A stretch of DNA of 63,965 nt, the filler included, from Psammoneis japonica (taxonomy: Eukaryota), in the NCBI GenBank assembly GCA_008632985.1. It is 4 parts of 4 records of this genome, joined end to end, with 100 filler letters (N's around TTAATTAATTAA, not from the genome) between each part and the next. Parts side by side here need not be neighbours in the genome. Positions count along the whole stretch, not along the records: positions 62,737 to 63,965 come from QPGO01000463.1; 3 more parts are not named here. One strand, given 5' to 3'. The notes under the pieces were generated by a model that was not told the DNA's origin, searched no databases, and worked only from the letters and a program-made list of their open reading frames with translations. Position numbers and translations under genes: made by a program. Numbering within the stretch: the stretch's first letter is position 1; each line of letters begins with the position of its first letter. Below are positions 1-63,965 of the stretch, piece after piece.

Positions 1-745
1 TTATACGATGACACGGAAAATGGCTCTGGTTCTGGATCGGTTCGATTGTTTCAATACAACCGCGGCTCCTCATCCTGGAACCAACTCGGACAAACACTCA
101 TTGGCCAAGCTGCTGATGATCGTTTTGGACGTTCCGTTTCCTTGAATGCGCAGGGAACCATTGTCGGCGTTGGAGCTGATGAAATGATTCGGGTGGAAAC
201 ATGCGGGTCAAGTGTCGGTGTTTGAATACAATTCTGCCTCGTCAAAATGGGATCCGTTGGGCAATCCAATCAATGGCCAAGTCGATTATGGTTGGTTTGG
301 ATGGTCGTTTCTCTTGACGACAGCGGTTTGATCGTGGCCGCGGGTGCACCTTTTGGCAACAACGAGAGAGTTTTGGTTTATTCGTACGACCGCTCGACTT
401 TGACATGGAAGCAACGTGGCCAAACTCTCTTGACACAACAGCCTGGTGATGATTTTGGTTACTCAGTGTCGTTGAGTGGCAATGGAAATGTCTTGGCGGT
501 CGGAAGCATTTGGCATGACGTCAATGGATCAAGCAACGTGGGTCAAGTTCGAATCTTTCAGCACGACAGCAATGCAGACGAATGGAAGCAAGTTGGAAAT
601 CCTTTAAATGGCAAGGCTGAGAAGATTTTGGATTCCGTTTCCTTGTCGGCCGACGGAAGCGTCGTTGGAGTTGGTGCACGGCTTGGCTGATGTCAATGGC
701 GACGATTCCGGATCCGCGTACGCATTCACGGTAAATGACAATTAG
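1..745 (+). CDS. 3' end (FG-GAP propeller repeats) of an upstream copy of the MLKL-like kinase receptor; 5' part lies outside the window
   Basis: Near-identical to ~14720-15471. Encodes FG-GAP-like repeats (DDRFGRSVSL, DDFGYSVSLSGNGNVLAVG) and ends ...SAYAFTVNDN with TAG at 743-745. Small indels break the frame. Confidence 0.8.
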
Positions 746-3474
746 AAAATGTATTTTGCGCTACATCCTCTTGTATCAATCACACTGTATTTTTTGTAGT
801 TTAGTTCATTTGGTAGACCGTACATTTGCGTCGTTTGGCTCGTGTCATTGTGTGCTGTTTTTCGCGTTTGTTCCAAAAATCAAAAAAGTCTGTCTGTCGT
901 GCGATTCCGCTAGTCTATCACGAACCACACATCACACACACACACATCACACATCGGCTCGCGGTCTTGAACAACCATGACGCTATCAACAGCACTACGA
1001 ATCATCATGTAACAACAACAACAACGATGTCATAACGTTTGGAGGANTCCGCCTCGTGAGTAGAACACATCAACAATGAGAGTTGTTTTGAACAAACTGT
1101 GTTGTTGTTGCATGAGTCGAATGCTGCCGCTTGTGAAAATCATTGACACGCTGCTGCTGCCACGCACGCTACAATATTGTTGTTGTACATGTCTACGCAC
1201 TCTCATACTCATCACTCCTTCTCTTTCACACACTCTCTCTCTCTCTCTCTTGACTACACGTAATGATTCACTTAAGTGTTGTCAAGACACACAAGTCCTT
1301 TGAGGGCTTGACTGCAGCCACCGGGGAGCATGCCCACAGAGTATGGAATCAGCAGCAGAGCCGGAACCAGTCAATCAAAAGTCAAACAACTGTCTCAGCA
1401 AGCACTCATAGGCATGGTGGAGCGAAGGTATTGTACGAGTATACTGGATGCAACCAACGAACGATTTCTGTGATGCGGTTCACGGTCGCTTCTATTCGGA
1501 TATGCTGCTGGAGAAACGCGTTGCTGCTGCTGCCACTGCTCCTACAAAGGACAATAGCGACTCGCTCGTGGCATGCGCAGCGAAAGCTCCTTTTTTGTTG
1601 GCTGTATCCTTGATGAATGTGATGTTGGAGAGAAACCAATGGTGCTGCCACGCACGCTGTTGTTGTTGTTGTTGTTGTTGTCATGCATGTCTACGTACTC
1701 TCTCAAACGAATTAAAAATGGCATCCATCCACACTAGTTTGGGCGTGCGACTCTGTGAATGTTGCTGAGCTCTTTCGAGATGTGGGCTTTGAACAACGCG
1801 TCGGTTATTATGCAGTGATGTGTTTTGAATGTACGTGTTTGATGTTGTTTCCATGTATTGCTGATTCATAACCATCTGCAGCGACCTGGGTGGTAATGTA
1901 TGGATTTTTTGGAAAAGAGTTGCAACTCGTATAAAGTGGATTGGAAACCACGTGTGTCTCGCGGTCGGACAGTTCTCCAGCACAAACCATGGCGGCGCCT
2001 GTTGGATATCATACAGTGAACAAGTAGCGGGTGGAACGGGCTTGTTGGGAACTGCTGTGGTGGGACTAGACGAAAAAGCGCGATGAGGAAATCAACATCC
2101 AAACAACCACAACCGAAGGGGGGTGCACGGTGCCGGTACTGCTACTACTACTACTACTGCTACTACTGTACGAACTATATAACAACAATGACACGGATGA
2201 TTATGACTTTGGAAATGTCGATATCTTTGTTTCGACCATTCCATCGACACCCGTCAATATTAACGATGACAACGACAAGAAGGATGACGAAGAGTATTAG
2301 TAGTATCAACAATGGCACTAATAACAATGGCGCGGTGGTGGAAATATCATTTCATCCTATGGAGACTTGAAAGCACGATTTGCCGATAAACTCAACAAAA
2401 AAAAGGGACCGCTTGGCTGCTTGTGGGATGTCTTTGTTCCTCCCTACTACTGCTGCGAATAATAAGGACAAGGACAATGAAAACCACTACCATGACCTTG
2501 GAGATGTCGATAGAGGAAGGGGTTCCTTTGATACCACATGCGTGGCGGAATATAAAAATGTACAATTGCAAGAACGAAACTGAATCCTCGAGACGGTTGG
2601 GAAGCGATGGAGGATGAAGTCGTGAATCATGAACGCTGCTCCGACTCGACTGTTGTTGCAAATAATATATTGTCGGCCTATACTGTGCAACCCGTCTGGA
2701 AGACACTCTCTGCATTGCTAAGGAGTATTTGTCTTGGAATCGGTAGAGCCTGAACCAGTGTCTCTCAAAAAGTCAAACTCCTGTCTCGGCAAACAATGCA
2801 GGCACGGTGGAGCAAGCACACTGGATGCAACGAACGATTCGTGACGTGGTCTTGGAATTTCTGCGCTCTCTTCATTTCGCCAGGCGCTTTTTTTGGATTT
2901 CCAAGGAACTCTCTAGACTGACTGCTCTCCACTCTCTAGCTGTAGCTCTAGAGATCCCTACATAAAGAGTAACACGTCCCCAGCTGCTAGTAGAGCCACT
3001 CTCTCACATGACAGTACAATAGAGAGAGTGTTTTAGACTTTTTTTATAGAGACAATAGAGGACGCACGCCGCATGCTATGCTAGCTAGCTGCTTTCCGTC
3101 CCAGCTTCGTGACACCACGTGTAAAAATTAACCCCCCATTTTTAAACAAATGCCCACCTCGATCGACTAACAGTAACCAGATACGAAGTTCAACACACTT
3201 TTTGGGGGCCTAGACTGGGGGTAAACGTTAGTTACTGACCAATCACTGAATGTTGACTCTCACACTTGCGACTCTCTCTCTCTCTCTCTCTAGAGTGGCC
3301 AGTGGCCTGCTCTCGCTCTCTCTGGAGGCAGAGCTAAAGCAGAGAACAGAGAGCAGGTCCAGAGAGCAGAGGCCACTGCTGTTGTTGCCATGGTGACTGC
3401 TGTTGCCATCGCTGCTGCTGTTGTGGCTCTGCCTCCTCTGCCAGTTTGCTGCTCTGTCATTGCACGAGCACTCN

Positions 3475-4400
3475 GATTCGAATGGGTCGAATTTCATTCC
3501 CGAGTCGTCGTGACTCGTTCATACGGTGCGTGTCTAGTGTTTTCCAATCAACCAGTTCATGCTTGTACCAGTCCGGGAATCCGTCATGTTGATGGGTGAA
3601 GTGGATTTCGCTGTCGCCATGAAACCTGCATGCGGCAACCGCGGCATTCATGCCGGTTCCGCATCGCTTCCAGTCGCGGTGCCGCCACATGCCTGCAACT
3701 CTTTTTTTGTGGGAGCCTTGTTTGCCTGTAAAGCGCTGCTCAATCAGAGCTGTCATTGGACGTGCAACCGATTCGTTTGGGTTGCCGGGGCCGTGTGTGT
3801 CGTCACAGTGAATGTCCGCATACCGCGTAAGTCGGAGCTGATCGCCTCGCATCATGGTCTGGCTGCAGCTGGTCCGTGCCACCGCCAAGTTCTTCCAAGC
3901 TGCAGACTGAACAACGCAGTTCAAAATTTTGTCCTCAGCAATGCGAGATAGAGCATCCGCAGGCAGCTTGTCGTGAGCTGATGCAAACTCAGTGAGCAAA
4001 TTTTGGGTGCATCGCTCCTTGTGTGCCACCAGAAGCGACGTCAACTGCCTCTGATCTCACAACGAATTTTGGATTGGGAGGTTTGTGCTCCTCCCAAGAT
4101 GAACAATGCTGCAGTGACCAAATGACATGCTTGGCCGACTTTGGCGTGACGTCTCTTTTTGACACTGCTTCCAAGAAGTGCCGGTCGACCTGGTCTCGCG
4201 TCAAGTGAGGCGGCCCCGACAGAGCCGGCGATTCGTCCACCCATCTTTTGCATGCACTCCACTCAGTGACAAAGTGCCATCCACCTTGGGTGGTGTGATG
4301 GTTTGGGCCAACAAGTCTCCCATGGAGACTAGAGACACCATCGTGTGGGTCTCTTCTTTGCATTTGTGACAGCCTCGAGGGATCGTTTTTGGGGTGCACC
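3475..4400 (-). mobile_element. Degenerate Crypton-like / NDC10-II-type tyrosine-recombinase-related element
   Basis: Minus-strand frames give HLTRDQVDRHF, MMRGD and GMWRHRDWKRCGTG...CRF. These resemble the RH(K/R)D..C..G..A...RF motif of NDC10-II/Crypton proteins once Y->H/C changes are reversed. Strongly TpA-depleted. Confidence 0.5.
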
Positions 4401-4784
4401 CACCTCGCTGTCAAAAGAAAAGAGGTTTTTGAAATCAAACGCTCACTTGTGGCGGTCGACAAGTGGAGTCGTTTCGAAACATGTTGACATTCGAGTGGGA
4501 AGAAAGAACATTTCGACAAGTGGATTTTGTGTCATGCCCTGTTCTGAAGGTTCTTGTCTTCACCAACCACAGGCCTGTCCGGGGTCCGGGAACCGGTTCC
4601 AGGGGTGGTTCCGGCGCCGGCCTCCTGCGGGCAGGAACTGCTGAGGACTCCCCCGGATGGCTCGGTCAACCCGTGATGTCAGGGGAAAGCGTGCCCCCCA
4701 ATCAGCGGTGGTTGTTCCTGCCAACCGAGGTCGCGCGACCCACCACTCGAGACTTGTGACTCAAAGTCACGAGCGCTCGTGCCA

Positions 4785-6100
4785 TTGAGACGACTCTCTC
4801 TCTCTCTCTCTCTCTCTAGAGTGGCCAGTGGCCTGCTCTCGCTCTCTCTGGAGGCAGAGCCAAAGCAGAGAACAGAGAGCAGGTCCAGAGAGCAGAGGCC
4901 ACTGCTGTTGTTGCCATGGTGACTGCTGTTGCCATCTCTGCTGCTGTTGTGGCTCTGCCTCCTCTGCCAGTTTGCTGCTCTGTCATTGCACGAGCACTCA
5001 CGAGCCATCGCATCCATGCCAAGCTCATCTCATCACTGTGTTGCATTGGTGACCACTCATTGCAGCTTTTCAAAGGCCACACTTGACAAAAACCAGAGCT
5101 GTGCACTTTGTGAAGAAATGCTGCAGATGTTTGGTTGGCCAGCTGCAGATCCGCAGCACACCAATGTGAAACATGATGCTGGTCAATTTCGGTTGACCCA
5201 GAGTTTTCAAACAAGCTGCCCATCACTTTTTTTTGCCTGGCTGCCCCCAACTCTGACTTTTCATTTTTGAGTCTTGCTGCAGTTGCTGGGTTTGTTTTGC
5301 ACGTGGCTCCTTCAGTGTTTTGCCAGTGCTTTGTCAAATCTTTCATGCCAGCCCTTGTTGGTGAGTTTCCTGCTTGAGCCTGGTTGGAGATCCGGGATTC
5401 CAGGAAACACAGCCTTGTGCACTTGCAGCAAAATGTCCAAATCTTGATTTGTTGTGCCATTTGCACATGCCTTCCAAGCAGTGTCACATCATCCACCCAC
5501 GACTTCTTTGTTCTTGAATCTCAACCCACAAATTTGCCAGCATGTCTTGTTCTCTGATTTTTCACTTCAGCACAGCTCTCTCCAACTCAAAACACTTTGC
5601 TGAGCACATCACAGTTGCTCTGTTGGAAGTCTCAAAAGGTCCCCTGGTGCCAAAGCTGGTGCAGCATCTCTTGCTTGGGCAATGGCAGCCCAGAGCTGGT
5701 CTTCAGCCATCTCATCACACTCGGTCACCACTGCAAGTCCAATCTCTTTGGCCAAAACTTTCTCTTGCACCACCACCTTTTTGCACTTCAACACAGTGGG
5801 TGCCAGAAATCTGGCTGCTGGCGGGTGGTGTCGCGACAAAGCAAAAGGCATGCTCCAATGTTTTGTGCACAGAGCTTCTGTTGTGATGGTCCAAAAAATG
5901 ACAAATGTTCAGACACCCATGACACCCTGTCAATGTCATCGTCAGCTCCCGCGGGTTTTGACAAGTTCTCCGTGCAGTGTCAGTTGTCACTGCGGTGATG
6001 GTCTGTGCGCTAATCCGGAGCACATCACCTGCCATGCCAATTTCGAATGATTGCGGTTGATGATTCGTTCGATTCGAGTCCGGGTTCTGAGCTCACCGAT
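4785..6100. mobile_element. Unclassified TpA-free repeat or TE remnant starting at a (CT)n tract
   Basis: No TA found by eye from 4819 to 6010; CpG also low. Overlapping spurious Cys/His-rich ORFs. No recognisable domain. Confidence 0.45.
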
Positions 6101-6264
6101 CATGGATTTACCGCACTGGATGGAGCCGCGGCCGTCGCAAAACAACACCATGATGCCTCTTTACCTCTCTTGTTGATACTACTGTAATTGCATTGTCATC
6201 ATGGCTTCGTGGTATACAGAAACAACAATATTGTCGTCGCTGTTGTCTGCTGCTTACGTCATAA

Positions 6265-8776
6265 CAACACCGATGCCGTTCAAGCATACCGGTCAAGCCC
6301 GGAAGCTTTTTCCAATTTCTAACCTATCTCTACGCGGAACGCAAGTTTATTCTTGTCATCTTGATTCACTTTGTTTGTACCATGGTAATTTGGGGTGAGT
6401 AGAGTATATTGTATGATTGAGTTGTGTGTGTGTGTGTGTGTGATTTGCTATACTCATCTCAAACATACCGCCGCACCTCTATACCGTACTCCCTAACATA
6501 ATACTACAGCACACTTCTTTGTGGTCAAGTTTCATCAACAAGAAAACAAAGTACCCGAGGACGCAAATCGATATTGGTGGAAACGTCTCGCTCCGCCACT
6601 CGAGTTTGGAGCCATGCATGCCATTTTGTTTCAAATGGCATTCCTACCGCTCACCATGGCTCGGCTCTCCATTGCGGCAGCCTCCAAAACATCTCTCAAT
6701 ACGTACTTTCCCTTCAACAAGAGTCAGCGCATTCATATTCATTTGGGATACGTCTTTGGGAGCATTGTTGTGATTGCCACGATTTTCTTTTTTGCCTTTT
6801 TTGGATTGCTTTGTTCCGATGGCGAACAAGCGTTTTGTGACAAGTTTACGTCGGAAATCATGATTACGGGGTACATTACCGTGGCCTTTGTCTTGATTAT
6901 CCTCTCTACATCATTCTTTCGAGATTACATGCCATACGAAGTCTTTTATGGCATTCATCATTTGGTATTTGCCATGTACCTGGTGGTCTTGTTGCATACG
7001 ATCGATATCAACGTTCGAAAGGACGGACAGAATCGGAGTCAAACCTTCAAGTGGTTTTCGGCGACACTCTTGTACTACGTTTCGGACCGCCTTGCCATGC
7101 GGCTTAATCATCGCTACAAGACGCGTGTCCTTCAAGCCAAAATTGTCAAGAATACAAAGTCGAGTATGATTTTGCTACAGCTCAGACGTCCGTCCTTGTT
7201 TCAATACGAACCGGGTCAGTACGCGCATCTTCGGTTTCCCGACATTGATTCGTATTGGCATCCCTTTTCGATTGGAAGCAGTCCGGATTCCAATGTGTTG
7301 GAGTTTTATATTGAAGTCTATGACGACAAATCGTGGACGGGAAAACTCTGTCAATTGTTGGGTAATGACGTTTGCCACGAGAATGTTCGTGTTCAAGTCA
7401 TGGGCCCGTACGGAACACGCTTGGGTGATACTCATCGATACTCTCATGCCATGGCTATTGGCAGTGGTTCTGGTGTGGTTCCCATCTTGGGTCTCTACAA
7501 AAAGCACATTTGTCAGCTACTCCGATTGGACCCACAAACATACTTTGAAGAACAAGCTCAAATGCATTCGCAACTCAAGCGTATGGAACGAGCGCGAGAA
7601 CAAACACGTGGATCGTGGCTCAACTACTTTTTGCGGTGTTCACCTCAACCGACCCGACACGAAATGGGCGTCATTTCTGGAATCTTTGATTCGAGCAATG
7701 CCGAAACCAAGGACTTGCGAGAGGCGGCCAAGCGTGCGTCCTTACCGATTTATGGCGTCAATATATTGATGCAACTGGTTGTCTTGGGAGTAATCATGTT
7801 GGGATTGACCTTGTCGTGGAATACCATGCCGTTTGAACTCTACGACGGCATGCGAGAAGTGTTGATTGTTGGCTCGATTGTGTTTCAAGGCGCCTTTGCC
7901 GTTGTGTCGATTGGATACTGGGACCGCGGCTCGTTGCTGGCGTATGTTGATGTTTTGATTGTCATTGCTGGTGCCGTGGCCAATTGGTATTGGTTTGAGT
8001 ACGACAAGTGGGCCAACTTTGAAGCGGCAGAGCATGTGTATTACATCTTGTTGTTTGGATACATGACGGCGCGGTTGTGGCATTCGGCCGTCAAGCCACG
8101 ATACTGTTCATTGCGGAGCAGCTTGGAACGACAACACACGAGTTCAGCATTGGACAAGCTGCACTTTGTTTGGATTACGCGTTCATCCACCAACGTTTTG
8201 AAGATTGCACCCACAATCATGCAAGAATGGAATGCGCTTGTTGCGGCGTGGGGATTGGAGAATGCCGTCAAGGTGTGTCAGGTTTCTATTTACGTTACCG
8301 ACAAGGACAAGGCCGCCGTGGGCTATCTCAAGCAGGAGTTGTCCAAGACGCCCCTTTACAAGCAAGGTGCATTCCATTATGAGCGTCCTGACATTTCCAA
8401 ATTGTTGGAAGAGCATGCCATGGAACGCATTTATGATGAGAGTCGTCCCACCTCGTCTACCCTCTTGTGCTTTTGCGGATCTCCCAAGCTATCATCAGTG
8501 ATAAGCAAAGCCAAGACCATTGTGGATATATCAACAATGATTACGGGAAACAAGTACCACCAAATGGATTTCGTTTCCGAGAGTTACAGTGCCTACACGA
8601 AGCGTCCGTCGTCGTCGAACAATAGCAACGCGGTAGTTGTCGCTGCCTCGGCAAAGACGCCACAGTACAGTGTCTTTATGGATTCACCCAGCTTTATGGA
8701 GAAGCAACATTCGGGAGATGAATTGGATACGACGGATACCTTTGAAGACAATGAGGACCACCTTATTTCCATTTGA
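6265..8776 (+). CDS. NADPH oxidase / ferric reductase-like flavocytochrome (red-algal/diatom RBOH type); intron 6395-6509; true start not resolved
   Basis: His-bearing TM helices (RIHIHLG; IHHLVF...LLHTID), FAD motif WHPFSI, GPYG, NADPH motif AIGSGSGVVP and C-terminal FCGS...ESY. About 4 extra hydrophobic helices sit inside the NADPH domain. The GTGAGT(6395)...CTAAC...CAG(6509) intron joins upstream exon PGSFFQFL...HFVCTMVIW in frame. Confidence 0.85.
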
Positions 8777-9069
8777 GACTACAGAGGATCGTGGACGGCA
8801 CGCAACTTTAGAATTGTTTTAGTTTACCTTGCGCATTTATAATTTATAACTACCTCAGCATACATTGATTGTCTTCAGCCTGTGATTCATAACTACCCCA
8901 GCATGCATTGATCGATTTCAGCTTTTGTGTGTTAGTCTTTTCAATTGAGAACTAGATGCATTTACAATGCCTCCAGTTCCATTTGAGATGTGCATCTGGC
9001 TTTTAGAGGCACATGCTGGGAAGCCATTTTGCTTCATTTTTCCTTGAGCAACTTCCACAAGAAGCTCGA

Positions 9070-9912
9070 AAATGCCCAACCTGGCCTGATTGCGAAACTT
9101 CTGCGTGCAGCCAAGATGGAAGACTGCAATGGATCTCCAACTCCTGCCCTTCCCATCTCTGTTGGCAGTGACACAGAAGGCCACCATTCGATGAACCTTG
9201 TGACTGCCGATCTGTGGTTGGCATGTTGATGCATCCAGTGCCCAACAGCTGTCTGGACATCATCTGCACTGCCCATCAATTTGCTTGGTTCTCCTGTGCT
9301 CCAAAAGCCTCCCATGCCATTGCTGTCCAATGCATTCTTTGACACTTGAAGGACACGACTGACAAAGGGCTCATCCCAGCCCCAACCATGGATCAACGAC
9401 TTGATTGTCATGTTGATGCCAATTTTGTGGGTCTCTTCCATGTTGAGGATGATCAGGTTCCTGCTTCTGTTAAGTCTCGCACAGGATGTCCAAGCTGCAG
9501 CGGCCCCTCATGGTTTTGTCTCTGCTGTTGGAGGCAGAGAATGTTTCTCTCCCAATCAATGCATGGCCTCATTCCCCTTTGTGAGATCTTGAAGGAAATC
9601 AATGCACATGCTTTTGGTCAGCTGGACAGGAAGAATGGCATCACCACACATGCCAAGGCTTTCCAACCCACCAACGATGGAACCAATTCACCCCCATTGC
9701 CTCTGCCAGCATCAGCTTGCTCACACGCCAAAACTGTCCCCACAAACCAAGCACACCATCATGCCTTGTCACCAGTTTTGTGCTGAAGTTGAGGCTTTGG
9801 AGATCAAGATTGAGCCTGTCAGCTCTGCTGCACAGCTTGCTGACCAGTTTGCTGGGGGTTTGACTGCTGCTGATCTGTTCTGCACTTGTTGTGGGGCCCT
9901 CATGGGCTGGCG
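9070..9912 (+). mobile_element. Ty1/copia (CoDi-like) RT/RNase H remnant, heavily mutated
   Basis: QPGLIAKLL...TPALP...CRSVVGMLM...LDCHVDANF...KSRTG...QLADQF...LMGW. Same family as 62737-63965. Both TpA and CpG are depleted; the depleted tract spans ~8990-10640. Confidence 0.85.
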
Positions 9913-11032
9913 ACTGTTTGTCCTGCTTCTCTTGATTTTGCAGGCAGGCTGGGAGAAAATGAGTCAATTTGCTGCTGTTCTGTTGCTTTCCCCAAACAAC
10001 AATGGCAAGTCTGCCACCCGTGGCAGAATGTGCAATCAAGGAATTGCTGCGGCAACATGAAGAAAACGCAGCAAGCCACCAAGGAAGAAGAGTGTCCGTC
10101 AACGGCTGTTTTGAAGGTCCTGCTTCACTTGAGCTGCACCAATGTAAAAGTGATGCAGGCTTCACACTTTTTCATCTTGCAGTCTTCTTTGCAAACATCC
10201 TTTTGAAATGCCTGGCACCACGTGCAAAGCTTTTGGGTCCATCAGGAATGAACCGCTCTCACAGCTCTTTTTGTGCTCGATCGACGACAATGGGGCGAAC
10301 AACCCAAGGTCCAAATTGTCATGGGTCTTTTTGGCAAATGCAAATGACTGTGCACCGGAGTGGAGTGGCTTTCCATGAGACAACAAACGCCAACGTTGGA
10401 AAACAAGGGTGGGTCTTTTTTCAACAATGGCAGACTTGACAACATGCATTGATTGACCAAGGTGGCAAAACACGCCACGTGTGCACCAACAACAGCATCA
10501 TCATTTCTGCTCGACAACAACAGGGGATGATTTCGATTGGTGTTGTTGGTTTGGTTGTTGATGTTGAAGTGAAGTGCGGCATTGGCGGCCTCTCTTTTTG
10601 GCACGCACCGGCCGGCTGGCACGCACCGGTGTGACTGCACCTATGTGGGTGACAGACGGACGGACCAACCGGATGGCCACATAGTACGCCCGCCTAAAAC
10701 CAACATGCGTGCAGCGCAACGCTTGAACCGCACGATCGTTCATCGCGGGAATAAGCATGCAAGCAGTTGGAAGTTGAAGTTATTGGTTATTGTTCTGTTG
10801 TTCTTCTGTTATCCCATTGCTTCATTTAATTCGTTCCTGCCCTTGTCTCAAGGGCAAGCGTCGCTGTTCTACAGCATAATCGATCTCGCCTTGTTGCCAT
10901 TGTGTTGGTGCCTGTCTCCTTTGCAGTTGCGTTTCTGCTGAGCAGAGGAACCACCTCTTGTCTCGCGTCTCACCGATCCGGACTCCGCAATTTTGATTCT
11001 GCATCTCGCAGAAAGACACAAAAACAGCAGAC

Positions 11033-14000
11033 ATGCTTGGTGACATCATCGCCGGCATAGAAGCGGCTTTCAACTTGTGCGCCGTGATTTACAAGAGCTA
11101 TGAAACGGTAAAGATCATGCCGGATTTGGCCAAGACCCTCAAGGACCGCGTACAAATATTCAAACCGCGACTCGAGAAACTCGTTAGGGAATGCCAGGCA
11201 TCAGGCACATCACAGAAGGTAATTCCGCTTTTGCATATTCAAAGCTTGAACACGGTGTTGGGTGACATTCAAAAGTACATGAAGAAGCTTCAGGATGACT
11301 CTAAACTACGAAAGTTGAAGAATCGGGTGTTTTATCAGAGTCTCCTGGATGAATATGAAGAGCTCAACACCAAGCTCAATCGTTGTCGGGATGATCTTAA
11401 ATTTGACTTTGAGTTTGATGTCGATGCCGAGAGAAAAGCGTTTGAGAATGAAACGAAAGGTCTCCTACAGTGTCTTATTGATCATCAGGGTCAAGAGCAC
11501 CGTATTCTGCGCGAGATGCTTTCTGAAGTCCTCAGGTTCATCAAGGGTCACAAAGCGCTAAATCTCAATGAACAAAACAGTCCTGCTATTGTGACCGCTT
11601 CTGCATTTATGGACAATAGTGACTCTGCAACTCTACGAGCTATCATTGATGAGCAGAGTGCCATTGAATATGAACTCCCGCCATCGGAGGTCGTTTTAGA
11701 AGATATCGAGCTTGGAGCAGGCACCTTTGGTGTCGTATACAAGGCAACATACAATAATCAAGATGTTGCCATCAAGAAGCCTCATCGTCGAGAATCGGAT
11801 GTTTTGGCGGAACTCATGAACCAAGAAAGATGCAGCGGCTCGCCTTTTGTTGCCCTTATACACGGCTTTGTTTATGTCAATGAGATTCGGTCTATTGTTA
11901 TGGAGTTCATGCCATGTGGTACTCTAGGAGGTCTACTACGCCACGCAATGGGAAGGGATGGGATTGTGTCCATCAGCAAGGACCAGCAAAGTCTCGAGGC
12001 CACACTAGCTGCGTACACAGTAATTCAGCTCTTTCACAAGGTTAGTGAGGGAATGCGATTCATCAGTCAACGTAATGTGATACACCGCGACCTCAAGCCG
12101 GAGAATATTCTTCTAAGTCAAACTCTTGACCCCAAGATTGGGGATTTTGGGTCTGCTCGAGAGCTCGCAAACAGCGCGACTCACCTTTCGGGATCCGCTG
12201 CTGGATCTGTATACTATATGGCTCCGGAAGTATTGACGGTCCTTAAAGCTGACAAAGGACAATACTCCTATCCTGCCGACCAGTACAGTTTTGGAATGAT
12301 CATGGTTAAATGCTGCCATGGTCTGTTTGGTCAGCAGTCTCGTGTGGACCGGCACGACGAGGACGCGCCTCTTCCAGAGATTCCTCTTCCTGATGCGTTC
12401 CCTTCTTCGGTAACAGATATCAAGAACAATTGCATTGCTTCAGACCCATTGATGCGCTATGGTCGTGGCACCGCTTCAGAATCACTTCTATCAGAAGCGT
12501 TCGAGAAGGTACTGCAGCAATTGGATAGCTCTGTCTCTTATCCAAAGATTGATGGGTATTATGGTGACGACGTTGCAGAGGTGGCAAATATTGCTCGGAT
12601 CGCTTTTGAGAGTAAGACGCATCGTGGGGTATCTGGCATTATAACTTCGTCCTCATCGCTGATCCCAACACCCGGCATGGAGAAGAAGCCATTGAAGGAC
12701 GGAGAGCCGAGCTACTCCACCGCGTCCTTGTCACATTCGTCTACATCCGCGAAAGAACCGGTTCCTCGTGCAAGGAAGGAGAAGAAAAAGAAGAAACCGA
12801 CTGCTGATCTCCGAGTTCAAAAAGAGCAAAGTGCATCGTCTCGCAGAAAAAAGCGTCCTGATCTCCGAGTTCAAAAAGAGCAAAGTGCATCGTCTCGCAG
12901 GAAAAAGCGTCCAACTCGTTCCGGCAGCTCGAAAGAAAAAGGACAACCAGCGCAAACTGGATCATCAGCAATTGCTTCAAGTGGTCACAATGACAGTGCT
13001 GAAAGAGAACGGGGCGTTAAGGACGAGACGCAAAATACAAGCGAATATCATAGCCGCACCAGTCGGGAGAGGTCCGTCAACAGCACAGCCACAGCAAGCC
13101 TTGCGCTATCGGCTGCCGCGTATGTCGCGCCAGATGCTTTCACAGTGACGTCTGGAGACCAAGCTGCACAACCCGAAGAACCGGACAGAGATGACCGCGT
13201 CACAGTTACTTCAGATTCCAACAAAGTGATGGAGATGGATCCAGCACAAGTCGTAGAGGCGGTTCCTGCTACTTCTGATGGTGGTGGTGGCGGACAGAAT
13301 GAGAAAGCAAATGACACAACGCGAATTAGTGACGAGGATGAGAATGCTGAAGATGAGCTTCATCGCAAGTACCTTCGCAAACGATTCATTATTCCGGGCG
13401 TTGTATTGTTGGCGATTGCAGCGATTGTCAGTATTGTTGTTGCAGTAAAGCCGTGGGACACAGGTGGTGGAGGGAGCCCCACTTTCCCCCCTACTGTTTC
13501 CCCTACTGTTGCACCCGCCACAGAGACTACCGAACGAGCCACCGGTTTGGTCATGAGTTTGATTGGTATTGATACCGAGTTTGATGAAAATGATTCCGAG
13601 TTGTGGGCTACGGCAACCAAAGCATTCGTCGAGGATTATTACAACACTCGTCGTCGTCGTCGTGGCCTTGGCTATCTCCAGACCCCTCGTATATTACAAG
13701 TATCGAATATACAGAATGTCGAGACGTCTTTGGATGTTACTAACACCATTGTGGTTGAAGATGGCAATGGTGGAGAACCATCCCTTCGAGTCACATACAA
13801 CCAAGCTATCACGTATACTTTTGAAGACAGCAGCAACGAAAACATTTCCATGGATGCCATGGTGACCGAACCATTCAAGACGTCTGATAGTCGATCGGCC
13901 TACCAAAAAGACCTCCAGGCGGCGGGCACCAGTGCTGGAAGCAACATTTTTGACAATTTGATTGGCACTAGTGAAGTTTCAACCAGCACAGCTGCTCCGA

Positions 14001-15471
14001 CACCGTCACCTACAAATAGCATTCCAATTACGGAACTACCAACACAAGATCCCGCGTCGCCACCGTCGACTCCGGGTCCAACGACTCTCAATCCAACATC
14101 GTTGCCGACGACAAACCCTACTCCTCGTCCAACTCTCAATCCAACACCTCGTCCTACACTCAATCCAACGCCTCGTCCAACTCTCAATCCAACTCCACGC
14201 CCCACTCCATCACCAGCTCCAACAACACCCAATCCCACCAGTGGTGGTGGCAGCAGTAGTTTGCCGCCAAACGGTCCATGGAATCCCGTTGGACAAACTT
14301 TGCACGGCAAGGCTGCAGATGATTTTTTTGGCGATTCCGTGTCCTTGTCTCGTGATGGCAGGGTCATGGCTGTTGGAGCGGAGCAATCTTCTTCCAATCC
14401 CGGCTATGTTGTTGTGCAACGATACAATCCAAACACCCAACAATGGGAACAAATTGGCCAAGAATTGATTGGACAAGCCGGCGGTGACGAGTTTGGAGAG
14501 TCTGTTTCGTTAAATGGCGATGGCACGATTCTTGCAGTTGGAGCGGATGACAATGACAGTGGTGGAACAAATGCCGGTCACGTTCGTGTGTTTGAATACA
14601 ACTCGGCATCGGATCGTTGGGTCCAACTCGGCAGCGACATTCTTGGACAAGACGCTGGTGATTTGTTTGGTTTTCCGTGTCGCTTTCGGATGCGGGAGAC
14701 ATTCTTGCCGTGGGAGCGTTACGGTACGATGACACGGAAAATGGCTCTGGTTCCGGATCGGTTCGATTGTTTCAATACAACCGCGGCTCCTCATCCTGGA
14801 ACCAACTTGGACAAACACTCATTGGCCAAGCTGCTGATGATCGTTTTGGACGTTCCGTTTCCTTGAATGCGCAGGGAACCATTGTCGGCGTTGGAGCTGA
14901 TGGAAATGATTCGGGTGGAAACAGTGCTGGTCAAGTGTCGGTGTTTGAATACAATTCTGCCTCGTCAAAATGGGATTTGTTGGGCAATCCAATCAATGGC
15001 CAAGTCGTTAATGGTTGGTTTGGATTTTCGGTTTCTCTTGACGACAGCGGTTTGATCGTGGCCGCGGGTGCACCTGGAACAAGCAACGAGAGAGTTTTGG
15101 TTTATTCGTACAACCGCTTGACTTTGACATGGAAGTCAACGTGGCCAAACTCTCTTGACACAACAGCCTGGTGATGATTTTGGTTACTCAGTGTCGTTGA
15201 GTGGCAATGGAAATGTCTTGGCGTCGGAAGCATTGGCATGACGTCAATGGATGATCAATGCGGGTCAAGTTCGAATCTTTCAGCACGACAGCAATGCAGA
15301 CGAATGGAAGCAAGTTGGAGATCCTTTAAATGGCGAGGCTGAGGAAGATCGTTTTGGATTCCGTTTCCTTGTCGGCCGACGGAAGCGTCGTTGGAGTTGG
15401 TGCACATTTGGCTGACGTCAATGGCGACGAGTCCGGATCGGCGTATGCATTCACAGNTAAATGACAATTAG
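11033..15471 (+). CDS. Type-II membrane protein: MLKL/HeLo-like four-helix bundle + protein kinase + TM + Pro/Thr stalk + FG-GAP beta-propeller
   Basis: Kinase motifs intact: GAGTFG, VAIK, HRDLKPEN, DFG, YMAPE. Single TM after a basic cluster (RKRFIIPGVVLLAIAAIVSIVVAV), then PTPRPTLN repeats and FG-x-SV-SL...G..LAVGA repeats. The frame shifts near 14670 and again after 15130; stop TAG at 15469-15471 by comparison with 743-745. Confidence 0.85.
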
Positions 15472-18400
15472 AAAATGTATTTTGCGCTACATCCTCTTGT
15501 ATCAATCACACTGTATTTTTTGTAGTTTAGTTCTTTGGTAGACCGTACATTTGCGTCGTTTGGCTCGTGTCATTGTGTGCTGTTTTTCGCGTTTGTTCCA
15601 AAAATCAAAAAAGTCTGTCTGTCGTGCGATTCCGCTAGTCTATCACGAACCACACATCACACACACACACATCACACATCGGCTCGCGGTCTTGAACAAC
15701 CATGACGCTAATCAACAGCACTACGAATCATCATGTAACAACAACAACAACGATGTCATAACGTTTGGAGGATTATCCGCCTCGTGAGTAGAACACATCA
15801 ACAATGAGAGTTGTTTTGAACAAACTGTGTTGTTGTTGCATGAGTCGAATGCTGCCGCTTGTGAAAATCATTGACACGCTGCTGCTGCCACGCACGCTAC
15901 AATATTGTTGTTGTACATGTCTACGCACTCTCATACTCATCACTCCTTCTCTTTCACACACTCTCTCTCTCTCTCTCTTGACTACACGTAATGATTCACT
16001 TAAGTGTTGTCAAGACACACAAGTCCTTTGAGGGCTTGACTGCAGCTACCGGGGAGCATGCCCACAGAGTATGGAATCAGCAGCAGAGCCGGAACCAGTC
16101 AATCAAAAGTCAAACAACTGTCTCAGCAAGCACTCATAGGCATGGTGGAGCGAAGGTATTGTACGAGTATACTGGATGCAACCAACGAACGATTTCTGTG
16201 ATGCGGTTCACGGTCGCTTCTGTTCGGTTGTGCTGCTGGATGAACGCATTGTTGCTGCCACTGCTCCTCCTCCTCCAAAGGACAATAGCGAGTCGCTCGT
16301 GGCATGCGCAGCGAAAGCTCCTTTTTTGTTGGCTGTATCCTTGATGAATNNNNNNNNNNNNNNNNNNNNNNNNNNNNNNNNNNNNNNNNNNNNNNNNNNN
16401 NNNNNNNNNNNNNNNNNNNNNNNNNNNNNNNNNNNNNNNNNNNNNNNNNNNNNNNNNNNNNNNNNNNNNNNNNNNNNNNNNNNNNNNNNNNNNNNNNNNN
16501 NNNNNNNNNNNNNNNNNNNNNNNNNNNNNNNNNNNNNNNNNNNNNNNNNNNNNNNNNNNNNNNNNNNNNNNNNNNNNNNNNNNNNNNNNNNNNNNNNNNN
16601 NNNNNNNNNNNNNNNNNNNNNNNNNNNNNNNNNNNNNNNNNNNNNNNNNNNNNNNNNNNNNNNNNNNNNNNNNNNNNNNNNNNNNNNNNNNNNNNNNNNN
16701 NNNNNNNNNNNNNNNNNNNNNNNNNNNNNNNNNNNNNNNNNNNNNNNNNNNNNNNNNNNNNNNNNNNNNNNNNNNNNNNNNNNNNNNNNNNNNNNNNNNN
16801 NNNNNNNNNNNNNNNNNNNNNNNNNNNNNNNNNNNNNNNNNNNNNNNNNNNNNNNNNNNNNNNNNNCTGTACGAACTATATAACAACAATGACACGGATG
16901 ATTATGACTTTGGAAATGTCGATATCTTTGTTTCGACCATTCCATCGACACCCGTCAATATTAACGATGACAACGACAAGAAGGATGACGAAGAGTATTA
17001 GTAGTATCAACAATGGCACTAATAACAATGGCGCGGTGGTGGAAATATCATTTCATCCTATGGAGACTTGAAAGCACGATTTGCCGATAAACTCAACAAA
17101 AAAAAAGGGACCGCTTGGCTGCTTGTGGGATGTCTTTGTTCCTCCCTAATACTACTGCGAATAATAAGGACAAGGACAATGAAAACTACAATGACCTTGG
17201 AGATGCCGATAGAGGAAGGGGTTCCTTTGATACCACATGCGTGGCGGAATATAAAAATGTACAATTGCAAGAACGAAACTGAATCCTCGAGACGGTTGGG
17301 AAGCGATGGAGGATGAAGTCGTGAATCATGAGCGCTGCTCCGACTCGACTGTTGTTGCAAATAATATATTGTCGGCCTATACTGTGCAACCCGTCTGGAA
17401 GACACTCTCTGCTATGGGGTGTTTGTCTTGGAATCGGTAGAGCCTGAACCATGGTCTCTCAAAAATTCAAACTCCTGTCTCGGCAAACAATGCAGGCACG
17501 GTGGAGCAAGCGTACTGGATGCAACGAACGATTCGTGACGTGGTCTTGGAATTTCTGCGCTCTCTTCATTTCGCCAGATGCTTTTTTTGGATTTCCAAGA
17601 AACTCTCTAGACTGACTGCTCTCCACTCTCTAGCTGTAGCTCTAGAGATCCCTACATAAAGAGTAACACGTCCCCAGCTGCTAGTAGAGCCACTCTCTCA
17701 CATGACAGTACAACTTGCAAGAACGAAACTGAATCCTCGAGACGGTTGGGAAGCGATGGAGGATGAATTCATGAATCATGAGCGCTGCTCCGACTCGACT
17801 GTTGTTGCAAATGATATATTGTCGGCCTATACTCTGCAACCCGTCTGGAAGACACTCTCTGCATTGCTAAGGAGTAGTTGTCTTGGAGTCGGTAGAGGCT
17901 GAACCATGGTCTCTCAAAAATTCAAACTCCTGTCTCGGCAAACAATGCAGGCACGGTGGAGCAAGCGTACTGGATGCAACGAACGATTCGTGACGTGGTA
18001 TTGGAATTTCTGCGCTCTCTTCATTTCGCCAGATGCTTTTTTTGGATTTCCAAGAAACTCTCTAGACTGACTGCTCTCCACTCTCTAGCTGTAGCTCTAG
18101 AGATCCCTACATAAAGAGTAACACGTCCCCAGCTGCCAGTAGAGCCACTCTCTTGCACGACAGTACAATAGAGAGAGAGAGTGCTTTGGATTTTAAGAGA
18201 GATAATAGAGGACGCACACAGCATGCTATGCTAGCTAGCTGCTTTCCGTCCCAGCTTCGTGGCACCACGTGTAAAAATTAACCCCCCATTTTTAACCAAA
18301 TGCCCACCTCGATCGACTGGCAGTAACCAGATACGAAGTTCAGCACACTTTTGGGGGCCTAGAGAATGGGGGTGAACGTTAGTTACTAACTAACCAATCA

Positions 18401-18577
18401 CTGAATGCTGACTTTGCACTTGCCCGTGTGACAAAGGTGCACCACGAAAAGTTAGTTTTATTTTGAAATACCGAGATACCATGAACAACACATGCCCATT
18501 GCATTCTTGCAAGACATTGTTTTTTAAAGACTGGGAGACCGATGATGCTCATGTCTTGTGCACTTTGTAGCTCTGCT

Positions 18578-19552
18578 CTAGCTAGCTGGGGTCAAAGTCC
18601 AACTGTTTTTTTGGATCAACGATTCGATTCGAATGGGTCGAATTTCATTCCCGAGTCGTCGTGACTCGTTCATACGGTGCGTGTCTAGTGTTTTCCAATC
18701 AACCAGTTCATGCTTGTACCAGTCCGGGAATCCGTCATGTTGATGGGTGAAGTGGATTTCGCTGTCGCCATGAAACCTGCATGCGGCAACCGCGGCATTC
18801 ATGCCGGTTCCGCATCGCTTCCAGTCGCGGTGCCGCCACATGCCTGCAACTCTTTTTTTGTGGGAGCCTTGTTTGCCTGTAAAGCGCTGCTCAATCAGAG
18901 CTGTCATTGGACGTGCAACCGATTCGTTTGGGTTGCCGGGGCCGTGTGTGTCGTCACAGTGAATGTCCGCATACCGCGTAAGTCGGAGCTGATCGCCTCG
19001 CATCATGGTCTGGCTGCAGCTGGTCCGTGCCACCGCCAAGTTCTTCCAAGCTGCAGACTGAACAACGCAGTTCAAAATTTTGTCCTCAGCAATGCGAGAT
19101 AGAGCATCCGCAGGCAGCTTGTCGTGAGCTGATGCAAACTCAGTGAGCAAATTTTGGGTGCATCGCTCCTTGTGTGCCACCAGAGCGACGTCAACTGCCT
19201 CTGATCTCACAACGAATTTTGGATTGGGAGGTTTGTGCTCCTCCCAAGATGAACAATGCTGCAGTGACCAAATGACATGCTTGGCCGACTTTGGCGTGAC
19301 GTCTCTTTTTGACACTGCTTCCAAGAAGTGCCGGTCGACCTGGTCTCGCGTCAAGTGAGGCGGCCCCGACAGAGCCGGCGATTCGTCCACCCATCTTTTG
19401 CATGCACTCCACTCAGTGACAAAGTGCCATCCACCTTGGGTGGTGTGATGGTTTGGGCCAACAAGTCTCCCATGGAGACTAGAGACACCATCGTGTGGGT
19501 CTCTTCTTTGCATTGTGACAGCCTCGAGGGATCGTTTTTGGGGTGCACCCAC
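18578..19552 (-). mobile_element. Second copy of the Crypton/NDC10-II-like remnant
   Basis: 324-aa open frame with the same motifs as 3475-4400. Confidence 0.5.
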
Positions 19553-21412
19553 CTCACTGTCAAAAGAAAAGAGGTTTTTGAAATCAAACGCTCACTTGTG
19601 GCGGTCGACAAGTGGAGTCGTTTCGAAACATGTTGACATTCGAGTGGGAAGAAAGAACATTTCGACAAGTGGATTTTGTGTCATGCCCTGTTCTGAAGGT
19701 TCTTGTCTTCACCAACCACAGGCCTGTCCGGGGTCCGGGAACCGGTTCCAGGGGTGGTTCCGGCGCCGGCCTCCTGCGGGCAGGAACTGCTGAGGACTCC
19801 CCCCGGATGGCTCGGTCAACCCGTGATGTCAGGGGAAAGCGTGCCCCCCAATCAGCGGTGGTTGTTCCTGCCAACCGAGGTCGCGCGACCCGCCACTCGA
19901 GACTTGTGACTCAAAGTCACGAGCGCTCGTGCCATTGAGACGACTCTCTCTCTCTCTCTCTCTCTAGAGTGGCCAGTGGCCTGCTCTCGCTCTCTCTGGA
20001 GGCAGAGCCAAAGCAGAGAACAGAGAGCAGGTCCAGAGAGCAGAGGCCACTGCTGTTGTTGCCATGGTGACTGCTGTTGCCATCTCTGCTGCTGTTGTGG
20101 CTCTGCCTCCTCTGCCAGTTTGCTGCTCTGTCATTGCACGAGCACTCACGAGCCATCGCATCCATGCCAAGCTCATCTCATCACTGTGTTGCATTGGTGA
20201 CCACTCATTGCAGCTTTTCAAAGGCCACACTTGACAAAAACCAGAGCTGTGCACTTTGTGAAGAAATGCTGCAGATGTTTGGTTGGCCAGCTGCAGATCC
20301 GCAGCACACCAATGTGAAACATGATGCTGGTCAATTTCGGTTGACCCAGAGTTTTCAAACAAGCTGCCCATCACTTTTTTTTGCCTGGCTGCCCCCAACT
20401 CTGACTTTTCATTTTTGAGTCTCACTGCAGTTGCTGGGTTTGTTTTGCACGTGGCTCCTTCAGTGTTTTGCCAGTGCTTTGTCAAATCTTTCATGCCAGC
20501 CCTTGTTGGTGAGTTTCCTGCTTGAGCCTGGTTGGAGATCCGGGATTCCAGGAAACACAGCCTTGTGCACTTGCAGCAAAATGTCCAAATCTTGATTTGT
20601 TGTGCCATTTGCACATGCCTTCCAAGCAGTGTCACATCATCCACCCACGACTTCTTTGTTCTTGAATCTCAACCCACAAATTTGCCAGCATGTCTTGTTC
20701 TCTGATTTTTCACTTCAGCACAGCTCTCTCCAACTCAAAACACTTTGCTGAGCACATCACAGTTGCTCTGTTGGAAGTCTCAAAAGGTCCCCTGGTGCCA
20801 AACTGGTGCAGCATCTCTTGCTTGGGCAATGGCAGCCCAGAGCTGGTCTTCAGCCATCTCATCACACTCGGTCACCACTGCAAGTCCAATCTCTTTGGCC
20901 AAAACTTTCTCTTGCACCACCACCTTTTTGCACTTCAACACAGTGGGTGCCAGAAATCTGGCTGCTGGCGGGTGGTGTCGCGACAAAGCAAAAGGCATGC
21001 TCCAATGTTTTGTGCACAGAGCTTCTGTTGTGATGGTCCAAAAAATGACAAATGTTCAGACACCCATGACACCCTGTCAATGTCATCGTCAGCTCCCGCG
21101 GGTTTTTGACAAGTTCTCCGTGCAGTGTCAGTTGTCACTGCGGTGATGGTCTGTGCGCTAATCCGGAGCACATCACCTGCCATGCCAATTTCGAATGATT
21201 GCGGTTGATGATTCGTTCGATTCGAGTCCGGGTTCTGAGCTCACCGATCATGGATTTACCGCACTGGATGGAGCCGCGGCCGTCGCAAAACAACACCATG
21301 ATGCCTCTTTACCTCTCTTGTTGATACTACTGTAATTGCATTGTCATCATGGCTTCGTGGTATACAGAAACAACAATATTGTCGTCGCTGTTGTCTGCTG
21401 CTTACGTCATAA

Positions 21413-23922
21413 CAACACCGATGCCGTTCAAGCATACCGGTCAAGCCCGGAAGCTTTTTCCAATTTCTAACCTATCTCTACGCGGAACGCAAGTTTATTC
21501 TTGTCATCTTGATTCACTTTGTTTGTACCATGGTAATTTGGGGTGAGTAGAGTATATTGTATGATTGAGTTGTGTGTGTGTGTGTGTGATTTGCTATACT
21601 CATCTCAAACATACCGCCGCACCTCTATACCGTACTCCCTAACATAATACTACAGCACACTTCTTTGTGGTCAAGTTTCATCAACAAGAAAACAAAGTAC
21701 CCGAGGACGCAAATCGATATTGGTGGAAACGTCTCGCTCCGCCACTCGAGTTTGGAGCCATGCATGCCATTTTGTTTCAAATGGCATTCCTACCGCTCAC
21801 CATGGCTCGGCTCTCCATTGCGGCAGCCTCCAAAACATCTCTCAATACGTACTTTCCCTTCAACAAGAGTCAGCGCATTCATATTCATTTGGGATACGTC
21901 TTTGGGAGCATTGTTGTGATTGCCACGATTTTCTTTTTTGCCTTTTTTGGATTGCTTTGTTCCGATGGCGAACAAGCGTTTTGTGACAAGTTTACGTCGG
22001 AAATCATGATTACGGGGTACATTACCGTGGCCTTTGTCTTGATTATCCTCTCTACATCATTCTTTCGAGATTACATGCCATACGAAGTCTTTTATGGCAT
22101 TCATCATTTGGTATTTGCCATGTACCTGGTGGTCTTGTTGCATACGATCGATATCAACGTTCGAAAGGACGGACAGAATCGGAGTCAAACCTTCAAGTGG
22201 TTTTCGGCGACACTCTTGTACTACGTTTCGGACCGCCTTGCCATGCGGCTTAATCATCGCTACAAGACGCGTGTCCTTCAAGCCAAAATTGTCAAGAATA
22301 CAAAGTCGAGTATGATTTTGCTACAGCTCAGACGTCCGTCCTTGTTTCAATACGAACCGGGTCAGTACGCGCATCTTCGGTTTCCCGACATTGATTCGTA
22401 TTGGCATCCCTTTTCGATTGGAAGCAGTCCGGATTCCAACGTGTTGGAGTTTTATATTGAAGTCTATGACGACAAATCGTGGACGGGAAAACTCTGTCAA
22501 TTGTTGGGTAATGACGTTAGCCACGAGAATGTTCGTGTTCAAGTCACGGGCCCGTACGGAACACGCTTGGGTGATACTCATCGATACTCTCATGCCATGG
22601 CTATTGGCAGTGGTTCTGGTGTCGTTCCCATTTTGGGACTCTACAAAAAGCACATTTGTCAGCTACTCCGATTGGACCCACAAACATACTTTGAAGAACA
22701 AGCTCAAATGCATTCGCAACTCAAGCGTATGGAACGAGCGCGAGAACAAACACGTGGATCGTGGCTCAACTACTTTTTGCGGTGTTCACCTCAACCGACC
22801 CGACACGAAATGGGCGTCATTTCGGGAATCTTTGATTCGAGCGATGCCGAAACCAAGGACTTGCGAGAGGCGGCCAAGCGTGCGTCTTTACCGATTTATG
22901 GCGTCAATATATTGATGCAACTGGTTGTCTTGGGAGTAATCATGTTGGGATTGACCTTGTCGTGGAATACCATGCCGTTTGAACTCTACGACGGCATGCG
23001 AGAAGTGTTGATTGTTGGCTCGATTGTGTTTCAAGGCGCCTTTGCCGTTGTGTCGATTGGATACTGGGACCGCGGCTCGTTGCTGGCGTATGTTGATGTT
23101 TTGATTGTCATTGCTGGTGCCGTGGCCAATTGGTATTGGTTTGAGTACGACAAGTGGGCCAACTTTGAAGCGGCAGAGCATGTGTATTACATCTTGTTGT
23201 TTGGATACATGACGGCGCGGTTGTGGCATTCGGCCGTCAAGCCACGATACTGTTCATTGCGGAGCAGCTTGGAACGACAACACACGAGTTCAGCATTGGA
23301 CAAGCTGCACTTTGTTTGGATTACGCGTTCATCCACCAACGTTTTGAAGATTGCACCCACAATCATGCAAGAATGGAATGCGCTTGTTGCGGCGTGGGGA
23401 TTGGAGAATGCCGTCAAGGTGTGTCAGGTTTCTATTTACGTTACCGACAAGGACAAGGCCGCCGTGGGCTATCTCAAGCAGGAGTTGTCCAAGACGCCCC
23501 TTTACAAGCAAGGTGCATTCCATTATGAGCGTCCTGACATTTCCAAATTGTTGGAAGAGCATGCCATGGAACGCATTTATGATGAGAGTCGTCCCACCTC
23601 GTCTACCCTCTTGTGCTTTTGCGGATCTCCCAAGCTATCATCAGTGATAAGCAAAGCCAAGACCATTGTGGATATATCAACAATGATTACGGGAAACAAG
23701 TACCACCAAATGGATTTCGTTTCCGAGAGTTACAGTGCCTACACGAAGCGTCCGTCGTCGTCGAACAATAGCAACGCGGTAGTTGTCGCTGCCTCGGCAA
23801 AGACGCCACAGTACAGTGTCTTTATGGATTCACCCAGCTTTATGGAGAAGCAACATTCGGGAGATGAATTGGATACGACGGATACCTTTGAAGACAATGA
23901 GGACCACCTTATTTCCATTTGA
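21413..23922 (+). CDS. NADPH oxidase / ferric reductase, copy 2; intron 21543-21655
   Basis: The 751-aa frame matches copy 1 except for C->S, M->T and N->D. Confidence 0.85.
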
Positions 23923-24216
23923 GACTACAGAGGATCGTGGACGGCACGCAACTTTAGAATTGTTTTAGTTTACCTTGCGCATTTATAATTTATAACTACC
24001 TCAGCATACATTGATTGTCTTCAGCCTGTGATTCATAACTACCCCAGCATGCATTGATCGATTTCAGCTTTTGTGTGTTAGTCTTTTCAATTGAGAACTA
24101 GATGCATTTACAATGCCTCCAGTTCCATTTGAGATGTGCATCTGGCTTTTAGAGGCACATGCTGGGAAGCCATTTTGCTTCATTTTTCCTTGAGCAACTT
24201 CCACAAGAAGCTCGAA

Positions 24217-25058
24217 AATGCCCAACCTGGCCTGATTGCGAAACTTCTGCGTGCAGCCAAGATGGAAGACTGCAATGGATCTCCAACTCCTGCCCTTCCC
24301 ATCTCTGTTGGCAGTGACACAGAAGGCCCACCATTCGATGAACCTTGTGACTGCCGATCTGTGGTTGGCATGTTGATGCATCCAGTGCCCAACAGCTGTC
24401 TGGACATCATCTGCACTGCCCATCAATTTGCTTGGTTCTCCTGTGCTCCAAAAGCCTCCCATGCCATTGCTGTCCAATGCATTCTTTGACACTTGAAGGA
24501 CACGACTGACAAAGGGCTCATCCCAGCCCCAACCATGGATCAACGACTTGATTGTCATGTTGATGCCAATTTTGTGGGTCTCTTCCATGTTGAGGATGAT
24601 CAGGTTCCTGCTTCTGTTAAGTCTCGCACAGGATGTCCAAGCTGCAGCGGCCCCTCATGGTTTTGTCTCTGCTGTTGGAGGCAGAGAATGTTTCTCTCCC
24701 AATCAATGCATGGCCTCATTCCCCTTTGTGAGATCTTGAAGGAAATCAATGCACATGCTTTTGGTCAGCTGGACAGGAAGAATGGCATCACCACACATGC
24801 CAAGGCTTTCCAACCCACCAACGATGGAACCAATTCACCCCCATTGCCTCTGCCAGCATCAGCTTGCTCACACGCCAAAACTGTCCCCACAAACCAAGCA
24901 CACCATCGTGCCTTGTCACCAGTTTTGTGCTGAAGTTGAGGCTTTGGAGATCAAGATTGAGCCTGTCAGCTCTGCTGCACAGCTTGCTGACCAGTTTGCT
25001 GGGGGTTTGACTGCTGCTGATCTGTTCTGCACTTGTTGTGGGGCCCTCATGGGCTGGC
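24217..25058 (+). mobile_element. Copia RT/RNase H remnant, copy 2
   Basis: Duplicate of 9070-9912. Confidence 0.85.
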
Positions 25059-26177
25059 GACTGTTTGTCCTGCTTCTCTTGATTTTGCAGGCAGGCTGGG
25101 AGAAAATGAGTCATTTGCTGCTGTTCTGTTGCTTTCCCCAAACAACAATGGCAAGTCTGCCACCCGTGGCAGAATGTGCAATCAAGGAATTGCTGCGGCA
25201 ACATGAAGAAAACGCAGCAAGCCACCAAGGAAGAAGAGTGTCCGTCAACGGCTGTTTTGGAGGTCCTGCTTCACTTGAGCTGCACCAATGTAAAAGTGAT
25301 GCAGGCTTCACACTTTTTCATCTTGCAGTCTTCTTTGCAAACATCCTTTTGAAATGCCTGGCACCACGTGCAAAGCTTTTGGGTCCATCAGGAATGAACC
25401 GCTCTCACAGCTCTTTTGTGCTCGATCGACGACAATGGGGCGAACAACCCAAGGTCCAAATTGTCATGGGTCTTTTTGGCAAATGCAAATGACTGTGCAC
25501 CGGAGTGGAGTGGCTTTCCATGAGACAACAAACGCCAACGTTGGAAAACAAGGGTGGGTCTTTTTTCAACAATGGCAGACTTGACAACATGCATTGATTG
25601 ACCAAGGTGGCAAAACACGCCACGTGTGCACCAACAACAGCATCATCATTTCTGCTCGACAACAACAGGGGATGATTTCGATTGGTGTTGTTGGTTTGGT
25701 TGTTGATGTTGAAGTGAAGTGCGGCATTGGCGGCCTCTCTTTTTGGCACGCACCGGCCGGCTGGCACGCACCGGTGTGACTGCACCTATGTGGGTGACAG
25801 ACGGACGGACCAACCGGATGGCCACATAGTACGCCCGCCTAAAACCAACATGCGTGCAGCGCAACGCTTGAACCGCACGATCGTTCATCGCGGGAATAAG
25901 CATGCAAGCAGTTGGAAGTTGAAGTTATTGGTTATTGTTCTGTTGTTCTTCTGTTATCCCATTGCTTCATTTAATTCGTTCCTGCCCTTGTCTCACGGGC
26001 AAGCGTCGCTGTTCTACAGCATAATCGATCTCGCCTTGTTGCCATTGTGTTGGTGCCTGTCTCCTTTGCAGTTGCGTTTCTGCTGAGCAGAGGAACCACC
26101 TCTTGTCTCGCGTCTCACCGATCCGGACTCCGCAATTTTGATTCTGCATCTCGCAGAAAGACACAAAAACAGCAGAC

Positions 26178-29100
26178 ATGCTTGGTGACATCATCGCCGG
26201 CATAGAAGCGGCTTTCAACTTGTGCGCCGTGATTTACAAGAGCTATGAAACGGTAAAGATCATGCCGGATTTGGCCAAGACCCTCAAGGACCGCGTACAA
26301 ATATTCAAACCGCGACTCGAGAAACTCGTTAGGGAATGCCAGGCATCAGGCACATCACAGAAGGAATTCCGCTTTTGCATATTCAAGCTTGAACACGGTG
26401 TTGGGTGACATTCAAAAGTACATGAAGAAGCTTCAGGATGACTCTAAACTACGAAAGTTGAAGAATCGGGTGTTTTATCAGAGTCTCCTGGATGAATATG
26501 AAGAGCTCAACACCAAGCTCAATCGTTGTCGGGATGATCTTAAATTTGACTTTGAGTTTGATGTCGATGCCGAGAGAAAAGCGTTTGAGAATGAAACGAA
26601 AGGTCTCCTACAGTGTCTTATTGATCATCAGGGTCAAGAGCACCGTATTCTGCGCGAGATGCTTTCTGAAGTCCTCAGGTTCATCAAGGGTCACAAAGCG
26701 CTAAATCTCAATGAACAAAACAGTCCTGCTATTGTGACCGCTTCTGCATTTATGGACAATAGTGACTCTGCAACTCTACGAGCTATCATTGATGAGCAGA
26801 GTGCCATTGAATATGAACTCCCGCCATCGGAGGTCGTTTTAGAAGATATCGAGCTTGGAGCAGGCACCTTTGGTGTCGTATACAAGGCAACATACAATAA
26901 TCAAGATGTTGCCATCAAGAAGCCTCATCGTCGAGAATCGGATGTTTTGGCGGAACTCATGAACCAAGAAAGATGCAGCGGCTCGCCTTTTGTTGCCCTT
27001 ATACACGGCTTTGTTTATGTCAATGAGATTCGGTCTATTGTTATGGAGTTCATGCCATGTGGTACTCTAGGAGGTCTACTACGCCACGCAATGGGAAGGG
27101 ATGGGATTGTGTCCATCAGCAAGGACCAGCAAAGTCTCGAGGCCACACTAGCTGCGTACACAGTAATTCAGCTCTTTCACAAGGTTAGTGAGGGAATGCG
27201 ATTCATCAGTCAACGTAATGTGATACACCGCGACCTCAAGCCGGAGAATATTCTTCTAAGTCAAACTCTTGACCCAAGATTGGGGATTTTGGGTCTGCTC
27301 GAGAGCTCGCAAACAGCGCGACTCACCTTTCGGGATCCGCTGCTGGATCTGTATACTATATGGCTCCGGAAGTATTGACGGTCCTTAAAGCTGACAAAGG
27401 ACAATACTCCTATCCTGCCGACCAGTACAGTTTTGGAATGATCATGGTTAAATGCTGCCATGGTCTGTTTGGTCAGCAGTCTCGTGTGGACCGGCACGAC
27501 GAGGACGCGCCTCTTCCAGAGATTCCTCTTCCTGATGCGTTCCCTTCTTCGGTAACAGATATCAAGACAATTGCATTGCTTCAGACCCATTGATGCGCTA
27601 TGGTCGTGGCACCGCTTCAGAATCACTTCTATCAGAAGCGTTCGAGAAGGTACTGCAGCAATTGGATAGCTCTGTCTCTTATCCAAAGATTGATGGGTAT
27701 TATGGTGACGACGTTGCAGAGGTGGCAAATATTGCTCGGATCGCTTTTGAGAGTAAGACGCATCGTGGGGTATCTGGCATTATAACTTCGTCCTCATCGC
27801 TGATCCCAACACCCGGCATGGAGAAGAAGCCATTGAAGGACGGAGAGCCGAGCTACTCCACCGCGTCCTTGTCACATTCGTCTACATCCGCGAAAGAACC
27901 GGTTCCTCGTGCAAGGAAGGAGAAGAAAAAGAAGAAACCGACTGCTGATCTCCGAGTTCAAAAAGAGCAAAGTGCATCGTCTCGCAGAAAAAAGCGTCCT
28001 GATCTCCGAGTTCAAAAAGAGCAAAGTGCATCGTCTCGCAGGAAAAAGCGTCCAACTCGTTCCGGCAGCTCGAAAGAAAAAGGACAACCAGCGCAAACTG
28101 GATCATCAGCAATTGCTTCAAGTGGTCACAATGACAGTGCTGAAAGAGAACGGGGCGTTAAGGACGAGACGCAAAATACAAGCGAATATCATAGCCGCAC
28201 CAGTCGGGAGAGGTCCGTCAACAGCACAGCCACAGCAAGCCTTGCGCTATCGGCTGCCGCGTATGTCGCGCCAGATGCTTTCACAGTGACGTCTGGAGAC
28301 CAAGCTGCACAACCCGAAGAACCGGACAGAGATGACCGCGTCACAGTTACTTCAGATTCCAACAAAGTGATGGAGATGGATCCAGCACAAGTCGTAGAGG
28401 CGGTTCCTGCTACTTCTGATGGTGGTGGTGGCGGACAGAATGAGAAAGCAAATGACACAACGCGAATTAGTGACGAGGATGAGAATGCTGAAGATGAGCT
28501 TCATCGCAAGTACCTTCGCAAACGATTCATTATTCCGGGCGTTGTATTGTTGGCGATTGCAGCGATTGTCAGTATTGTTGTTGCAGTAAAGCCGTGGGAC
28601 ACAGGTGGTGGAGGGAGCCCCACTTTCCCCCCTACTGTTTCCCCTACTGTTGCACCCGCCACAGAGACTACCGAACGAGCCACCGGTTTGGTCATGAGTT
28701 TGATTGGTATTGATACCGAGTTTGATGAAAATGATTCCGAGTTGTGGGCTACGGCAACCAAAGCATTCGTCGAGGATTATTACAACACTCGTCGTCGTCG
28801 TCGTGGCCTTGGCTATCTCCAGACCCCTCGTATATTACAAGTATCGAATATACAGAATGTCGAGACGTCTTTGGATGTTACTAACACCATTGTGGTTGAA
28901 GATGGCAATGGTGGAGAACCATCCCTTCGAGTCACATACAACCAAGCTATCACGTATACTTTTGAAGACAGCAGCAACGAAAACATTTCCATGGATGCCA
29001 TGGTGACCGAACCATTCAAGACGTCTGATAGTCGATCGGCCTACCAAAAAGACCTCCAGGCGGCGGGCACCAGTGCTGGAAGCAACATTTTTGACAATTT

Positions 29101-29857
29101 GATTGGCACTAGTGAAGTTTCAACCAGCACAGCTGCTCCGACACCGTCACCTACAAATAGCATTCCAATTACGGAACTACCAACACAAGATCCCGCGTCG
29201 CCACCGTCGACTCCGGGTCCAACGACTCTCAATCCAACATCGTTGCCGACGACAAACCCTACTCCTCGTCCAACTCTCAATCCAACACCTCGTCCTACAC
29301 TCAATCCAACGCCTCGTCCAACTCTCAATCCAACTCCACGCCCCACTCCATCACCAGCTCCAACAACACCCAATCCCACCAGTGGTGGTGGCAGCAGTAG
29401 TTTGCCGCCAAACGGTCCATGGGATCCCGTCGGACAAACTTTGCACGGCAAGGCTGCAGATGATTTTGGCGATTCCGTGTCCTTGTCTCGTGATGGCAGG
29501 GTCATGGCTGTTGGAGCGGAGCAATCTTCTTCCAATCCCGGCTATGTTGTTGTGCAACGATACAATCCAAACACCCAACAATGGGAACAAATTGGCCAAG
29601 ATTTGATTGGACAAGCGGACGGCGACGGTTTTGGAGAGTCTGTTTCGATAAATGGCGACGGCACGATTCTTGCGGTTGGAGCGGATGAAAATGACAGTGG
29701 CGGATTGAATGCCGGTCACGTTCGTGTTTTGAATACAACTCGGCATCGGATCGTTGGGTTCAACTCGGCAGTGACATTCTTGGACAAGACGCTGGTGATT
29801 GGTTTGGTGATTCCGTGTCGCTCTCGGACGCGGGAGACATTCTTGCCGTGGGGAGCG
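26178..29857 (+). CDS. MLKL-like kinase receptor, next copy; several 1-nt indels; 3' end truncated by the gap
   Basis: Split into ORFs 26178, 26389, 27360 and 27590, which together match 11033-14710. The indels may be assembly errors or pseudogenisation. Confidence 0.75.
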
Positions 29858-29957
29858 NNNNNNNNNNNNNNNNNNNNNNNNNNNNNNNNNNNNNNNNNNN
29901 NTTAATTAATTAANNNNNNNNNNNNNNNNNNNNNNNNNNNNNNNNNNNNNNNNNNNN
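29858..29957. other. Artificial contig linker N44-TTAATTAATTAA-N44
   Basis: Six-frame-stop 12-mer at 29902-29913 inside exactly 100 nt. The same construct occurs three times. Confidence 0.95.
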
Positions 29958-30310
29958 CAAACAGGTTTACCCTGTAAACGCAGCAAACGTTGATTCTGAA
30001 CTTGTGGAATCGATCCAGCTTCCATCACAAGACCCTAATGCCGCCGAAGTGTTTTACCGAGTCATCACTAAAAATGGTGGGTAGGTTGTTTGTCGATGAT
30101 GTCTTGGAAAATGTTGAATGCCCAATCCTTCTGTGCTGGGGCGAGGAAGATCCCTGGATCCGACCGGCTGCTGCTGATAAGATTCAAGAACTATACCCAC
30201 AGAGTAAGCGTGTCAGTATCGATGCTGGCCACTGTCCGCACGACGAAGCCCCTGAAGCTGTGAATGCGGCTATTCTTGATTTTATGCAAGAACTGAACGT
30301 CACAGAGTAG
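29958..30310 (+). CDS. C-terminal part of an alpha/beta-hydrolase (pheophytinase-like family)
   Basis: PILLCWGEEDPWI (acid) and DAGHCPHDEAPE (catalytic His) motifs. The 5' part is missing and the frame changes near 30080. Confidence 0.8.
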
Positions 30311-30955
30311 AAATTAGAATCTGTGAATCATTGGTCAAAATAGAGAAAAGTTCATTCTTTATGTTTTACAAGTTGTGGTGGCGATTTGTCTTCGCCTCGC
30401 AAACATTAACACGGCTGTTAACACCAGGAAACAGCCCGGCTTGATTCAGGCTTCACGATTTCAGTCCAACTATCTCAATATAACGGACCGGGGGTATGCT
30501 ATTAGCGGGATAAAACATAGGACCATGCCTTGAAAACCGAGTTTCGAAATGATACACTCTGTCTTGTAGGGCCCTCAACTACCGTATCGGGCCAATACAC
30601 TTCCTCTACTAGGCCCTCTAGAGTAGGAACCTCTCTACTACTTCTACTCTAGCTAGCTCTCTACTCTCTCTAGAGTACAGTAGCTGTAGAAGGAGAGGGT
30701 GCCTGCGTTGACTCTGTAATTTTGATTAGTCTAATTATAATACGGTAACTAACTACAGTACAGTATAACTAACTACCGGTACCGTTTCAGTCTGTCAATC
30801 GTACGTCTTATTTTGTCGACGTCACAGAAAGCGCGGAGAGCATTGAAAGGTGCGGAAAAATCTGCGGCGCGAAATTCCACTTCATTCTGACTATTGCACT
30901 TCACTTATTCTATTAACTTCGATCACTTCGTCGTTTGAAGGAACCGTCCAACACG

Positions 30956-31568
30956 ATGGCGTCGCAACCGCCAAAGAAATCGAGCCAAAAGCCACTATGG
31001 CTCATTGGTGCGGCCGTTACTCTCCTTTGTAGCATTGCTATTGGATATTTCATGAGCGGAAACGTCCCCATTCCTCCTGATATGTGCAGCGACCACGACG
31101 AGCTTCTTATTGGATACAAACTTCTCGACCACATATTGTTCCAAGAAACGCAACTCAAGTATCTTCATGTTTTGAGGGATGTTACCCTCCATTCTCCCTC
31201 TGATGAACTGGGTCGCCTTATTGTTTTGATTCACAAGACTGCAAAGAAGCGAAAATCAGAATTGAAGGAACTGCGAAAGTTGGCTCCACACGTGTTGACG
31301 GAGCCCAAAAAGTCAAAAATGGGGGATTCTATTCAGGCCTTGGCAGAGGGCGCCCGGTAAGAAAGAAATGATTCTACCACGTGGATCATTTGACATGCGC
31401 TTCCTCTTTTTGCAGTCACAAGCGACCAGAATGATTGCTGCGATTGCCAAGTCGATCGCTGGCTTGGATTGCAGGCCTGAACGAGTGGAATGGATGACAA
31501 AACTTGACTTGGAATTCGAGCAAATCAGAGATCAGCTCGTCACAGCAGTAGATTCTTGTCGATTATAG
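30956..31568 (+). CDS. Hypothetical ~200-aa protein with an N-terminal membrane anchor; one frameshift near 31357
   Basis: ATG at 30956, hydrophobic LWLIGAAVTLLCSIAIGYF. Adjacent ORFs 30935-31360 and 31368-31568 read as one helical protein. Confidence 0.6.
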
Positions 31569-32318
31569 CCCTTGAATGACCCTCGTTGACGGAATCGGAG
31601 AAGTTGTAGAACCTCTGGAGAGAATGCTGCAAGGATCTCGAGTATCTAATTGATGCCTTGATTTTAAAACAATTATTCACCCATCTTATGAGTTAGATAC
31701 GATTTTACCACATGCAGTATACGATACGGCATTCAAAATGCAAGAAAAGACGTTGTCATGCACCTGAACCTCAGGGCACAGGTCAATTTATAGAGAAAAT
31801 GCACTTTCCGGCCTGTAGCTCAGTTTCGCTCGCTTCCAGTAGAACCGTCGTACAGTAATCGTGGACAGCGATGGCCTCCTTTACTGTATCTGCACTAAGA
31901 TCTGCACAGCTTGCTCTCCCGATTCCCCATCCGTGCTTGCCCGGGAGAGAAGAGTCGTCGGAATTTCGTGCTACAGTTTCGTCTTTTTTCCGTCAGATTT
32001 TGAGTTTCTTAGTAAAATGTTGAAAATACAAAGAGATTCTGACGGAAGAATAATGGGTTTTGATCGATTTTACATAATCGCGCATTCCAAAAGCAAGTCG
32101 GAACGGAGAGCGAGCGCAGAAATGGCTTCGACGATCACATCAAACCCGTATCGTGCTTTGTTGCAACCGATACCTACGAGGAGTTTATCGAGTCTGAGCC
32201 GAGGATTTGAATAGCGTGGCTCTCTGTGACAAATCTGGTGTGAAATCCTGGAAAGGTTCAAACCGCAAGAGGCTGAAATTTCGTATCCGCCAAACTAAGA
32301 AATCTTGAAACCCGCACG

Positions 32319-35300
32319 ATGAAGAAGCGAGTGACGGAAAAGCCTCCGGCGTGTGAAACCGTTGAATCCCTCCTGTCTGATGATGTAATGCTGCAGTCCT
32401 TACGAAGACGTTTGTGGGGAGCGCTGCAAAACGAAGACATTGACACGGCCATAGAGGTGTACACGGCTTCGAGGTTGGAGTACCTCGAATGGCTAGCGAA
32501 AGAGGAGGAACAAAGCGAAGCAGAACGACGAGAAAACGAGGAACGAAAGGCGAAACGAAAGAAAGTGAGTAAAACTATCATCAAAGAAACTATTTCTGTG
32601 TTTGATTAAAATGTATTTCCCTCATGCTGTTGATTTAAAAATCGTATCTACCAGGAAAAACGTGACTCGAAGACGGGGTTGAAGAAATTCGGCTCGATGG
32701 TGCAGTCGAGTCGGCAGTCCTCAAGACCATTGAATGTTATAGCAAACAAGACGATGTGGATAGTGGCAGACGCGGGTCTTGGAAGAGAATGAATGAACCT
32801 GCCCCCCTGTCAACTGGTAATGGAATCATGTTGCTAAGCGAACAATTGGAAGCTGCTCGGATTCAGCAGGTTTCTCCGACTTCTGAGTCACGGGTCGGCA
32901 TCTTACAGGAGAAGCTAGGTCCATCTGAACCATTTACCGAAGATGATAAGAAGCATTTTGCCGATGCATACACGAAAAACGAAGAGAGCGGCTCCGAAAA
33001 GCCTCCAGTTCCGCGGAATGTTAGAGTTCGGCAACGAAAGTCCGTGCAGCCAAAACTTGCTGGGTTCTTTGGGCGCTTTGGTGGTTCTGGAAAGGAGGAG
33101 ACAAACTCCTCCGAGGAAGATGAAGACTCTGATGATGACCGTGTAGATATGACTATGACCACTCCACTGCATGAGGCAGCCCGAATAGGGAGCGGTTCAT
33201 TAGTTCGACTTATGCTTACACACGGCGCTGACCCCAATCTCAAGAACGGACAGATGCGAACAGCGCTTCACATGGCGGCCGGAGGCTGACAAAGGAGGAA
33301 GAAGCACTTCTCCGTGGTAAGTATTATCACGAGAAACAGCGGGTGGAACGCCACGGTAAAGACCTGTCGCGATCAGCTGAGAAAAAGGAGCCATTGGGTT
33401 CGGAGGTTGGCATTCAGAAAAGTGATCCGCAATCTGATGAATCTGATGTCAGTAGGAGCGACGAAGATCCTTCTGGTACTAAAGGAGCCAAGAAGGCTGT
33501 TCGTGTAGTGGGTCGATTCTTTCAAAGAATGGGTAAATCTCAGATACGGGCGAGTTGACGGTGGAGAACGAGTAAAGCAGACTCCACCGCCCGTGCCAGA
33601 TTTGGACAGATTGAATCAGTTGTCTTCTGACCGGGTAGATGCCGTAATGGCTCTCCTATTATGGTCACATCCTGACGATGGTGGTGAAAGGGCTTGTGAA
33701 GGGCCGTCCGTCAACGCAGTTGATGTGAGCGGTCGTACTGCTTTGCACTATGCTGCGGAGTTGGTCGTAACGAGATTTGTATGGCAGTGCTGAATTCATT
33801 TGATGCAATTCTGACACTAATTGATGATAGTGGTCAAACGCCATGTGAGCTAGCTGCGGAACGAACTCACTCGGAACTTGCCTCTCAACTGGAAGCACGC
33901 GCTCTTTTATGTACTGATCCGTATGGAATGGAAGACGTCATGATGGACACCATCATAAAGGATTCAAGATCGAGGCGATGAATATAGATGTGGGAGTGCA
34001 TGAGGGACGACCGAAGACGCAGACAAACACCTACAAGCGCTCAATTGTGCTACATTATGTTTTGAAGAACCACGTCGGTCACCCCTTCGACCTTTTCGAA
34101 ACATGGAGTATGGAGGAAGTGCGAGTTGAACGCCGTTTTCGAGTAAATGCAGTCTTCGCGGTCATGAAACGCATTATGGACGACAGACACCTGGATAGAC
34201 AAATGAATGACTTGATGTTTAGTCATGCGAACTTGGATGACGGGGAAGCTCATAACATGGAAAAGGCCTTTAGTGAGGTAGGCGGCCGGTTCAATACGAG
34301 TCTCACAGAGGACAACAATGAAATGAAGTTGATCGCAGCTACTGCCAACACAGAGGTATCAAAGGAACTTCATAACGATAAGACATCGATTCTTGTAATG
34401 AATTTGAACGAAGATGACAGCGGAGATGCCTGTTCAGTCAACGCCTCTGAGGAACGTGAATCGTCCTCGATCGAGAAACCTGATAGCTCAATGAACTTCG
34501 CAGAAAGCAACGCAATGGAGGAAATTAGGCCCACGACGAATGACGGGAAGGAAGCAGAAACCATTGAGCCAGAGATCTGGGCCGCCTTACTTCCAGACGG
34601 AATTGAGACCGATGAGAGATTCACGATCGGGCTTAATGGAAGGGATATTCACGTCCGATGTCCTCCAAATGTCAAGCCTGGCGAAACGATACGTTTCGTT
34701 ATTGAATCCGAGCCGTCTGATTCAGCAGGGGACACGAAGATTCGGCTTGTAGATAGCTTCCCACGCCAAGAGAAGACAGATCAGGAATCCCATGGAGACA
34801 AAGCAAGTCCCAAAACGTACCCTATCCATGAAGCCCATGTTGAACGTTTCCTTGCTTTCCATGGGTGGCCAGTCCAAGAAGCTGTTGATATTTTTAAAGA
34901 AAATCCTCAGACAGCACTGATCGAAGCTGGTATCACTGCCGATCTAGATTCTAACGGCCGTGCAAGGAACCCTGAAATTGATCACAGGTATAGAATGTGC
35001 CTTATCTGCTTCAGTGAAATCGCAGCTGATTCTCCAGAATGGATGAATTTGCGGGATTGCGAGCATGGATTTTGTACAGGATGCATGGCGAGCTACATTG
35101 CAAATGCAGCGCAGTCAAAGACTTGTGGCGTATGCGTTGCGTGTCCACACCATGAGTGCTCGTCGTTTCTGCAAGAATCGGAACTTGAAGCTTTGGCTCC
35201 GGATCCCGCAAAATATGAGGCCTTGGTGCAAGCAGCTGATGAGAATTTCGTGATGGCCACGAGAGACTTCAGATTCTGTCCCCATCCTGGGTGTGATTGC

Positions 35301-37005
35301 GTTGTGCGGTGTACAGTTGGAAGGAGCATGTCAATTGCGCCTGACAGTGTCGGGCATGCAATGACATTCGCGGGAGCTGTATGTCGAAAAGAATCATACA
35401 CCGCCACTGCTACAGAGGACACGCCGTATACGTACGAAGGCGTCCGCGACCCAAGATATCTGTCCATGGATTTATGCCAGCCTGCACGAGCTCATCGTTT
35501 TTGCTTTCACTGTGGAGAAGAGGCGCATTTTCCGGCTAGGTGTGACACTGTCCTCAGTTGGAAAGCTCGGATCGAAAAGGAGATTGGTGAAGTCGACGAT
35601 GGTGAGGCTGACACTGAAGGGAATATCGACGAAGTGGCTCAGCGGTTGTGGATGAAAGCAAACACAAGGCCTTGTCCTCGTTGCAAGGTTCCAATAGAGA
35701 AGAATGATGGATGCAATCACATGACATGCTCTAACCGCCATTGTCGCCACGAGTTCTGCTGGATTTGTCGAAAGGACTGGAAGCTCCACAATACAGAAAC
35801 CGGCGGCTTCTTCCGTTGCAATCGATGGAAAACAGAGGAACACGAGTTTTACGACGATGAAACGGAACCCGAGGCATCACAAAATGGAACGGCAAACAGA
35901 ACGTCCGCGGATGAGGACGATGATGCAGATTCCACAAACAACCAAGGTTATGGTACTGCAAACCATGCATCCAAAGCTGCTTGGAAAAAGTCAAAAATAA
36001 TGGCACGTTTTCTTCATCATTACCGGAGGTGGACAGCTCATTGTGAAAGTGCGGCGCTGGAGCAAGCTATGGCAGACACGGTTTCGAGTCGTCTCGCTCC
36101 CGTTGTCAAGGCTGCTATCGATATTAGCGGCTCGAAAGACTTTGATTTTGGTGGCAAAGGTGAGTGAATTCACAATCTATTCAAAAGGGAGAGGGCATTC
36201 TGACATGTCCATGCGCAAAGTTTGCTATAATGTGAAGGTTTTTCTGACCCTCGACATCCGCTGTTGATGTAGGGCTATCATTCATTCATGCAGCCTTCAT
36301 CGAGTTGCTAGAATGCCGGAACAACCTTCAATATAGCTATGCGTTCGCCTTCTTTCGATTTCCAGCATTTTATTATGTGAGTTGTGTGTCCCTCTCTCAG
36401 AACCAAAGCGGCAGTTCGAGAGTTTGGTTCTCAAATGTTCTTCATCATTCATCGCTACTCTGCATTTACAGAGCCATCAGGTCGACGAGATGAGGCTTTT
36501 AGAAGGACAGAAGTTGAAGTTTGAGTATGCCCAGTCGCGCCTTGAAATGATTACGGAGCAGCTGAGTGACCTTGTGGCTCGCTCTCACGTTCGTGCCACT
36601 CAGACTCAAATCATGTGTCTTACCAAGGAAGCTGCAGAAAGGAGGCGAGACTTCTTTGCACTGATGCTGGCCTTTCTGTCGAGTTTTGATGAAATGCGCT
36701 TCAATGCAGAGAGCCGCCATGCTCACGTCCCAGCAATAGCACCTGTTCAACCACCTCCCCAACCGAGCGAAAATGAGACCTTTGCGCAGGACGATTATGA
36801 TGATTACGATCGCTTCGAAGAGGATGCGCTGCAGCGGGCTTTGCGAATCAGTATGCAGACCTTCACGGATCAGTCGGAACCTACCCATGACCTTATTGAA
36901 GCGACTGCAGATGAGGACGAGTGGACTAATTGGCCGTGTTCGATGTGCACTTATATGAATGCTGGTGGGAGCTTTTGTGCAATGTGTGGAACAATGAGGG
37001 AGTGA
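32319..37005 (+). CDS. Ankyrin-repeat RBR (Ariadne-type) E3 ubiquitin ligase with UIM and C-terminal RanBP2/NZF zinc finger (ANKIB1-like architecture)
   Basis: Ankyrin motifs TPLHEAA, TALHMAA and TALHYAA; RING1 CLIC...CEHGFCTGC; IBR FCPHPGC...FCFHC; RING2 CPRC...NDGCNHMTC...HEFCWIC; Ariadne LECRNNLQYSYAF; UIM EEDALQRALRISM; WPCSMCTYMN...CAMC. Introns at 32565-32654, 36160-36272 and 36377-36471. Several indels between 32.7 and 34 kb. Confidence 0.85.
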
Positions 37006-37041
37006 TTTTGCTGTAGCTTTTATCATTTCTTGTTCCATTCT

Positions 37042-37715
37042 CTATCGTTTCCTACTAGCCGCCGAAAAAGCACTGCGAGCAAAGCTCCCCCCATCGCCTC
37101 TTGTGGCGTTTTGATTAATCTGGCTGTGGTCTGTTCTAGAGACAATTCGCTCAATGATTTCCCCTGATCCCCGTACCAGTCGATACCGACCTGTTTCTTC
37201 GTCGTAAACCTCCCTGACAATTTTTTGTTGCGCTTCATATTCTTCACGCGCCATTGGGGCCATGTTCCGATCCCGTGGTGCCGGGTCTTTCCGGTCTACA
37301 GCATCTATCGCATCCGGCTTACGTTCCGGTTCAGTCGCATCAGTCACGTTTTCTGTCGCACACTGTCCAGAACTTGCTTCATGTGCTGGTTCGTCTTCTG
37401 ATATTGCCATGTTTTCCTCGCTATTCTCCTGCTTGCGTCTCTTTTTTCGTTTCCTCTTTTTGGATCTTCGAAATTCTTCGTCGTCACTCGAGGTGGTATC
37501 ACTGGAAGAATCATCCGAACGACGACTTTTTTTTTGCCATGGCGTTTCCTCTTGTGCTTTCGTTTCTTTCGTCGCTTCCGTTCGTCGTGAGATTCGTGTT
37601 TCTTCCTTTTCTTCTTGGACTTTATGTTGCGATATTTCTCTTTACTACTAACTTGTTGGTGTCTGCCATGCAGTCGCTCCTCGGTATCGGTATTTTCAGA
37701 ACTTTCCTGCGCCAT
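37042..37715 (-). CDS. ARL6IP4: ARL6IP4 / SR-25-like splicing-associated protein
   Basis: K/R/S-rich N-terminus plus PMAREEYEAQQKIVREVYDEETGRYRLVRGSGEIIERIVS...INQNATRGDG, matching the SR-25 C-terminal motif. Frameshift in the T-run at ~37530. Confidence 0.75.
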
Positions 37716-39789
37716 GGCGTCTCTCACAACCTCACAACAGCTCGAACGGAAATTAGCATAAAAATAAAACCCGACGAGAAGGGTCCAAGCAACGAGGTGG
37801 AGACCGACGAGGCGGGTTGCACAATGGCGAGAACGACCCCAGCGAGGAGGGTGGACGACGAGGAGGGCTTGTTCTCGCCATTGTGCAACCCAACGCAAAA
37901 GGTCGGAACCGAGCGTTGAGTGACTACAGGGAGCATATACAGGGTCTCCCGCTGTGAGGATCTTATATGTATAGTTTGACCGTTAACTACTTAGGGAGCG
38001 CTTTTATGTGCAAGACTTAAGTACTTTAGTACTGCAAAAAGAGTACTATGGTANATTTACTTAGAGGCGACGGTTTTTGGTGCCGACTGGCAGTCGCGTA
38101 ATAATTAAATATTCAAAACGGTTTATATGAAATTTAAATTCAAACTTATATCTATATGCATTTGATTACCTAAAACCGTTATTACGATCAAAATTTAAAA
38201 ACGTTGTTGGGATTGATTCAAATCGACCACGTAGAATTATGGGTAGTGGTATGATTTAACGGCAGAATCCTCGTAAGCTAAAGAGAGACAGTACGGTTCT
38301 ACCTACGAAAATTCTACAAGATTTTTATACAGACGTACATTTGTGTACATCTTGTACCAAGAGATCTTGTGCGACTCCGAACGGTGCGCGATCGAGTTGA
38401 TGGCTCATAATTTTTTCGAGCGGCCGATCAACAACCGCCGCTCCCTCCGACAATGGCGCTTTTGGCCGATTTGACCGGTACGACACCGCCTCCCGACCCC
38501 TACCTTGCTTGCTAGTGTTACAATCCATTTGGTCGTGCTATGTGAGTGAGCCCCGTCTCTAGAATGGGTCAGAATGACTCAAAATGTGGTGAGTTCTGAT
38601 TCTCACGCAATCAAGTCTCGTCTTCCCCCTTTCTCGTTCGCAATGGCGCTCACCTTGAACCTCCTTGTCCCGTATCTTGATCTACAGGACTCGAAGATGG
38701 GGACATCTAAGTCCATGGGTCTACACCGTCGCCGTCACCGTTTTTGGCTCCGTCCCCCGTTCCATGCCGTTCCGCCGCGGCACTTCTTCTCTCCCCGGTC
38801 CAAGCCGTCCCACCATGGCGCTGCCTCCGTTCTCCAAGCTACTGCCGCGATTTTTGTGGACTGGACGAGTCACTCGAGCCCAAGCGCCGACTTTCTACCA
38901 TTGCTCATGCCGATTTGCTGCCTGCTTTTGTCGTCCTGCTCCGTGGAGCCGCTGGACTGCCTCTCTTCCATCTGTCCTCCCTGCCCGCCGTTGACGATCC
39001 AGGCACCCCAAGTTTTTTTCCAACTGGTGAGTTTCTATTAGTTATTTGCTCGTTGTTTCATTGCACTTGTAGAAAAGTGTGTTCTCGCCTCCTTGTTTTG
39101 TTCCATGTCGCCGCAGATGTGGTCATTTTTCAGGCGCTGGTGCTGTGCTTCTCTGTGCAAGTGTTTGTGCATGCCAATGTTGTCTTGCTTTGTTCTTTTT
39201 TATTGAACACATGGCACTAACTCAAATGGACCTTTTCTCTCTTTTGCGCCCTCTTGCAACATCGTTTGATTGCTGTCGTTGCGTCTCTCTGCGGCTCTTG
39301 CATCATTGTCGGTCTCTTCGCTCGCGTCGTTTCTTCACCACGCTCGCTTCCCCTGTTAATTGTGCACACGTAATTTCTACATAAATCCCTCGTGTGTAGA
39401 GCACCAAAATGCTGCACTGCCAAATTACATGGTGACGGCCGTCAACGGTTTTTCGAATCACTCAGGTTCACCCACAATCGAGCAGTGGGAGTCCTGCCGT
39501 GCTGTTTTCAAGAAGTGAGCTCATCCCGGCACACACATCGAATCCACATTATCTTGCATTGTCGCTGAATTCTATGTTCAACATGCAAGTTCCTCTGCAA
39601 CCAATCAACATGGTAAATTGTTCAGTTCCCCTCAAGTCGATGAGGCAGACACAGAGTCGGCTTGACTCAATTTGCAGTCCGGTCACATTTGGCTGCACAA
39701 AAGGCAACAAGGAAACCCCAACAACCTGCAACAATCCCAGTGGGGTGAGGGAACCAGTTTCAGGACCTTACAAATCATGAAGCACCATG

Positions 39790-42260
39790 TTCAAAAGTCT
39801 GTCTCATTTCACGCCACCACACATGATCTTGGTGGCAATGTCTGCCGGAATGCATTCCGATTGGATGTGTCCAGCAAGGGATTCACCCATTGCCACCGAC
39901 TCTCCAATGGCATGGCAGCAAATCAAGTTTGACTTCTTCTTCAGAGCAGACTCAGGGTTCTGCGTGTTGTGAACAATGGACATGATGTTGTCACCACAGA
40001 TGTGGGACAGACCAGACAATGGTGTGCCCATCATTCGCACTTGGCACCTCAGACCATGCAAGGCTTCCATGCCCTGCTTCATGGCCACAAACTCAGCACC
40101 AAAGACCAAAGTCTCAATGGTGCTCTGGCGCTTTTGGAAAACCATGTGACCAAAGCCATGTTCAAGCAAGTGAAACAGCCGGTGCATGAGCACCTCATCA
40201 ACTTGTCATTGGCACAATCAGAGTCAACGAACAGGCACAGATCAACCTCCTTGCCTGGAGGGATTGGTGCATTGCTGGGGTCTGCCTCCTTGACATCCCC
40301 ACAAAATGACTTCCAGCCACATTCCTTGAAGTCGGACATGTCCATCTCCGGTCATGTCAGATCAAACACCAGCCTGGCATTGTGCCTGTTCTTGAGACAT
40401 CCGCACACATGCAGGACTGCCTCAAGATGGGCCCTCCCTTGGCATGGCAAGGAAGGAGGCAAGCTCAGAAATCTCAGTGATTAGATCCACGTGTCTGAGC
40501 TTGACCATCCAGCACAGGATGCCTGCCTGCGACTGGTGAAACTGAGCTTCATTGGCTCAGGCATGGTGTCAACGTTGGGCCAACAGTCACATGGGAAAGA
40601 AGCCGTTGGCAGGCATGGCAACGTCTTCCCTGGGCTCTTTGCCTGAAGATGTGCCTCTACATTCTTGACAGCCTGTTGGGTGTGCTTGCTGGAACTTGTG
40701 ACCCAAGCATGGACACCATTTGGCAGCTCCACTTCACAGATCTTGGCCCCGAGGTGCATCTCCGGATTGCCAATGGAGCCGGGCTTTATCTTGAAGTGTT
40801 GGTCAATCTCCTTTAGAGCACATGTGGCATCATGGTGCACCATCAAAATGTCATCAATGTACAACAATGCACAGGCACAGCACCAGAACCCATCGTTGGG
40901 TCGGACCTCTTCCTTCATCCAGACATCTGGGTCCACCAGGCATGGCAACCACCCCAAGTGTTGCATGCATGAGACCAAATGATTTCTGAAAGATGCGCCA
41001 TCACTCTTCAATCCACAAAGGGCACACTGGACAATTGCTCTCTTTCCTGTGTCAGGTCCAAACTCTGGTCCCAGAGTCACAGTTGTCTTCCTCCTGCTGT
41101 GGCTGGGGAGCAGTGATGCAGGCATTCTTGACTTCTGCAGCATTGATCTCAAGGTCATTGAGGGCAGCAAGAGTGAGCACAATCCTTGCACTTTCATGAG
41201 AGATGACACCAGCACATGTCAGTGCAGTCAGAGGTTCAGTGGTGCATCCCCCTGCCAGCATGTGGCGGGCCTTGCGCTTGAAGTCTTGGAGTTTGATGTC
41301 AAAGACCAACTGGCATCTGATGTGCTGGTGTCCTGCCAGCTTCTTGTCATCCTCAGCTGCCTCAAAGGCTTTTCTGACTGTGCCCATCTCCTTGTCAACA
41401 GCATCTTGCAATTGTTGGTCCCCATTTCCCTTGTCAATCTTGACAGCTTCTTTGCAAGTCTTGGGAACATGTGTCCCCCGCACTTGTGAGTCCACTTGTG
41501 GTGACGCTCATTGACAGCAGCAACAATCTGCTTGCGCTTCTTGAAGGCATGTGGAACCCACCAAGCAAAAGCCAGTTTGTCTTCATCAGATCAGGTTCTG
41601 GCATGCTCAGCCAGTTCTGTTGGGTTTGATTTTTTCAAATCTGCAGCTGCTCCCAAGAGGCAGTGCCATCCCTTCAACAAACACAAAGGTGCCATCCTTT
41701 GGTTGTTTTCCAAGCAAAGCAGCACCCTCTGCTGTCTTGGGAGACTGCGTCCTGTTTCTGAATGGCATGCTCATTGGTCTTGTGGTCTGCAATGGCATCC
41801 AGCAACAAATGCTGGTTGCTCTTGAATTCACACTGAGCAAACAAACTCTTGGCAATGACATCAGAGCCACTGGTTCTGACTCCTGACTGTTGGGGAACTC
41901 CACCTCATGGACGCACATGTCTGGGATGGGACTGGCATTGGCTTGTCCTGCCAGTGTTCTGTCTGGGCTCAGCTTCTGCCATTTGACCTTGCTGGTCTGG
42001 CATGTGTTCCCATCATGTGGCAGCAAAACTTCAGCATTCATGCAGATGTTGTGAGCCATGTCAGGTGGTGTGTGGTGTGTTGGCTTCTGGGGCACCAGAC
42101 GGGTCTTGTTCTGAGTCATCCTTGCATGGATCAAAGGTGAGAGTGATTGCATTGGGGTCATCAATGTTGCTGACGGTCATCCCAGGACCAAGCTTGGCCT
42201 CTGCCATGGCATCAAATTTGTCCTGCAATGCCAAGTGCGCAAAACTGCAATGCTGTGCTG
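39790..42260 (-). mobile_element. Ty1/copia (CoDi-like) pol remnant (RT + RNase H), second family
   Basis: FKRKAR...AGG, ALCGLKS.GASFRNHL, DPDVWM, LLYIDDIL, FVDSDCA, FGAEFVAMK, LKKKSNLICCH, ADIATK. Many frameshifts; TpA- and CpG-depleted. Confidence 0.9.
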
Positions 42261-45200
42261 TCATTTTCAAGAAGTGAGCTCATTGCAGCACACACATTGA
42301 ATGCACATTGTCGCTAAATTCTGTGTTCAACGTGCAAATTCCCACATGACAATTCCACATGGTAAATTGTTCAGTTGGACTGCGAGTGCACACGGCTGCT
42401 GCATTCAAATGCCATCCCATTGGAGGATGCAAGTGATGCATGTGAGGGTGATGGCAAAGAAACTGAGCCAAGGCTTCTGCCTCATGTTCAATCAGTGCCT
42501 GCCTTTGGGGAGTTGCTTCAAGAAACTTTTGAGTTGTTTGCCACTTGAGTTCCTCTTTCATTCTTCTCTTTTCTCATTTTGTTTCAGCATCTGGACAGTC
42601 TCCTCAAGTCTCTTGATTCTTGTTTGCTGCAAATCCAACAACCTTGTTTGATTGGCAACAGTTTGACAGATGAGGGGCATGTGGTGTGATTCTTCATCAA
42701 AGCTCTCACCACGTGCTTGTTTGCCTGTTGTTGAACTTCTTCAAATTTGATCGTTTTGAAAAATCGGAAGGTGAGTGCACACACACACACACACACAAAG
42801 TTTTGTGCACAATTGCCCTTTGATTTTAGAAAAAATCAATTTTGAAGGAGTTTGTTGTGCCAAATGCAAAAACACTGGGCCAGTGCTGGGAATTGAGCCT
42901 GTGCATGGCACCTGGAGCTGGGACAGGCCTGGCATCATGTTGACCTTGTGGCTGGGCATCCAGCTTTCCCCAGTTTTCAGAAATGCCAACATTCTTTGTC
43001 TTCTCATTCTTGTTGTCTCTCTCCATTTCTTCCACATCTTCCATTTTCTCAAACAAGCTGCCAAAAGACAGCATTTGGTCCATGCTGTGTGCAGTTGGCA
43101 GCACATTTGCTGTGTGACGCAATCATTCTCTCTCTGTTTCATTGAGGCCAGCTGGAAAGGACAGTGAGTGGTCTTTGAACTTAAATGATGCCATGAATTT
43201 ATTTTGGAAACAGACAGTTTGCCACCACAAAGAATTGCTTTTCAAAGTTGGCAATGAACAAGAAAACAGCTGTGTTGAGGACAAGTTGTGCACTGGCCAG
43301 TCCAATTGCAGTGTTGCAAATGGCTGAGCAGTGTGCCACACAGACATCAACTGAGACCATGGCCATGCTGCTGACAAAACAATGACTGTTCAAATGACAT
43401 CCTCACATGCAGGTGAGCTTTGCTCCACTCACAACATTTCTCTTTAGCCGGGCAAACATGTGGGCTGTGCAAACAATGCCCAGCCAACCCAATTTGCCTC
43501 ATTCCCATCAGCACATTCCCAGCTGGCAAAGGGGATGCTCCACCAGCAGACCCTGTCTGTGCTCCTGTTTCCAAAGTCAAGCTGCACAGTCATCAGGAAC
43601 AAACCAAAAATTGCAAATTGCCCCCCCCCCCCCCATTGAAACAGACACAATCAGTCAAAAGCAAAAAAAGACTGTGTGGGACAAGAGAAAGCTGCAGAGA
43701 AACAAGAGGCCTTGCTGCAATGGAAAAGACAGACAAGAAAGCAAACAATGCACACACAAAGATTGTGGCATTGACAGCATTGCTGAGGCTTTTTTCTTTG
43801 ACAAGTGAAACAACTGATCTTGGCATGCTCCAACTAAGTTGCAACACATGGTGAAGGAGCCACATGTTCAAGATTGTGCAGAGAAGCATTGCCACAGTTA
43901 GAAACAAATGCAAAATGACATTCCTTTGTCAAGAAGGGCATGTGTGGTGTGTGGTGCCCATCAATTGATGTCATTCAGAAATGTTGCACCAGTCACAACC
44001 AATTTTTTGCACAGGGAAAAACATCATGTGAGAGGGTGATTGGAGCCAGCAACTTTTTGGGTGCTTGGTTCAAATGCTGTCTGATCAATGGCATTGGCCT
44101 TCACTGTGCAAATCAAAGTGCTGTTGACCAGATGGCATTTCAGTTAATTTTCTAAGAAGTTGATGCTCAAATGTGGAATGTGGGTGGACACAGACAGGCC
44201 AATGACAACTGCTTTTGGTGCTCTCCTCCTGCACAATCTCTGCACAAGCATGTGCATGGGCAAACCAAGCAGCAAGAGCCAATGCCAAAACTGCCAATTG
44301 GAGCATGATGTGCCAAAGTGCAACAAGGCTCTCATGAGTGCCCTGACATTCAGAAGCAAAACAGAGTTGCAGCATCAAGAACAACAGCCAGTGCATGCTG
44401 TGCCCCATGTGGAGGATGCAAAACTCAGAAAAGAAATTTGGAACAGGCACTTGTCTGTGCCCACACCCTCTTCATGTGACAACAGCTGTGCTTTGTGCAA
44501 CTCCTGCTCTGACATGTGTTGCAGAAAAAAGCTGGCACTGCCACACAACTGTTGCTGGATGTTTTTGGGTTGCCTCTCATCACTGGTCATGGTGCAACAA
44601 TGATTGGCTCATCATCAAAAATGCCCACAACAATGCTGGTGAAACTTTTGGCAGAGACTGGGTTCTCAGAGCTGGGTGTGCATTGCAGAAACTCAATCAG
44701 GAAAGGAGTGAGCTGCACGTTGGTGCAGAATGTCTTGGTTTGCAAAGAGGGCATGTGCTGATCAGAAGAGAGGGAACACACATTTGCTGCATGACATTTG
44801 GGAGTCAGCTGGCAACAAACTGGCTGCAGGTTGCAGCTTGCCATCACACAACAACTCTCACTTGAAAAGAATGTTGGCAATGGACCCACACTCTTGTGGC
44901 GTTGCAGCAGCAAGAAACAAGGCTTTGGTGACAACAAATGTCAACACAGCTTCAAATGGCTGAGCGCCTGTTGTCATGCCATTGTTGCATCTTGCACACC
45001 CACATGTTGCGCATGTCAATGGATCTGTCATCTTCTCCAGTCTTTGCTTTGTCACACTGTCCAGAACAATGTGTGCAGAATTCCACTTGGGCTTGCAAAT
45101 GCTTGCATGCTGCAAAAGAACTCTCCAAGTTGATGAAAGCTCTCCCCACATTGGAGAAGCTCTGACAACCATTTCTTTTCTCATTGTCTTCTTGTTGTTT

Positions 45201-46280
45201 CATGAAACCAGCACACAATCTTGTCATTGAGCTCAAAGCACAACAACAATGACAGAAAAGCACACCCATTGATGGCTGTTCTCCAGCTCATGTGGCCATG
45301 CCCCAAAAGCAGCTGTGCTGCTCTTTCTTCTTCTCCTGGCTCCATGCCTCTGATGATGTCCTTGTTCAAAACATTTTCGCCCCCTTGCAAAACAATGGCA
45401 TTTTGTTTTTGCAGCTGATGACCCTGCCCCCCTTTCCTTGATCTCACCTCTCCAACAGGACCTCTTTTGTCTTTGTTCTTCCACCCCACCCTGGGACACC
45501 TCATGTGCCAAAACAGAGATGTCACTCACCCCACACTCACAACACAGTCAAATGAAAAGATGACACCCAAAAAGTGCAAAAAGCAAAAACCAAACTTTCC
45601 CACCTTGTCAGCTCCAGTTTCTGAACAGACAGCAGTGAGACGACCAACAACTCCTCTGCCAAAGCTTGCTGCCATTTCCCTGGGTCATGATCAATGACCA
45701 AGCTGAACAAAAAGCAAGCTTGACAAACCACTCCTGCAACCACGAGACTGGCAACCAATGGGCCCGGCTGCAATGTGGCATCACAACCTCACATGACCCA
45801 GAAAGTGGGGGGTGCTTTGTCAGATCAAACTCCATGAGAAAAACCAAATCCTCTGAAGTCCACTGCATTGTTGTTCTCAAAATGGCACCTCACAACCATC
45901 AAGAATTGTTTGGTGACAGTTTCTGATTTTTTCATTCTGGCTCTCCATCTAAAGCTGCAGACCACACCTTTTTGCGCTGCTTCCCTGGCCACATGAGCAC
46001 TCTGAATTTGCTGACAAAGTGTTTTGACCTGATCTTTCTCAGCAGCTGTCGATGCACACACCACCAACAGCCACAAAAACATGCTGACAGCATCACTCTA
46101 AATTTGAGGACCTCTGCAGCATCAAAGCAAGGAAAAATCAGCCACAAGTGCAACTTGCTGTTCCAAAAAAAAACACCAGAACATTGATGAAGCAGCCAAC
46201 AAAGATGTCTGGCAGTGCCGCAGCAGTCGGCAGTGGAGATGACACAGAGGCATTGCTTTGTGCTCAAGCTGGAGGACTTT
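42260..46280. mobile_element. Unclassified, highly degenerate TpA/CpG-depleted repeat DNA
   Basis: Same composition as the adjacent copia remnant; only spurious Cys/His/Gln-rich ORFs. Family not recognisable. Confidence 0.45.
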
Positions 46281-46284
46281 GCCA

Positions 46285-46674
46285 GACGCGTTCCAGGTCT
46301 AGGTGGGACCTCGCACTACTGAACTGTGACATCGACAGTTTTTTGAATCTCGTCGTATGTCGCGCACGTAGATTTCTACGTGATTTTTTCGACACTTTGT
46401 GTCATTTTACGGTACACTTATTGAGCGATCCGTCCAACAACTTTTGACATTTTTTGTTATAGCGCGATTCTATAATGTCTTAAGAATCGCGTAGGGCAGG
46501 CGTATTTGCAAAAACGTCGAGTGGTAAGAGGCATAATTGTACCACAAACTTGGCCGTTTATTTGATGTTGAAGATAAATATATCCATCAATTAAATTCTC
46601 GTACTACAGAGCTCGCACGTAGAATTCTACGGGCCCAATGTCACACGGAGTCCCACCTAGGGCTGGAACGCGTC
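46285..46674. mobile_element. MITE, 390 bp, with 25-bp TIRs and a 4-bp TSD (GCCA)
   Basis: GACGCGTTCCAGGTCTAGGTGGGAC (46285-46309) is the inverse of GTCCCACCTAGGGCTGGAACGCGTC (46650-46674) with 2 mismatches. GCCA at 46281-46284 and 46675-46678. Confidence 0.8.
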
Positions 46675-46788
46675 GCCAGGCAGATGACAGACTGGGGTTG
46701 TTCTTATCTTCTTTTTGACTCCATGAGCTTTGCAGCCTCCATTTGAAGATGGCGCAGTTGCAGGTCTGTCCTTGTGCCAACAAATGTG

Positions 46789-47715
46789 AGCTGCAGACTT
46801 GTTCCAGACTTGGGTGCACTCACGCGCAAAAAAATGACCCTTTTCGCATGAAACGCGTGGTGCACACTTGCGGCGCCATTTTCGACAGCACAAACACAAC
46901 AATTTTCAAATGTGTTGTCATGGGCACATGCAGAAAGGTCTTGTGCGTGCACCCATGTGTTTGAAACTGTGGATGGACTCAGTCATCAGTCGCTAAATTG
47001 TGCCGTAAGTTGAGAGCTCGGTTTTCCGATTGGCGATTCAAGTGTGTCTTCATGTGTGTGAAAACACACAAAATGTTGTTCTCATGCATTAATCAAGTCC
47101 TTAACATGACATAATTTTTGTTTTGTTAGAATGCGCGTGTGCAAGCAACACTCAACGGATCGAATGAAACATTCGTTGATTGATGAGTTTTGGACGACGT
47201 GAGAAGAAGTGCAGCTCAGCCCACGCAATGGCATTGACTTTGGACCATTTTTGACTGTTTAAAAGGCATGAACGATTGACACACTTGAATCAGTTGCACA
47301 CATTGAGGAAATGTACATGGCAATGGAAAAGAAATGGTCCTTTGAGGCAAGTTGTGAGTGAGCTGAGGCTCAATTGTTGTTGCCAACAGATTTGGCATCA
47401 TTGCACCGCACTGCAGCCTGCAACAAGCATTTTCATTGTTGTTGTTGATGCCACAGACTACATCAAATATGGAGGTCCTTGTCATGACATTCAATTTTCC
47501 AAAAGGCTGAAAAAAGTGGGCCGTCATGGTCACTGAAAGCCATGGCCGGTTTGGCTGTTTGTTTGTTCGAGTTTGTTCTGTTTGTTTCACTTGTGAGCCA
47601 TTAACATGATGAATTTAATGAAACATGTGCGGTGTCATGTGAAGCACAAAACATTTATTTTTTCTGCAAAAAGGGGCATGTGCGCACCACCCAAGTCTGG
47701 AACAAGTCTGCAGCT
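46789..47715. mobile_element. Non-autonomous DNA transposon, ~930 bp, with perfect 28-bp TIRs
   Basis: AGCTGCAGACTTGTTCCAGACTTGGGTG (46789-46816) and its exact reverse complement at 47688-47715; TG flanks both ends. Confidence 0.7.
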
Positions 47716-48235
47716 TGTTCTTTGACACTTTGTCAAGTGGCTGGTTGGAAAGCATGCTGAGCTTGTCCTTGACAAAGGAGGTTTTGTGCAAGCACATCAT
47801 CATCATCTTCCAGTCAACAAAAAAGAAGGCCTTGCACTCAAAACATCGCAAGATCCGTGGTTTGTTTTCCTTGGACATGGCAGCACTCATGTGCTTTTCA
47901 TTTTTGCAGTGCAGAGCATCATGAGGTCAAACCACTGAGTTTTCATTGCCAACAATCTTGCAAACTTCCAACTCATTTGTGTGGCAACTGGGTGGAATGC
48001 TCTCTTGTTTTCCCTGGCACATCGCTCGTTTCCCTTTCACACCATCTGTCTCTTGCATGTGCACCCAATGATGCCAAAAACCACACACAAAGCACAGCTG
48101 CAATGGCAACAAATTTTTGATGTCAAGGCTGTGTTGAGGCACCACCAGAGCTTGTTTTTGCTCTGCATGAAAACAATGGCTGGCAACCAGGGTGCAGCTT
48201 TTTGCACCCTGTGCACTTTGAGAGTGAAAGATGTC

Positions 48236-48562
48236 AGACTGGCCACATAAAAAGGTGCTAACGGAGCTCGAAATAGCTCGAATGGTCGATTTTTAGGTGT
48301 GGACATCGATGGAAAGCTCTCGTCAGGCTCTTTGTAGTCATGTATGTGTTGTTTATAGTCATGTATGTGTTGTTTATCAATTCGTTTTTCCTAATGAATG
48401 GATGCCGGTAAAACATCTCAACGGTAATAATAATTTGTTATAAATTATGTATGTACATGAAAGATAATTATTTATTGAACGATTGCGTTCTGCGCGCTTT
48501 TTCTCAACAAATGTTTTGGGAGCTCGAGAGCGCGCGTTAACACCTTTTTATGTGGCCAGTCT
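48236..48562. mobile_element. MITE, ~327 bp, with 28-bp TIRs
   Basis: AGACTGGCCACATAAAAAGGTGCTAACG (48236-48263) versus CGTTAACACCTTTTTATGTGGCCAGTCT (48535-48562), 1 mismatch. AT-rich interior with a ~21-bp tandem duplication at ~48335-48377. Confidence 0.8.
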
Positions 48563-49283
48563 TGTGTTTTCCTGTGCATGCCCCAATTTTTCTTGGTGCC
48601 TTGTTGCTGCCACAACAGTCTCTGCAGGACTCAAAGCTGGAAAGATGCCCGACCACCACAAAGACTTCAAACAAATGTGCATATCTGTTTGACTTTGTCT
48701 TCTTTGCAGTGACCTGGGCGTGTGGGGAGGTTTTGATGGTGGTGTCGCCCTCGCCCTTGGATTGTGTTTTAAAAAATGTCTTCCTCTTTCCCGCGCTTTC
48801 TGCGAGATAATAAATATAAAATGCTTAGGATGATTATATTTGAAATTAAAACAATAAGTGTATAAATATTTTTAATATTCAATCCAACGCACGCACGCAA
48901 CACCATCGTCAATCGTCACAAAGTCGAGAACACAACGCACCAATCGTCCACCACATGAACATACGTACATCGCCAACCAACAACCGACACCAACAACAAG
49001 AAAGATGAAGAACCAAAGCGAGCTGCGACGCTTGGTAGTCGTAATCTCAAGCACTCTTGTTTTTTGAAGCAGAAGATGTAGAAGACATTGTATCATCAAC
49101 GAGACGCAAAAGCCGCGGCTTGCAACGGTACGTCCATTTTTTGATGGGATTGATGTGTGGAATCTATTTCCATTTATGTATCTAATGTATGATGTGTTGT
49201 TCACCTACTTGTGTACAGCACAGTTCATCACTGCATCTGCAAATAATGTCTTTATACGCTCGGATTCATCAAAAGAGCATTTT

Positions 49284-50260
49284 TCACGACTTTTGCCATC
49301 CTCCTCTTCTACCCTTGCCTCTCCTTGCGCCTTTCGGTGGAGTCGGTTCCTCTTTGCCTTCTGTATTCCTGAACCGCCTTCTGAACCCTATTGACCGGGA
49401 TTTCCTTTCCATTTCTAAGCGTGGTAGGATATCTGATTGGAGGCTTGTTACGCCGTCTTTGCCGAGTGGTTTTTCGGAAATGTGTCGGACCCCTGCCCTT
49501 GCCTTTGCTAGCTGATGCACGCTGTGGACAAGGGATGGATAGTCTGTTCCAATGTAACACAGTACTGCCTCCCTTTCCAACGGGGCGGCGACGCGGACGA
49601 CCCTTGGACGGAGCTGGCGTTGGCTCTGAATCTGGTTGGATACACGGACACTTGCGTTTGTTCCTTTTCTTGAATCCGCAAGCACAAAGATCCCCTTCTG
49701 GTACCCCGCTTTGAATGTTTCAATTACCACGCTTTGTGGCATGCCGTACTTCACTTAAAAACTGGCACTGTTGAGCAGCTCAGTCGCGACATTCCTTGAA
49801 AATTCTTTCCTTCCTCCACCGCGCCTCCTCAAAATGTACTACTCCAGGGTCCTGTCTCCAAAGGCGTCGACACCAAAGACGGCATCAATTTTCTCATTCC
49901 TTTGTACCCCTTCCAGATTTTTGATCCCCATACGTCCGACCCAGTATTCTTGCTTACATCCTTGGTTTCTTCTACCATACGCAGAGAAGAAGCCGGGTCG
50001 CTGGCATCAACTTGTATGGGCTCGTTCCCGGTGGGGTATATCTTCCGCTGACTGTTGCCCCTGAGCCCGGTTGATCTGGATGTTGCGGTTGTTGTAGCTT
50101 CATAAATCCAAGTCTCCCCTGGTTGCAAACACCCGCTAGGTTTCCGGAACAAAACATGATCTCTGGGACAAAGCGCGGATCAGTATCCGATGTTGAAATG
50201 TTTCTCTGAGGCGCATTACCAGGATTCGTCACTCCCTGAGAACCACTTGTTGGCTTCCTG
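49284..50260 (-). pseudogene. Degraded paralog of the C-terminal part of the giant surface protein
   Basis: Fragments TNPGNAPQRNISTSDTDPR, LQPGETWIYEA, GATVSGRY and KYGMPQSVVIETF align by eye with TNRGNVPLRNIIFSEIDPR, LQPGATWVWEA, GMVSGRY and EYGLSPNQVIDLF of ORF 50673-52589. Multiple frameshifts. Confidence 0.65.
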
Positions 50261-50672
50261 GTGCATCAGAGCTATCTTGGCCGTTTGCCTCCGTCACGAT
50301 ATCAATCAAAAGGGATTCGGTCCAAAGCAGCTACTTCCATCACTTTGCGGATATGTCCTGGTCGTTGCACGTGGCAGTGACATTTACAACTGATGCAGAA
50401 TCAATGTGTCATCACAACATTTTGTGCCAAAAATGCGAGCTTCGATCACTTTTTATAGGGTGGTCGAATCCATGTCATGTGTTCTGATCTGATCCCGTAT
50501 GAGCGGATGAATCTTTGACACCAATCTCACTCTCGTTGGTATGTTACTGTATACGATGTACACCTTGATGTATGTATTGTTCTTTTATATGCAATTAATT
50601 CATTTGGTATTCTCTAATTTTCACGAAAGAAGGAACTCACATGTTTTGATTTCTGGCATAAACGTCAATCCT

Positions 50673-53600
50673 TCAGTTGAGGAGCTTTCGCCACCAACCT
50701 CCCCAGCCTTCTCCTCCTTTCTTACGCCCTCCTTTGGAAGAAGTTGATCTGTATCTAGTGTACTGCAAATACTCTCTTGGACCGCGGTATGTCGAGTAAG
50801 CGGTGTATCCTTTTCCCCTGCGGGTGGTTCTTCCGGGTCCTCGGCGGCGCCGTCCTTTGGATGCAGGACCGGGACTACGGCGTGCCGGTCCTGGTCTGCG
50901 GTACGATGGACCGGGGTCGCGACGTGCTGGACCTGGTCTACGGTAGGATGGACCTGGTCTGCGGTAAGATGGACCTGGTCTGCGGTAGGATGGACCTGGT
51001 CTGCGGTAGGATGGACCTGGTCTACGGTACGACGGACCGGGGTTGCGGCGTGCTGGACCTGGTCTACGGTACGACGGACCGGGTTTGCGGCGTGCAGGAC
51101 CTGGTCTGCGGTATGATGGGCCGGGGTTGCGGCGTGCAGGACCTGGTCTGCGGTATGATGGGCCGGGGCTGCGCGCATAAGATGCCCCGTTCCATGACAT
51201 GCCATTTCCAACCGGCCCGCGCCTCCTTGGCCCAGGAGAATGACCAGGGGGGCAAGGCTCGCCATTGAGTTCTCCACCACGATCCGGTGGTCCTTCTGGA
51301 TCTTCTCCAATGAAGGGACAAGACGCTCCGTTCATACTCTGAAAGATCTCTAGCTCTGTCTCAAAGTCATTGTTGAACCATCCGTCCTGGAAGAGGTCAA
51401 TGACTTGATTTGGTGACAATCCATACTCAATGTTTGGATTAGCACTGTTGAGCAGGGCCGCCACGGCGTGTCTGGCAAAGGCGTTAGGTTGGCCAGTCTC
51501 CGACACGACGTCCAAGAGATCTCGGTTGCCCTCTGCGTTGACCTCGAACACGATATCAAACCTCTCGTTTGGTGTGTAGCTTACCCAAGCAGCATCGTTT
51601 TCTCTCCAGAAACTTGGCATGCATCCCTGATCGCCCGGGGTAAAGTACGAACTCTCGTCGTTCGCATTCACTTCTATGTCAATCCCCAATTCGTCGACAA
51701 TATAGCGCCCGCTGACCATACCCCGAAGCTGTGTCAAGCCCGGCGACCCTGCGGTTTGTCGCGCTTCCCAAACCCACGTTGCTCCTGGCTGAAGCACTCC
51801 GTTTTCTCCACCTTCCCGCAGAACCGGAAAGATGCGTGGATCGATTTCGGAGAAGATGATGTTTCGTAGGGGTACGTTACCACGATTGGTCACTGTGTAT
51901 GTGATAATGGCTTCGTCGCCAGCTTCCACGGTGTCGCTATTTAGGCCATTCACCTCCGTCTCGATGTCAATGTCTGGAATAAAGTAATCCGTTTCATCAG
52001 ATGCGGAGATTTCTTGGTCGTCGCACGTGGCTGTGACTGTGGCAAAAGTGTTTGTTTCGCCGGTTGTGGCTGTTCCAGTAGCAACATAGACCCATGCCTC
52101 GTCTATGTCAAGAATATCGTCGCCATCGTCGTCGCCTTCCTCGTATCTGATGGTCACGCCTTGACCATCGTTAATCTGAATGTTGGTAACCGGAGCATTT
52201 CCTATGTTCTTGACCTTGTATGTCCAAGTGATTGCTTCGCCGGGAAGGATAATTCTGTCGTCCCCTCCGTTGGTCTTGGCGATGAGTCTCACCTGGCAAT
52301 CAGCCGGGACATCAACCGTGTAGGAGCTTGGGTCGTCGTCTTCTACCATTGTGTCACCAAACATGCCAGTGACTGACCCTATGTTCTCATATGGTTCCTC
52401 TTCGGCAATCCCGACGGCTCTGTACACCCATCGCTCGCCAACGTCAAGAATGCCATTGTTATTGGTGTCACCCTCCTCAAGGAGTGGAACTACTCCCTTG
52501 TTGTCAGTGACGGTGATGTTGGACAAAGGCACGTCACCAACGTTTTTCACAACGTAGGTAAAGACCACGTTCTCACCGGCGCTGACCATTCGCCCGTCTC
52601 CTCCTCTGTTCGAGTGTTGATTCGGATATTAGGAAAAGCAAACCCGACATGCGAAGTCGGGTCTCGAGATATGACGTCAACTCCGTTGTATTTGGCTGAG
52701 ACAATTCCCGTGTTGTTGTACGGGCCCTCCTGTTCGACGATACCATTTGCTACGTACAACCATGTCTCTCCGCGGTCAAGCTCGTCGTTACCATTGGTGT
52801 CACCCGATAAGTAGGACGGAGTTGCACCCTTGTCATCCGTCACCTCAATGTCGGAGAGAGAAACGTCGCCTTCATTTGTCACAATATACGTCCACTGCAC
52901 GACCTCACCAACACCAGCGGCAAAGTCGTCCGTTTCGTTGGTCTGCGTAACAATCTTAATTCGTTTCTCCGCAACATAAGAACTTGGGTCTGCTGCGGTG
53001 ACCGTTTCGCCGTTGGAAATGGCAGTGACCGTTCCGATGTTGGAATATGGTTCTCCACCTGCTAGTCCGTCTGATTGGAAGACCCATACTTCACCAGGCT
53101 CTAGGATGCCATTGTTGTTATCATCTCCACCAACGAGCGTTGGGATCGTGCCTCCGCTGTCCACCACTTGAACATCTGAGAGAGGTTGGTCTCCTAGGTT
53201 GGACACAAAGAACGTCCACGTTACAGCTTCACCTTCTTCCACTGCCACATTATCACCGTCGTTGGTTACAGTTTCAATGCTAATAGGATTGGAAATGACT
53301 GCAGTGTAGGAGCTGGAATCATCATCATCCACCGTTTGTCCTCTGGATTTTGCCTCAACAGTTCCAACATTATTGTAAGTGCCATTCACTGCGCTGCCGG
53401 TGGCTTGGTATAGCCATGTCTCGTCAACGTCTAACTTTCCGTCCTCGTCTTCGTCACCAGAGACGAGGTTTTCAATCACTCCAATTTGGTCATCAGTGAC
53501 AAGAACGTTCTTCAAAGGCACATTCCCCTCATTGGTAACGGCGTACGTCCAGATGACACCATCGCCGACATCCAGGGTTATTCCATCGTCGCCATTGGTC

Positions 53601-56600
53601 AAAGTTTCAATCTTTACTGAGACATTGTACCCGAAGTAGGAGCTTGGGTCATTGTCAACGGCGTCTTCGTCACCAAAGGAACCTTCTACTGTGCCAGAGT
53701 TAAAGTAGTCTCCAGTCCTGGCAGTACCATTGGCAGCGTAAATCCATGTCTCCCCGACATCGAGAATGTCATCGCCATTCAAGTCTCCCGAGATCAATAC
53801 CGGTACAACACCGGGTTCATCATCGTCGATACGAATGTTACTCAAGGGGACGTTACCGTCATTGGTAACAATGTATGTCCAGGTAACGAGACTTCCCGCT
53901 TCAATTTCAACTCCCGCTTCTTCACCGTTGGTCAGCGTTTCAATCATGACAGATACATTCGCGCCAAAGTAGGATGAGGAATCTTCGTCTTCAACTTCTT
54001 CCTCGCCGGACGTAGCGGAAACTCTTCCTGTGTTGCTGTAGTTCCCGGCCCTGGAAGTATCAACGGCTTCATATACCCAAGTCTCATCGACATCAAGCTC
54101 GTCGTCGCCGTCAATATCACCATCCACAAGATTCGTAACTTGACCGATAATGTCATCAATGACTAACACGTTGACGAGGGGCGCCGTACCCTCGTTAGTG
54201 ACGGTGTAAGTCCATGTAACAGGCTCATCAACAATAATGTCGATACCATCGTCATCATTGGTCCGCGTGTCTATCTTAATAGCCACTGTCGTTGGTGCTT
54301 GAGAAAGGGGGTCTGATGGGCTCTTGCTCGGACGAGCAGTAGGAGACAGCGTCGGCATTAAAGTCGGTTTGTCGGTAGGGTCTGAGGATGGGAGCAGAGT
54401 CGGTTCTGCCGATGGTGCTCGGGATGGGGCAGCGACAGGCATCCTACTAGGAGATTCGCTCGAAGATGGTGCAGCTGAAGGATCCTCACTAGGAATGCCC
54501 GTCGGATACTTTGTTGGTGCGAATGAAGGACGAGAACTCGGTGTGTCTGTTGGCGCGTTCGTTGGAGCATCAGAAGGTGACACCGAAGTCTGTAAACCGA
54601 CATACGAGGTGGGGTCGGAATCGTCAACCTTCTTTCCGTTCGCTGTAGCCTCGGTCGATCCGGTGTTGTTGTAGACACCGACTTGTGCGATTCCGTAGTC
54701 CTCGAAGATCCACGTTTCAAACACATCAAGCTTTCCATCATTGTCTAAATCTCCCGAAACTCGGTTGGTGATCGCACCCCTTACGCTGTCTTCTACAGTA
54801 ACGTTGGAAAGTTCAAAGTTGCCAGTGTTGGTCACTGTGTACTTCCACGTGACGGCCTCCCCACTATCAACGTCCAATCCGTCCTCTCCGTTGGTCACTG
54901 TGTCAATCAAGATAGATGCATTCACGCCATAATAAGACGAAGGGTCTGAATTATCGACCGGCTGGCCGTTGAGCAGGGCCGAAGTCGATCCGGTGTTATC
55001 GAACACCCCCTCATCGGCGGTGCCGTATGCCTCGTACACCCACGTTTCGGTCGGATCCAACTTTCCGTCCCCGTTTGAATCACCACGGAGGAGGTTGGTA
55101 ACCGGTCCTCCCTCGCTGTCCCGAACCGTGATATTGGTGAGAGGCTCACTGCCCAGGTTGGTGACGGTGTAAGTCCAGGTAACGAGTTCTCCAACATTGA
55201 TGTTGGGCCCGTCTTGGCCGTTAGTTACTGTGTCGATTCCGATGGACGCGTTCACGCCATAATAAGACGTGGAATCAGATGCTTCCACCGTCTTTCCATT
55301 CGCTGTGGCCTCGGCCGATCCGGTGTTGTTGTAGACGCCGACTTGTGCTATTCCGTAGTCCTCGAAGATCCACGTTTCAAACAAATCAAGCTTTCCGTCT
55401 TTGTCTGAATCTCCCGAAACAAGGTTGGTGATCGTACCCCTTACGCTGTCTTCCACAGTAACATTGGAAAGTTCAAAGTTGCCTGTGTTGGTCACTGTGT
55501 ACTTCCACGTGACGTTCTTTCCATTATCGATGTTCAATCCATCGTAACCGTTGGTCACTGTGTCAATCAAGATAGATGCGTTCACGCCAAAATAAAATGT
55601 AGCGTCCGAGGCATTCACTGCTTGGCCGTTGGACAGGGCCGACGTCGATCCAGTGTTGTCGACCACCCCTCTTCGGCGGTGCCGTAGGCCTCGTACACCC
55701 ACGTTTCGGTCGGATCCAAGTTTCCGTCCCCGTTTGAATCACCACGGAGGAGGTTGGTAACCGGTCCTCCCTCGCTGTCCCGAACCGTGATATTGGTGAG
55801 AGGCTCACTGCCCAGGTTGGTGACGGTGTAAGTCCAGGTAACGAGTTCTCCCACATTGATGTTGGGCCCGTCTTGGCCGTTAGCTACTGTGTCGATTCCA
55901 ATGGACGGAGAAAGCGTCGGTGATGTAGTCGGTTTGTCGCTAGCGTCTGAGGATGGGAGCAGAGTCGGTTCTGCCGATGGTGCTCGGGATGGGGCAGCGA
56001 CAGGCATCCTACTAGGAGATTCGCTCGAAGATGGTGCAGCTGAAGGATCCTCACTAGGAATGCCCGTCGGATACTTTGTTGGTGCGAATGAAGGACGAGA
56101 ACTCGGTGTGTCTGTTGGCGCGTTCGTTGGAGCATCAGAAGGTGACACCGAAGTCTGTAAACCGACATACGAGGTGGGGTCGAAATCGTCAACCTTCTTT
56201 CCGTTCGCTGTAGCCTCGGTCGATCCGGTGTTGTTGTAGACACCGACTTGTGCGATCCCGTAGTCCTCGAAGATCCACGTTTCAAACACATCAAGCTTTC
56301 CATCATTGTCTAAATCTCCCGAAACCCGGTTGGTGATCGCACCCCTTACGCTGTCTTCTACAGTAACGTTGGAAAGTTCAAAGTTGCCAGTGTTGGTCAC
56401 TGTGTACTTCCACGTGACGGCCTCCCCACTATCAACGTCCAATCCGTCCTCTCCGTTGGTCACTGTGTCAATCAAGATAGATGCATTCACGCCATAATAA
56501 GACGAAGGGTCTGAATTATTGACCGGCTGGCCGTTGAGCAGGGCCGAAGTCGATCCGGTGTTGTCGAACACCCCCTCATCGGCGGTGCCGTATGCCTCGT

Positions 56601-59600
56601 ACACCCACGTTTCGGTCGGATCCAAGTTTCCGTCCCCGTTTGAATCACCACGGAGGAGGTTGGTAACCGGTCCTCCCTCGCTGTCCCGAACCGTGATATT
56701 GGTGAGAGGCTCACTGCCCAGGTTGGTGACGGTGTAAGTCCAGGTAACGAGTTCTCCAACATTGATGTTGGGCCCGTCTTGGCCGTTAGTTACTGTGTCG
56801 ATTCCGATGGACGCGTTCACGCCATAATAAGACGTGGAATCAGATGCTTCCACCGTCTTTCCATTCGCTGTGGCCTCGGCCGATCCGGTGTTGTTGTAGA
56901 CGCCGACTTGTGCTATTCCGTAGTCCTCGAAGATCCACGTTTCAAAGAAATCAAGCTTTCCGTCTTTGTCTGAATCTCCCGAAACAAGGTTGGTGATCGT
57001 ACCCCTTACGCTGTCTTCTACAGTAACATTGGAAAGTTCAAAGTTGCCTGTGTTGGTCACTGTGTACTTCCACGTGACGTTCTTTCCATTATCGATGTTC
57101 AATCCATCGTAACCGTTGGTCACTGTGTCAATCAAGATAGATGCGTTCACGCCAAAATAAAATGTAGCGTCCGAGGCATTCACTGCTTGGCCGTTGGACA
57201 GGGCCGACGTCGATCCAGTGTTGTCTACCACCCCCTCTTCGGCGGTGCCGTAGGCCTCGTACACCCACGTTTCGGTCGGATCCAAGTTTCCGTCCCCGTT
57301 TGAATCACCACGGAGGAGGTTGGTAACCGGTCCTCCCTCGCTGTCCCGTACCGTGATATTGGTGAGAGGCTCACTGCCCAGGTTGGTGACGGTGTAAGTC
57401 CAGGTAACGAGTTTTCCCACATTGATGTTGGGCCCGTCTTGGCCGTTAGCTACTGTGTCGATTCCAATGGACGGAGAAAGCGTCGGTGATGTAGTCGGTT
57501 TGTCGCTAGGGTCTGAGGATGGAGCAGAGTCGGTTCTGCCGATGGTGCTCGGGATGGGGCAGCGACAGGCATCCTACTAGGAGATTCGCTCGAAGATGGT
57601 GCAGCTGAAGGATCCTCACTAGGAATGCCCGTCGGATACTTTGTTGGTGCGAATGAAGGACGAGAACTCGGTGTGTCTGTTGGCGCGTTCGTTGGAGCAT
57701 CAGAAGGTGACACCGAAGTCTGTAAACCGACATACGAGGTGGGGTCGGAATCGTCAACCTTCTTTCCGTTCGCTGTAGCCTCGGTCGATCCGGTGTTGTT
57801 GTAGACACCGACTTGTGCGATCCCGTAGTCCTCGAAGATCCACGTTTCAAACACATCAAGCTTTCCATCATTGTCTAAATCTCCCGAAACCCGGTTGGTG
57901 ATCGCACCCCTTACGCTGTCTTCTACCAGTAACGTTGGAAAGTTCAAAGTTGCCAGTGTTGGTCACTGTGTACTTCCACGTGACGGCCTCCCCACTATCA
58001 ACGTCCAATCCGTCCTCTCCGTTGGTCACTGTGTCAATCAGATAGATGCATTCACGCCATAATAAGACGAAGGGTCTGAATTATTGACCGGCTGGCCGTT
58101 GAGCAGGGCCGAAGTCGATCCGGTGTTGTCGAACACCCCCTCATCGGCGGTGCCGTATGCCTCGTACACCCACGTTTCGGTCGGATCCAAGTTTCCGTCC
58201 CCGTTTGAATCACCACGGAGGAGGTTGGTAACCGGTCCTCCCTCGCTGTCCCGAACCGTGATATTGGTGAGAGGCTCACTGCCCAGGTTGGTGACGGTGT
58301 AAGTCCAGGTAACGAGTTCTCCAACATTGATGTTGGGCCCGTCTTGGCCGTTAGTTACTGTGTCGATTCCGATGGACGCGTTCACGCCATAATAAGACGT
58401 GGAATCAGATGCTTCCACCGTCTTCCATTCGCTGTGGCCTCGGCCGATCCGGTGTTGTTGTAGACGCCGACTTGTGCTATTCCGTAGTCCTCGAAGATCC
58501 ACGTTTCAAAGAAATCAAGCTTTCCGTCTTTGTCTGAATCTCCGAAACAAGGTTGGTGATCGTACCCCTTACGCTGTCTTCTACAGTAACATTGGAAAGT
58601 TCAAAGTTGCCTGTGTTGGTCACTGTGTACTTCCACGTGACGTTCTTTCCATTATCGATGTTCAATCCATCGTAACCGTTGGTCACTGTGTCAATCAAGA
58701 TAGATGCGTTCACGCCAAAATAAAATGTAGCGTCCGAGGCATTCACTGCTTGGCCGTTGGACAGGGCCGACGTCGATCCAGTGTTGTCTACCACCCCCTC
58801 TTCGGCGGTGCCGTAGGCCTCGTACACCCACGTTTCGGTCGGATCCAAGTTTCCGTCCCCGTTTGAATCACCACGGAGGAGGTTGGTAACCGGTCCTCCC
58901 TCGCTGTCCCGTACCGTGATATTGGTGAGAGGCTCACTGCCCAGGTTGGTGACGGTGTAAGTCCAGGTAACGAGTTCTCCCACATTGATGTTGGGCCCGT
59001 CTTGGCCGTTAGCTACTGTGTCGATTCCAATGGACGGAGAAAGCGTCGGTGATGTAGTCGGTTTGTCGCTAGGGTCTGAGGATGGGAGCAGAGTCGGTTC
59101 TGCCGATGGTGCTCGGGATGGGGCAGCGACAGGCATCCTACTAGGAGATTCGCTCGAAGATGGTGCAGCTGAAGGATCCTCACTAGGAATGCCCGTCGGA
59201 TACTTTGTTGGTGCGAATGAAGGACGAGAACTCGGTGTGTCTGTTGGCGCGTTCGTTGGAGCATCAGAAGGTGACACCGAAGTCTGTAAACCGACATACG
59301 AGGTGGGGTCGGAATCGTCAACCTTCTTTCCGTTCGCTGTAGCCTCGGTCGATCCGGTGTTGTTGTAGACACCGACTTGTGCGATTCCGTAGTCCTCGAA
59401 GATCCACGTTTCAAACACATCAAGCTTTCCATCATTGTCTAAATCTCCCGAAACCCGGTTGGTGATCGCACCCCTTACGCTGTCTTCTACAGTAACGTTG
59501 GAAAGTTCAAAGTTGCCAGTGTTGGTCACTGTGTACTTCCACGTGACGGCCTCCCCACTATCAACGTCCAATCCGTCCTCTCCGTTGGTCACTGTGTCAA

Positions 59601-59728
59601 TCAAGATAGATGCATTCACGCCATAATAAGACGAAGGGTCTGAATTATTGACCGGCTGGCCGTTGAGCAGGGCCGAAGTCGATCCGGGTTGTCGAACACC
59701 CCCTCATCGGCGTGCCGGTATGCCTCGT
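50673..59728 (-). CDS. Giant (~3000 aa or more, 5' end missing) extracellular repeat protein: DUF11/DUF7507-like domains with DxDxDG loops, Ser/Pro/Thr linkers, a GCxPxFW...ARHAVAALLN domain and an Arg/Pro/Tyr-rich tail
   Basis: More than 20 repeats of VTWTYTVTNxGNxxLxNxxVxD...GDxxxDGxLDxxETWxY...YxNTG across ORFs 58477, 58038, 57450, 55615, 52547 and 50673, linked by 1-nt frameshifts. Confidence 0.8.
50865..51170 (-). repeat. 21/42-bp coding minisatellite encoding (RRPGPSY / RRPGPARRxPGPSY)n
   Basis: Repeated ggacctggtct(g/a)cggta units on the plus strand. Confidence 0.9.
54360..59728 (-). repeat. Intragenic tandem repeat with a ~1565-bp unit (4 domains + S/P/T linker), ~3.4 near-identical copies
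   Basis: Equivalent positions at 55856, 57420 and 58985; 54741, 56306, 57871 and 59435. Confidence 0.9.
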
Positions 59729-59828
59729 NNNNNNNNNNNNNNNNNNNNNNNNNNNNNNNNNNNNNNNNNNNNTTAATTAATTAANNNNNNNNNNNNNNNN
59801 NNNNNNNNNNNNNNNNNNNNNNNNNNNN
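59729..59828. other. Artificial contig linker
   Basis: N44-TTAATTAATTAA (59773-59784)-N44. Confidence 0.95.
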
Positions 59829-60402
59829 GTTTCAAGGAAAACAAACATGTGTTTTCAAGGAAAACAAACATGTGGTTTCAAGGAAAACAAACATGTCATT
59901 TCAGGGAAAACAAACATGTCATTTCAAGGAAATCAAACATGTCTTTTCAAGGAAAACAAACATGTCGTCTCAAGGAAAACAAACATGTCTTTTCAAGGAA
60001 AACAAATGTGTGTTTCTAAGGAAATCAAACATGTCTTTTCAACAAAAAAAAACATGTCGTTTCAAGGAAAACAAACTTGTGTTTTCAAGAAAAACAAACA
60101 TGTGGTTTCAAAGAAACCAAACATGTCGTTTCAGGGAAAACAAACATGTCGTTTCAAGGAAAACAAACATGTCGTTTCACGGAAAACAAACATGTCTTTT
60201 CAAGAAAAACAAACATGTCTTTTCAAGGGAAACAAATGTGTCTTTTCAAGGAAAACAAACGTGTCATTTCAGGGAAACCAAACATGTGGTTTCAAGGAAA
60301 ACAAACATGTCTTTTCAAGGAAAACAAACATGTTTTTTCAAGAAAAACAAACATGTTGTTTCAAAGAAAACAAACATGTCTTTTCAAGGAAAACAAACGT
60401 GT
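59829..60402. repeat. 23-bp satellite, consensus ~CTTTTCAAGGAAAACAAACATGT, ~25 copies, running into an N gap
   Basis: Direct head-to-tail repetition without unique spacers. Confidence 0.95.
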
Positions 60403-60946
60403 NNNNNNNNNNNNNNNNNNNNNNNNNNNNNNNNNNNNNNNNNNNNNNNNNNNNNNNNNNNNNNNNNNNNNNNNNNNNNNNNNNNNNNNNNNNNNNNNNN
60501 NNNNNNNNNNNNNNNNNNNNNNNNNNNNNNNNNNNNNNNNNNNNNNNNNNNNNNNNNNNNNNNNNNNNNNNNNNNNNNNNNNNNNNNNNNNNNNNNNNNN
60601 NNNNNNNNNNNNNNNNNNNNNNNNNNNNNNNNNNNNNNNNNNNNNNNNNNNNNNNNNNNNNNNNNNNNNNNNNNNNNNNNNNNNNNNNNNNNNNNNNNNN
60701 NNNNNNNNNNNNNNNNNNNNNNNNNNNNNNNNNNNNNNNNNNNNNNNNNNNNNNNNNNNNNNNNNNNNNNNNNNNNNNNNNNNNNNNNNNNNNNNNNNNN
60801 NNNNNNNNNNNNNNNNNNNNNNNNNNNNNNNNNNNNNNNNNNNNNNNNNNNNNNNNNNNNNNNNNNNNNNNNNNNNNNNNNNNNNNNNNNNNNNNNNNNN
60901 NNNNNNNNNNNNNNNNNNNNNNNNNNNNNNNNNNNNNNNNNNNNNN

Positions 60947-62636
60947 CTTCCTGAGGTCGCTGGCTCGAATCGGCCTCAAATCCAAGCCTCCTTTTCTTTC
61001 TCGGCCTGCCCCTTTCCAACCCCATCCGGGGTGGGCGGCTGGGCTTCGAACCCACTCCTCCCTTGGCCGGATGCGCCACATGGCGCTGGCCCATCCTGCC
61101 CAACATGGGGAGTGCATGGCCAAATTCGTGAGTCCTCCGTGCGGATGCACCACATGGTGACAACCCATCCTGCGACGAGAGGGAGAGTTGGACAAATGCT
61201 GTGTGACGATGCTGCGCACAACACACACCCAAATGTGTGCGCGGAGAAGGGACTCAACAGCCAGCCGAGTGGCAACTTCTTTGCCTCTTGGGTTGTTGAG
61301 AACCTCTTGCACTCGCCAGGGCAGTGTGCAGCATTCTGAGTGGTTGTGAGTCTTTGCACTTCCTGAGGTCGCTGGCTCGAATCGGCCTCAAATCCAAGCC
61401 TCCTTTTCTTTCTCGGCCTGCCCCTTTCCAACCCCATCCGGGGTGGGCGGCTGGGCTTCGAACCCACTCCTCCCTTGGCCAGATGCGCCACATGGCACCA
61501 ACCCATCCTGCCTGACAGAGGGAGTGCATGGTCAAATTCGCAAGTCCGCTGTGCAGATGCACCACATGGCAACAACCCAGAGTTGGACAAATGCTGTGCG
61601 ATGATGCTGTGCACAACACACGCATCAGAGTGCACGAAACGTTAAAAATGTGTGGATTTGCATGATGGCAATTTGTCAAAATGTTGCAAAAAATTGTTGT
61701 CACACAATGACAGGCCAACCTCTGGTTGCAAGTTTGCTGTGCCAATGTCACGACAACTTGTTGAGAATCATGTGCGCCATTTTTCACTGTGCCCACATCG
61801 CCATTTCTGCCTCCACCTTGTTGCCATGTGCCAATCCATGATTGCATTGCCGCACAATCCTTGGTTTGTCAATTTTGCAACAGGGGTGTGATCACAGAAC
61901 CACTTGCATGCCTGCTTGTTCCTTCGTTTGCTGCCAGCGACAGTGTCTGGGCCAAGCGGATCCCATGTCGGCACAATCAGGATGTCTTTCTTTTCGTTCT
62001 TGTCACGGCTTGACTTTTTCCTGCCTTGCTTTTTCCTCTTGACTGCCGCCTTGAGTTTCTTTTCTTTTTCCTTTCCCTCTTCCTTGGCAACAACGCCTGC
62101 ACAGACAAAGCATCACCGTCATCTTCTTGCGAGATGCGTGCAACTCTCGAGTCACACACATTGGTCACCCAACTTGTGGGCCATTGCCTCCACCCCAACA
62201 GCCGAACACACCGTGTTTCTGAGATTGTCAACTTGCCTTTTTGCCGCCTCTTTTGCCCATTCCTCCCAAGTTCCTGACCAATTTGAAGTGTCCATGTTGC
62301 CACCAGCAATCTGTTTCTTGACAAACATTGAGACGCTCCCATTGCTTGCCAGTTCTGATGGACTGAGAAACTTCACCTGTGAAAAGAGATCATTTCCAGC
62401 CACCTTCTCCACTTCTGGTTTCAGCGCACCATGCGCTGCCTGCGCGCCCATTCTCTTCAACACTGCCTGAAGTCTCAGGCTCATTGGCTCAACAGTCTCA
62501 TTTTTCTTTCTCTTCTTTGCCGGTGGTGCTGGAGACGACATCTTGATCTTTTCACAGCAGGCCTGTTCCAGCTCCAGGTGCTCCGCGTGGGTTCGATTCC
62601 CATCATTTGGAAATTTGTGCATTTGGCGCAATGACT
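60947..62636. mobile_element. TpA-free TE-like remnant with a direct duplication (60947 vs 61359, offset 412)
   Basis: Only one TA found by eye (~61643). ORF 62152-62631 (-) may be a relic of a real protein. Family unknown. Confidence 0.5.
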
Positions 62637-62736
62637 NNNNNNNNNNNNNNNNNNNNNNNNNNNNNNNNNNNNNNNNNNNNTTAATTAATTAANNNNNNNN
62701 NNNNNNNNNNNNNNNNNNNNNNNNNNNNNNNNNNNN
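62637..62736. other. Artificial contig linker
   Basis: N44-TTAATTAATTAA (62681-62692)-N44. Confidence 0.95.
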
Positions 62737-63965
62737 GATGCTGGAGGTTAGTGGGGTCAATGGGAGAATCCTCAGTTCCGTCGTTGGTGTGTCGGAAAGC
62801 CTTCGAATGTGTCGAAATATTGGTCTGTCTGTCCGGCTGTCCGAAAACGAGCGCGTTGATTTCCTTCACGATCTCGCGAAGGGGGATGAGATCACGCATC
62901 GCTTGGGAGAGGGCGACACACTCGGCTTCCATGGTAGAGAGTGCGACGAGGGTTTGTAACTTGGACACCCAGACAATCGGACATCCTGCACAATAAATGA
63001 CACACCCCGTGCGTGACTTGACAGACGTGGGATCTTGTCCATCTTCAACACTGAAGAGTCCCGCGAAATCAGCATCAACATGGCAGTCGAGTCGTTGATC
63101 GGCGGTTGGAGTTAGGATAAGTCCTTTATCGGCCGCATCCTTCAGGTGACGAAGAATGCGCTTGATGGCCGCAGCGTGGGAGGCCTTGGGTGCGCAGGAG
63201 AACCGTGCGACTTGATGGGTCGCGCAAGCAATGTCCGGGCGGCTGTCAGACGCTAGACACATCAGCATGCCGTCCACGGAACGGCAGTCATAAGGCTCTT
63301 CGAACGGTGGCCCGTCGGTGTCGCTGCCAGCAGGAGCAGGCAAGGCAGGAGTGGGTGCGCCGTTGCACTCAGTCATCTGTGCGGTGCGGAGAACTTTCTC
63401 AATTAGGCCGGGTTGGGTCAGGAGGAATCGGCCGTCTTCGAGCTTTTGAATCTTGATACCTGGAAAGTTACCGACTTCGCCTTCATCATAGATATCAAAG
63501 ACATGGCGTTGCTCATCGTTAGAAACACCCAACTTGGCAATCTCTGCTTCCAAGGCTTGGGCCGATGCGCCGGCGAACACGGTGTCATCAACATGCACCA
63601 CACATGAACATGCCCTTTTTGAAATAAAGACAAGGGTCAATGGCGGATTGAATCCATCCTCTTTCGAGCAATCCGTCCCTCAGCTTTTCATGGAAGCACT
63701 TGGGAGACTGGCGCAGGCCGCACAGGCCTTTCAACAATTTCAGTGCCAGATCGGCGCCCGATTTTGGCTGGAAACCCTTGGGAGGCTCTACACAGACCTT
63801 CTCCTTGACATCAGCTTGGCAGAAGGCTGCAGTGCAGTCCACTTGACGTGTAGTCCAACCTTCCTTGAGTGCCGTGGTGAGGAGAAGGCGCATGGACGAC
63901 CATTGCACTGCCGGCGCGTGGGTCTCGAAAAAATCGATCCCGTGTTTCTGCAAATCGCCGCGAAC
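62737..63965 (-). mobile_element. Ty1/copia (CoDi-like) RT/RNase H, relatively young copy with systematic Tyr->Cys/His changes
   Basis: GIDFFETHAP, QVDCTAAF, LCGLRQSP, VHVDD, CRSVDGMLMCL, SRPDIAC, ILRHLK, DCHVDADFAG, SRTGC, STMEAEC. One frameshift near 63620. Confidence 0.95.

Follow-up and report, generated by a model that had tools for sequence, protein, structure and literature searches.

Near-complete loss of TA, with slower decay of CpG, in Ty1/copia remnants of a diatom: probable traces of TpA-targeted hypermutation of mobile DNA

A stretch of DNA from the diatom Psammoneis japonica (63,965 nt, filler included; hereafter the window) contains two copia-like fragments in which corresponding codons read ATG TGT CTA GCG in one copy (reverse complement of 63251-63262) and ATG CAT CCA GTG in the other (9229-9240). 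Such pairs raise the question of whether TA was mutated independently, and on both strands, in copies of one copia family, CpG decaying later, as a preliminary description of the locus had proposed. The letters it quoted are indeed present, as are the pairs CCT TAT GAC / CCT TGT GAC and CTT ATC CTA / CTC ATC CCA and the CpG losses cited for the 9-kb copy (SRPD/SCLD, ARF/AWF, LREI/LCEI and DADF/DANF). The copies concerned are the following:

9062-9910, plus strand: 9-kb copy, a 5'-truncated copia pol remnant (tblastn with copia polyproteins, E ~1e-46)
24208-25057: twin of the 9-kb copia remnant, 99.5% identical to it
62737-63965, minus strand: 63-kb copy, a copia RT-RNase H remnant (tblastn, E 1e-123 to 1e-130)

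The 9-kb copy is frameshifted and retains RNase H and the C-terminal part, about the last 300 aa of the polyprotein, the truncation having left it without the RVT_2 region. The 63-kb copy, interrupted by a single frameshift near 63600, is cut off by the window end and stands alone on its contig piece, which is preceded by a linker, N44-TTAATTAATTAA-N44. Pfam RVT_2 (PF07727) was detected on 63591-63965 (minus strand) with 74.3 bits against a cut-off of 31.6, identifying a copia-type reverse transcriptase, and PF07727 occurs in all of the best database relatives. When ten full-length relatives were used as tblastn queries, RNase H and C-terminal pol were collinear with copia polyproteins; among the matches listed, 9062-9910 and 24208-25057 correspond to residues ~1482-1783 of a 1783-aa polyprotein and 62744-63962 to residues ~1304-1701 of a copia polyprotein. 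By blastn, 9075-9683 is identical to the reverse complement of the 63-kb copy at 448 of 647 positions (69%, E 1e-72), and outside CG and TA the two copies are ~80% alike. At non-CG/TA sites they differ in 20%, 11% and 32% of codon positions 1, 2 and 3, respectively, a skew indicating that the copies descend from lineages that diverged under selection while active. Both are homologous Ty1/copia pol fragments, derived from already diverged active lineages and not from a single master copy. The twin belongs to a ~15-kb block, duplicated or present as a second haplotype, in which 3475-14718 equals 18626-29857 at 99.5% identity (38 mismatches, 18 short gaps). For none of the TA-poor patches described below did self-BLAST reveal a pair of LTRs: the copies are incomplete, stop at a contig end or have decayed too far.

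In a global alignment of the 9-kb and 63-kb copies, none of the nine TA steps of the 63-kb copy was kept in the 9-kb copy (five are now CA and four TG), and only 7 of 52 CG steps were; of the 45 changed, 33 are now TG or CA (25 and 8, respectively). The other 14 dinucleotides were kept at 324 of 541 steps (Fisher p 3e-4 for TA and 6e-11 for CG), so that the differences between copies are enriched at TA and CG, as anticipated in the preliminary description. TG/CA is the end point of either process. With 10 sites, TG-versus-CA was the commonest class of adjacent double transitions between the copies, followed by AT/GC (6) and by three further classes with one site each. For three of the ten TG-versus-CA sites the polarity points to TA as the ancestral state (9232, 9243, 9354), and for four to five it points to CG (9261, 9318, 9324, 9420, perhaps 9462), which supports an independent resolution, on both strands, in the two copies.

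Polarity was assessed with 60 related polyproteins as outgroups (46-60% identical to the 63-kb copy among the matches listed, all with PF07727 and one of them assigned by name to the diatom Fragilaria crotonensis), a column being taken as conserved on agreement of at least 60% among at least 20 of the 60. At the 13 conserved Tyr columns of the 63-kb copy, TGY (Cys) was found in eight, CAY (His) in four and ATT in one; the five columns covered by the 9-kb copy and its twin hold two Cys and three His, and Tyr was found at none of these positions. Over both copies, 17 of 18 conserved Tyr columns are now TGY or CAY, with Tyr>Cys and Tyr>His in a proportion of 10:7, in accordance with mutation on two strands, and the consensus YVDD motif reads HVDD. 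In 78 related metagenome copia loci, for which a column threshold of 80% was used in place of the 60% applied to the window copies, Tyr was kept 942 times, replaced by Cys or His 36 times (36/1203, 3%) and otherwise changed 225 times; the excess of Tyr to Cys/His over these loci is significant for the 63-kb copy (p = 4e-17) and for the 9-kb copy (p = 4e-8). The TA-containing Tyr codons of both copies were thus lost via TA->TG or TA->CA. CpG, instead, was lost in the 9-kb copy only: conserved Arg is encoded by CGN in 12 of 18 columns of the 63-kb copy, as opposed to TGN or CAN in 10 of 12, and CGC in one, of the 9-kb copy, CGN codons having turned into Cys, Trp, His, Gln or stop codons. On the whole, the comparison with the outgroups supports a TA loss that is both derived and inactivating. 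Some TAs of the 63-kb copy seem to be secondary, since its TAT codons stand opposite Trp (63292, 60/60), Arg (63490, 60/60) and Phe (63626, 59/59) of the outgroups; the TAT of CCT TAT GAC at 63292, formerly regarded as the ancestral codon, is among them and finds no support as the ancestor.

What had been noticed in the two copies is one visible corner of an erasure of TA that extends over the window, is confined to DNA derived from transposable elements and is accompanied by a slower decay of CpG. Sharply bounded TA-poor patches (~2.1, 1.6, 6.5+0.3, 0.6 and 2.3 kb) with a TA observed/expected ratio (o/e) of 0.00-0.04 were defined from inter-TA gaps and a 250-bp composition map:

3949-6011: patch A, TA-free (inter-TA gaps), with a twin at 19100-21159
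3950-4760: patch A, left part, TA o/e 0.02, CG o/e 0.74
4761-6010: patch A, right part, TA o/e 0.01, CG o/e 0.29
stop at 8776: NADPH-oxidase-like host gene adjoining patch B
9004-10642: patch B, TA-free, pol remnant plus ~730 bp downstream, with a 99.5% identical twin at 24150-25787
9062-9910: patch B, pol part (the 9-kb copy), TA o/e 0.02, CG o/e 0.20
9911-10641: patch B, tail, TA o/e 0.02, CG o/e 0.59
start at 10997: kinase/FG-GAP host gene adjoining patch B
39614-46284 (to 46300 by inter-TA gaps), minus strand: patch C, TA-free, ~6.6 kb (inter-TA gaps, composition, tblastn)
39770-46299: patch C, composition, TA o/e 0.04, CG o/e 0.15
46285-46674: MITE-like insertion, 390 bp, with 25-nt terminal inverted repeats and GCCA on each flank
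46675-48248: continuation of the TA-poor tract beyond the MITE-like insertion, member of a multi-copy family
46706-46993: D1, no TA (inter-TA gap 46705-46994), TA o/e 0.00, CG o/e 0.65
47657-48247: D2, no TA (inter-TA gap 47656-48248), TA o/e 0.00, CG o/e 0.16
59829-62636: patch E, TA-free, a whole contig piece between two linkers
62737-63965: 63-kb copy, TA o/e 0.31 (19 observed, 62 expected), CG o/e 0.96 (89 observed, 92.6 expected)
several positions: host genes and gene-rich stretches, TA o/e 0.51-0.64, CG o/e 0.97-1.10

The longest TA-free run measures 1797 bp, to be compared with ~37 TA per kb in host DNA, a mere proxy for the ancestral composition of the elements. Patch B contains only two TAs (9471 and 10145) and lies between two intact host genes, TA density being normal up to 9004 and again past 10642; its ~730 bp 3' of the pol remnant are presumed to be a 3' UTR or LTR. 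Patch E has two TAs in ~2.3 kb of known sequence (TA o/e 0.01-0.02, CG o/e 0.54-0.56), and between D1 and D2 the middle of the tract has a TA o/e of 0.21. Across the patches CA/TG o/e is 1.35-2.0 and GC is 0.46-0.55, except in a 23-bp tandem array of patch E (59829-60402, GC 0.32). TG and CA counts are about equal in every patch (138/136, 185/168, 728/785 and 171/164 in four of them), and together with the Tyr>Cys and Tyr>His counts they support that the TpA change strikes both strands, as previously suggested, and about equally.

Every patch with a recognisable coding remnant is copia-like, and the flanking host genes are TA-normal, as far as one 64-kb window goes. Permissive tblastn searches with 36 full-length copia proteins gave weak matches in patches A, C and E (E 2.8e-4 to 0.1): collinear pol matches at 39828-41282 (minus strand) in patch C, from 21 of the 36 queries and with a best E of 2.8e-4; a C-terminal match at 5089-5328 (minus strand) and an integrase-region match at 5644-5814 (plus strand) in patch A; and an integrase-region match at 61703-61870 (minus strand) in patch E. 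Patch C is probably one near full-length dead copia. None of the 77 stop-to-stop ORFs of at least 90 aa in the TA-free patches matched Pfam at the cut-off, three sub-threshold matches being at chance level, and Rfam gave no match over the whole window. TA-free, TG/CA-rich tracts, which lack TAA and TAG stops, generate long spurious ORFs and escape the annotation of transposable elements, and will distort both gene and repeat annotation in diatoms. Further host genes encode an IBR protein and a DUF7507/DUF11 repeat protein. The best named relatives of the NADPH-oxidase-like ORF are diatoms (an MMETSP Asterionellopsis transcript, 56%, and Seminavis robusta, 50%), followed by Ditylum, Cylindrotheca and Epithemia; since the flanking genes are diatom-like, the host is a diatom and the window its nuclear DNA. 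A dinoflagellate origin was considered and rejected on account of these genes and because the spliced-leader motif had no match when up to 3 mismatches were allowed.

TA was lost before CG. CG o/e ranges from 0.96 in the 63-kb copy via 0.74 down to 0.15, with TA already depleted throughout, and no tract of the window is CG-depleted with TA kept. Indeed, TA is gone (o/e 0.02) where CG o/e is still 0.74, and in the 63-kb copy 12 of 13 conserved Tyr are now Cys or His codons, yet CG is intact; both observations place TA loss first and support that it outruns CpG decay in this host, as claimed beforehand for the two copies. The order is valid for the patches of the window but not family-wide, because related copia loci of other organisms are commonly CG-poor and TA-normal (e.g. 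L047, L080 and L008), and only 2 of 80 related metagenome loci, recovered with search patterns that contained Tyr and were therefore biased against mutated copies, are TA-poor (L027 and L034). As CG is lost without TA loss in other hosts, the order is a property of this host and not of the family. The proposal of an internal clock for the age of transposable elements had to be abandoned: TA loss was saturated early in every patch, whatever the CG state, and thus offers almost no age resolution, and the process is episodic in Bigelowiella natans (see below). TA state could flag DNA that was ever targeted, and CpG state would date it.

The TAs that survive inside patches have a distinct context, 17 of 23 being YTAR (CTAA 6, TTAG 5, TTAA 4, CTAG 2), versus 13.5% of NTAN in host DNA (p 7e-11) and 24% for Y..R among the TG/CA flanks inside patches (p 8e-7 vs survivors). 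Most of the surplus TG lies in TGY, and most of the surplus CA in RCA, suggesting that editing favours an A followed by a pyrimidine; such a preference would be kinetic at most. In the anticodon loop, the A edited by TadA/ADAT enzymes comes after a U. An obligatory T-A-Y target was considered and dropped: only 8 of 13 polarised or semi-polarised variants fitted it, about the background rate of 61%, and 11 of the 19 TAs retained by the 63-kb copy are TAY. These 19 remaining TAs are at odds with a simple T-A-Y preference or with a single complete sweep.

The evidence for action in place consists of few events, namely one site in the twins and five variant sites in the MITE-like element. The 99.5% twins differ at one site, TG at 5275-6 versus CA at 20423-4, as expected if a single TA or CG had mutated differently in each copy once the two had separated; this is a hint in that direction. 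The MITE-like element, which splits a TA-free tract, has a TA o/e of 0.87 and normal CG. Its depth, summed over the contigs of run X1, is ~1-2e5, compared with ~60-70 for patch C, values to be read as a rough guide to copy number only. Seven variant calls at six positions were obtained for it in X1, and five correspond to a window TA read as CA or TG elsewhere (binomial p 3e-4); the change thus seems to reach a DNA element as well, one that passes through no reverse transcription. Likewise, for the multi-copy tract 46987-47492, TA or CG persists in other copies at sites that are TG/CA in the window; the 40 listed X1 variants include 13 of the TA<->TG/CA type and 11 of the CG<->TG/CA type, X1 consisting of contigs that probably come from the assembly's own sample and so lend no independent support. 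As a control, duplicated blocks outside patches (92-97% identity) carried no hypermutation signal: TA<->TG/CA made up 17 of 106 differences (3/36, 3/16, 8/39 and 3/15 in pairs that partly overlap), about as site frequencies predict. Probably, the process acts on integrated DNA and not on a retrotransposition intermediate.

The best explanation appears to be a TpA-targeted hypermutation of the B. natans type acting on the integrated mobile DNA of a diatom, together with CpG decay, to which we assign a probability of about 0.8, a figure that excludes the enzyme. On this view, two mutation processes, both restricted to mobile-element DNA, would have altered dead Ty1/copia remnants where they lie in the nuclear genome. 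The faster one would be a TpA-specific transition, yielding TpG from TpA on one strand and CpA when acting on the other, which would run until TA is exhausted and go on removing new TAs, the last survivors being mostly YTAR; in the slower one, presumably methylated CpG would decay to TpG/CpA. The faster process would most likely consist in a host-directed deamination of A after T (A->I, read as G), on double-stranded or transiently single-stranded DNA, as proposed for B. natans, with targeting by marks of silenced or foreign DNA. We put adenine deamination as the chemistry, and an adenine deaminase as the enzyme, at about even odds; that the hypermutation is a defence is a view towards which we lean somewhat further. 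Thymine chemistry would account for the same letters if the T of TpA were oxidised or modified, to 5-hydroxymethyluracil or a base-J-like product by a TET/JBP enzyme, and mispaired with G (T->C). As TA is its own reverse complement, the two chemistries leave an identical outcome in duplex DNA, and the strand-symmetric TpA->CpA/TpG change, which is all the data consist of, does not separate them. Thymine modification at TpA does occur in some protists, but no such base or enzyme in diatoms was met in this analysis. Moreover, the authors of the B. natans study, in the available excerpt, favour adenine deamination with an ADAT2-like candidate (bioRxiv 10.64898/2026.01.13.699255), and we regard thymine chemistry as unlikely.

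Editing of copia RNA or cDNA by a host deaminase, so that copies arrived already mutated, would explain why TA-free tracts coincide with element DNA and end at its edges. The models for such an event, APOBEC3 and ADAR, have single-stranded cDNA or RNA as their substrate, and the G->A or A->G changes that they leave behind are strand-asymmetric. Both systems share with the present case a deaminase-type, context-dependent hypermutation of retroelements, but here the strands are equally affected and a strand-asymmetric signature was not found. Although the restriction of retroelements by editing is well known (PMC4866542, excerpt), 96-100% of TAs are gone, also in the ~730-bp non-coding tail, the copies of the MITE-like DNA element vary alike, the 99.5% twins of one insertion differ by a TG/CA site, and the B. 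natans process was seen on integrated DNA (bioRxiv 10.64898/2026.01.13.699255, excerpt); editing before integration is therefore quite improbable. Even more improbable is that no hypermutation took place and that a shortage of TA and CG is native to the family, its active elements having adapted in composition. Loci L027 and L034 are indeed TA- and CG-poor with open frames of 429 and 325 aa and conserved Arg encoded by AGR, and some copia lineages may have adapted to such a pressure. The losses in the window, however, destroy conserved and catalytic residues (the Tyr of YVDD to His, Cys or His in 17 of 18 Tyr columns), the frames are broken, CGN Arg codons are ruined and non-coding parts are just as TA-free.

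The closest known system to hypermutation of integrated mobile DNA at TpA is that of B. natans, in which integrated giant-virus and virophage DNA undergoes TpA-specific hypermutation (Mettrop et al., bioRxiv 10.64898/2026.01.13.699255, here and below in excerpt). Its mutation-accumulation lines acquired 231 new mutations in two integrated viral regions, of which 230 were A->G/T->C changes, each at a TpA; the rate was ~1000-fold over background, and the process was episodic, being seen in some lines only. Also reported were 124 clusters that are poor in TpA, rich in CpA+TpG and enriched for RT and DDE domains, and an ADAT2-like adenine deaminase was proposed as the enzyme (bioRxiv 10.64898/2026.01.13.699255). 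The window resembles that system in its TpA-only transitions to TpG or CpA according to strand (besides the separate CG->TG/CA process), in their confinement to foreign or mobile DNA and in its TpA-poor, CpA+TpG-rich tracts. It differs in the host, a diatom (stramenopile) and not a chlorarachniophyte (rhizarian); in the targets, which are LTR-retrotransposon remnants and apparently a MITE too; in the saturation of TA loss (o/e 0.00-0.04 versus a Rho of 0.45 in the B. natans NCLDV region, as given in the excerpt); and in the slower CpG decay superimposed on it. The words diatom, stramenopile, CpG and retrotransposon are absent from the available portion of the B. natans text (bioRxiv 10.64898/2026.01.13.699255). 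The full-text literature searched, which does not extend to most subscription journals, gave no account of TpA being lost from the transposons of diatoms, and TpA loss goes unmentioned in the excerpts of PMC2806351 and bioRxiv 10.1101/2025.10.24.684338. Within this literature, B. natans, an unrelated alga, is the one organism for which a TpA-erasing signature had been described; the signature has the appearance of a defence that edits mobile DNA.

Diatom LTR elements are CpG-methylated (PMC2806351, excerpt), and as in the CpG decay of methylated transposons, CG->TG/CA is restricted here to transposable-element DNA, with CG o/e ~1.0 in host genes; that decay explains the CG half only and cannot remove TA. 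With APOBEC3 and ADAR there is the further difference that a DNA element is seemingly affected too. The patches also recall fungal RIP, in which repeated or mobile DNA is inactivated, within sharp borders, by a heritable hypermutation consisting of transitions in a specific context. RIP, however, changes C->T mainly at CpA, makes TpA and lowers GC (PMC2621366, excerpt), whereas here TpA is destroyed, GC stays at 0.46-0.55 (0.32 in the 23-bp tandem array only), and C->T at CpA, TpA excess and AT enrichment are not seen in the patches. Of the elements in the window, the one with the most copies shows the least mutation.

A broader reading, which we hold only tentatively, is that TpA-erasing DNA editing defends many genomes, those of the SAR supergroup at the least, and mirrors fungal RIP. 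Silenced retrotransposons and MITEs of diatoms would be exposed to it without pause until no TA is left, YTAR being disfavoured, and the lineages of L027 and L034 would have been driven by it to a TA- and CG-poor coding; the avoidance of YTAR would then hint that, as with adenine deaminases of the TadA/ADAT type, a pyrimidine is preferred on the 3' side. If so, the phyletic pattern across diatoms would point to the enzyme. If the signature were confirmed genome-wide, TpA hypermutation would be present in a second, distantly related lineage, B. natans would become one case of a general eukaryotic defence, and a comparative handle on the enzyme would be gained by asking which deaminase or TET/JBP genes track the signature.

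In the TA-free patches of the window (tracts with a TA observed/expected ratio of 0.00–0.04, recognisable as copia remnants wherever their content can be identified), 17 of the 23 TAs left are found in a YTAR context, against 13.5% in host DNA. This bias among the remaining TAs suggests that the mutator, the proposed process converting TpA to TpG/CpA, prefers certain flanking bases. Since TAA and TAG are impossible in these patches, long spurious ORFs are numerous in all six frames: 77 ORFs of at least 90 aa were counted, none of which had a Pfam match, and they constitute a trap for gene callers.

TA-poor and CG-poor sequences were also present in other samples, in two copia relatives from metagenomes, L027 (TA o/e 0.04, CG o/e 0.20) and L034 (TA o/e 0.18, CG o/e 0.10). 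Despite this poverty, open frames of 429 aa and 325 aa, respectively, are intact. Conserved Arg is encoded in the two loci by 10–11 AGR codons and 0–1 CGN codons, and the YVDD motif reads CVDD in L027. Either these copies were hypermutated recently, or their lineages are adapting to pressure directed against TA and CG.

Further features of the window are the following:

10997–14866 (+), intron-less ORF of 1289 aa
46285–46674, MITE-like element of 390 bp, bounded by terminal inverted repeats of 25 nt that are 92% complementary, GCCA lying on either flank
54342–59728 (-), tandem array of 1565-bp period (~99% identity), with older ~330-bp sub-repeats within
59829–60402, tandem array of a 23-bp repeat, rich in A (GC 0.32) and devoid of TA, first part of patch E (59829–62636)
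29858–29957, 59729–59828 and 62637–62736, N44-TTAATTAATTAA-N44 linkers between separate contig pieces, with stops in all six frames

Because the linkers separate contig pieces, patch E and the 63-kb copia copy are not necessarily close to the remainder of the window. The MITE-like element interrupts a TA-free copia remnant, its own TA content being normal, and TA sites are the main positions of variation among its copies. In run X1, probably the assembly's own sample, its summed contig depth was ~1–2 × 10^5, compared with ~65 for the adjoining single-copy DNA.

The 1565-bp array, with ORFs of 1063, 652 and 408 aa, codes for the Ig-like repeats (DUF7507/DUF11) of a surface-type protein of very large size. 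The period of the 23-bp array was deduced from self-match offsets. The N-terminus of the 1289-aa ORF weakly resembles MLKL_N (score under cut-off); the ORF also contains a protein kinase domain and an FG-GAP repeat, along with a long linker rich in Ser, Thr and Pro.

A single ~15-kb unit was observed twice across the first ~30 kb (1–14718 and 14725–29857), the copies showing 99.5% identity across 11.2 kb and 92–97% in the remainder. Indels of 1 bp are numerous, isolated Ns occur at positions 1047, 3474 and 15457, and there is one 517-N gap. The doubling reflects either tandem duplication in the very recent past or the serial assembly of two haplotypes.

Follow-up and report, generated by a model that had tools for sequence, protein, structure and literature searches.

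In the bacterial Hanks-type kinases PknD and PknB, the kinase forms the N-terminal, cytoplasmic part and is followed by a single transmembrane helix and, at the C-terminus, by an extracellular sensor, which in PknD is a beta-propeller. Executioner domains of the four-helix-bundle type (MLKL, HeLo/HELL, RPW8/CC-R) are known from animals, fungi and plants and, in the cases compared and as far as the excerpted sources describe them, are soluble and work downstream of separate sensors. For vertebrate MLKL, the excerpted text of bioRxiv 10.1101/681015 names the structures PDB 4BTF and 2MSV. The same excerpt reports that HeLo domain and brace of AtMLKL1 and AtMLKL3 suffice for cell death upon oligomerisation, that plant MLKL immunity is separable from cell death and that the AtMLKLs associate with microtubules; given this separability, a four-helix bundle (4HB) need not kill. 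The premise of the initial annotation, that animal and plant MLKLs are soluble pseudokinases, is incomplete in that wheat Pm13 and its cluster combine an MLKL_NTD and brace with a kinase predicted to be active (PMC10951266, excerpted text). Transmembrane kinases of oomycetes are all TKL according to the excerpt of PMC3019232. Among the matches listed in the literature on MLKL and diatoms there was no diatom MLKL protein, and the matches listed for MLKL/HeLo with diatoms, stramenopiles, oomycetes or transmembrane, mostly at the level of abstracts, held no membrane-anchored MLKL_N kinase.

The window analysed here, a stretch of 63,965 nt from Psammoneis japonica (GCA_008632985.1; four parts joined with filler and not necessarily neighbours), contains a gene whose product is probably a type II receptor kinase that crosses the membrane once (N-in, C-out) and is joined to an MLKL_N-like domain (Table 1). 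As read from its sequence, the protein is predicted to expose a seven-blade FG-GAP_2 propeller on a Pro/Thr stalk outside the cell, joined by one transmembrane helix to a predicted inner part, in which a long, disordered tether of basic character leads back to a kinase whose catalytic motifs are all present and, at the very N-terminus, to a helical domain with its helical connector.

Table 1. Features of the receptor-kinase gene and its surroundings, in positions of the window
Feature	Position (nt)	Strand	Evidence or remark
FG-GAP repeats opening the window, read as the 3' end of another copy or paralogue lying upstream	7..678	+	Matched by the propeller part in tblastn (best E 5e-21)
Ferric-reductase/NOX-like ORF	6614-8776		Co-duplicated with the receptor-kinase gene in the tandem unit
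Receptor-kinase gene ORF	First called 11033-14866; true frame 11033-14671	+	1213 aa, uninterrupted
N-terminal helical domain, MLKL_N-like putative four-helix bundle with hydrophobic first helix, aa 1-122	11033..11398	+	Pfam MLKL_N, Atlas neighbours; helix limits from low-confidence models
Brace-like helical connector, aa 123-215	11399..11677	+	Three-sequence alignments, predicted helices
Protein kinase domain, TKL type, aa 226-477	11708..12463	+	Pfam, catalytic motifs, solved relatives
Cytoplasmic low-complexity linker with polybasic clusters, aa 478-784 (307 aa, basic)	12464..13384	+	Composition
Single transmembrane helix, aa 785-805	13385..13447	+	Kyte-Doolittle hydropathy
Extracellular juxtamembrane region, no known family	13448..13978	+	Pfam
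Pro/Thr/Ser-rich stalk, aa ~983-1076	13979..14260	+	P+T+S fraction
Seven FG-GAP_2 repeats, putative seven-bladed extracellular beta-propeller	14273..15464	+	Pfam, motif scan, tblastn, frame list
Second gene copy (copy B), next ~15-kb tandem unit	26178..29857	+	Cut by a run of N

The inverted topology that the initial annotation had claimed is supported by the positive-inside flank, the lack of a signal peptide and the logic of the domains, from which N-in/C-out follows. The transmembrane helix is the sole strongly hydrophobic segment of the protein (mean Kyte-Doolittle up to 2.97 over 19 aa) and is preceded by the basic flank HRKYLRKR. Besides it, hydropathy exceeds the cut only at aa 1-19, a segment with D4 and E10 and no basic n-region. 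Taken with the position of the kinase on the N-terminal side of the only transmembrane helix and an in-frame stop 12 codons upstream of the start Met, this places the protein outside the type I receptor kinases. The start Met is common to both relatives in the alignment, so the start is well defined. The remaining elements of the architecture were also located as annotated. The last 264 residues of the linker (aa 521-784, composition count) are rich in Ser, Ala, Arg and Lys, and within the linker lie the polybasic cluster KEKKKKKP and, at nt 12806-12913, a tandem repeat of two perfect 18-aa units, seen as a 55-nt self-match. The RRRRRGL site is found at aa 873-879 (nt 13649-13669), in a region (aa 806-996) for which Pfam gave no family at E <= 0.01. 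Stalk and propeller together make up ~600 aa C-terminal to the transmembrane segment, the stalk having a P+T+S fraction of 0.62-0.70 in 40-aa windows. Pfam matched FG-GAP_2 (PF14312) above its cut-off of 23 (38.6 and 45.2 bits), and units of this kind, spaced by ~170 nt, start at nt 14327, 14492, 14666, 14845, 15019, 15179 and ~15351, six of them coming from a motif scan and the seventh from the frame list and tblastn. Seven tandem repeats are what a propeller calls for, with the frame breaks considered below as a caveat.

The kinase domain scores above the Pfam cut-offs as Pkinase (E 5e-36, 124.9 bits) and as PK_Tyr_Ser-Thr (E 5.1e-31, 108.4 bits), and its closest solved relatives are B-Raf and Raf-1 (E 1.4e-20) among 507 distinct chains at E <= 1e-10. 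By sequence it belongs to the protein kinase superfamily and is TKL-like. All catalytic motifs are in place, as the initial annotation had it (GAGTFG228, VAIK245, HRD351/DLKPEN, DFG371, APE397), and the kinase thus looks catalytically active, unlike that of MLKL and as in wheat Pm13. Two properties of MLKL proper are therefore missing from this protein: it is no dead pseudokinase, the motifs from GAGTFG and VAIK through HRD-L-K-P-E-N and DFG to APE being present, and with its strong transmembrane segment it is not a soluble cytosolic protein awaiting activation. Since the wheat Pm13 cluster already has a kinase predicted to be active, this feature is not new; membrane anchoring and ectodomain are.

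Resemblance of the N-terminus to the MLKL bundle and brace had been proposed by eye. With the Pfam family MLKL_N (PF22215), aa 13-122 align on positions 5-108 of the 142-position profile, with E from 2.6e-6 to 1e-4 depending on the query cut in a search against 24,736 models. At E 2.6e-6 to 1e-5 it stands out more than 1000-fold from any other helical family (E >= 0.007), a weak SesA match on aa 6-60 (E 0.05) included. The eye match was a good lead, but the score straddles the cut-off of 27, reaching 22.3 bits with the whole protein, 25.5 with aa 1-200, 26.2 with aa 1-175 and 27.4-27.5 with aa 1-128 and 1-150. In the Atlas search by language-model features, the domain adjoins clusters carrying MLKL_N, RPW8 or MCAfunc, two of them fungal (0.94, 0.93) and one from plants (0.91), where scores near 0.9 are also reached by 4-10 in 100 shuffled proteins. 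Seven hits fall in the MLKL_N set, with 188/256 features shared, and the 45%-identical domain of the relative P0006 retrieved the same families with oomycete MLKL_N clusters at the top (0.87). Neither phmmer nor a three-sequence profile found solved MLKL, HeLo or RPW8-type chains at E <= 10; the solved-structure sequence matches obtained, RBP2 (E 1.2) and EzrA (E 0.041) among them, are at chance level. Both AlphaFold models of aa 1-~215 give helices at ~2-57, 63/64-87, 98/100-121 and 130-172, and the connector helices are predicted at 130-150, 154-172, 184-194 and 198-212, also at low confidence. Helices 1 and 2 are drawn by AlphaFold2 as one long helix without a closed bundle, at a mean pLDDT of 52.6 with three and 49.2 with four aligned sequences; the alignments stayed at this depth because homologue searches gave so few relatives. 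At pLDDT 49-53 the MLKL-like fold is a putative one: with the low-confidence model, Foldseek returned only 14-3-3 matches (best E 0.64), and the best VIA-align match was a designed 3-helix bundle at Z 11.6, where the tool's noise for helical models lies at ~13. The wheat resistosome CC domain (rank 25, Z 8.6) and NINJ2 (rank 12, Z 9.2) are within that noise. Two copies of aa 1-175, predicted with the alignment unused, scored 0.01 for self-association against a mark of 0.32, a result that counts neither way. Helix lengths, and a position ahead of the kinase by way of at least two connector helices, fit MLKL at the level of secondary structure in these models. Helix 1 combines a hydrophobic character (mean Eisenberg hydrophobicity 0.34) with acidic residues. 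A basic bundle (pI 9.1) next to an acidic connector (pI 4.7) is peculiar to this protein; bundle pI values of 6.9 and 5.3 in relatives indicate that the basic charge is not conserved. Overall, the domain of ~125 aa is probably a divergent member of the MLKL_N / HeLo / RPW8 four-helix-bundle superfamily.

Only two related clusters were found among 1.84 billion representatives, namely P0003, a 310-aa fragment, and the P0004/P0006/P0010 cluster, all being public metagenome or assembly proteins. Both share 45-46% identity in the N-domain and the motif FDFxFD..AERxAFENETKGL. This motif belongs to the connector, where L-x-FDF-x-FD..AER-x-AFENETKGL is the most conserved of the family and shows invariant columns in three-sequence alignments. 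The MLKL_N match of P0003 keeps the register seen here, with aa 16-113 on profile positions 8-102 (14.2 bits, E 0.032), and Pfam gave no MLKL_N match for P0004 at E <= 1 or for P0006 at E <= 0.01. A word-based search with aa 1-215 at near lengths gave no homologue at E <= 0.001, which is weak evidence because P0004, in that length range, was missed; P0004 and P0003 were all that profile searches at 'longer' and 'near' lengths brought up, and a scan of metagenome contigs (541 pattern matches) yielded no confirmed relative. P0006 and P0010 keep the order of N-domain, kinase and transmembrane helix and have a different ectodomain. P0006 resembles the present protein in kinase, transmembrane helix and Pro/Thr stalk, but its linker is short compared with 307 aa here, it has HCD (non-RD) where the present catalytic loop has HRD, and its ectodomain contains Cys and is without FG-GAP, one LRR-like motif seen by eye being unsupported by Pfam. 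Within the family, the cytoplasmic module appears to be retained as ectodomains are exchanged, in the manner of receptor repertoires.

The arrangement on a single chain, from N-domain and kinase through transmembrane helix and stalk to propeller, is borne out by one open frame, which runs through linker and RRRRRGL site to blade 2, and by the same N-domain-kinase-transmembrane order in P0006. The initial annotation had taken 11033..15471 as one chain; this is correct up to 14671, and changes of frame are needed beyond. From there, the propeller can be followed only via changes at ~14673, 15135, 15222, 15250 and 15345, so that blades 3-7 (to ~15464) are readable through about five breaks, with a TGA at 15239-15241 in one of the frames used, an N in the assembly at 15457 and a stop after blade 7 at ~15462-15464. 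On record are three runs of one sample and one study, none of them as RNA; two contain the stretch, and its words are almost absent from the third. Contigs derived from reads agree with the assembly throughout 10900-12833 and 12871-13664 (0 differences), delete one base at 15135 in nearly all cases (depth with the change 207.8/207.8 and 1690.2/1724.8), insert a T after 14670 in some, which corrects the break at 14670-14673 in part, and show a 6-nt length difference at 14252 in the stalk. Because the contigs thus contradict the break at 15135 and, in some of them, another one, error of the draft assembly is the likely origin of the propeller frame breaks; introns are ruled out, since the repeat consensus runs on without missing residues. 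The gene lies, together with the NOX-like gene, in a ~15-kb tandem repeat. A retro-element fragment suspected by eye at 9388-9786 gave nothing in Pfam, and the draft has runs of N. In copy B, four single-base deletions affect the part with N-domain and kinase, and substitutions are confined to the propeller part; with 8 synonymous and 8 non-synonymous differences, the codons of the two copies differ too little for a statement on selection. If the locus were a pseudogene copy in decay, or if a multi-copy FG-GAP family had been assembled into a chimera, the full chain would be absent from the cell; this would accommodate these deletions, the breaks and TGA within the last ~800 nt, the N runs, the abrupt onset of differences between copies A and B at 14282, and a word depth of the propeller region roughly tenfold that of the rest, from which many paralogues must exist. 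We consider it very unlikely in view of 3.6 kb open without a break, the agreement and corrections by the read contigs, the extra base by which copy B maintains the frame at 14673, a stalk-propeller junction identical in both copies, and P0006, where one ORF is likewise open across N-domain, kinase and transmembrane helix.

The best explanation of the collective evidence, for which we would claim somewhat less than an even chance, is a type II receptor kinase with an MLKL-type bundle that is released by phosphorylation and acts on the cell's own membrane. Binding of a ligand or surface by the propeller would cluster the receptor, and the clustered kinases would trans-phosphorylate one another. 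Phosphorylation would free the N-terminal bundle from brace and kinase, as it does in MLKL, while the tether would keep the bundle near the inner leaflet, where it could act in cis on the plasma membrane by ion or Ca2+ flux or by outright permeabilisation, giving a defence or cell-death signal. The one-ORF architecture, the order in P0006/P0010, the MLKL_N match, the Atlas neighbours, the complete kinase, the Pm13 precedent and the hydrophobic first helix support this explanation; it is weakened by the straddling score, low pLDDT, the lack of a solved-chain match, the Atlas scores of shuffled proteins, the unconserved charge, the frame breaks and the separability of plant immunity. A surface receptor with a built-in executioner, whose swappable ectodomain (the FG-GAP propeller here, an LRR-like one in a relative) would upon ligand binding signal through its own kinase to a tethered MLKL/HeLo-type bundle and so cause an ion-conducting or lytic lesion in cis, appears rather unlikely. 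On the unlikely side as well, if a serious contender, is an N-domain, MLKL_N-like or simply helical, that serves the type II receptor kinase for regulation, docking or oligomerisation instead of membrane damage. The propeller would then sense matrix, surface or cell contact, like integrin-like FG-GAP domains, and the output would be substrate phosphorylation, possibly including that of the adjoining NOX-like oxidase. The complete kinase could signal by phosphorylation alone, and the confirmed FG-GAP_2 ectodomain, the co-duplicated NOX-like ORF, the bundle charge that varies among relatives and the AtMLKL findings on immunity and microtubules in the excerpt of 10.1101/681015 are all consistent with such a role. 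However, gene neighbourhood in eukaryotes is a weak sign of functional linkage, and the hydrophobic first helix and a nearest-neighbour clan (MLKL_N, RPW8, MCAfunc, SesA) mostly tied to membrane action argue for an effector. That the N-domain is an unrelated, lineage-specific helical or coiled-coil domain of an unusual membrane kinase, matched to MLKL_N by chance or composition, is improbable. A score at or below the cut-off that shifts with the query cut, a relative without the match, the absence of a solved-structure match by sequence or a confident fold, and two related clusters, hence a very thin profile, would agree with it. Against it stand E values of 2.6e-6 to 1e-5 with the said lead over other helical families, the same register in P0003, the retrieval of one clan by two independent members, and a place ahead of brace and kinase that is MLKL_N's own in MLKL and, by the excerpted description, in Pm13.

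Lastly, the built-in executioner would, if true, compress the death-receptor, RIPK and MLKL pathway into one polypeptide and be the first described MLKL-type cell-death or Ca2+-signalling machinery in a photosynthetic stramenopile. Extracellular sensor, active kinase and such a bundle on a single membrane-anchored chain would bring the cell-death toolkit to ecologically very important algae. They would also offer a very compact system for studying phosphorylation-driven 4HB release, and phytoplankton, whose surface immunity and programmed cell death are poorly understood, would gain a concrete candidate for both. For receptor evolution, the reversed (type II) topology with exchangeable ectodomains would be of interest even with an N-domain that is merely regulatory.

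The combination of an outward propeller, a membrane kinase and an MLKL-like domain had no counterpart in the literature searched, and each known system shares a part of it. Vertebrate MLKL has the N-terminal ~125-aa helical bundle, helical brace and TKL-type kinase fold in the same order, with MLKL_N as the best family for the N-domain; however, MLKL is a soluble pseudokinase activated by RIPK3, whereas the present kinase is complete and is followed by a transmembrane helix and a large ectodomain. Proteins of the Pm13 type, compared by excerpted description only, are alike in the order of N-domain, brace and kinase and in an active-looking kinase, the identity of the N-domain being borderline in Pfam. 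As described in the excerpts, plant MLKL_NTD proteins are without transmembrane segment or ectodomain, and the AtMLKLs are pseudokinases with a Ser-rich tail. Type I receptor kinases (LRR-RLKs, RTKs) share the extracellular ligand-binding repeat domain, the single transmembrane helix and the cytoplasmic TKL-type kinase, but here the order is reversed, with no signal peptide, a C-terminal ectodomain and an extra N-terminal MLKL_N-like domain. PknD and PknB are alike in topology and logic, an analogy as opposed to membership: they are prokaryotic and without an N-terminal helical bundle, whereas the kinase of the present protein is closest to the eukaryotic RAF-type TKL.

The domain order and the catalytic motifs of the gene are demonstrated, and every element listed in the initial annotation was recovered by Pfam, motif, hydropathy and repeat scans. 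The N-terminus is well defined and lacks a signal peptide, given that a stop codon lies in frame 12 codons 5′ of the first methionine and that this methionine is common, in the alignment, to the gene and both relatives found. The kinase carries GAGTFG228, VAIK245, HRD351 with DLKPEN, DFG371 and APE397; its top solved relatives are B-Raf and Raf-1 (E 1.4e-20), with 507 distinct chains at E ≤ 1e-10. The sole strong hydrophobic segment (mean hydropathy up to 2.97) has HRKYLRKR on its N side, and the only other segment over the hydropathy cut, aa 1-19, contains D4 and E10. Charge and domain logic together predict an N-in/C-out topology. Conservation with the relative P0006 does not extend to the linker between kinase and membrane. 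The linker's polybasic clusters, KEKKKKKP and a perfect 2 × 18-aa tandem repeat with unit end RRKKRP, are candidates for acidic-lipid binding or for a role like that of nuclear-localisation signals.

Features of the gene, its repeat unit and other reading frames of the window
Feature	Position	Remarks
Open reading frame	11033-14866 (+)	biologically sensible frame 11033-14671, 1213 aa
MLKL_N	aa 13-122	weak Pfam match
Pkinase	aa 226-477	Pfam, E 5e-36
PK_Tyr_Ser-Thr	kinase region	Pfam, E 5.1e-31
Linker, kinase to membrane		307 aa; rich in Ser, Ala, Arg, Lys
Linker polybasic clusters	12776-12913	
Hydrophobic segment	aa 785-805	
Region outside membrane		~175 aa; no Pfam family; RRRRRGL at aa 873-879
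Pro/Thr/Ser stalk	aa ~983-1076	
FG-GAP_2		Pfam, 38.6 bits in main frame, 45.2 bits in next frame; cut-off 23
Seven FG-GAP_2-like units	starts 14327, 14492, 14666, 14845, 15019, 15179, ~15351	
~15-kb tandem unit	1048-15775 and 15776-~30600	spacing 15138-15151
Second gene copy (copy B)	26178-29857 (+)	
FG-GAP repeats	7-678	end of further upstream copy
Ferric-reductase/NOX-like frame	6614-8776 (+), again 21760-23922	720 aa; Ferric_reduct, FAD_binding_8, NAD_binding_6 (Pfam)
IBR-domain frame	33978-36167 (+)	729 aa, E 7.7e-14
DUF7507/DUF11 frames	50673-54442 (-), 58477-59136 (-)	multiple repeats and PT-rich segments
LbR_Ice_bind frame	59847-61160 (+)	sub-threshold, 24.5 bits vs cut-off 30; adjoins N runs

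The gene family is real and unusual, with at least three known members. An exhaustive phmmer search with aa 1-210 as query, covering 1.84 billion representatives, returned only two public proteins at E ≤ 0.001, P0003 (46% identity) and P0004 (45%), the latter from a cluster of seven members. In the cluster members P0006 and P0010 (786 aa), the N-domain and kinase are joined by a short linker to a transmembrane helix, beyond which lie a Pro/Thr stalk and a Cys-containing ectodomain; one LRR-like motif is discernible by eye in this ectodomain, and FG-GAP repeats are absent. The cytoplasmic module thus appears conserved while the ectodomain differs. The catalytic loop of P0004, P0006 and P0010 reads HCD (non-RD kinase), as compared to HRD (RD) in the kinase of the gene. 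In the alignments, the family's strongest conservation is in a motif at the bundle-brace junction.

Assignment of the N-domain to the MLKL_N superfamily is considered reasonably probable. The Pfam score depends on the query cut, rising from 22.3 bits (whole protein) through 25.5 (aa 1-200) and 26.2 (aa 1-175) to 27.4 (aa 1-128) and 27.5 (aa 1-150; E 2.6e-6), against a cut-off of 27 bits. Other helical families follow at E ≥ 0.007 (EPS8_2nd, Mitofilin, DUF4709), and SesA, the N-terminal domain of fungal NLRs, matches aa 6-60 at E 0.05. P0003 matches MLKL_N in the same register (14.2 bits); Pfam search of P0004 and P0006 gave no MLKL_N match. Protein-language-model neighbours of the domain are fungal and plant clusters with MLKL_N, RPW8, MCAfunc or DUF7792, at scores (0.94 to 0.88) of a range in which, by the tool's own warning, values near 0.9 arise for 4-10 of 100 shuffled proteins. 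The 45% identical N-domain of P0006 behaves likewise, oomycete MLKL_N clusters coming top (0.87), and this search lends independent support to the assignment. Secondary structure prediction gives four helical stretches in aa 2-121, with a break at Pro30 (by eye), and helices at 130-172 ahead of the kinase, an arrangement compatible with, though no proof of, a four-helix bundle plus brace. The MLKL resemblance originally noticed by eye has found backing in a borderline Pfam score and in the language-model neighbours. Against the assignment, neither phmmer nor a three-sequence profile found an MLKL-type PDB chain, and two AlphaFold2 models of the domain were of low confidence (pLDDT 52.6 and 49.2), with generic helical matches only in fold searches.

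The initial annotation had proposed one chain across 11033..15471. Its elements are all in place, but a single open frame to the end is not, and the propeller beyond 14671 can be followed only via frame changes at ~14673, 15135, 15222, 15250 and 15345, where one of the frames followed contains a TGA at 15239-15241 and where position 15457 is an N. Introns were rejected as the cause, since the FG-GAP repeat consensus runs on unbroken and no residues are missing. Contigs built independently from public reads (two runs, X1 and X2, of one sample, probably the source) show zero differences over 10900-12833 and 12871-13664. Nearly all carry a 1-base deletion at 15135 (depth with the change 207.8/207.8 in X1, 1690.2/1724.8 in X2), a part have a T inserted after 14670 (116.2/328.7 and 211/515.7), and a minority have insertions at 15222 and 15250-15255. 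Over the propeller part (14396-15456), word depth reaches ~10-fold that of the gene's 5′ part, with many variant contigs, from which the FG-GAP_2 repeats are understood as a large multi-copy family in the organism; the assembly here is probably a blend. We read the frame breaks as mostly draft errors; alternatively, the 3′ end of the gene may be decaying.

The tandem units enclosing the gene are near 100% identical, differing over most of their length by single-base indels only, and could be either a tandem array of recent origin or a duplication made by the assembly, for instance from haplotypes. The first ~3.4 kb of copy B is identical to the gene bar four single-base deletions, which lack support from the read contigs. 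Real substitutions appear only from 14282 on (codon differences: 8 synonymous, 8 non-synonymous); the frame is kept at 14673, and copy B is then cut by N runs. In the repeated region, N runs occupy 16350-16866 and 29858-29957. In each unit, 2.3 kb separate the NOX-like frame from the kinase gene downstream of it. Elsewhere in the window, the IBR-domain frame likely encodes an RBR-type ubiquitin ligase, and the DUF7507/DUF11 frames are probably large cell-surface repeat proteins whose PT stretch weakly matches the kinase gene's stalk in tblastn.

Mechanistically, the propeller would mediate ligand-driven clustering of the receptor, and clustering would lead to trans-phosphorylation. Brace and kinase might then release the N-terminal bundle, as happens in MLKL and its plant counterparts, and the bundle would work in cis on the inner leaflet. 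According to the available text of 10.1101/681015, HeLo plus brace is enough for death on oligomerisation in these proteins and the HeLo domain is buried at rest. The same text describes plant MLKL immunity as separable from death, which favours the main rival explanation, a non-lytic, regulatory or docking role of the N-domain within ordinary phospho-signalling.

MLKL proper is excluded for the sensor-kinase-executioner candidate, given its active-looking kinase and membrane anchoring. Bacterial PknD has the order kinase, transmembrane helix, propeller, which the gene recalls by analogy only. Among the papers listed in literature searches, mostly at title and abstract level, there was neither a membrane-anchored MLKL_N kinase nor a stramenopile algal MLKL-like protein. 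Fusion of MLKL_NTD to an active kinase is not in itself new, for the accessible portion of PMC10951266 describes it, with the kinase predicted active, for Pm13 of wheat and the Poaceae cluster to which Pm13 belongs. Receptor kinases of oomycetes and plants have type I topology, as far as the accessible portion of PMC3019232 goes, whereas the present protein is predicted to be type II. Judged from its sequence, the gene fits best under type II receptor kinases, with a probable MLKL_N-like domain as fusion partner.

Follow-up and report, generated by a model that had tools for sequence, protein, structure and literature searches.

Signature of TpA-directed hypermutation in a dead copia copy and in transposon-derived blocks of a diatom genome

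Targeted hypermutation that attacks cytosine in mobile DNA is familiar from RIP in fungi and from APOBEC in animals. A TpA- or adenine-directed version was first reported in 2026 and in one chlorarachniophyte, Bigelowiella natans: as set out in the main text of the preprint by Mettrop et al. (bioRxiv 10.64898/2026.01.13.699255), TpA->TpG/CpA hypermutation affects integrated viruses and RT- or DDE-type sequences, the same changes arose de novo in mutation-accumulation lines ~1000-fold above background, and an ADAT2-type deaminase (an ADAT2 homologue) was proposed as the candidate agent. An earlier note on the DNA analysed here had described TpA->TpG/CpA hypermutation of a copia element and had named no published description of such a process, a statement that the preprint has made outdated. 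The observation itself was confirmed as real, and the process matches one so far described only in this unrelated alga. In both organisms, as far as the main text of the preprint tells, A->G and T->C changes occur only at TpA and on either strand, and foreign or mobile DNA is struck while host genes are spared. The hosts differ, a diatom (stramenopile), as judged by homology, here and a rhizarian chlorarachniophyte there, and so do the targets, which are copia and other repeats in the diatom and giant-virus or virophage inserts in the published account of B. natans. We consider it probable, at roughly 75%, that a targeted, in-place, TpA-specific mutational process struck an inactivated copia element in the diatom genome.

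The window, that is, the whole stretch of 63,965 nucleotides that was analysed, ends in the flagged element, a dead Ty1/copia-type RT and RNase H fragment (62737-63965, minus strand) recognised by Pfam RVT_2 and tblastn, which extends from a contig end to the end of the window, where it is truncated. The RT N-terminal frame (63588-63965, minus) matched RVT_2 with an E-value of 1.5e-20 and 74.3 bits (cut-off 31.6), and the second frame (62737-63679, minus), comprising the C-terminal part of RT and RNase H, scored 20.6 bits for RVT_2, under the cut-off. The fragment was collinear in tblastn with residues ~1304-1701 of the 1783-aa polyprotein P0002, which carries PF13976 and PF07727, and with seven other long relatives, and the order of RT followed by RNase H, as found at the C-terminus of copia polyproteins, was present. 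A frameshift at 63600-63620 (minus), visible from the frames and from contigs of a public sequencing run (X1), joins the two RT frames, and in some of these contigs one base is missing at 63605 or 63607. Since this was the only frameshift and no in-frame stop occurred in the two frames, the earlier description of the element as nearly intact was justified. The YVDD catalytic box required for an active copia is absent and reads HVDD (codon CAT at 63593-5); because of HVDD and the frameshift, the flagged element has to be regarded as a dead copy and not as an active member.

Conserved columns were taken from 120 relatives with a best identity of 58-59%, and a Tyr column was counted if at least 70% conserved. 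In searches of the protein collection for longer relatives and for relatives of near length the best identity was 58-60%, so the collection contains no same-family member of the flagged copia. All 11 conserved Tyr columns were altered, four to His and seven to Cys, which bears out the central claim of the earlier note. According to this comparison the His codons, all on the minus strand, are CAC at 63918-63920, CAT at 63593-5 (YVDD->HVDD), CAC at 63146-8 and CAT at 63080-2, and the Cys codons, on the same strand, are TGC at 63834-6, TGT at 63792-4, TGC at 63720-2, TGC at 63284-6, TGT at 63257-9, TGT at 63002-4 and TGT at 62918-20. At one extra site (63690-2, minus), where the window has a CAT His codon, other copies encode Cys or Tyr. 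Of the motif examples listed previously, 'YRS' was loose, the consensus being W-E-Y-A-S where the window has Y-D-C-R-S. Of the 206 conserved columns for residues other than Tyr, 28 were altered, against 11 of 11 for Tyr (Fisher p=1.7e-9), and several of these 28 changes are TA losses too, namely two of Val->Ala (GCA), one of Leu->Pro (CCA), and the codons GAC, GTC and GCG following a t. None of 240 relatives had more than two His or Cys residues at the 11 Tyr columns, whose residues were 1201 Y, 78 F, 20 H and 1 C in the first relative count and 946 Y, 48 F, 20 H and 2 C in the second. By the earlier note, His or Cys at these sites in intact, active family members would have spoken against its reading; the related intact elements have Tyr there instead.

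The changes in the flagged copy depended strongly on context. At codon level, 18.3 of the 34.7 non-synonymous A/T sites lying within a TpA had undergone transitions, against 5 of 181.7 other A/T sites (OR 40, p=6e-13), the direction of substitution being set by the protein consensus and rare TA variants in reads in place of a true family ancestor. Transitions at C/G sites amounted to 6 of 212. The A->G changes were thus concentrated ~40-fold at TpA and were not context-independent. The coding strand carried 11.3 A->G changes and 7.0 changes of T->C, which means that both strands were struck, as the earlier note had supposed. Only 19 TA are left where 62.2 are expected from composition (o/e 0.31), and the o/e values of the other dinucleotides were 1.15 for TG, 1.32 for CA, 1.15 for AA and 0.96 for CpG, in agreement with the earlier statement that CpG and AA remain abundant and some TA survive.

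Among the known systems, fungal RIP shares with the diatom pattern that it is repeat-directed and dinucleotide-specific, causes transitions only, works on DNA that is already integrated, and ruins its coding capacity. The RIP of ascomycetes nevertheless runs in the opposite direction, from CpA to TpA, and attacks C, while A or T is attacked here. Since RIP creates TpA from CpA, TpA/ApT goes up under RIP, whereas the flagged copy had a value of 0.29 and the TA-poor blocks described below had 0.01-0.04, and the second RIP index, (CpA+TpG)/(ApC+GpT), lay at 1.36-2.06, again opposite to RIP. Deamination of 5mC yields the same products, TpG and CpA, and operates in the saturated blocks, where conserved Arg was lost at 9 of 10 columns, but it cannot remove TpA. 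In the flagged copy, which is TA-poor at a CpG o/e of 0.96 and in which only 1 of 11 conserved Arg was changed and the other 10 were kept, CpG decay driven by 5mC was rejected as sole cause. Because TA is lost there with CpG intact, TpA loss and CpG decay are separable, and the flagged copy predicts that 5mC is dispensable for TpA loss. The term 'early stage' of the earlier note is reasonable in view of the CpG and Arg values of the flagged copy and the Arg losses of the saturated copies. CpG methylation of transposons has been described in another diatom, Phaeodactylum (PMC2806351).

Elsewhere in the window the loss of TA has reached saturation. Transposon-derived blocks of up to 6.2 kb had a TpA o/e of 0.01-0.05 and TG/CA of ~1.8, with CpG decayed as well, whereas host ORFs had a TpA o/e of 0.46-0.65 and the host genes adjoining the blocks, a few hundred bases away, were normal. 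A 5'-truncated copia pol C-terminus (8999-9910) together with its downstream sequence forms the block 9004-10642 (plus; 3 TA, o/e 0.03, CpG 0.36), whose edge (9004) is only 5 bp away from where copia homology starts (8999); its twin, at 24150-25787 (plus), is situated in the other, 99.5%-identical half of piece 1. The 6.2-kb block at 39769-45950 (minus; 16 TA, o/e 0.04, CpG o/e 0.14, TG/CA ~1.85) includes a decayed copia-type RT at ~40574-41089, to which 36 of 120 relatives matched at E<=1e-2. The TA-poor block at 3949-6011 (3 TA, no strand assigned), near normal in CpG at 3949-4817 and depleted at 4817-6011, has a content without recognisable transposon protein, as has its twin at 19100-21159. 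An entire short scaffold (59829-62636, no strand assigned) is almost TA-free (2 TA, CpG o/e ~0.55) and carries, besides a direct repeat with 412-bp spacing, a 23-bp tandem array that occupies 59829-60402. In the saturated copia copies, conserved Tyr was altered at 6 of 6 columns, five times to His or Cys, and the altered Arg codons read TGY, TGG, TGA, CAT and CAA. The 'TE-targeted' character claimed earlier is thus supported by this confinement, although, as three of the blocks (3949-6011, its twin and 59829-62636) lack a transposon protein, it is proved only for the copia-derived ones.

The cut-offs of the B. natans paper were passed by 15 of 61 windows, including seven consecutive ones from 39001 to 46000, and the flagged copy itself stayed outside them (TpA 0.31; TG 1.15, CA 1.32). 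The saturation (0-3 TA per kb), the overlay of CpG decay and the preference for TAY presented below set the diatom pattern apart from the description of B. natans in the main text of the preprint, where a term search found no statement on the 3'-neighbour, no 'CpG' and no 'copia' (10.64898/2026.01.13.699255).

TpA is under-represented in most genomes, and it is scarce genome-wide here as well, as the values of the host ORFs indicate. It might be supposed, then, that no special process was involved and TA disappeared from a dead element by drift under a general AT->GC bias, by GC-biased gene conversion among repeats, or through selection acting on UpA in RNA or on TA target sites to remove them. 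This is very unlikely in the light of the 40-fold enrichment of changes at TpA relative to the remaining A/T sites and of the Lys, Met, Asp, Glu and Gln columns of the flagged copy, where 0 of 52 were changed by A->G or T->C. In GC content the blocks do not differ from the background, and uninterrupted TA-free stretches reach 1194, 1455 and 1797 bp, the last where ~70 TA would be expected at host level; selection, moreover, is unable to account for total TA loss in non-coding, decayed copies.

That the changes were made in place was suggested by the two halves of piece 1, which differ within a block by one TG<->CA double difference; the differences between the halves inside blocks were only seven, too few for a spectrum. 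ADAR and APOBEC, which edit viruses and retroelements in animals, are comparable in being base-deamination hypermutation systems against mobile nucleic acids, but their substrates are RNA or single-stranded cDNA and the traces they leave are confined to one strand, whereas the pattern here is symmetric and arises in place. Animal retroelements are known targets of editing enzymes, and it is conceivable that the changes arose off the chromosome during retrotransposition, by ADAR-style RNA editing or by deamination of minus-strand cDNA, and were fixed on integration. ADAR prefers a 5' U (according to 10.64898/2026.01.13.699255), so that A->G changes with this preference would be its signature. 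The ADAR-type restriction of A->G to the transcript strand was not found, however, since 7.0 T->C stood beside 11.3 A->G and TG equals CA in the blocks, i.e., they show no strand asymmetry, except in the 23-bp tandem array, where the repeat unit is reflected. The tandem-repeat scaffold and the blocks without retroelement genes were converted as well, the halves of one locus differ in place by the TG<->CA pair, and ADARs are not known outside animals; an origin during retrotransposition is therefore highly improbable.

Further copies of the flagged family were found in run X1, where 283 contig pieces matched it, 69 of them at least 99% alike; runs X2 and X3 yielded no match. Among these copies 45 places were variable, 40 of them by transitions, mostly TA/TG/CA/CG interchanges, and seven adjacent CA<->TG double differences were present. 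In this multi-copy family one and the same ancestral TA could end up as TG in one copy and as CA in another, so both products of the B. natans type occur, even at one site across copies, and the outcomes were independent between copies. At 63691-2, for instance, the window has TG, CA accounts for 52% of depth and TA for ~9%, and four TAs of the window have been replaced by TG or CA elsewhere in the family. No TA variant with a share of at least 5% appeared in the contigs at any of the 11 conserved Tyr codons, in a run that may be the sample behind the assembly, and is thus not independent, and whose contigs also drop rare variants; two of the 11 codons showed the alternative product, Cys for His of the window and the reverse. 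The reads, to which the earlier note had pointed as a check, accordingly revealed no TA at this level. Most of ~15 near-identical copies share identical His/Cys states, from which it follows that most hits are older than the divergence of the copies and that the dead element somehow multiplied. Because the window consists of scaffolds chained by artificial linkers and the flagged piece is a contig end, an artefact of sequencing, assembly or data handling was considered; its probability is negligible, as the same states recur in the 283 contig pieces, protein homology is retained with codon-consistent changes, and the loss of TA and CG recurs in two public contigs (L038 and L053) that are unrelated. 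The Tyr and Arg columns of these two contigs gave a mixed signal because they belong to distant families.

The surviving TAs point to an extended target. Sixteen of 25 survivors were YTAR and only one was RTAY, whereas among 1041 TAs of host DNA 139 were YTAR and 324 RTAY (p=1.2e-8), and by strand the survivors were TAA 24, TAG 19, TAC 6 and TAT 5. As they are mostly YTAR, the implied target is 5'-TAY, and the four window TAs altered in other copies all conform to it (4/4). On the other hand, four TAT codons persist at non-consensus columns (consensus F, R, W and M) of the flagged copy, two of them in the supposedly favoured TAY context, and a simple flanking rule for the persistence of these four codons was sought and not found; furthermore, the TAY rule would disfavour the context in which three of the four Tyr->His events are found. 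The motif may serve as a yardstick for testing candidate enzymes. The natural target of TadA/ADAT2 is A34 after U33, followed by C in bacterial tRNA-Arg, and resembles the 5'-TAY-3' preference suggested here. Our leading guess, a tentative one, is that the agent would be a TadA/ADAT2-like enzyme converting adenine to hypoxanthine in DNA.

Since the pattern is strand-symmetric, sequence alone is silent on whether A or T was damaged. The same targeted TpA process could have begun at thymine, if a TET/JBP-type oxidase in silenced chromatin produced 5-hydroxymethyl- or 5-formyl-uracil at TpA, which mispairs with G or is misrepaired, giving T->C. Such an origin agrees with the strand symmetry, and the spared YTAR, read on thymine, becomes a preference for RTA. 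In dinoflagellate DNA 5-hydroxymethyluracil occurs preferentially at TpA and TpC, and 5-formyluracil does mispair with G. We regard thymine as the first base hit as improbable all the same, as the sole experimental precedent (10.64898/2026.01.13.699255, main text) favours adenine deamination, likewise without proof.

In the preferred reading, TA is turned to TG or CA, i.e., A->G on either strand, in DNA already integrated, with adenines followed by a pyrimidine (5'-TAY-3') as preferred targets. The process is aimed at repeated or transposon-derived DNA and spares nearby host genes, and a deaminase, if it is the agent, may be guided to repeats through silencing marks or small RNA. The flagged copy has lost roughly half to two thirds of its TA with CpG untouched, while in the older remnants of the window the process has run to completion and ordinary CpG->TpG/CpA decay is laid on top. 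A whole diatom genome-defence system, in which a TadA/ADAT2-like enzyme turns the adenine of TAY into a G-reading base in repeated or silenced DNA, before CpG decay and with an origin shared with Bigelowiella, is possible but doubtful. If it exists, it would be the adenine counterpart of fungal RIP, independent of the decay of methylated CpG, and an old defence of the stramenopile-alveolate-rhizarian lineage rather than the curiosity of one alga.

In the literature searched, with subscription journals and bioRxiv supplements outside its scope, no report of TpA hypermutation in diatoms was found, and term look-ups in the available text of PMC2806351, 10.1101/2025.10.24.684338 and PMC6604790 gave none either. 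In the diatom the process is at saturation, strikes retrotransposons, is separable from CpG decay and has an extended TAY motif. Finding its signature there as well suggests a wide distribution among major marine algae, and it carries the question to a group with genetic tools. Pfam comparisons of 14 block ORFs, later of 20, gave no match that reached a curated cut-off, and saturated blocks evade homology-based transposon annotation. As the blocks lose the TAA and TAG stops, long spurious ORFs arise in them.

Pfam detects RVT_2 at 63588-63965 (-) (E 1.5e-20) in the flagged copy, the dead copia fragment at 62737-63965, and the frame 62737-63679 (-) carries the remaining RT and RNase H past a frameshift near 63600-63620. 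Both frames were aligned to the 120 relatives listed, among which the best identity was 58-59% and Fragilaria crotonensis was the only named organism. In 11 columns 70% or more of the relatives have Tyr, and every one of these reads His (four) or Cys (seven) in the window, while 28 of the 206 other conserved columns were changed (Fisher p=1.7e-9). This confirmed the Tyr to His/Cys changes described for this RT/RNase H in the earlier note. The catalytic YVDD reads HVDD. More than two His/Cys residues at these columns occurred in none of the 240 relatives examined, thus the changes are not a family trait. Four minus-strand TAT codons are kept (63624-63626, 63488-63490, 63290-63292, and 62993-62995), at columns occupied by F, R, W, or M in the relatives. 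If all four were ancestral Tyr, their retention beside 11 conserved Tyr losses would have a chance of 1 in 1365; later mutation or family-specific residues could account for them.

Context dependence was assessed by a codon test, taking the window codon at each conserved column or, if it was changed, the codon(s) of the consensus residue closest to it, and counting sites at which a transition alters the residue. Transitions amounted to 18.3 at 34.7 A/T sites in TpA context, 5 at 181.7 other A/T sites, and 6 at 212 C/G sites (odds ratio 40 for TpA context, p=6e-13). Coding-strand changes comprised 11.3 A->G and 7.0 T->C, therefore both DNA strands were affected. Changes of the same TpA type were also found outside Tyr codons (Val GTA->GCA twice, Leu CTA->CCA, and three codons with a first A after T), and the 52 Lys, Met, Asp, Glu, and Gln columns showed no A->G or T->C. 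TpA o/e was 0.31 (19 observed, 62.2 expected by composition) and CpG o/e 0.96, and conserved Arg was retained at 10 of 11 columns. The 40-fold context effect on both strands, with CpG intact, supports at the level of pattern the earlier proposal of TpA hypermutation. It argues against general AT->GC drift or selection, as does the completeness of TA loss in decayed DNA.

The window consists of assembly pieces at 1-29857, 29958-59728, 59829-62636, and 62737-63965, the last being its contig's first 1229 bases, ended by the window edge. The artificial linkers (N44, TTAATTAATTAA, N44; TTAATTAATTAA at 29902, 59773, and 62681) join separate scaffolds, so reading features across these joints is invalid. 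Homology points to a diatom as the host: the intron-free ferric-reductase ORF at 6497-8776 (759 aa) has its best named relatives in Asterionellopsis (56%), Seminavis, Ditylum, Epithemia, Cylindrotheca, and Chaetoceros. The protein collection compared contained nothing nearly identical, which excludes Bigelowiella as the host. Within piece 1, the halves 1-15456 and 15458-29857 are 99.5% identical across 11.2 kb (38 mismatches, 18 gaps), with lower identity at the left end, and each contains genes for a ferric reductase and a large kinase along with two converted blocks. This arrangement reflects either tandem duplication in the recent past or the serial placement of two haplotypes.

A 1-kb sliding dinucleotide profile along the window revealed blocks where TpA is almost nil and TG+CA reaches about 1.8-2.0 times expectation. 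Block 3949-6011 and its twin 19100-21159 have 3 TA (TpA o/e 0.01-0.05) and CpG o/e of 0.76 (3949-4817) and 0.25 (4817-6011). Block 9004-10642 and its twin 24150-25787 have 3 TA (TpA o/e 0.03, CpG o/e 0.36), 39769-45950 has 16 (0.04 and 0.14), and 47656-48248 has one (0.02 and 0.16). The whole third piece, 59829-62636, is also converted (TpA o/e 0.01-0.02, CpG o/e about 0.55), with 2 TA in about 2260 called bases. The longest stretches without TA are 1194, 1455, and 1797 bp; adjoining host ORFs have TpA o/e of 0.46-0.65 and CpG of about 1. In the third piece, a 23-bp unit is repeated in tandem at least 17 times (59829-60402), a 221-nt direct repeat lies at 60947 and 61359 (spacing 412 bp), and the minus strand has an ORF without family assignment (62152-62634).

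Block 9004-10642 and its twin contain the C-terminal part of a copia polyprotein, whose homology begins at 8999, 5 bp from the block edge. Conserved Tyr was changed at six of six columns (five to His/Cys) and conserved Arg at nine of ten, to TGT (four times), TGC, TGG, TGA, CAT, and CAA; the codons read as classical CpG decay. The 6.2-kb block 39769-45950 includes a decayed copia-type RT at about 40574-41089, matched by 36 of the 120 relatives at E<=1e-2, while no searched ORF of the remaining blocks reached the curated Pfam cut-off. Many long overlapping ORFs occupy several frames at 39500-48300 and 59829-62636. Such ORFs result from the loss of TAA and TAG stops in converted blocks, and gene finders could mistake them for genes.

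CpG loss is milder than TpA loss in 3949-4817 and the third piece and absent in the flagged copy, thus the two are separate processes with the same products, of which TpA loss can come first. Inside a block, a TG<->CA pair differs between the halves of piece 1 (5275-6 vs 20423-4), so this site was resolved differently in the chromosome after the halves separated, and not during retrotransposition. Evidence against editing during retrotransposition is given by this in-place difference, by the strand symmetry, and by the conversion of non-retroelement repeats. TA/TG and CG/TG differences also separate a short repeat (39505-39627) bordering the 6.2-kb block from its inner copy (42264-42376).

Contigs of the public run X1, possibly the assembly's own sample, contain half of the sampled words of the flagged copy. 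At 80% likeness or more, 283 pieces fitted it (69 at >=99%, 100 at 95-99%, 72 at 90-95%, and 42 below 90%). Word depth (720-850 for near-identical unitigs, 44-55 for divergent single pieces) suggests roughly 15 near-identical copies. Among 45 variable places (40 listed), 40 were transitions (A>G 11, T>C 12, C>T 9, G>A 8). Seven adjacent CA<->TG doubles separated the window from X1 copies (62893-4, 63010-1, 63247-8, 63691-2, 63721-2, 63741-2, and 63919-20), although some could come from CpG. Two of them are conserved Tyr codons: ETYAP has His CAC in the window and Cys TGC in 95% of X1 depth, and LYGL has Cys in the window and His in 41%. At 63691-2 three states coexist, TG (window, His), CA (52%, Cys), and TA (about 9%, Tyr). 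Other copies have TG or CA at four TAs kept in the window (62819, 62994, 63128, and 63520), and a TA variant with a share of at least 5% was absent from all 11 conserved Tyr codons in these contigs, which mask rare variants. From these states, TA appears to be the rare, older form and TG and CA independent products. That the pattern is an artefact is opposed by the X1 contigs and by the codon-consistent nature of the changes. HVDD and, in most of X1 depth, the frameshift are seemingly common to the ~15 copies, thus a non-functional element multiplied; mobilisation in trans, segmental duplication, and gene conversion are candidate routes.

TpA o/e was 0.40-0.91 in 78 of 80 environmental copia loci retrieved with an alignment of relatives. 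The outliers, both copia RT remnants on public contigs and without DNA similarity to the window, were L038:1-1789 (TpA 0.04, CpG 0.20, TG/CA 1.67) and L053:1-3750 (0.30, 0.22, and 1.50).

TAs surviving in the blocks are not random: YTAR accounts for 16 of 25 compared with 139 of 1041 in unconverted host DNA, and RTAY for one of 25 compared with 324 of 1041 (Fisher p 1.2e-8). The YTAR excess also holds against the 78 environmental loci (20%, p 2.7e-6). Resolved by strand, the 54 survivors were TAA 24, TAG 19, TAC 6, and TAT 5 (host proportions 0.21, 0.20, 0.32, and 0.27), so the preferred target is an adenine with a 3' pyrimidine, 5'-TAY-3'. This rule fits all four window TAs mutated in other X1 copies, and Tyr codons, being TAY, are prime in-frame targets. 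There are exceptions to it: the context is the less favoured one for three of the four Tyr->His events and for some CA<->TG doubles, and the flagged copy keeps its four TAT codons.

Taken together, the patterns show what appears to be a TpA-specific, strand-symmetric, transition-only, TAY-preferring process on integrated DNA, limited to repeats or transposons and separable from CpG decay. We infer that adenine in DNA would be deaminated to hypoxanthine by a TadA/ADAT2-like enzyme. The natural target of TadA/ADAT2 is A34 after U33, followed by C in bacterial tRNA-Arg, which resembles the TAY preference. Oxidised T mispairing with G offers a thymine-side route, which sequence alone cannot tell from the adenine-side one.

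The earlier note knew of no published description, but the same kind of hypermutation was reported in 2026 from Bigelowiella natans (bioRxiv 10.64898/2026.01.13.699255). According to the available text of that preprint, two integrated viral regions mutate ~1000-fold above the remaining genome in mutation-accumulation lines, almost only by A->G/T->C and always at TpA. The genome has 124 TpA-poor, CpA+TpG-rich clusters, RT and DDE domains are over-represented among its coding sequences depleted in TpA, and an ADAT2 homologue is the proposed agent. One whole small scaffold was counted there as a cluster, which resembles the third piece here. Of the 61 non-overlapping 1-kb windows in the stretch analysed here, 15 satisfy the preprint's cut-offs. 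The available main text contains neither "CpG" nor "copia" and no statement on the 3' neighbour; motif detail and the relation to CpG decay are added here. In the accessible parts of the literature searched, including PMC2806351, 10.1101/2025.10.24.684338, and PMC6604790, no TpA hypermutation in diatoms was described; Phaeodactylum LTR elements are cytosine-methylated in CpG context (PMC2806351). Within the literature covered, Psammoneis japonica is the second organism with this kind of hypermutation and the first stramenopile to show it, and its copia elements are the first clear example in retrotransposons.

Elsewhere in the window, 50673-59703 (-) holds a series of very long ORFs with many DUF7507/DUF11 repeats (Pfam) separated by Pro/Thr/Ser-rich linkers, probably a large repetitive gene for a surface or secreted protein. 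Domains of this type are more familiar from bacteria.
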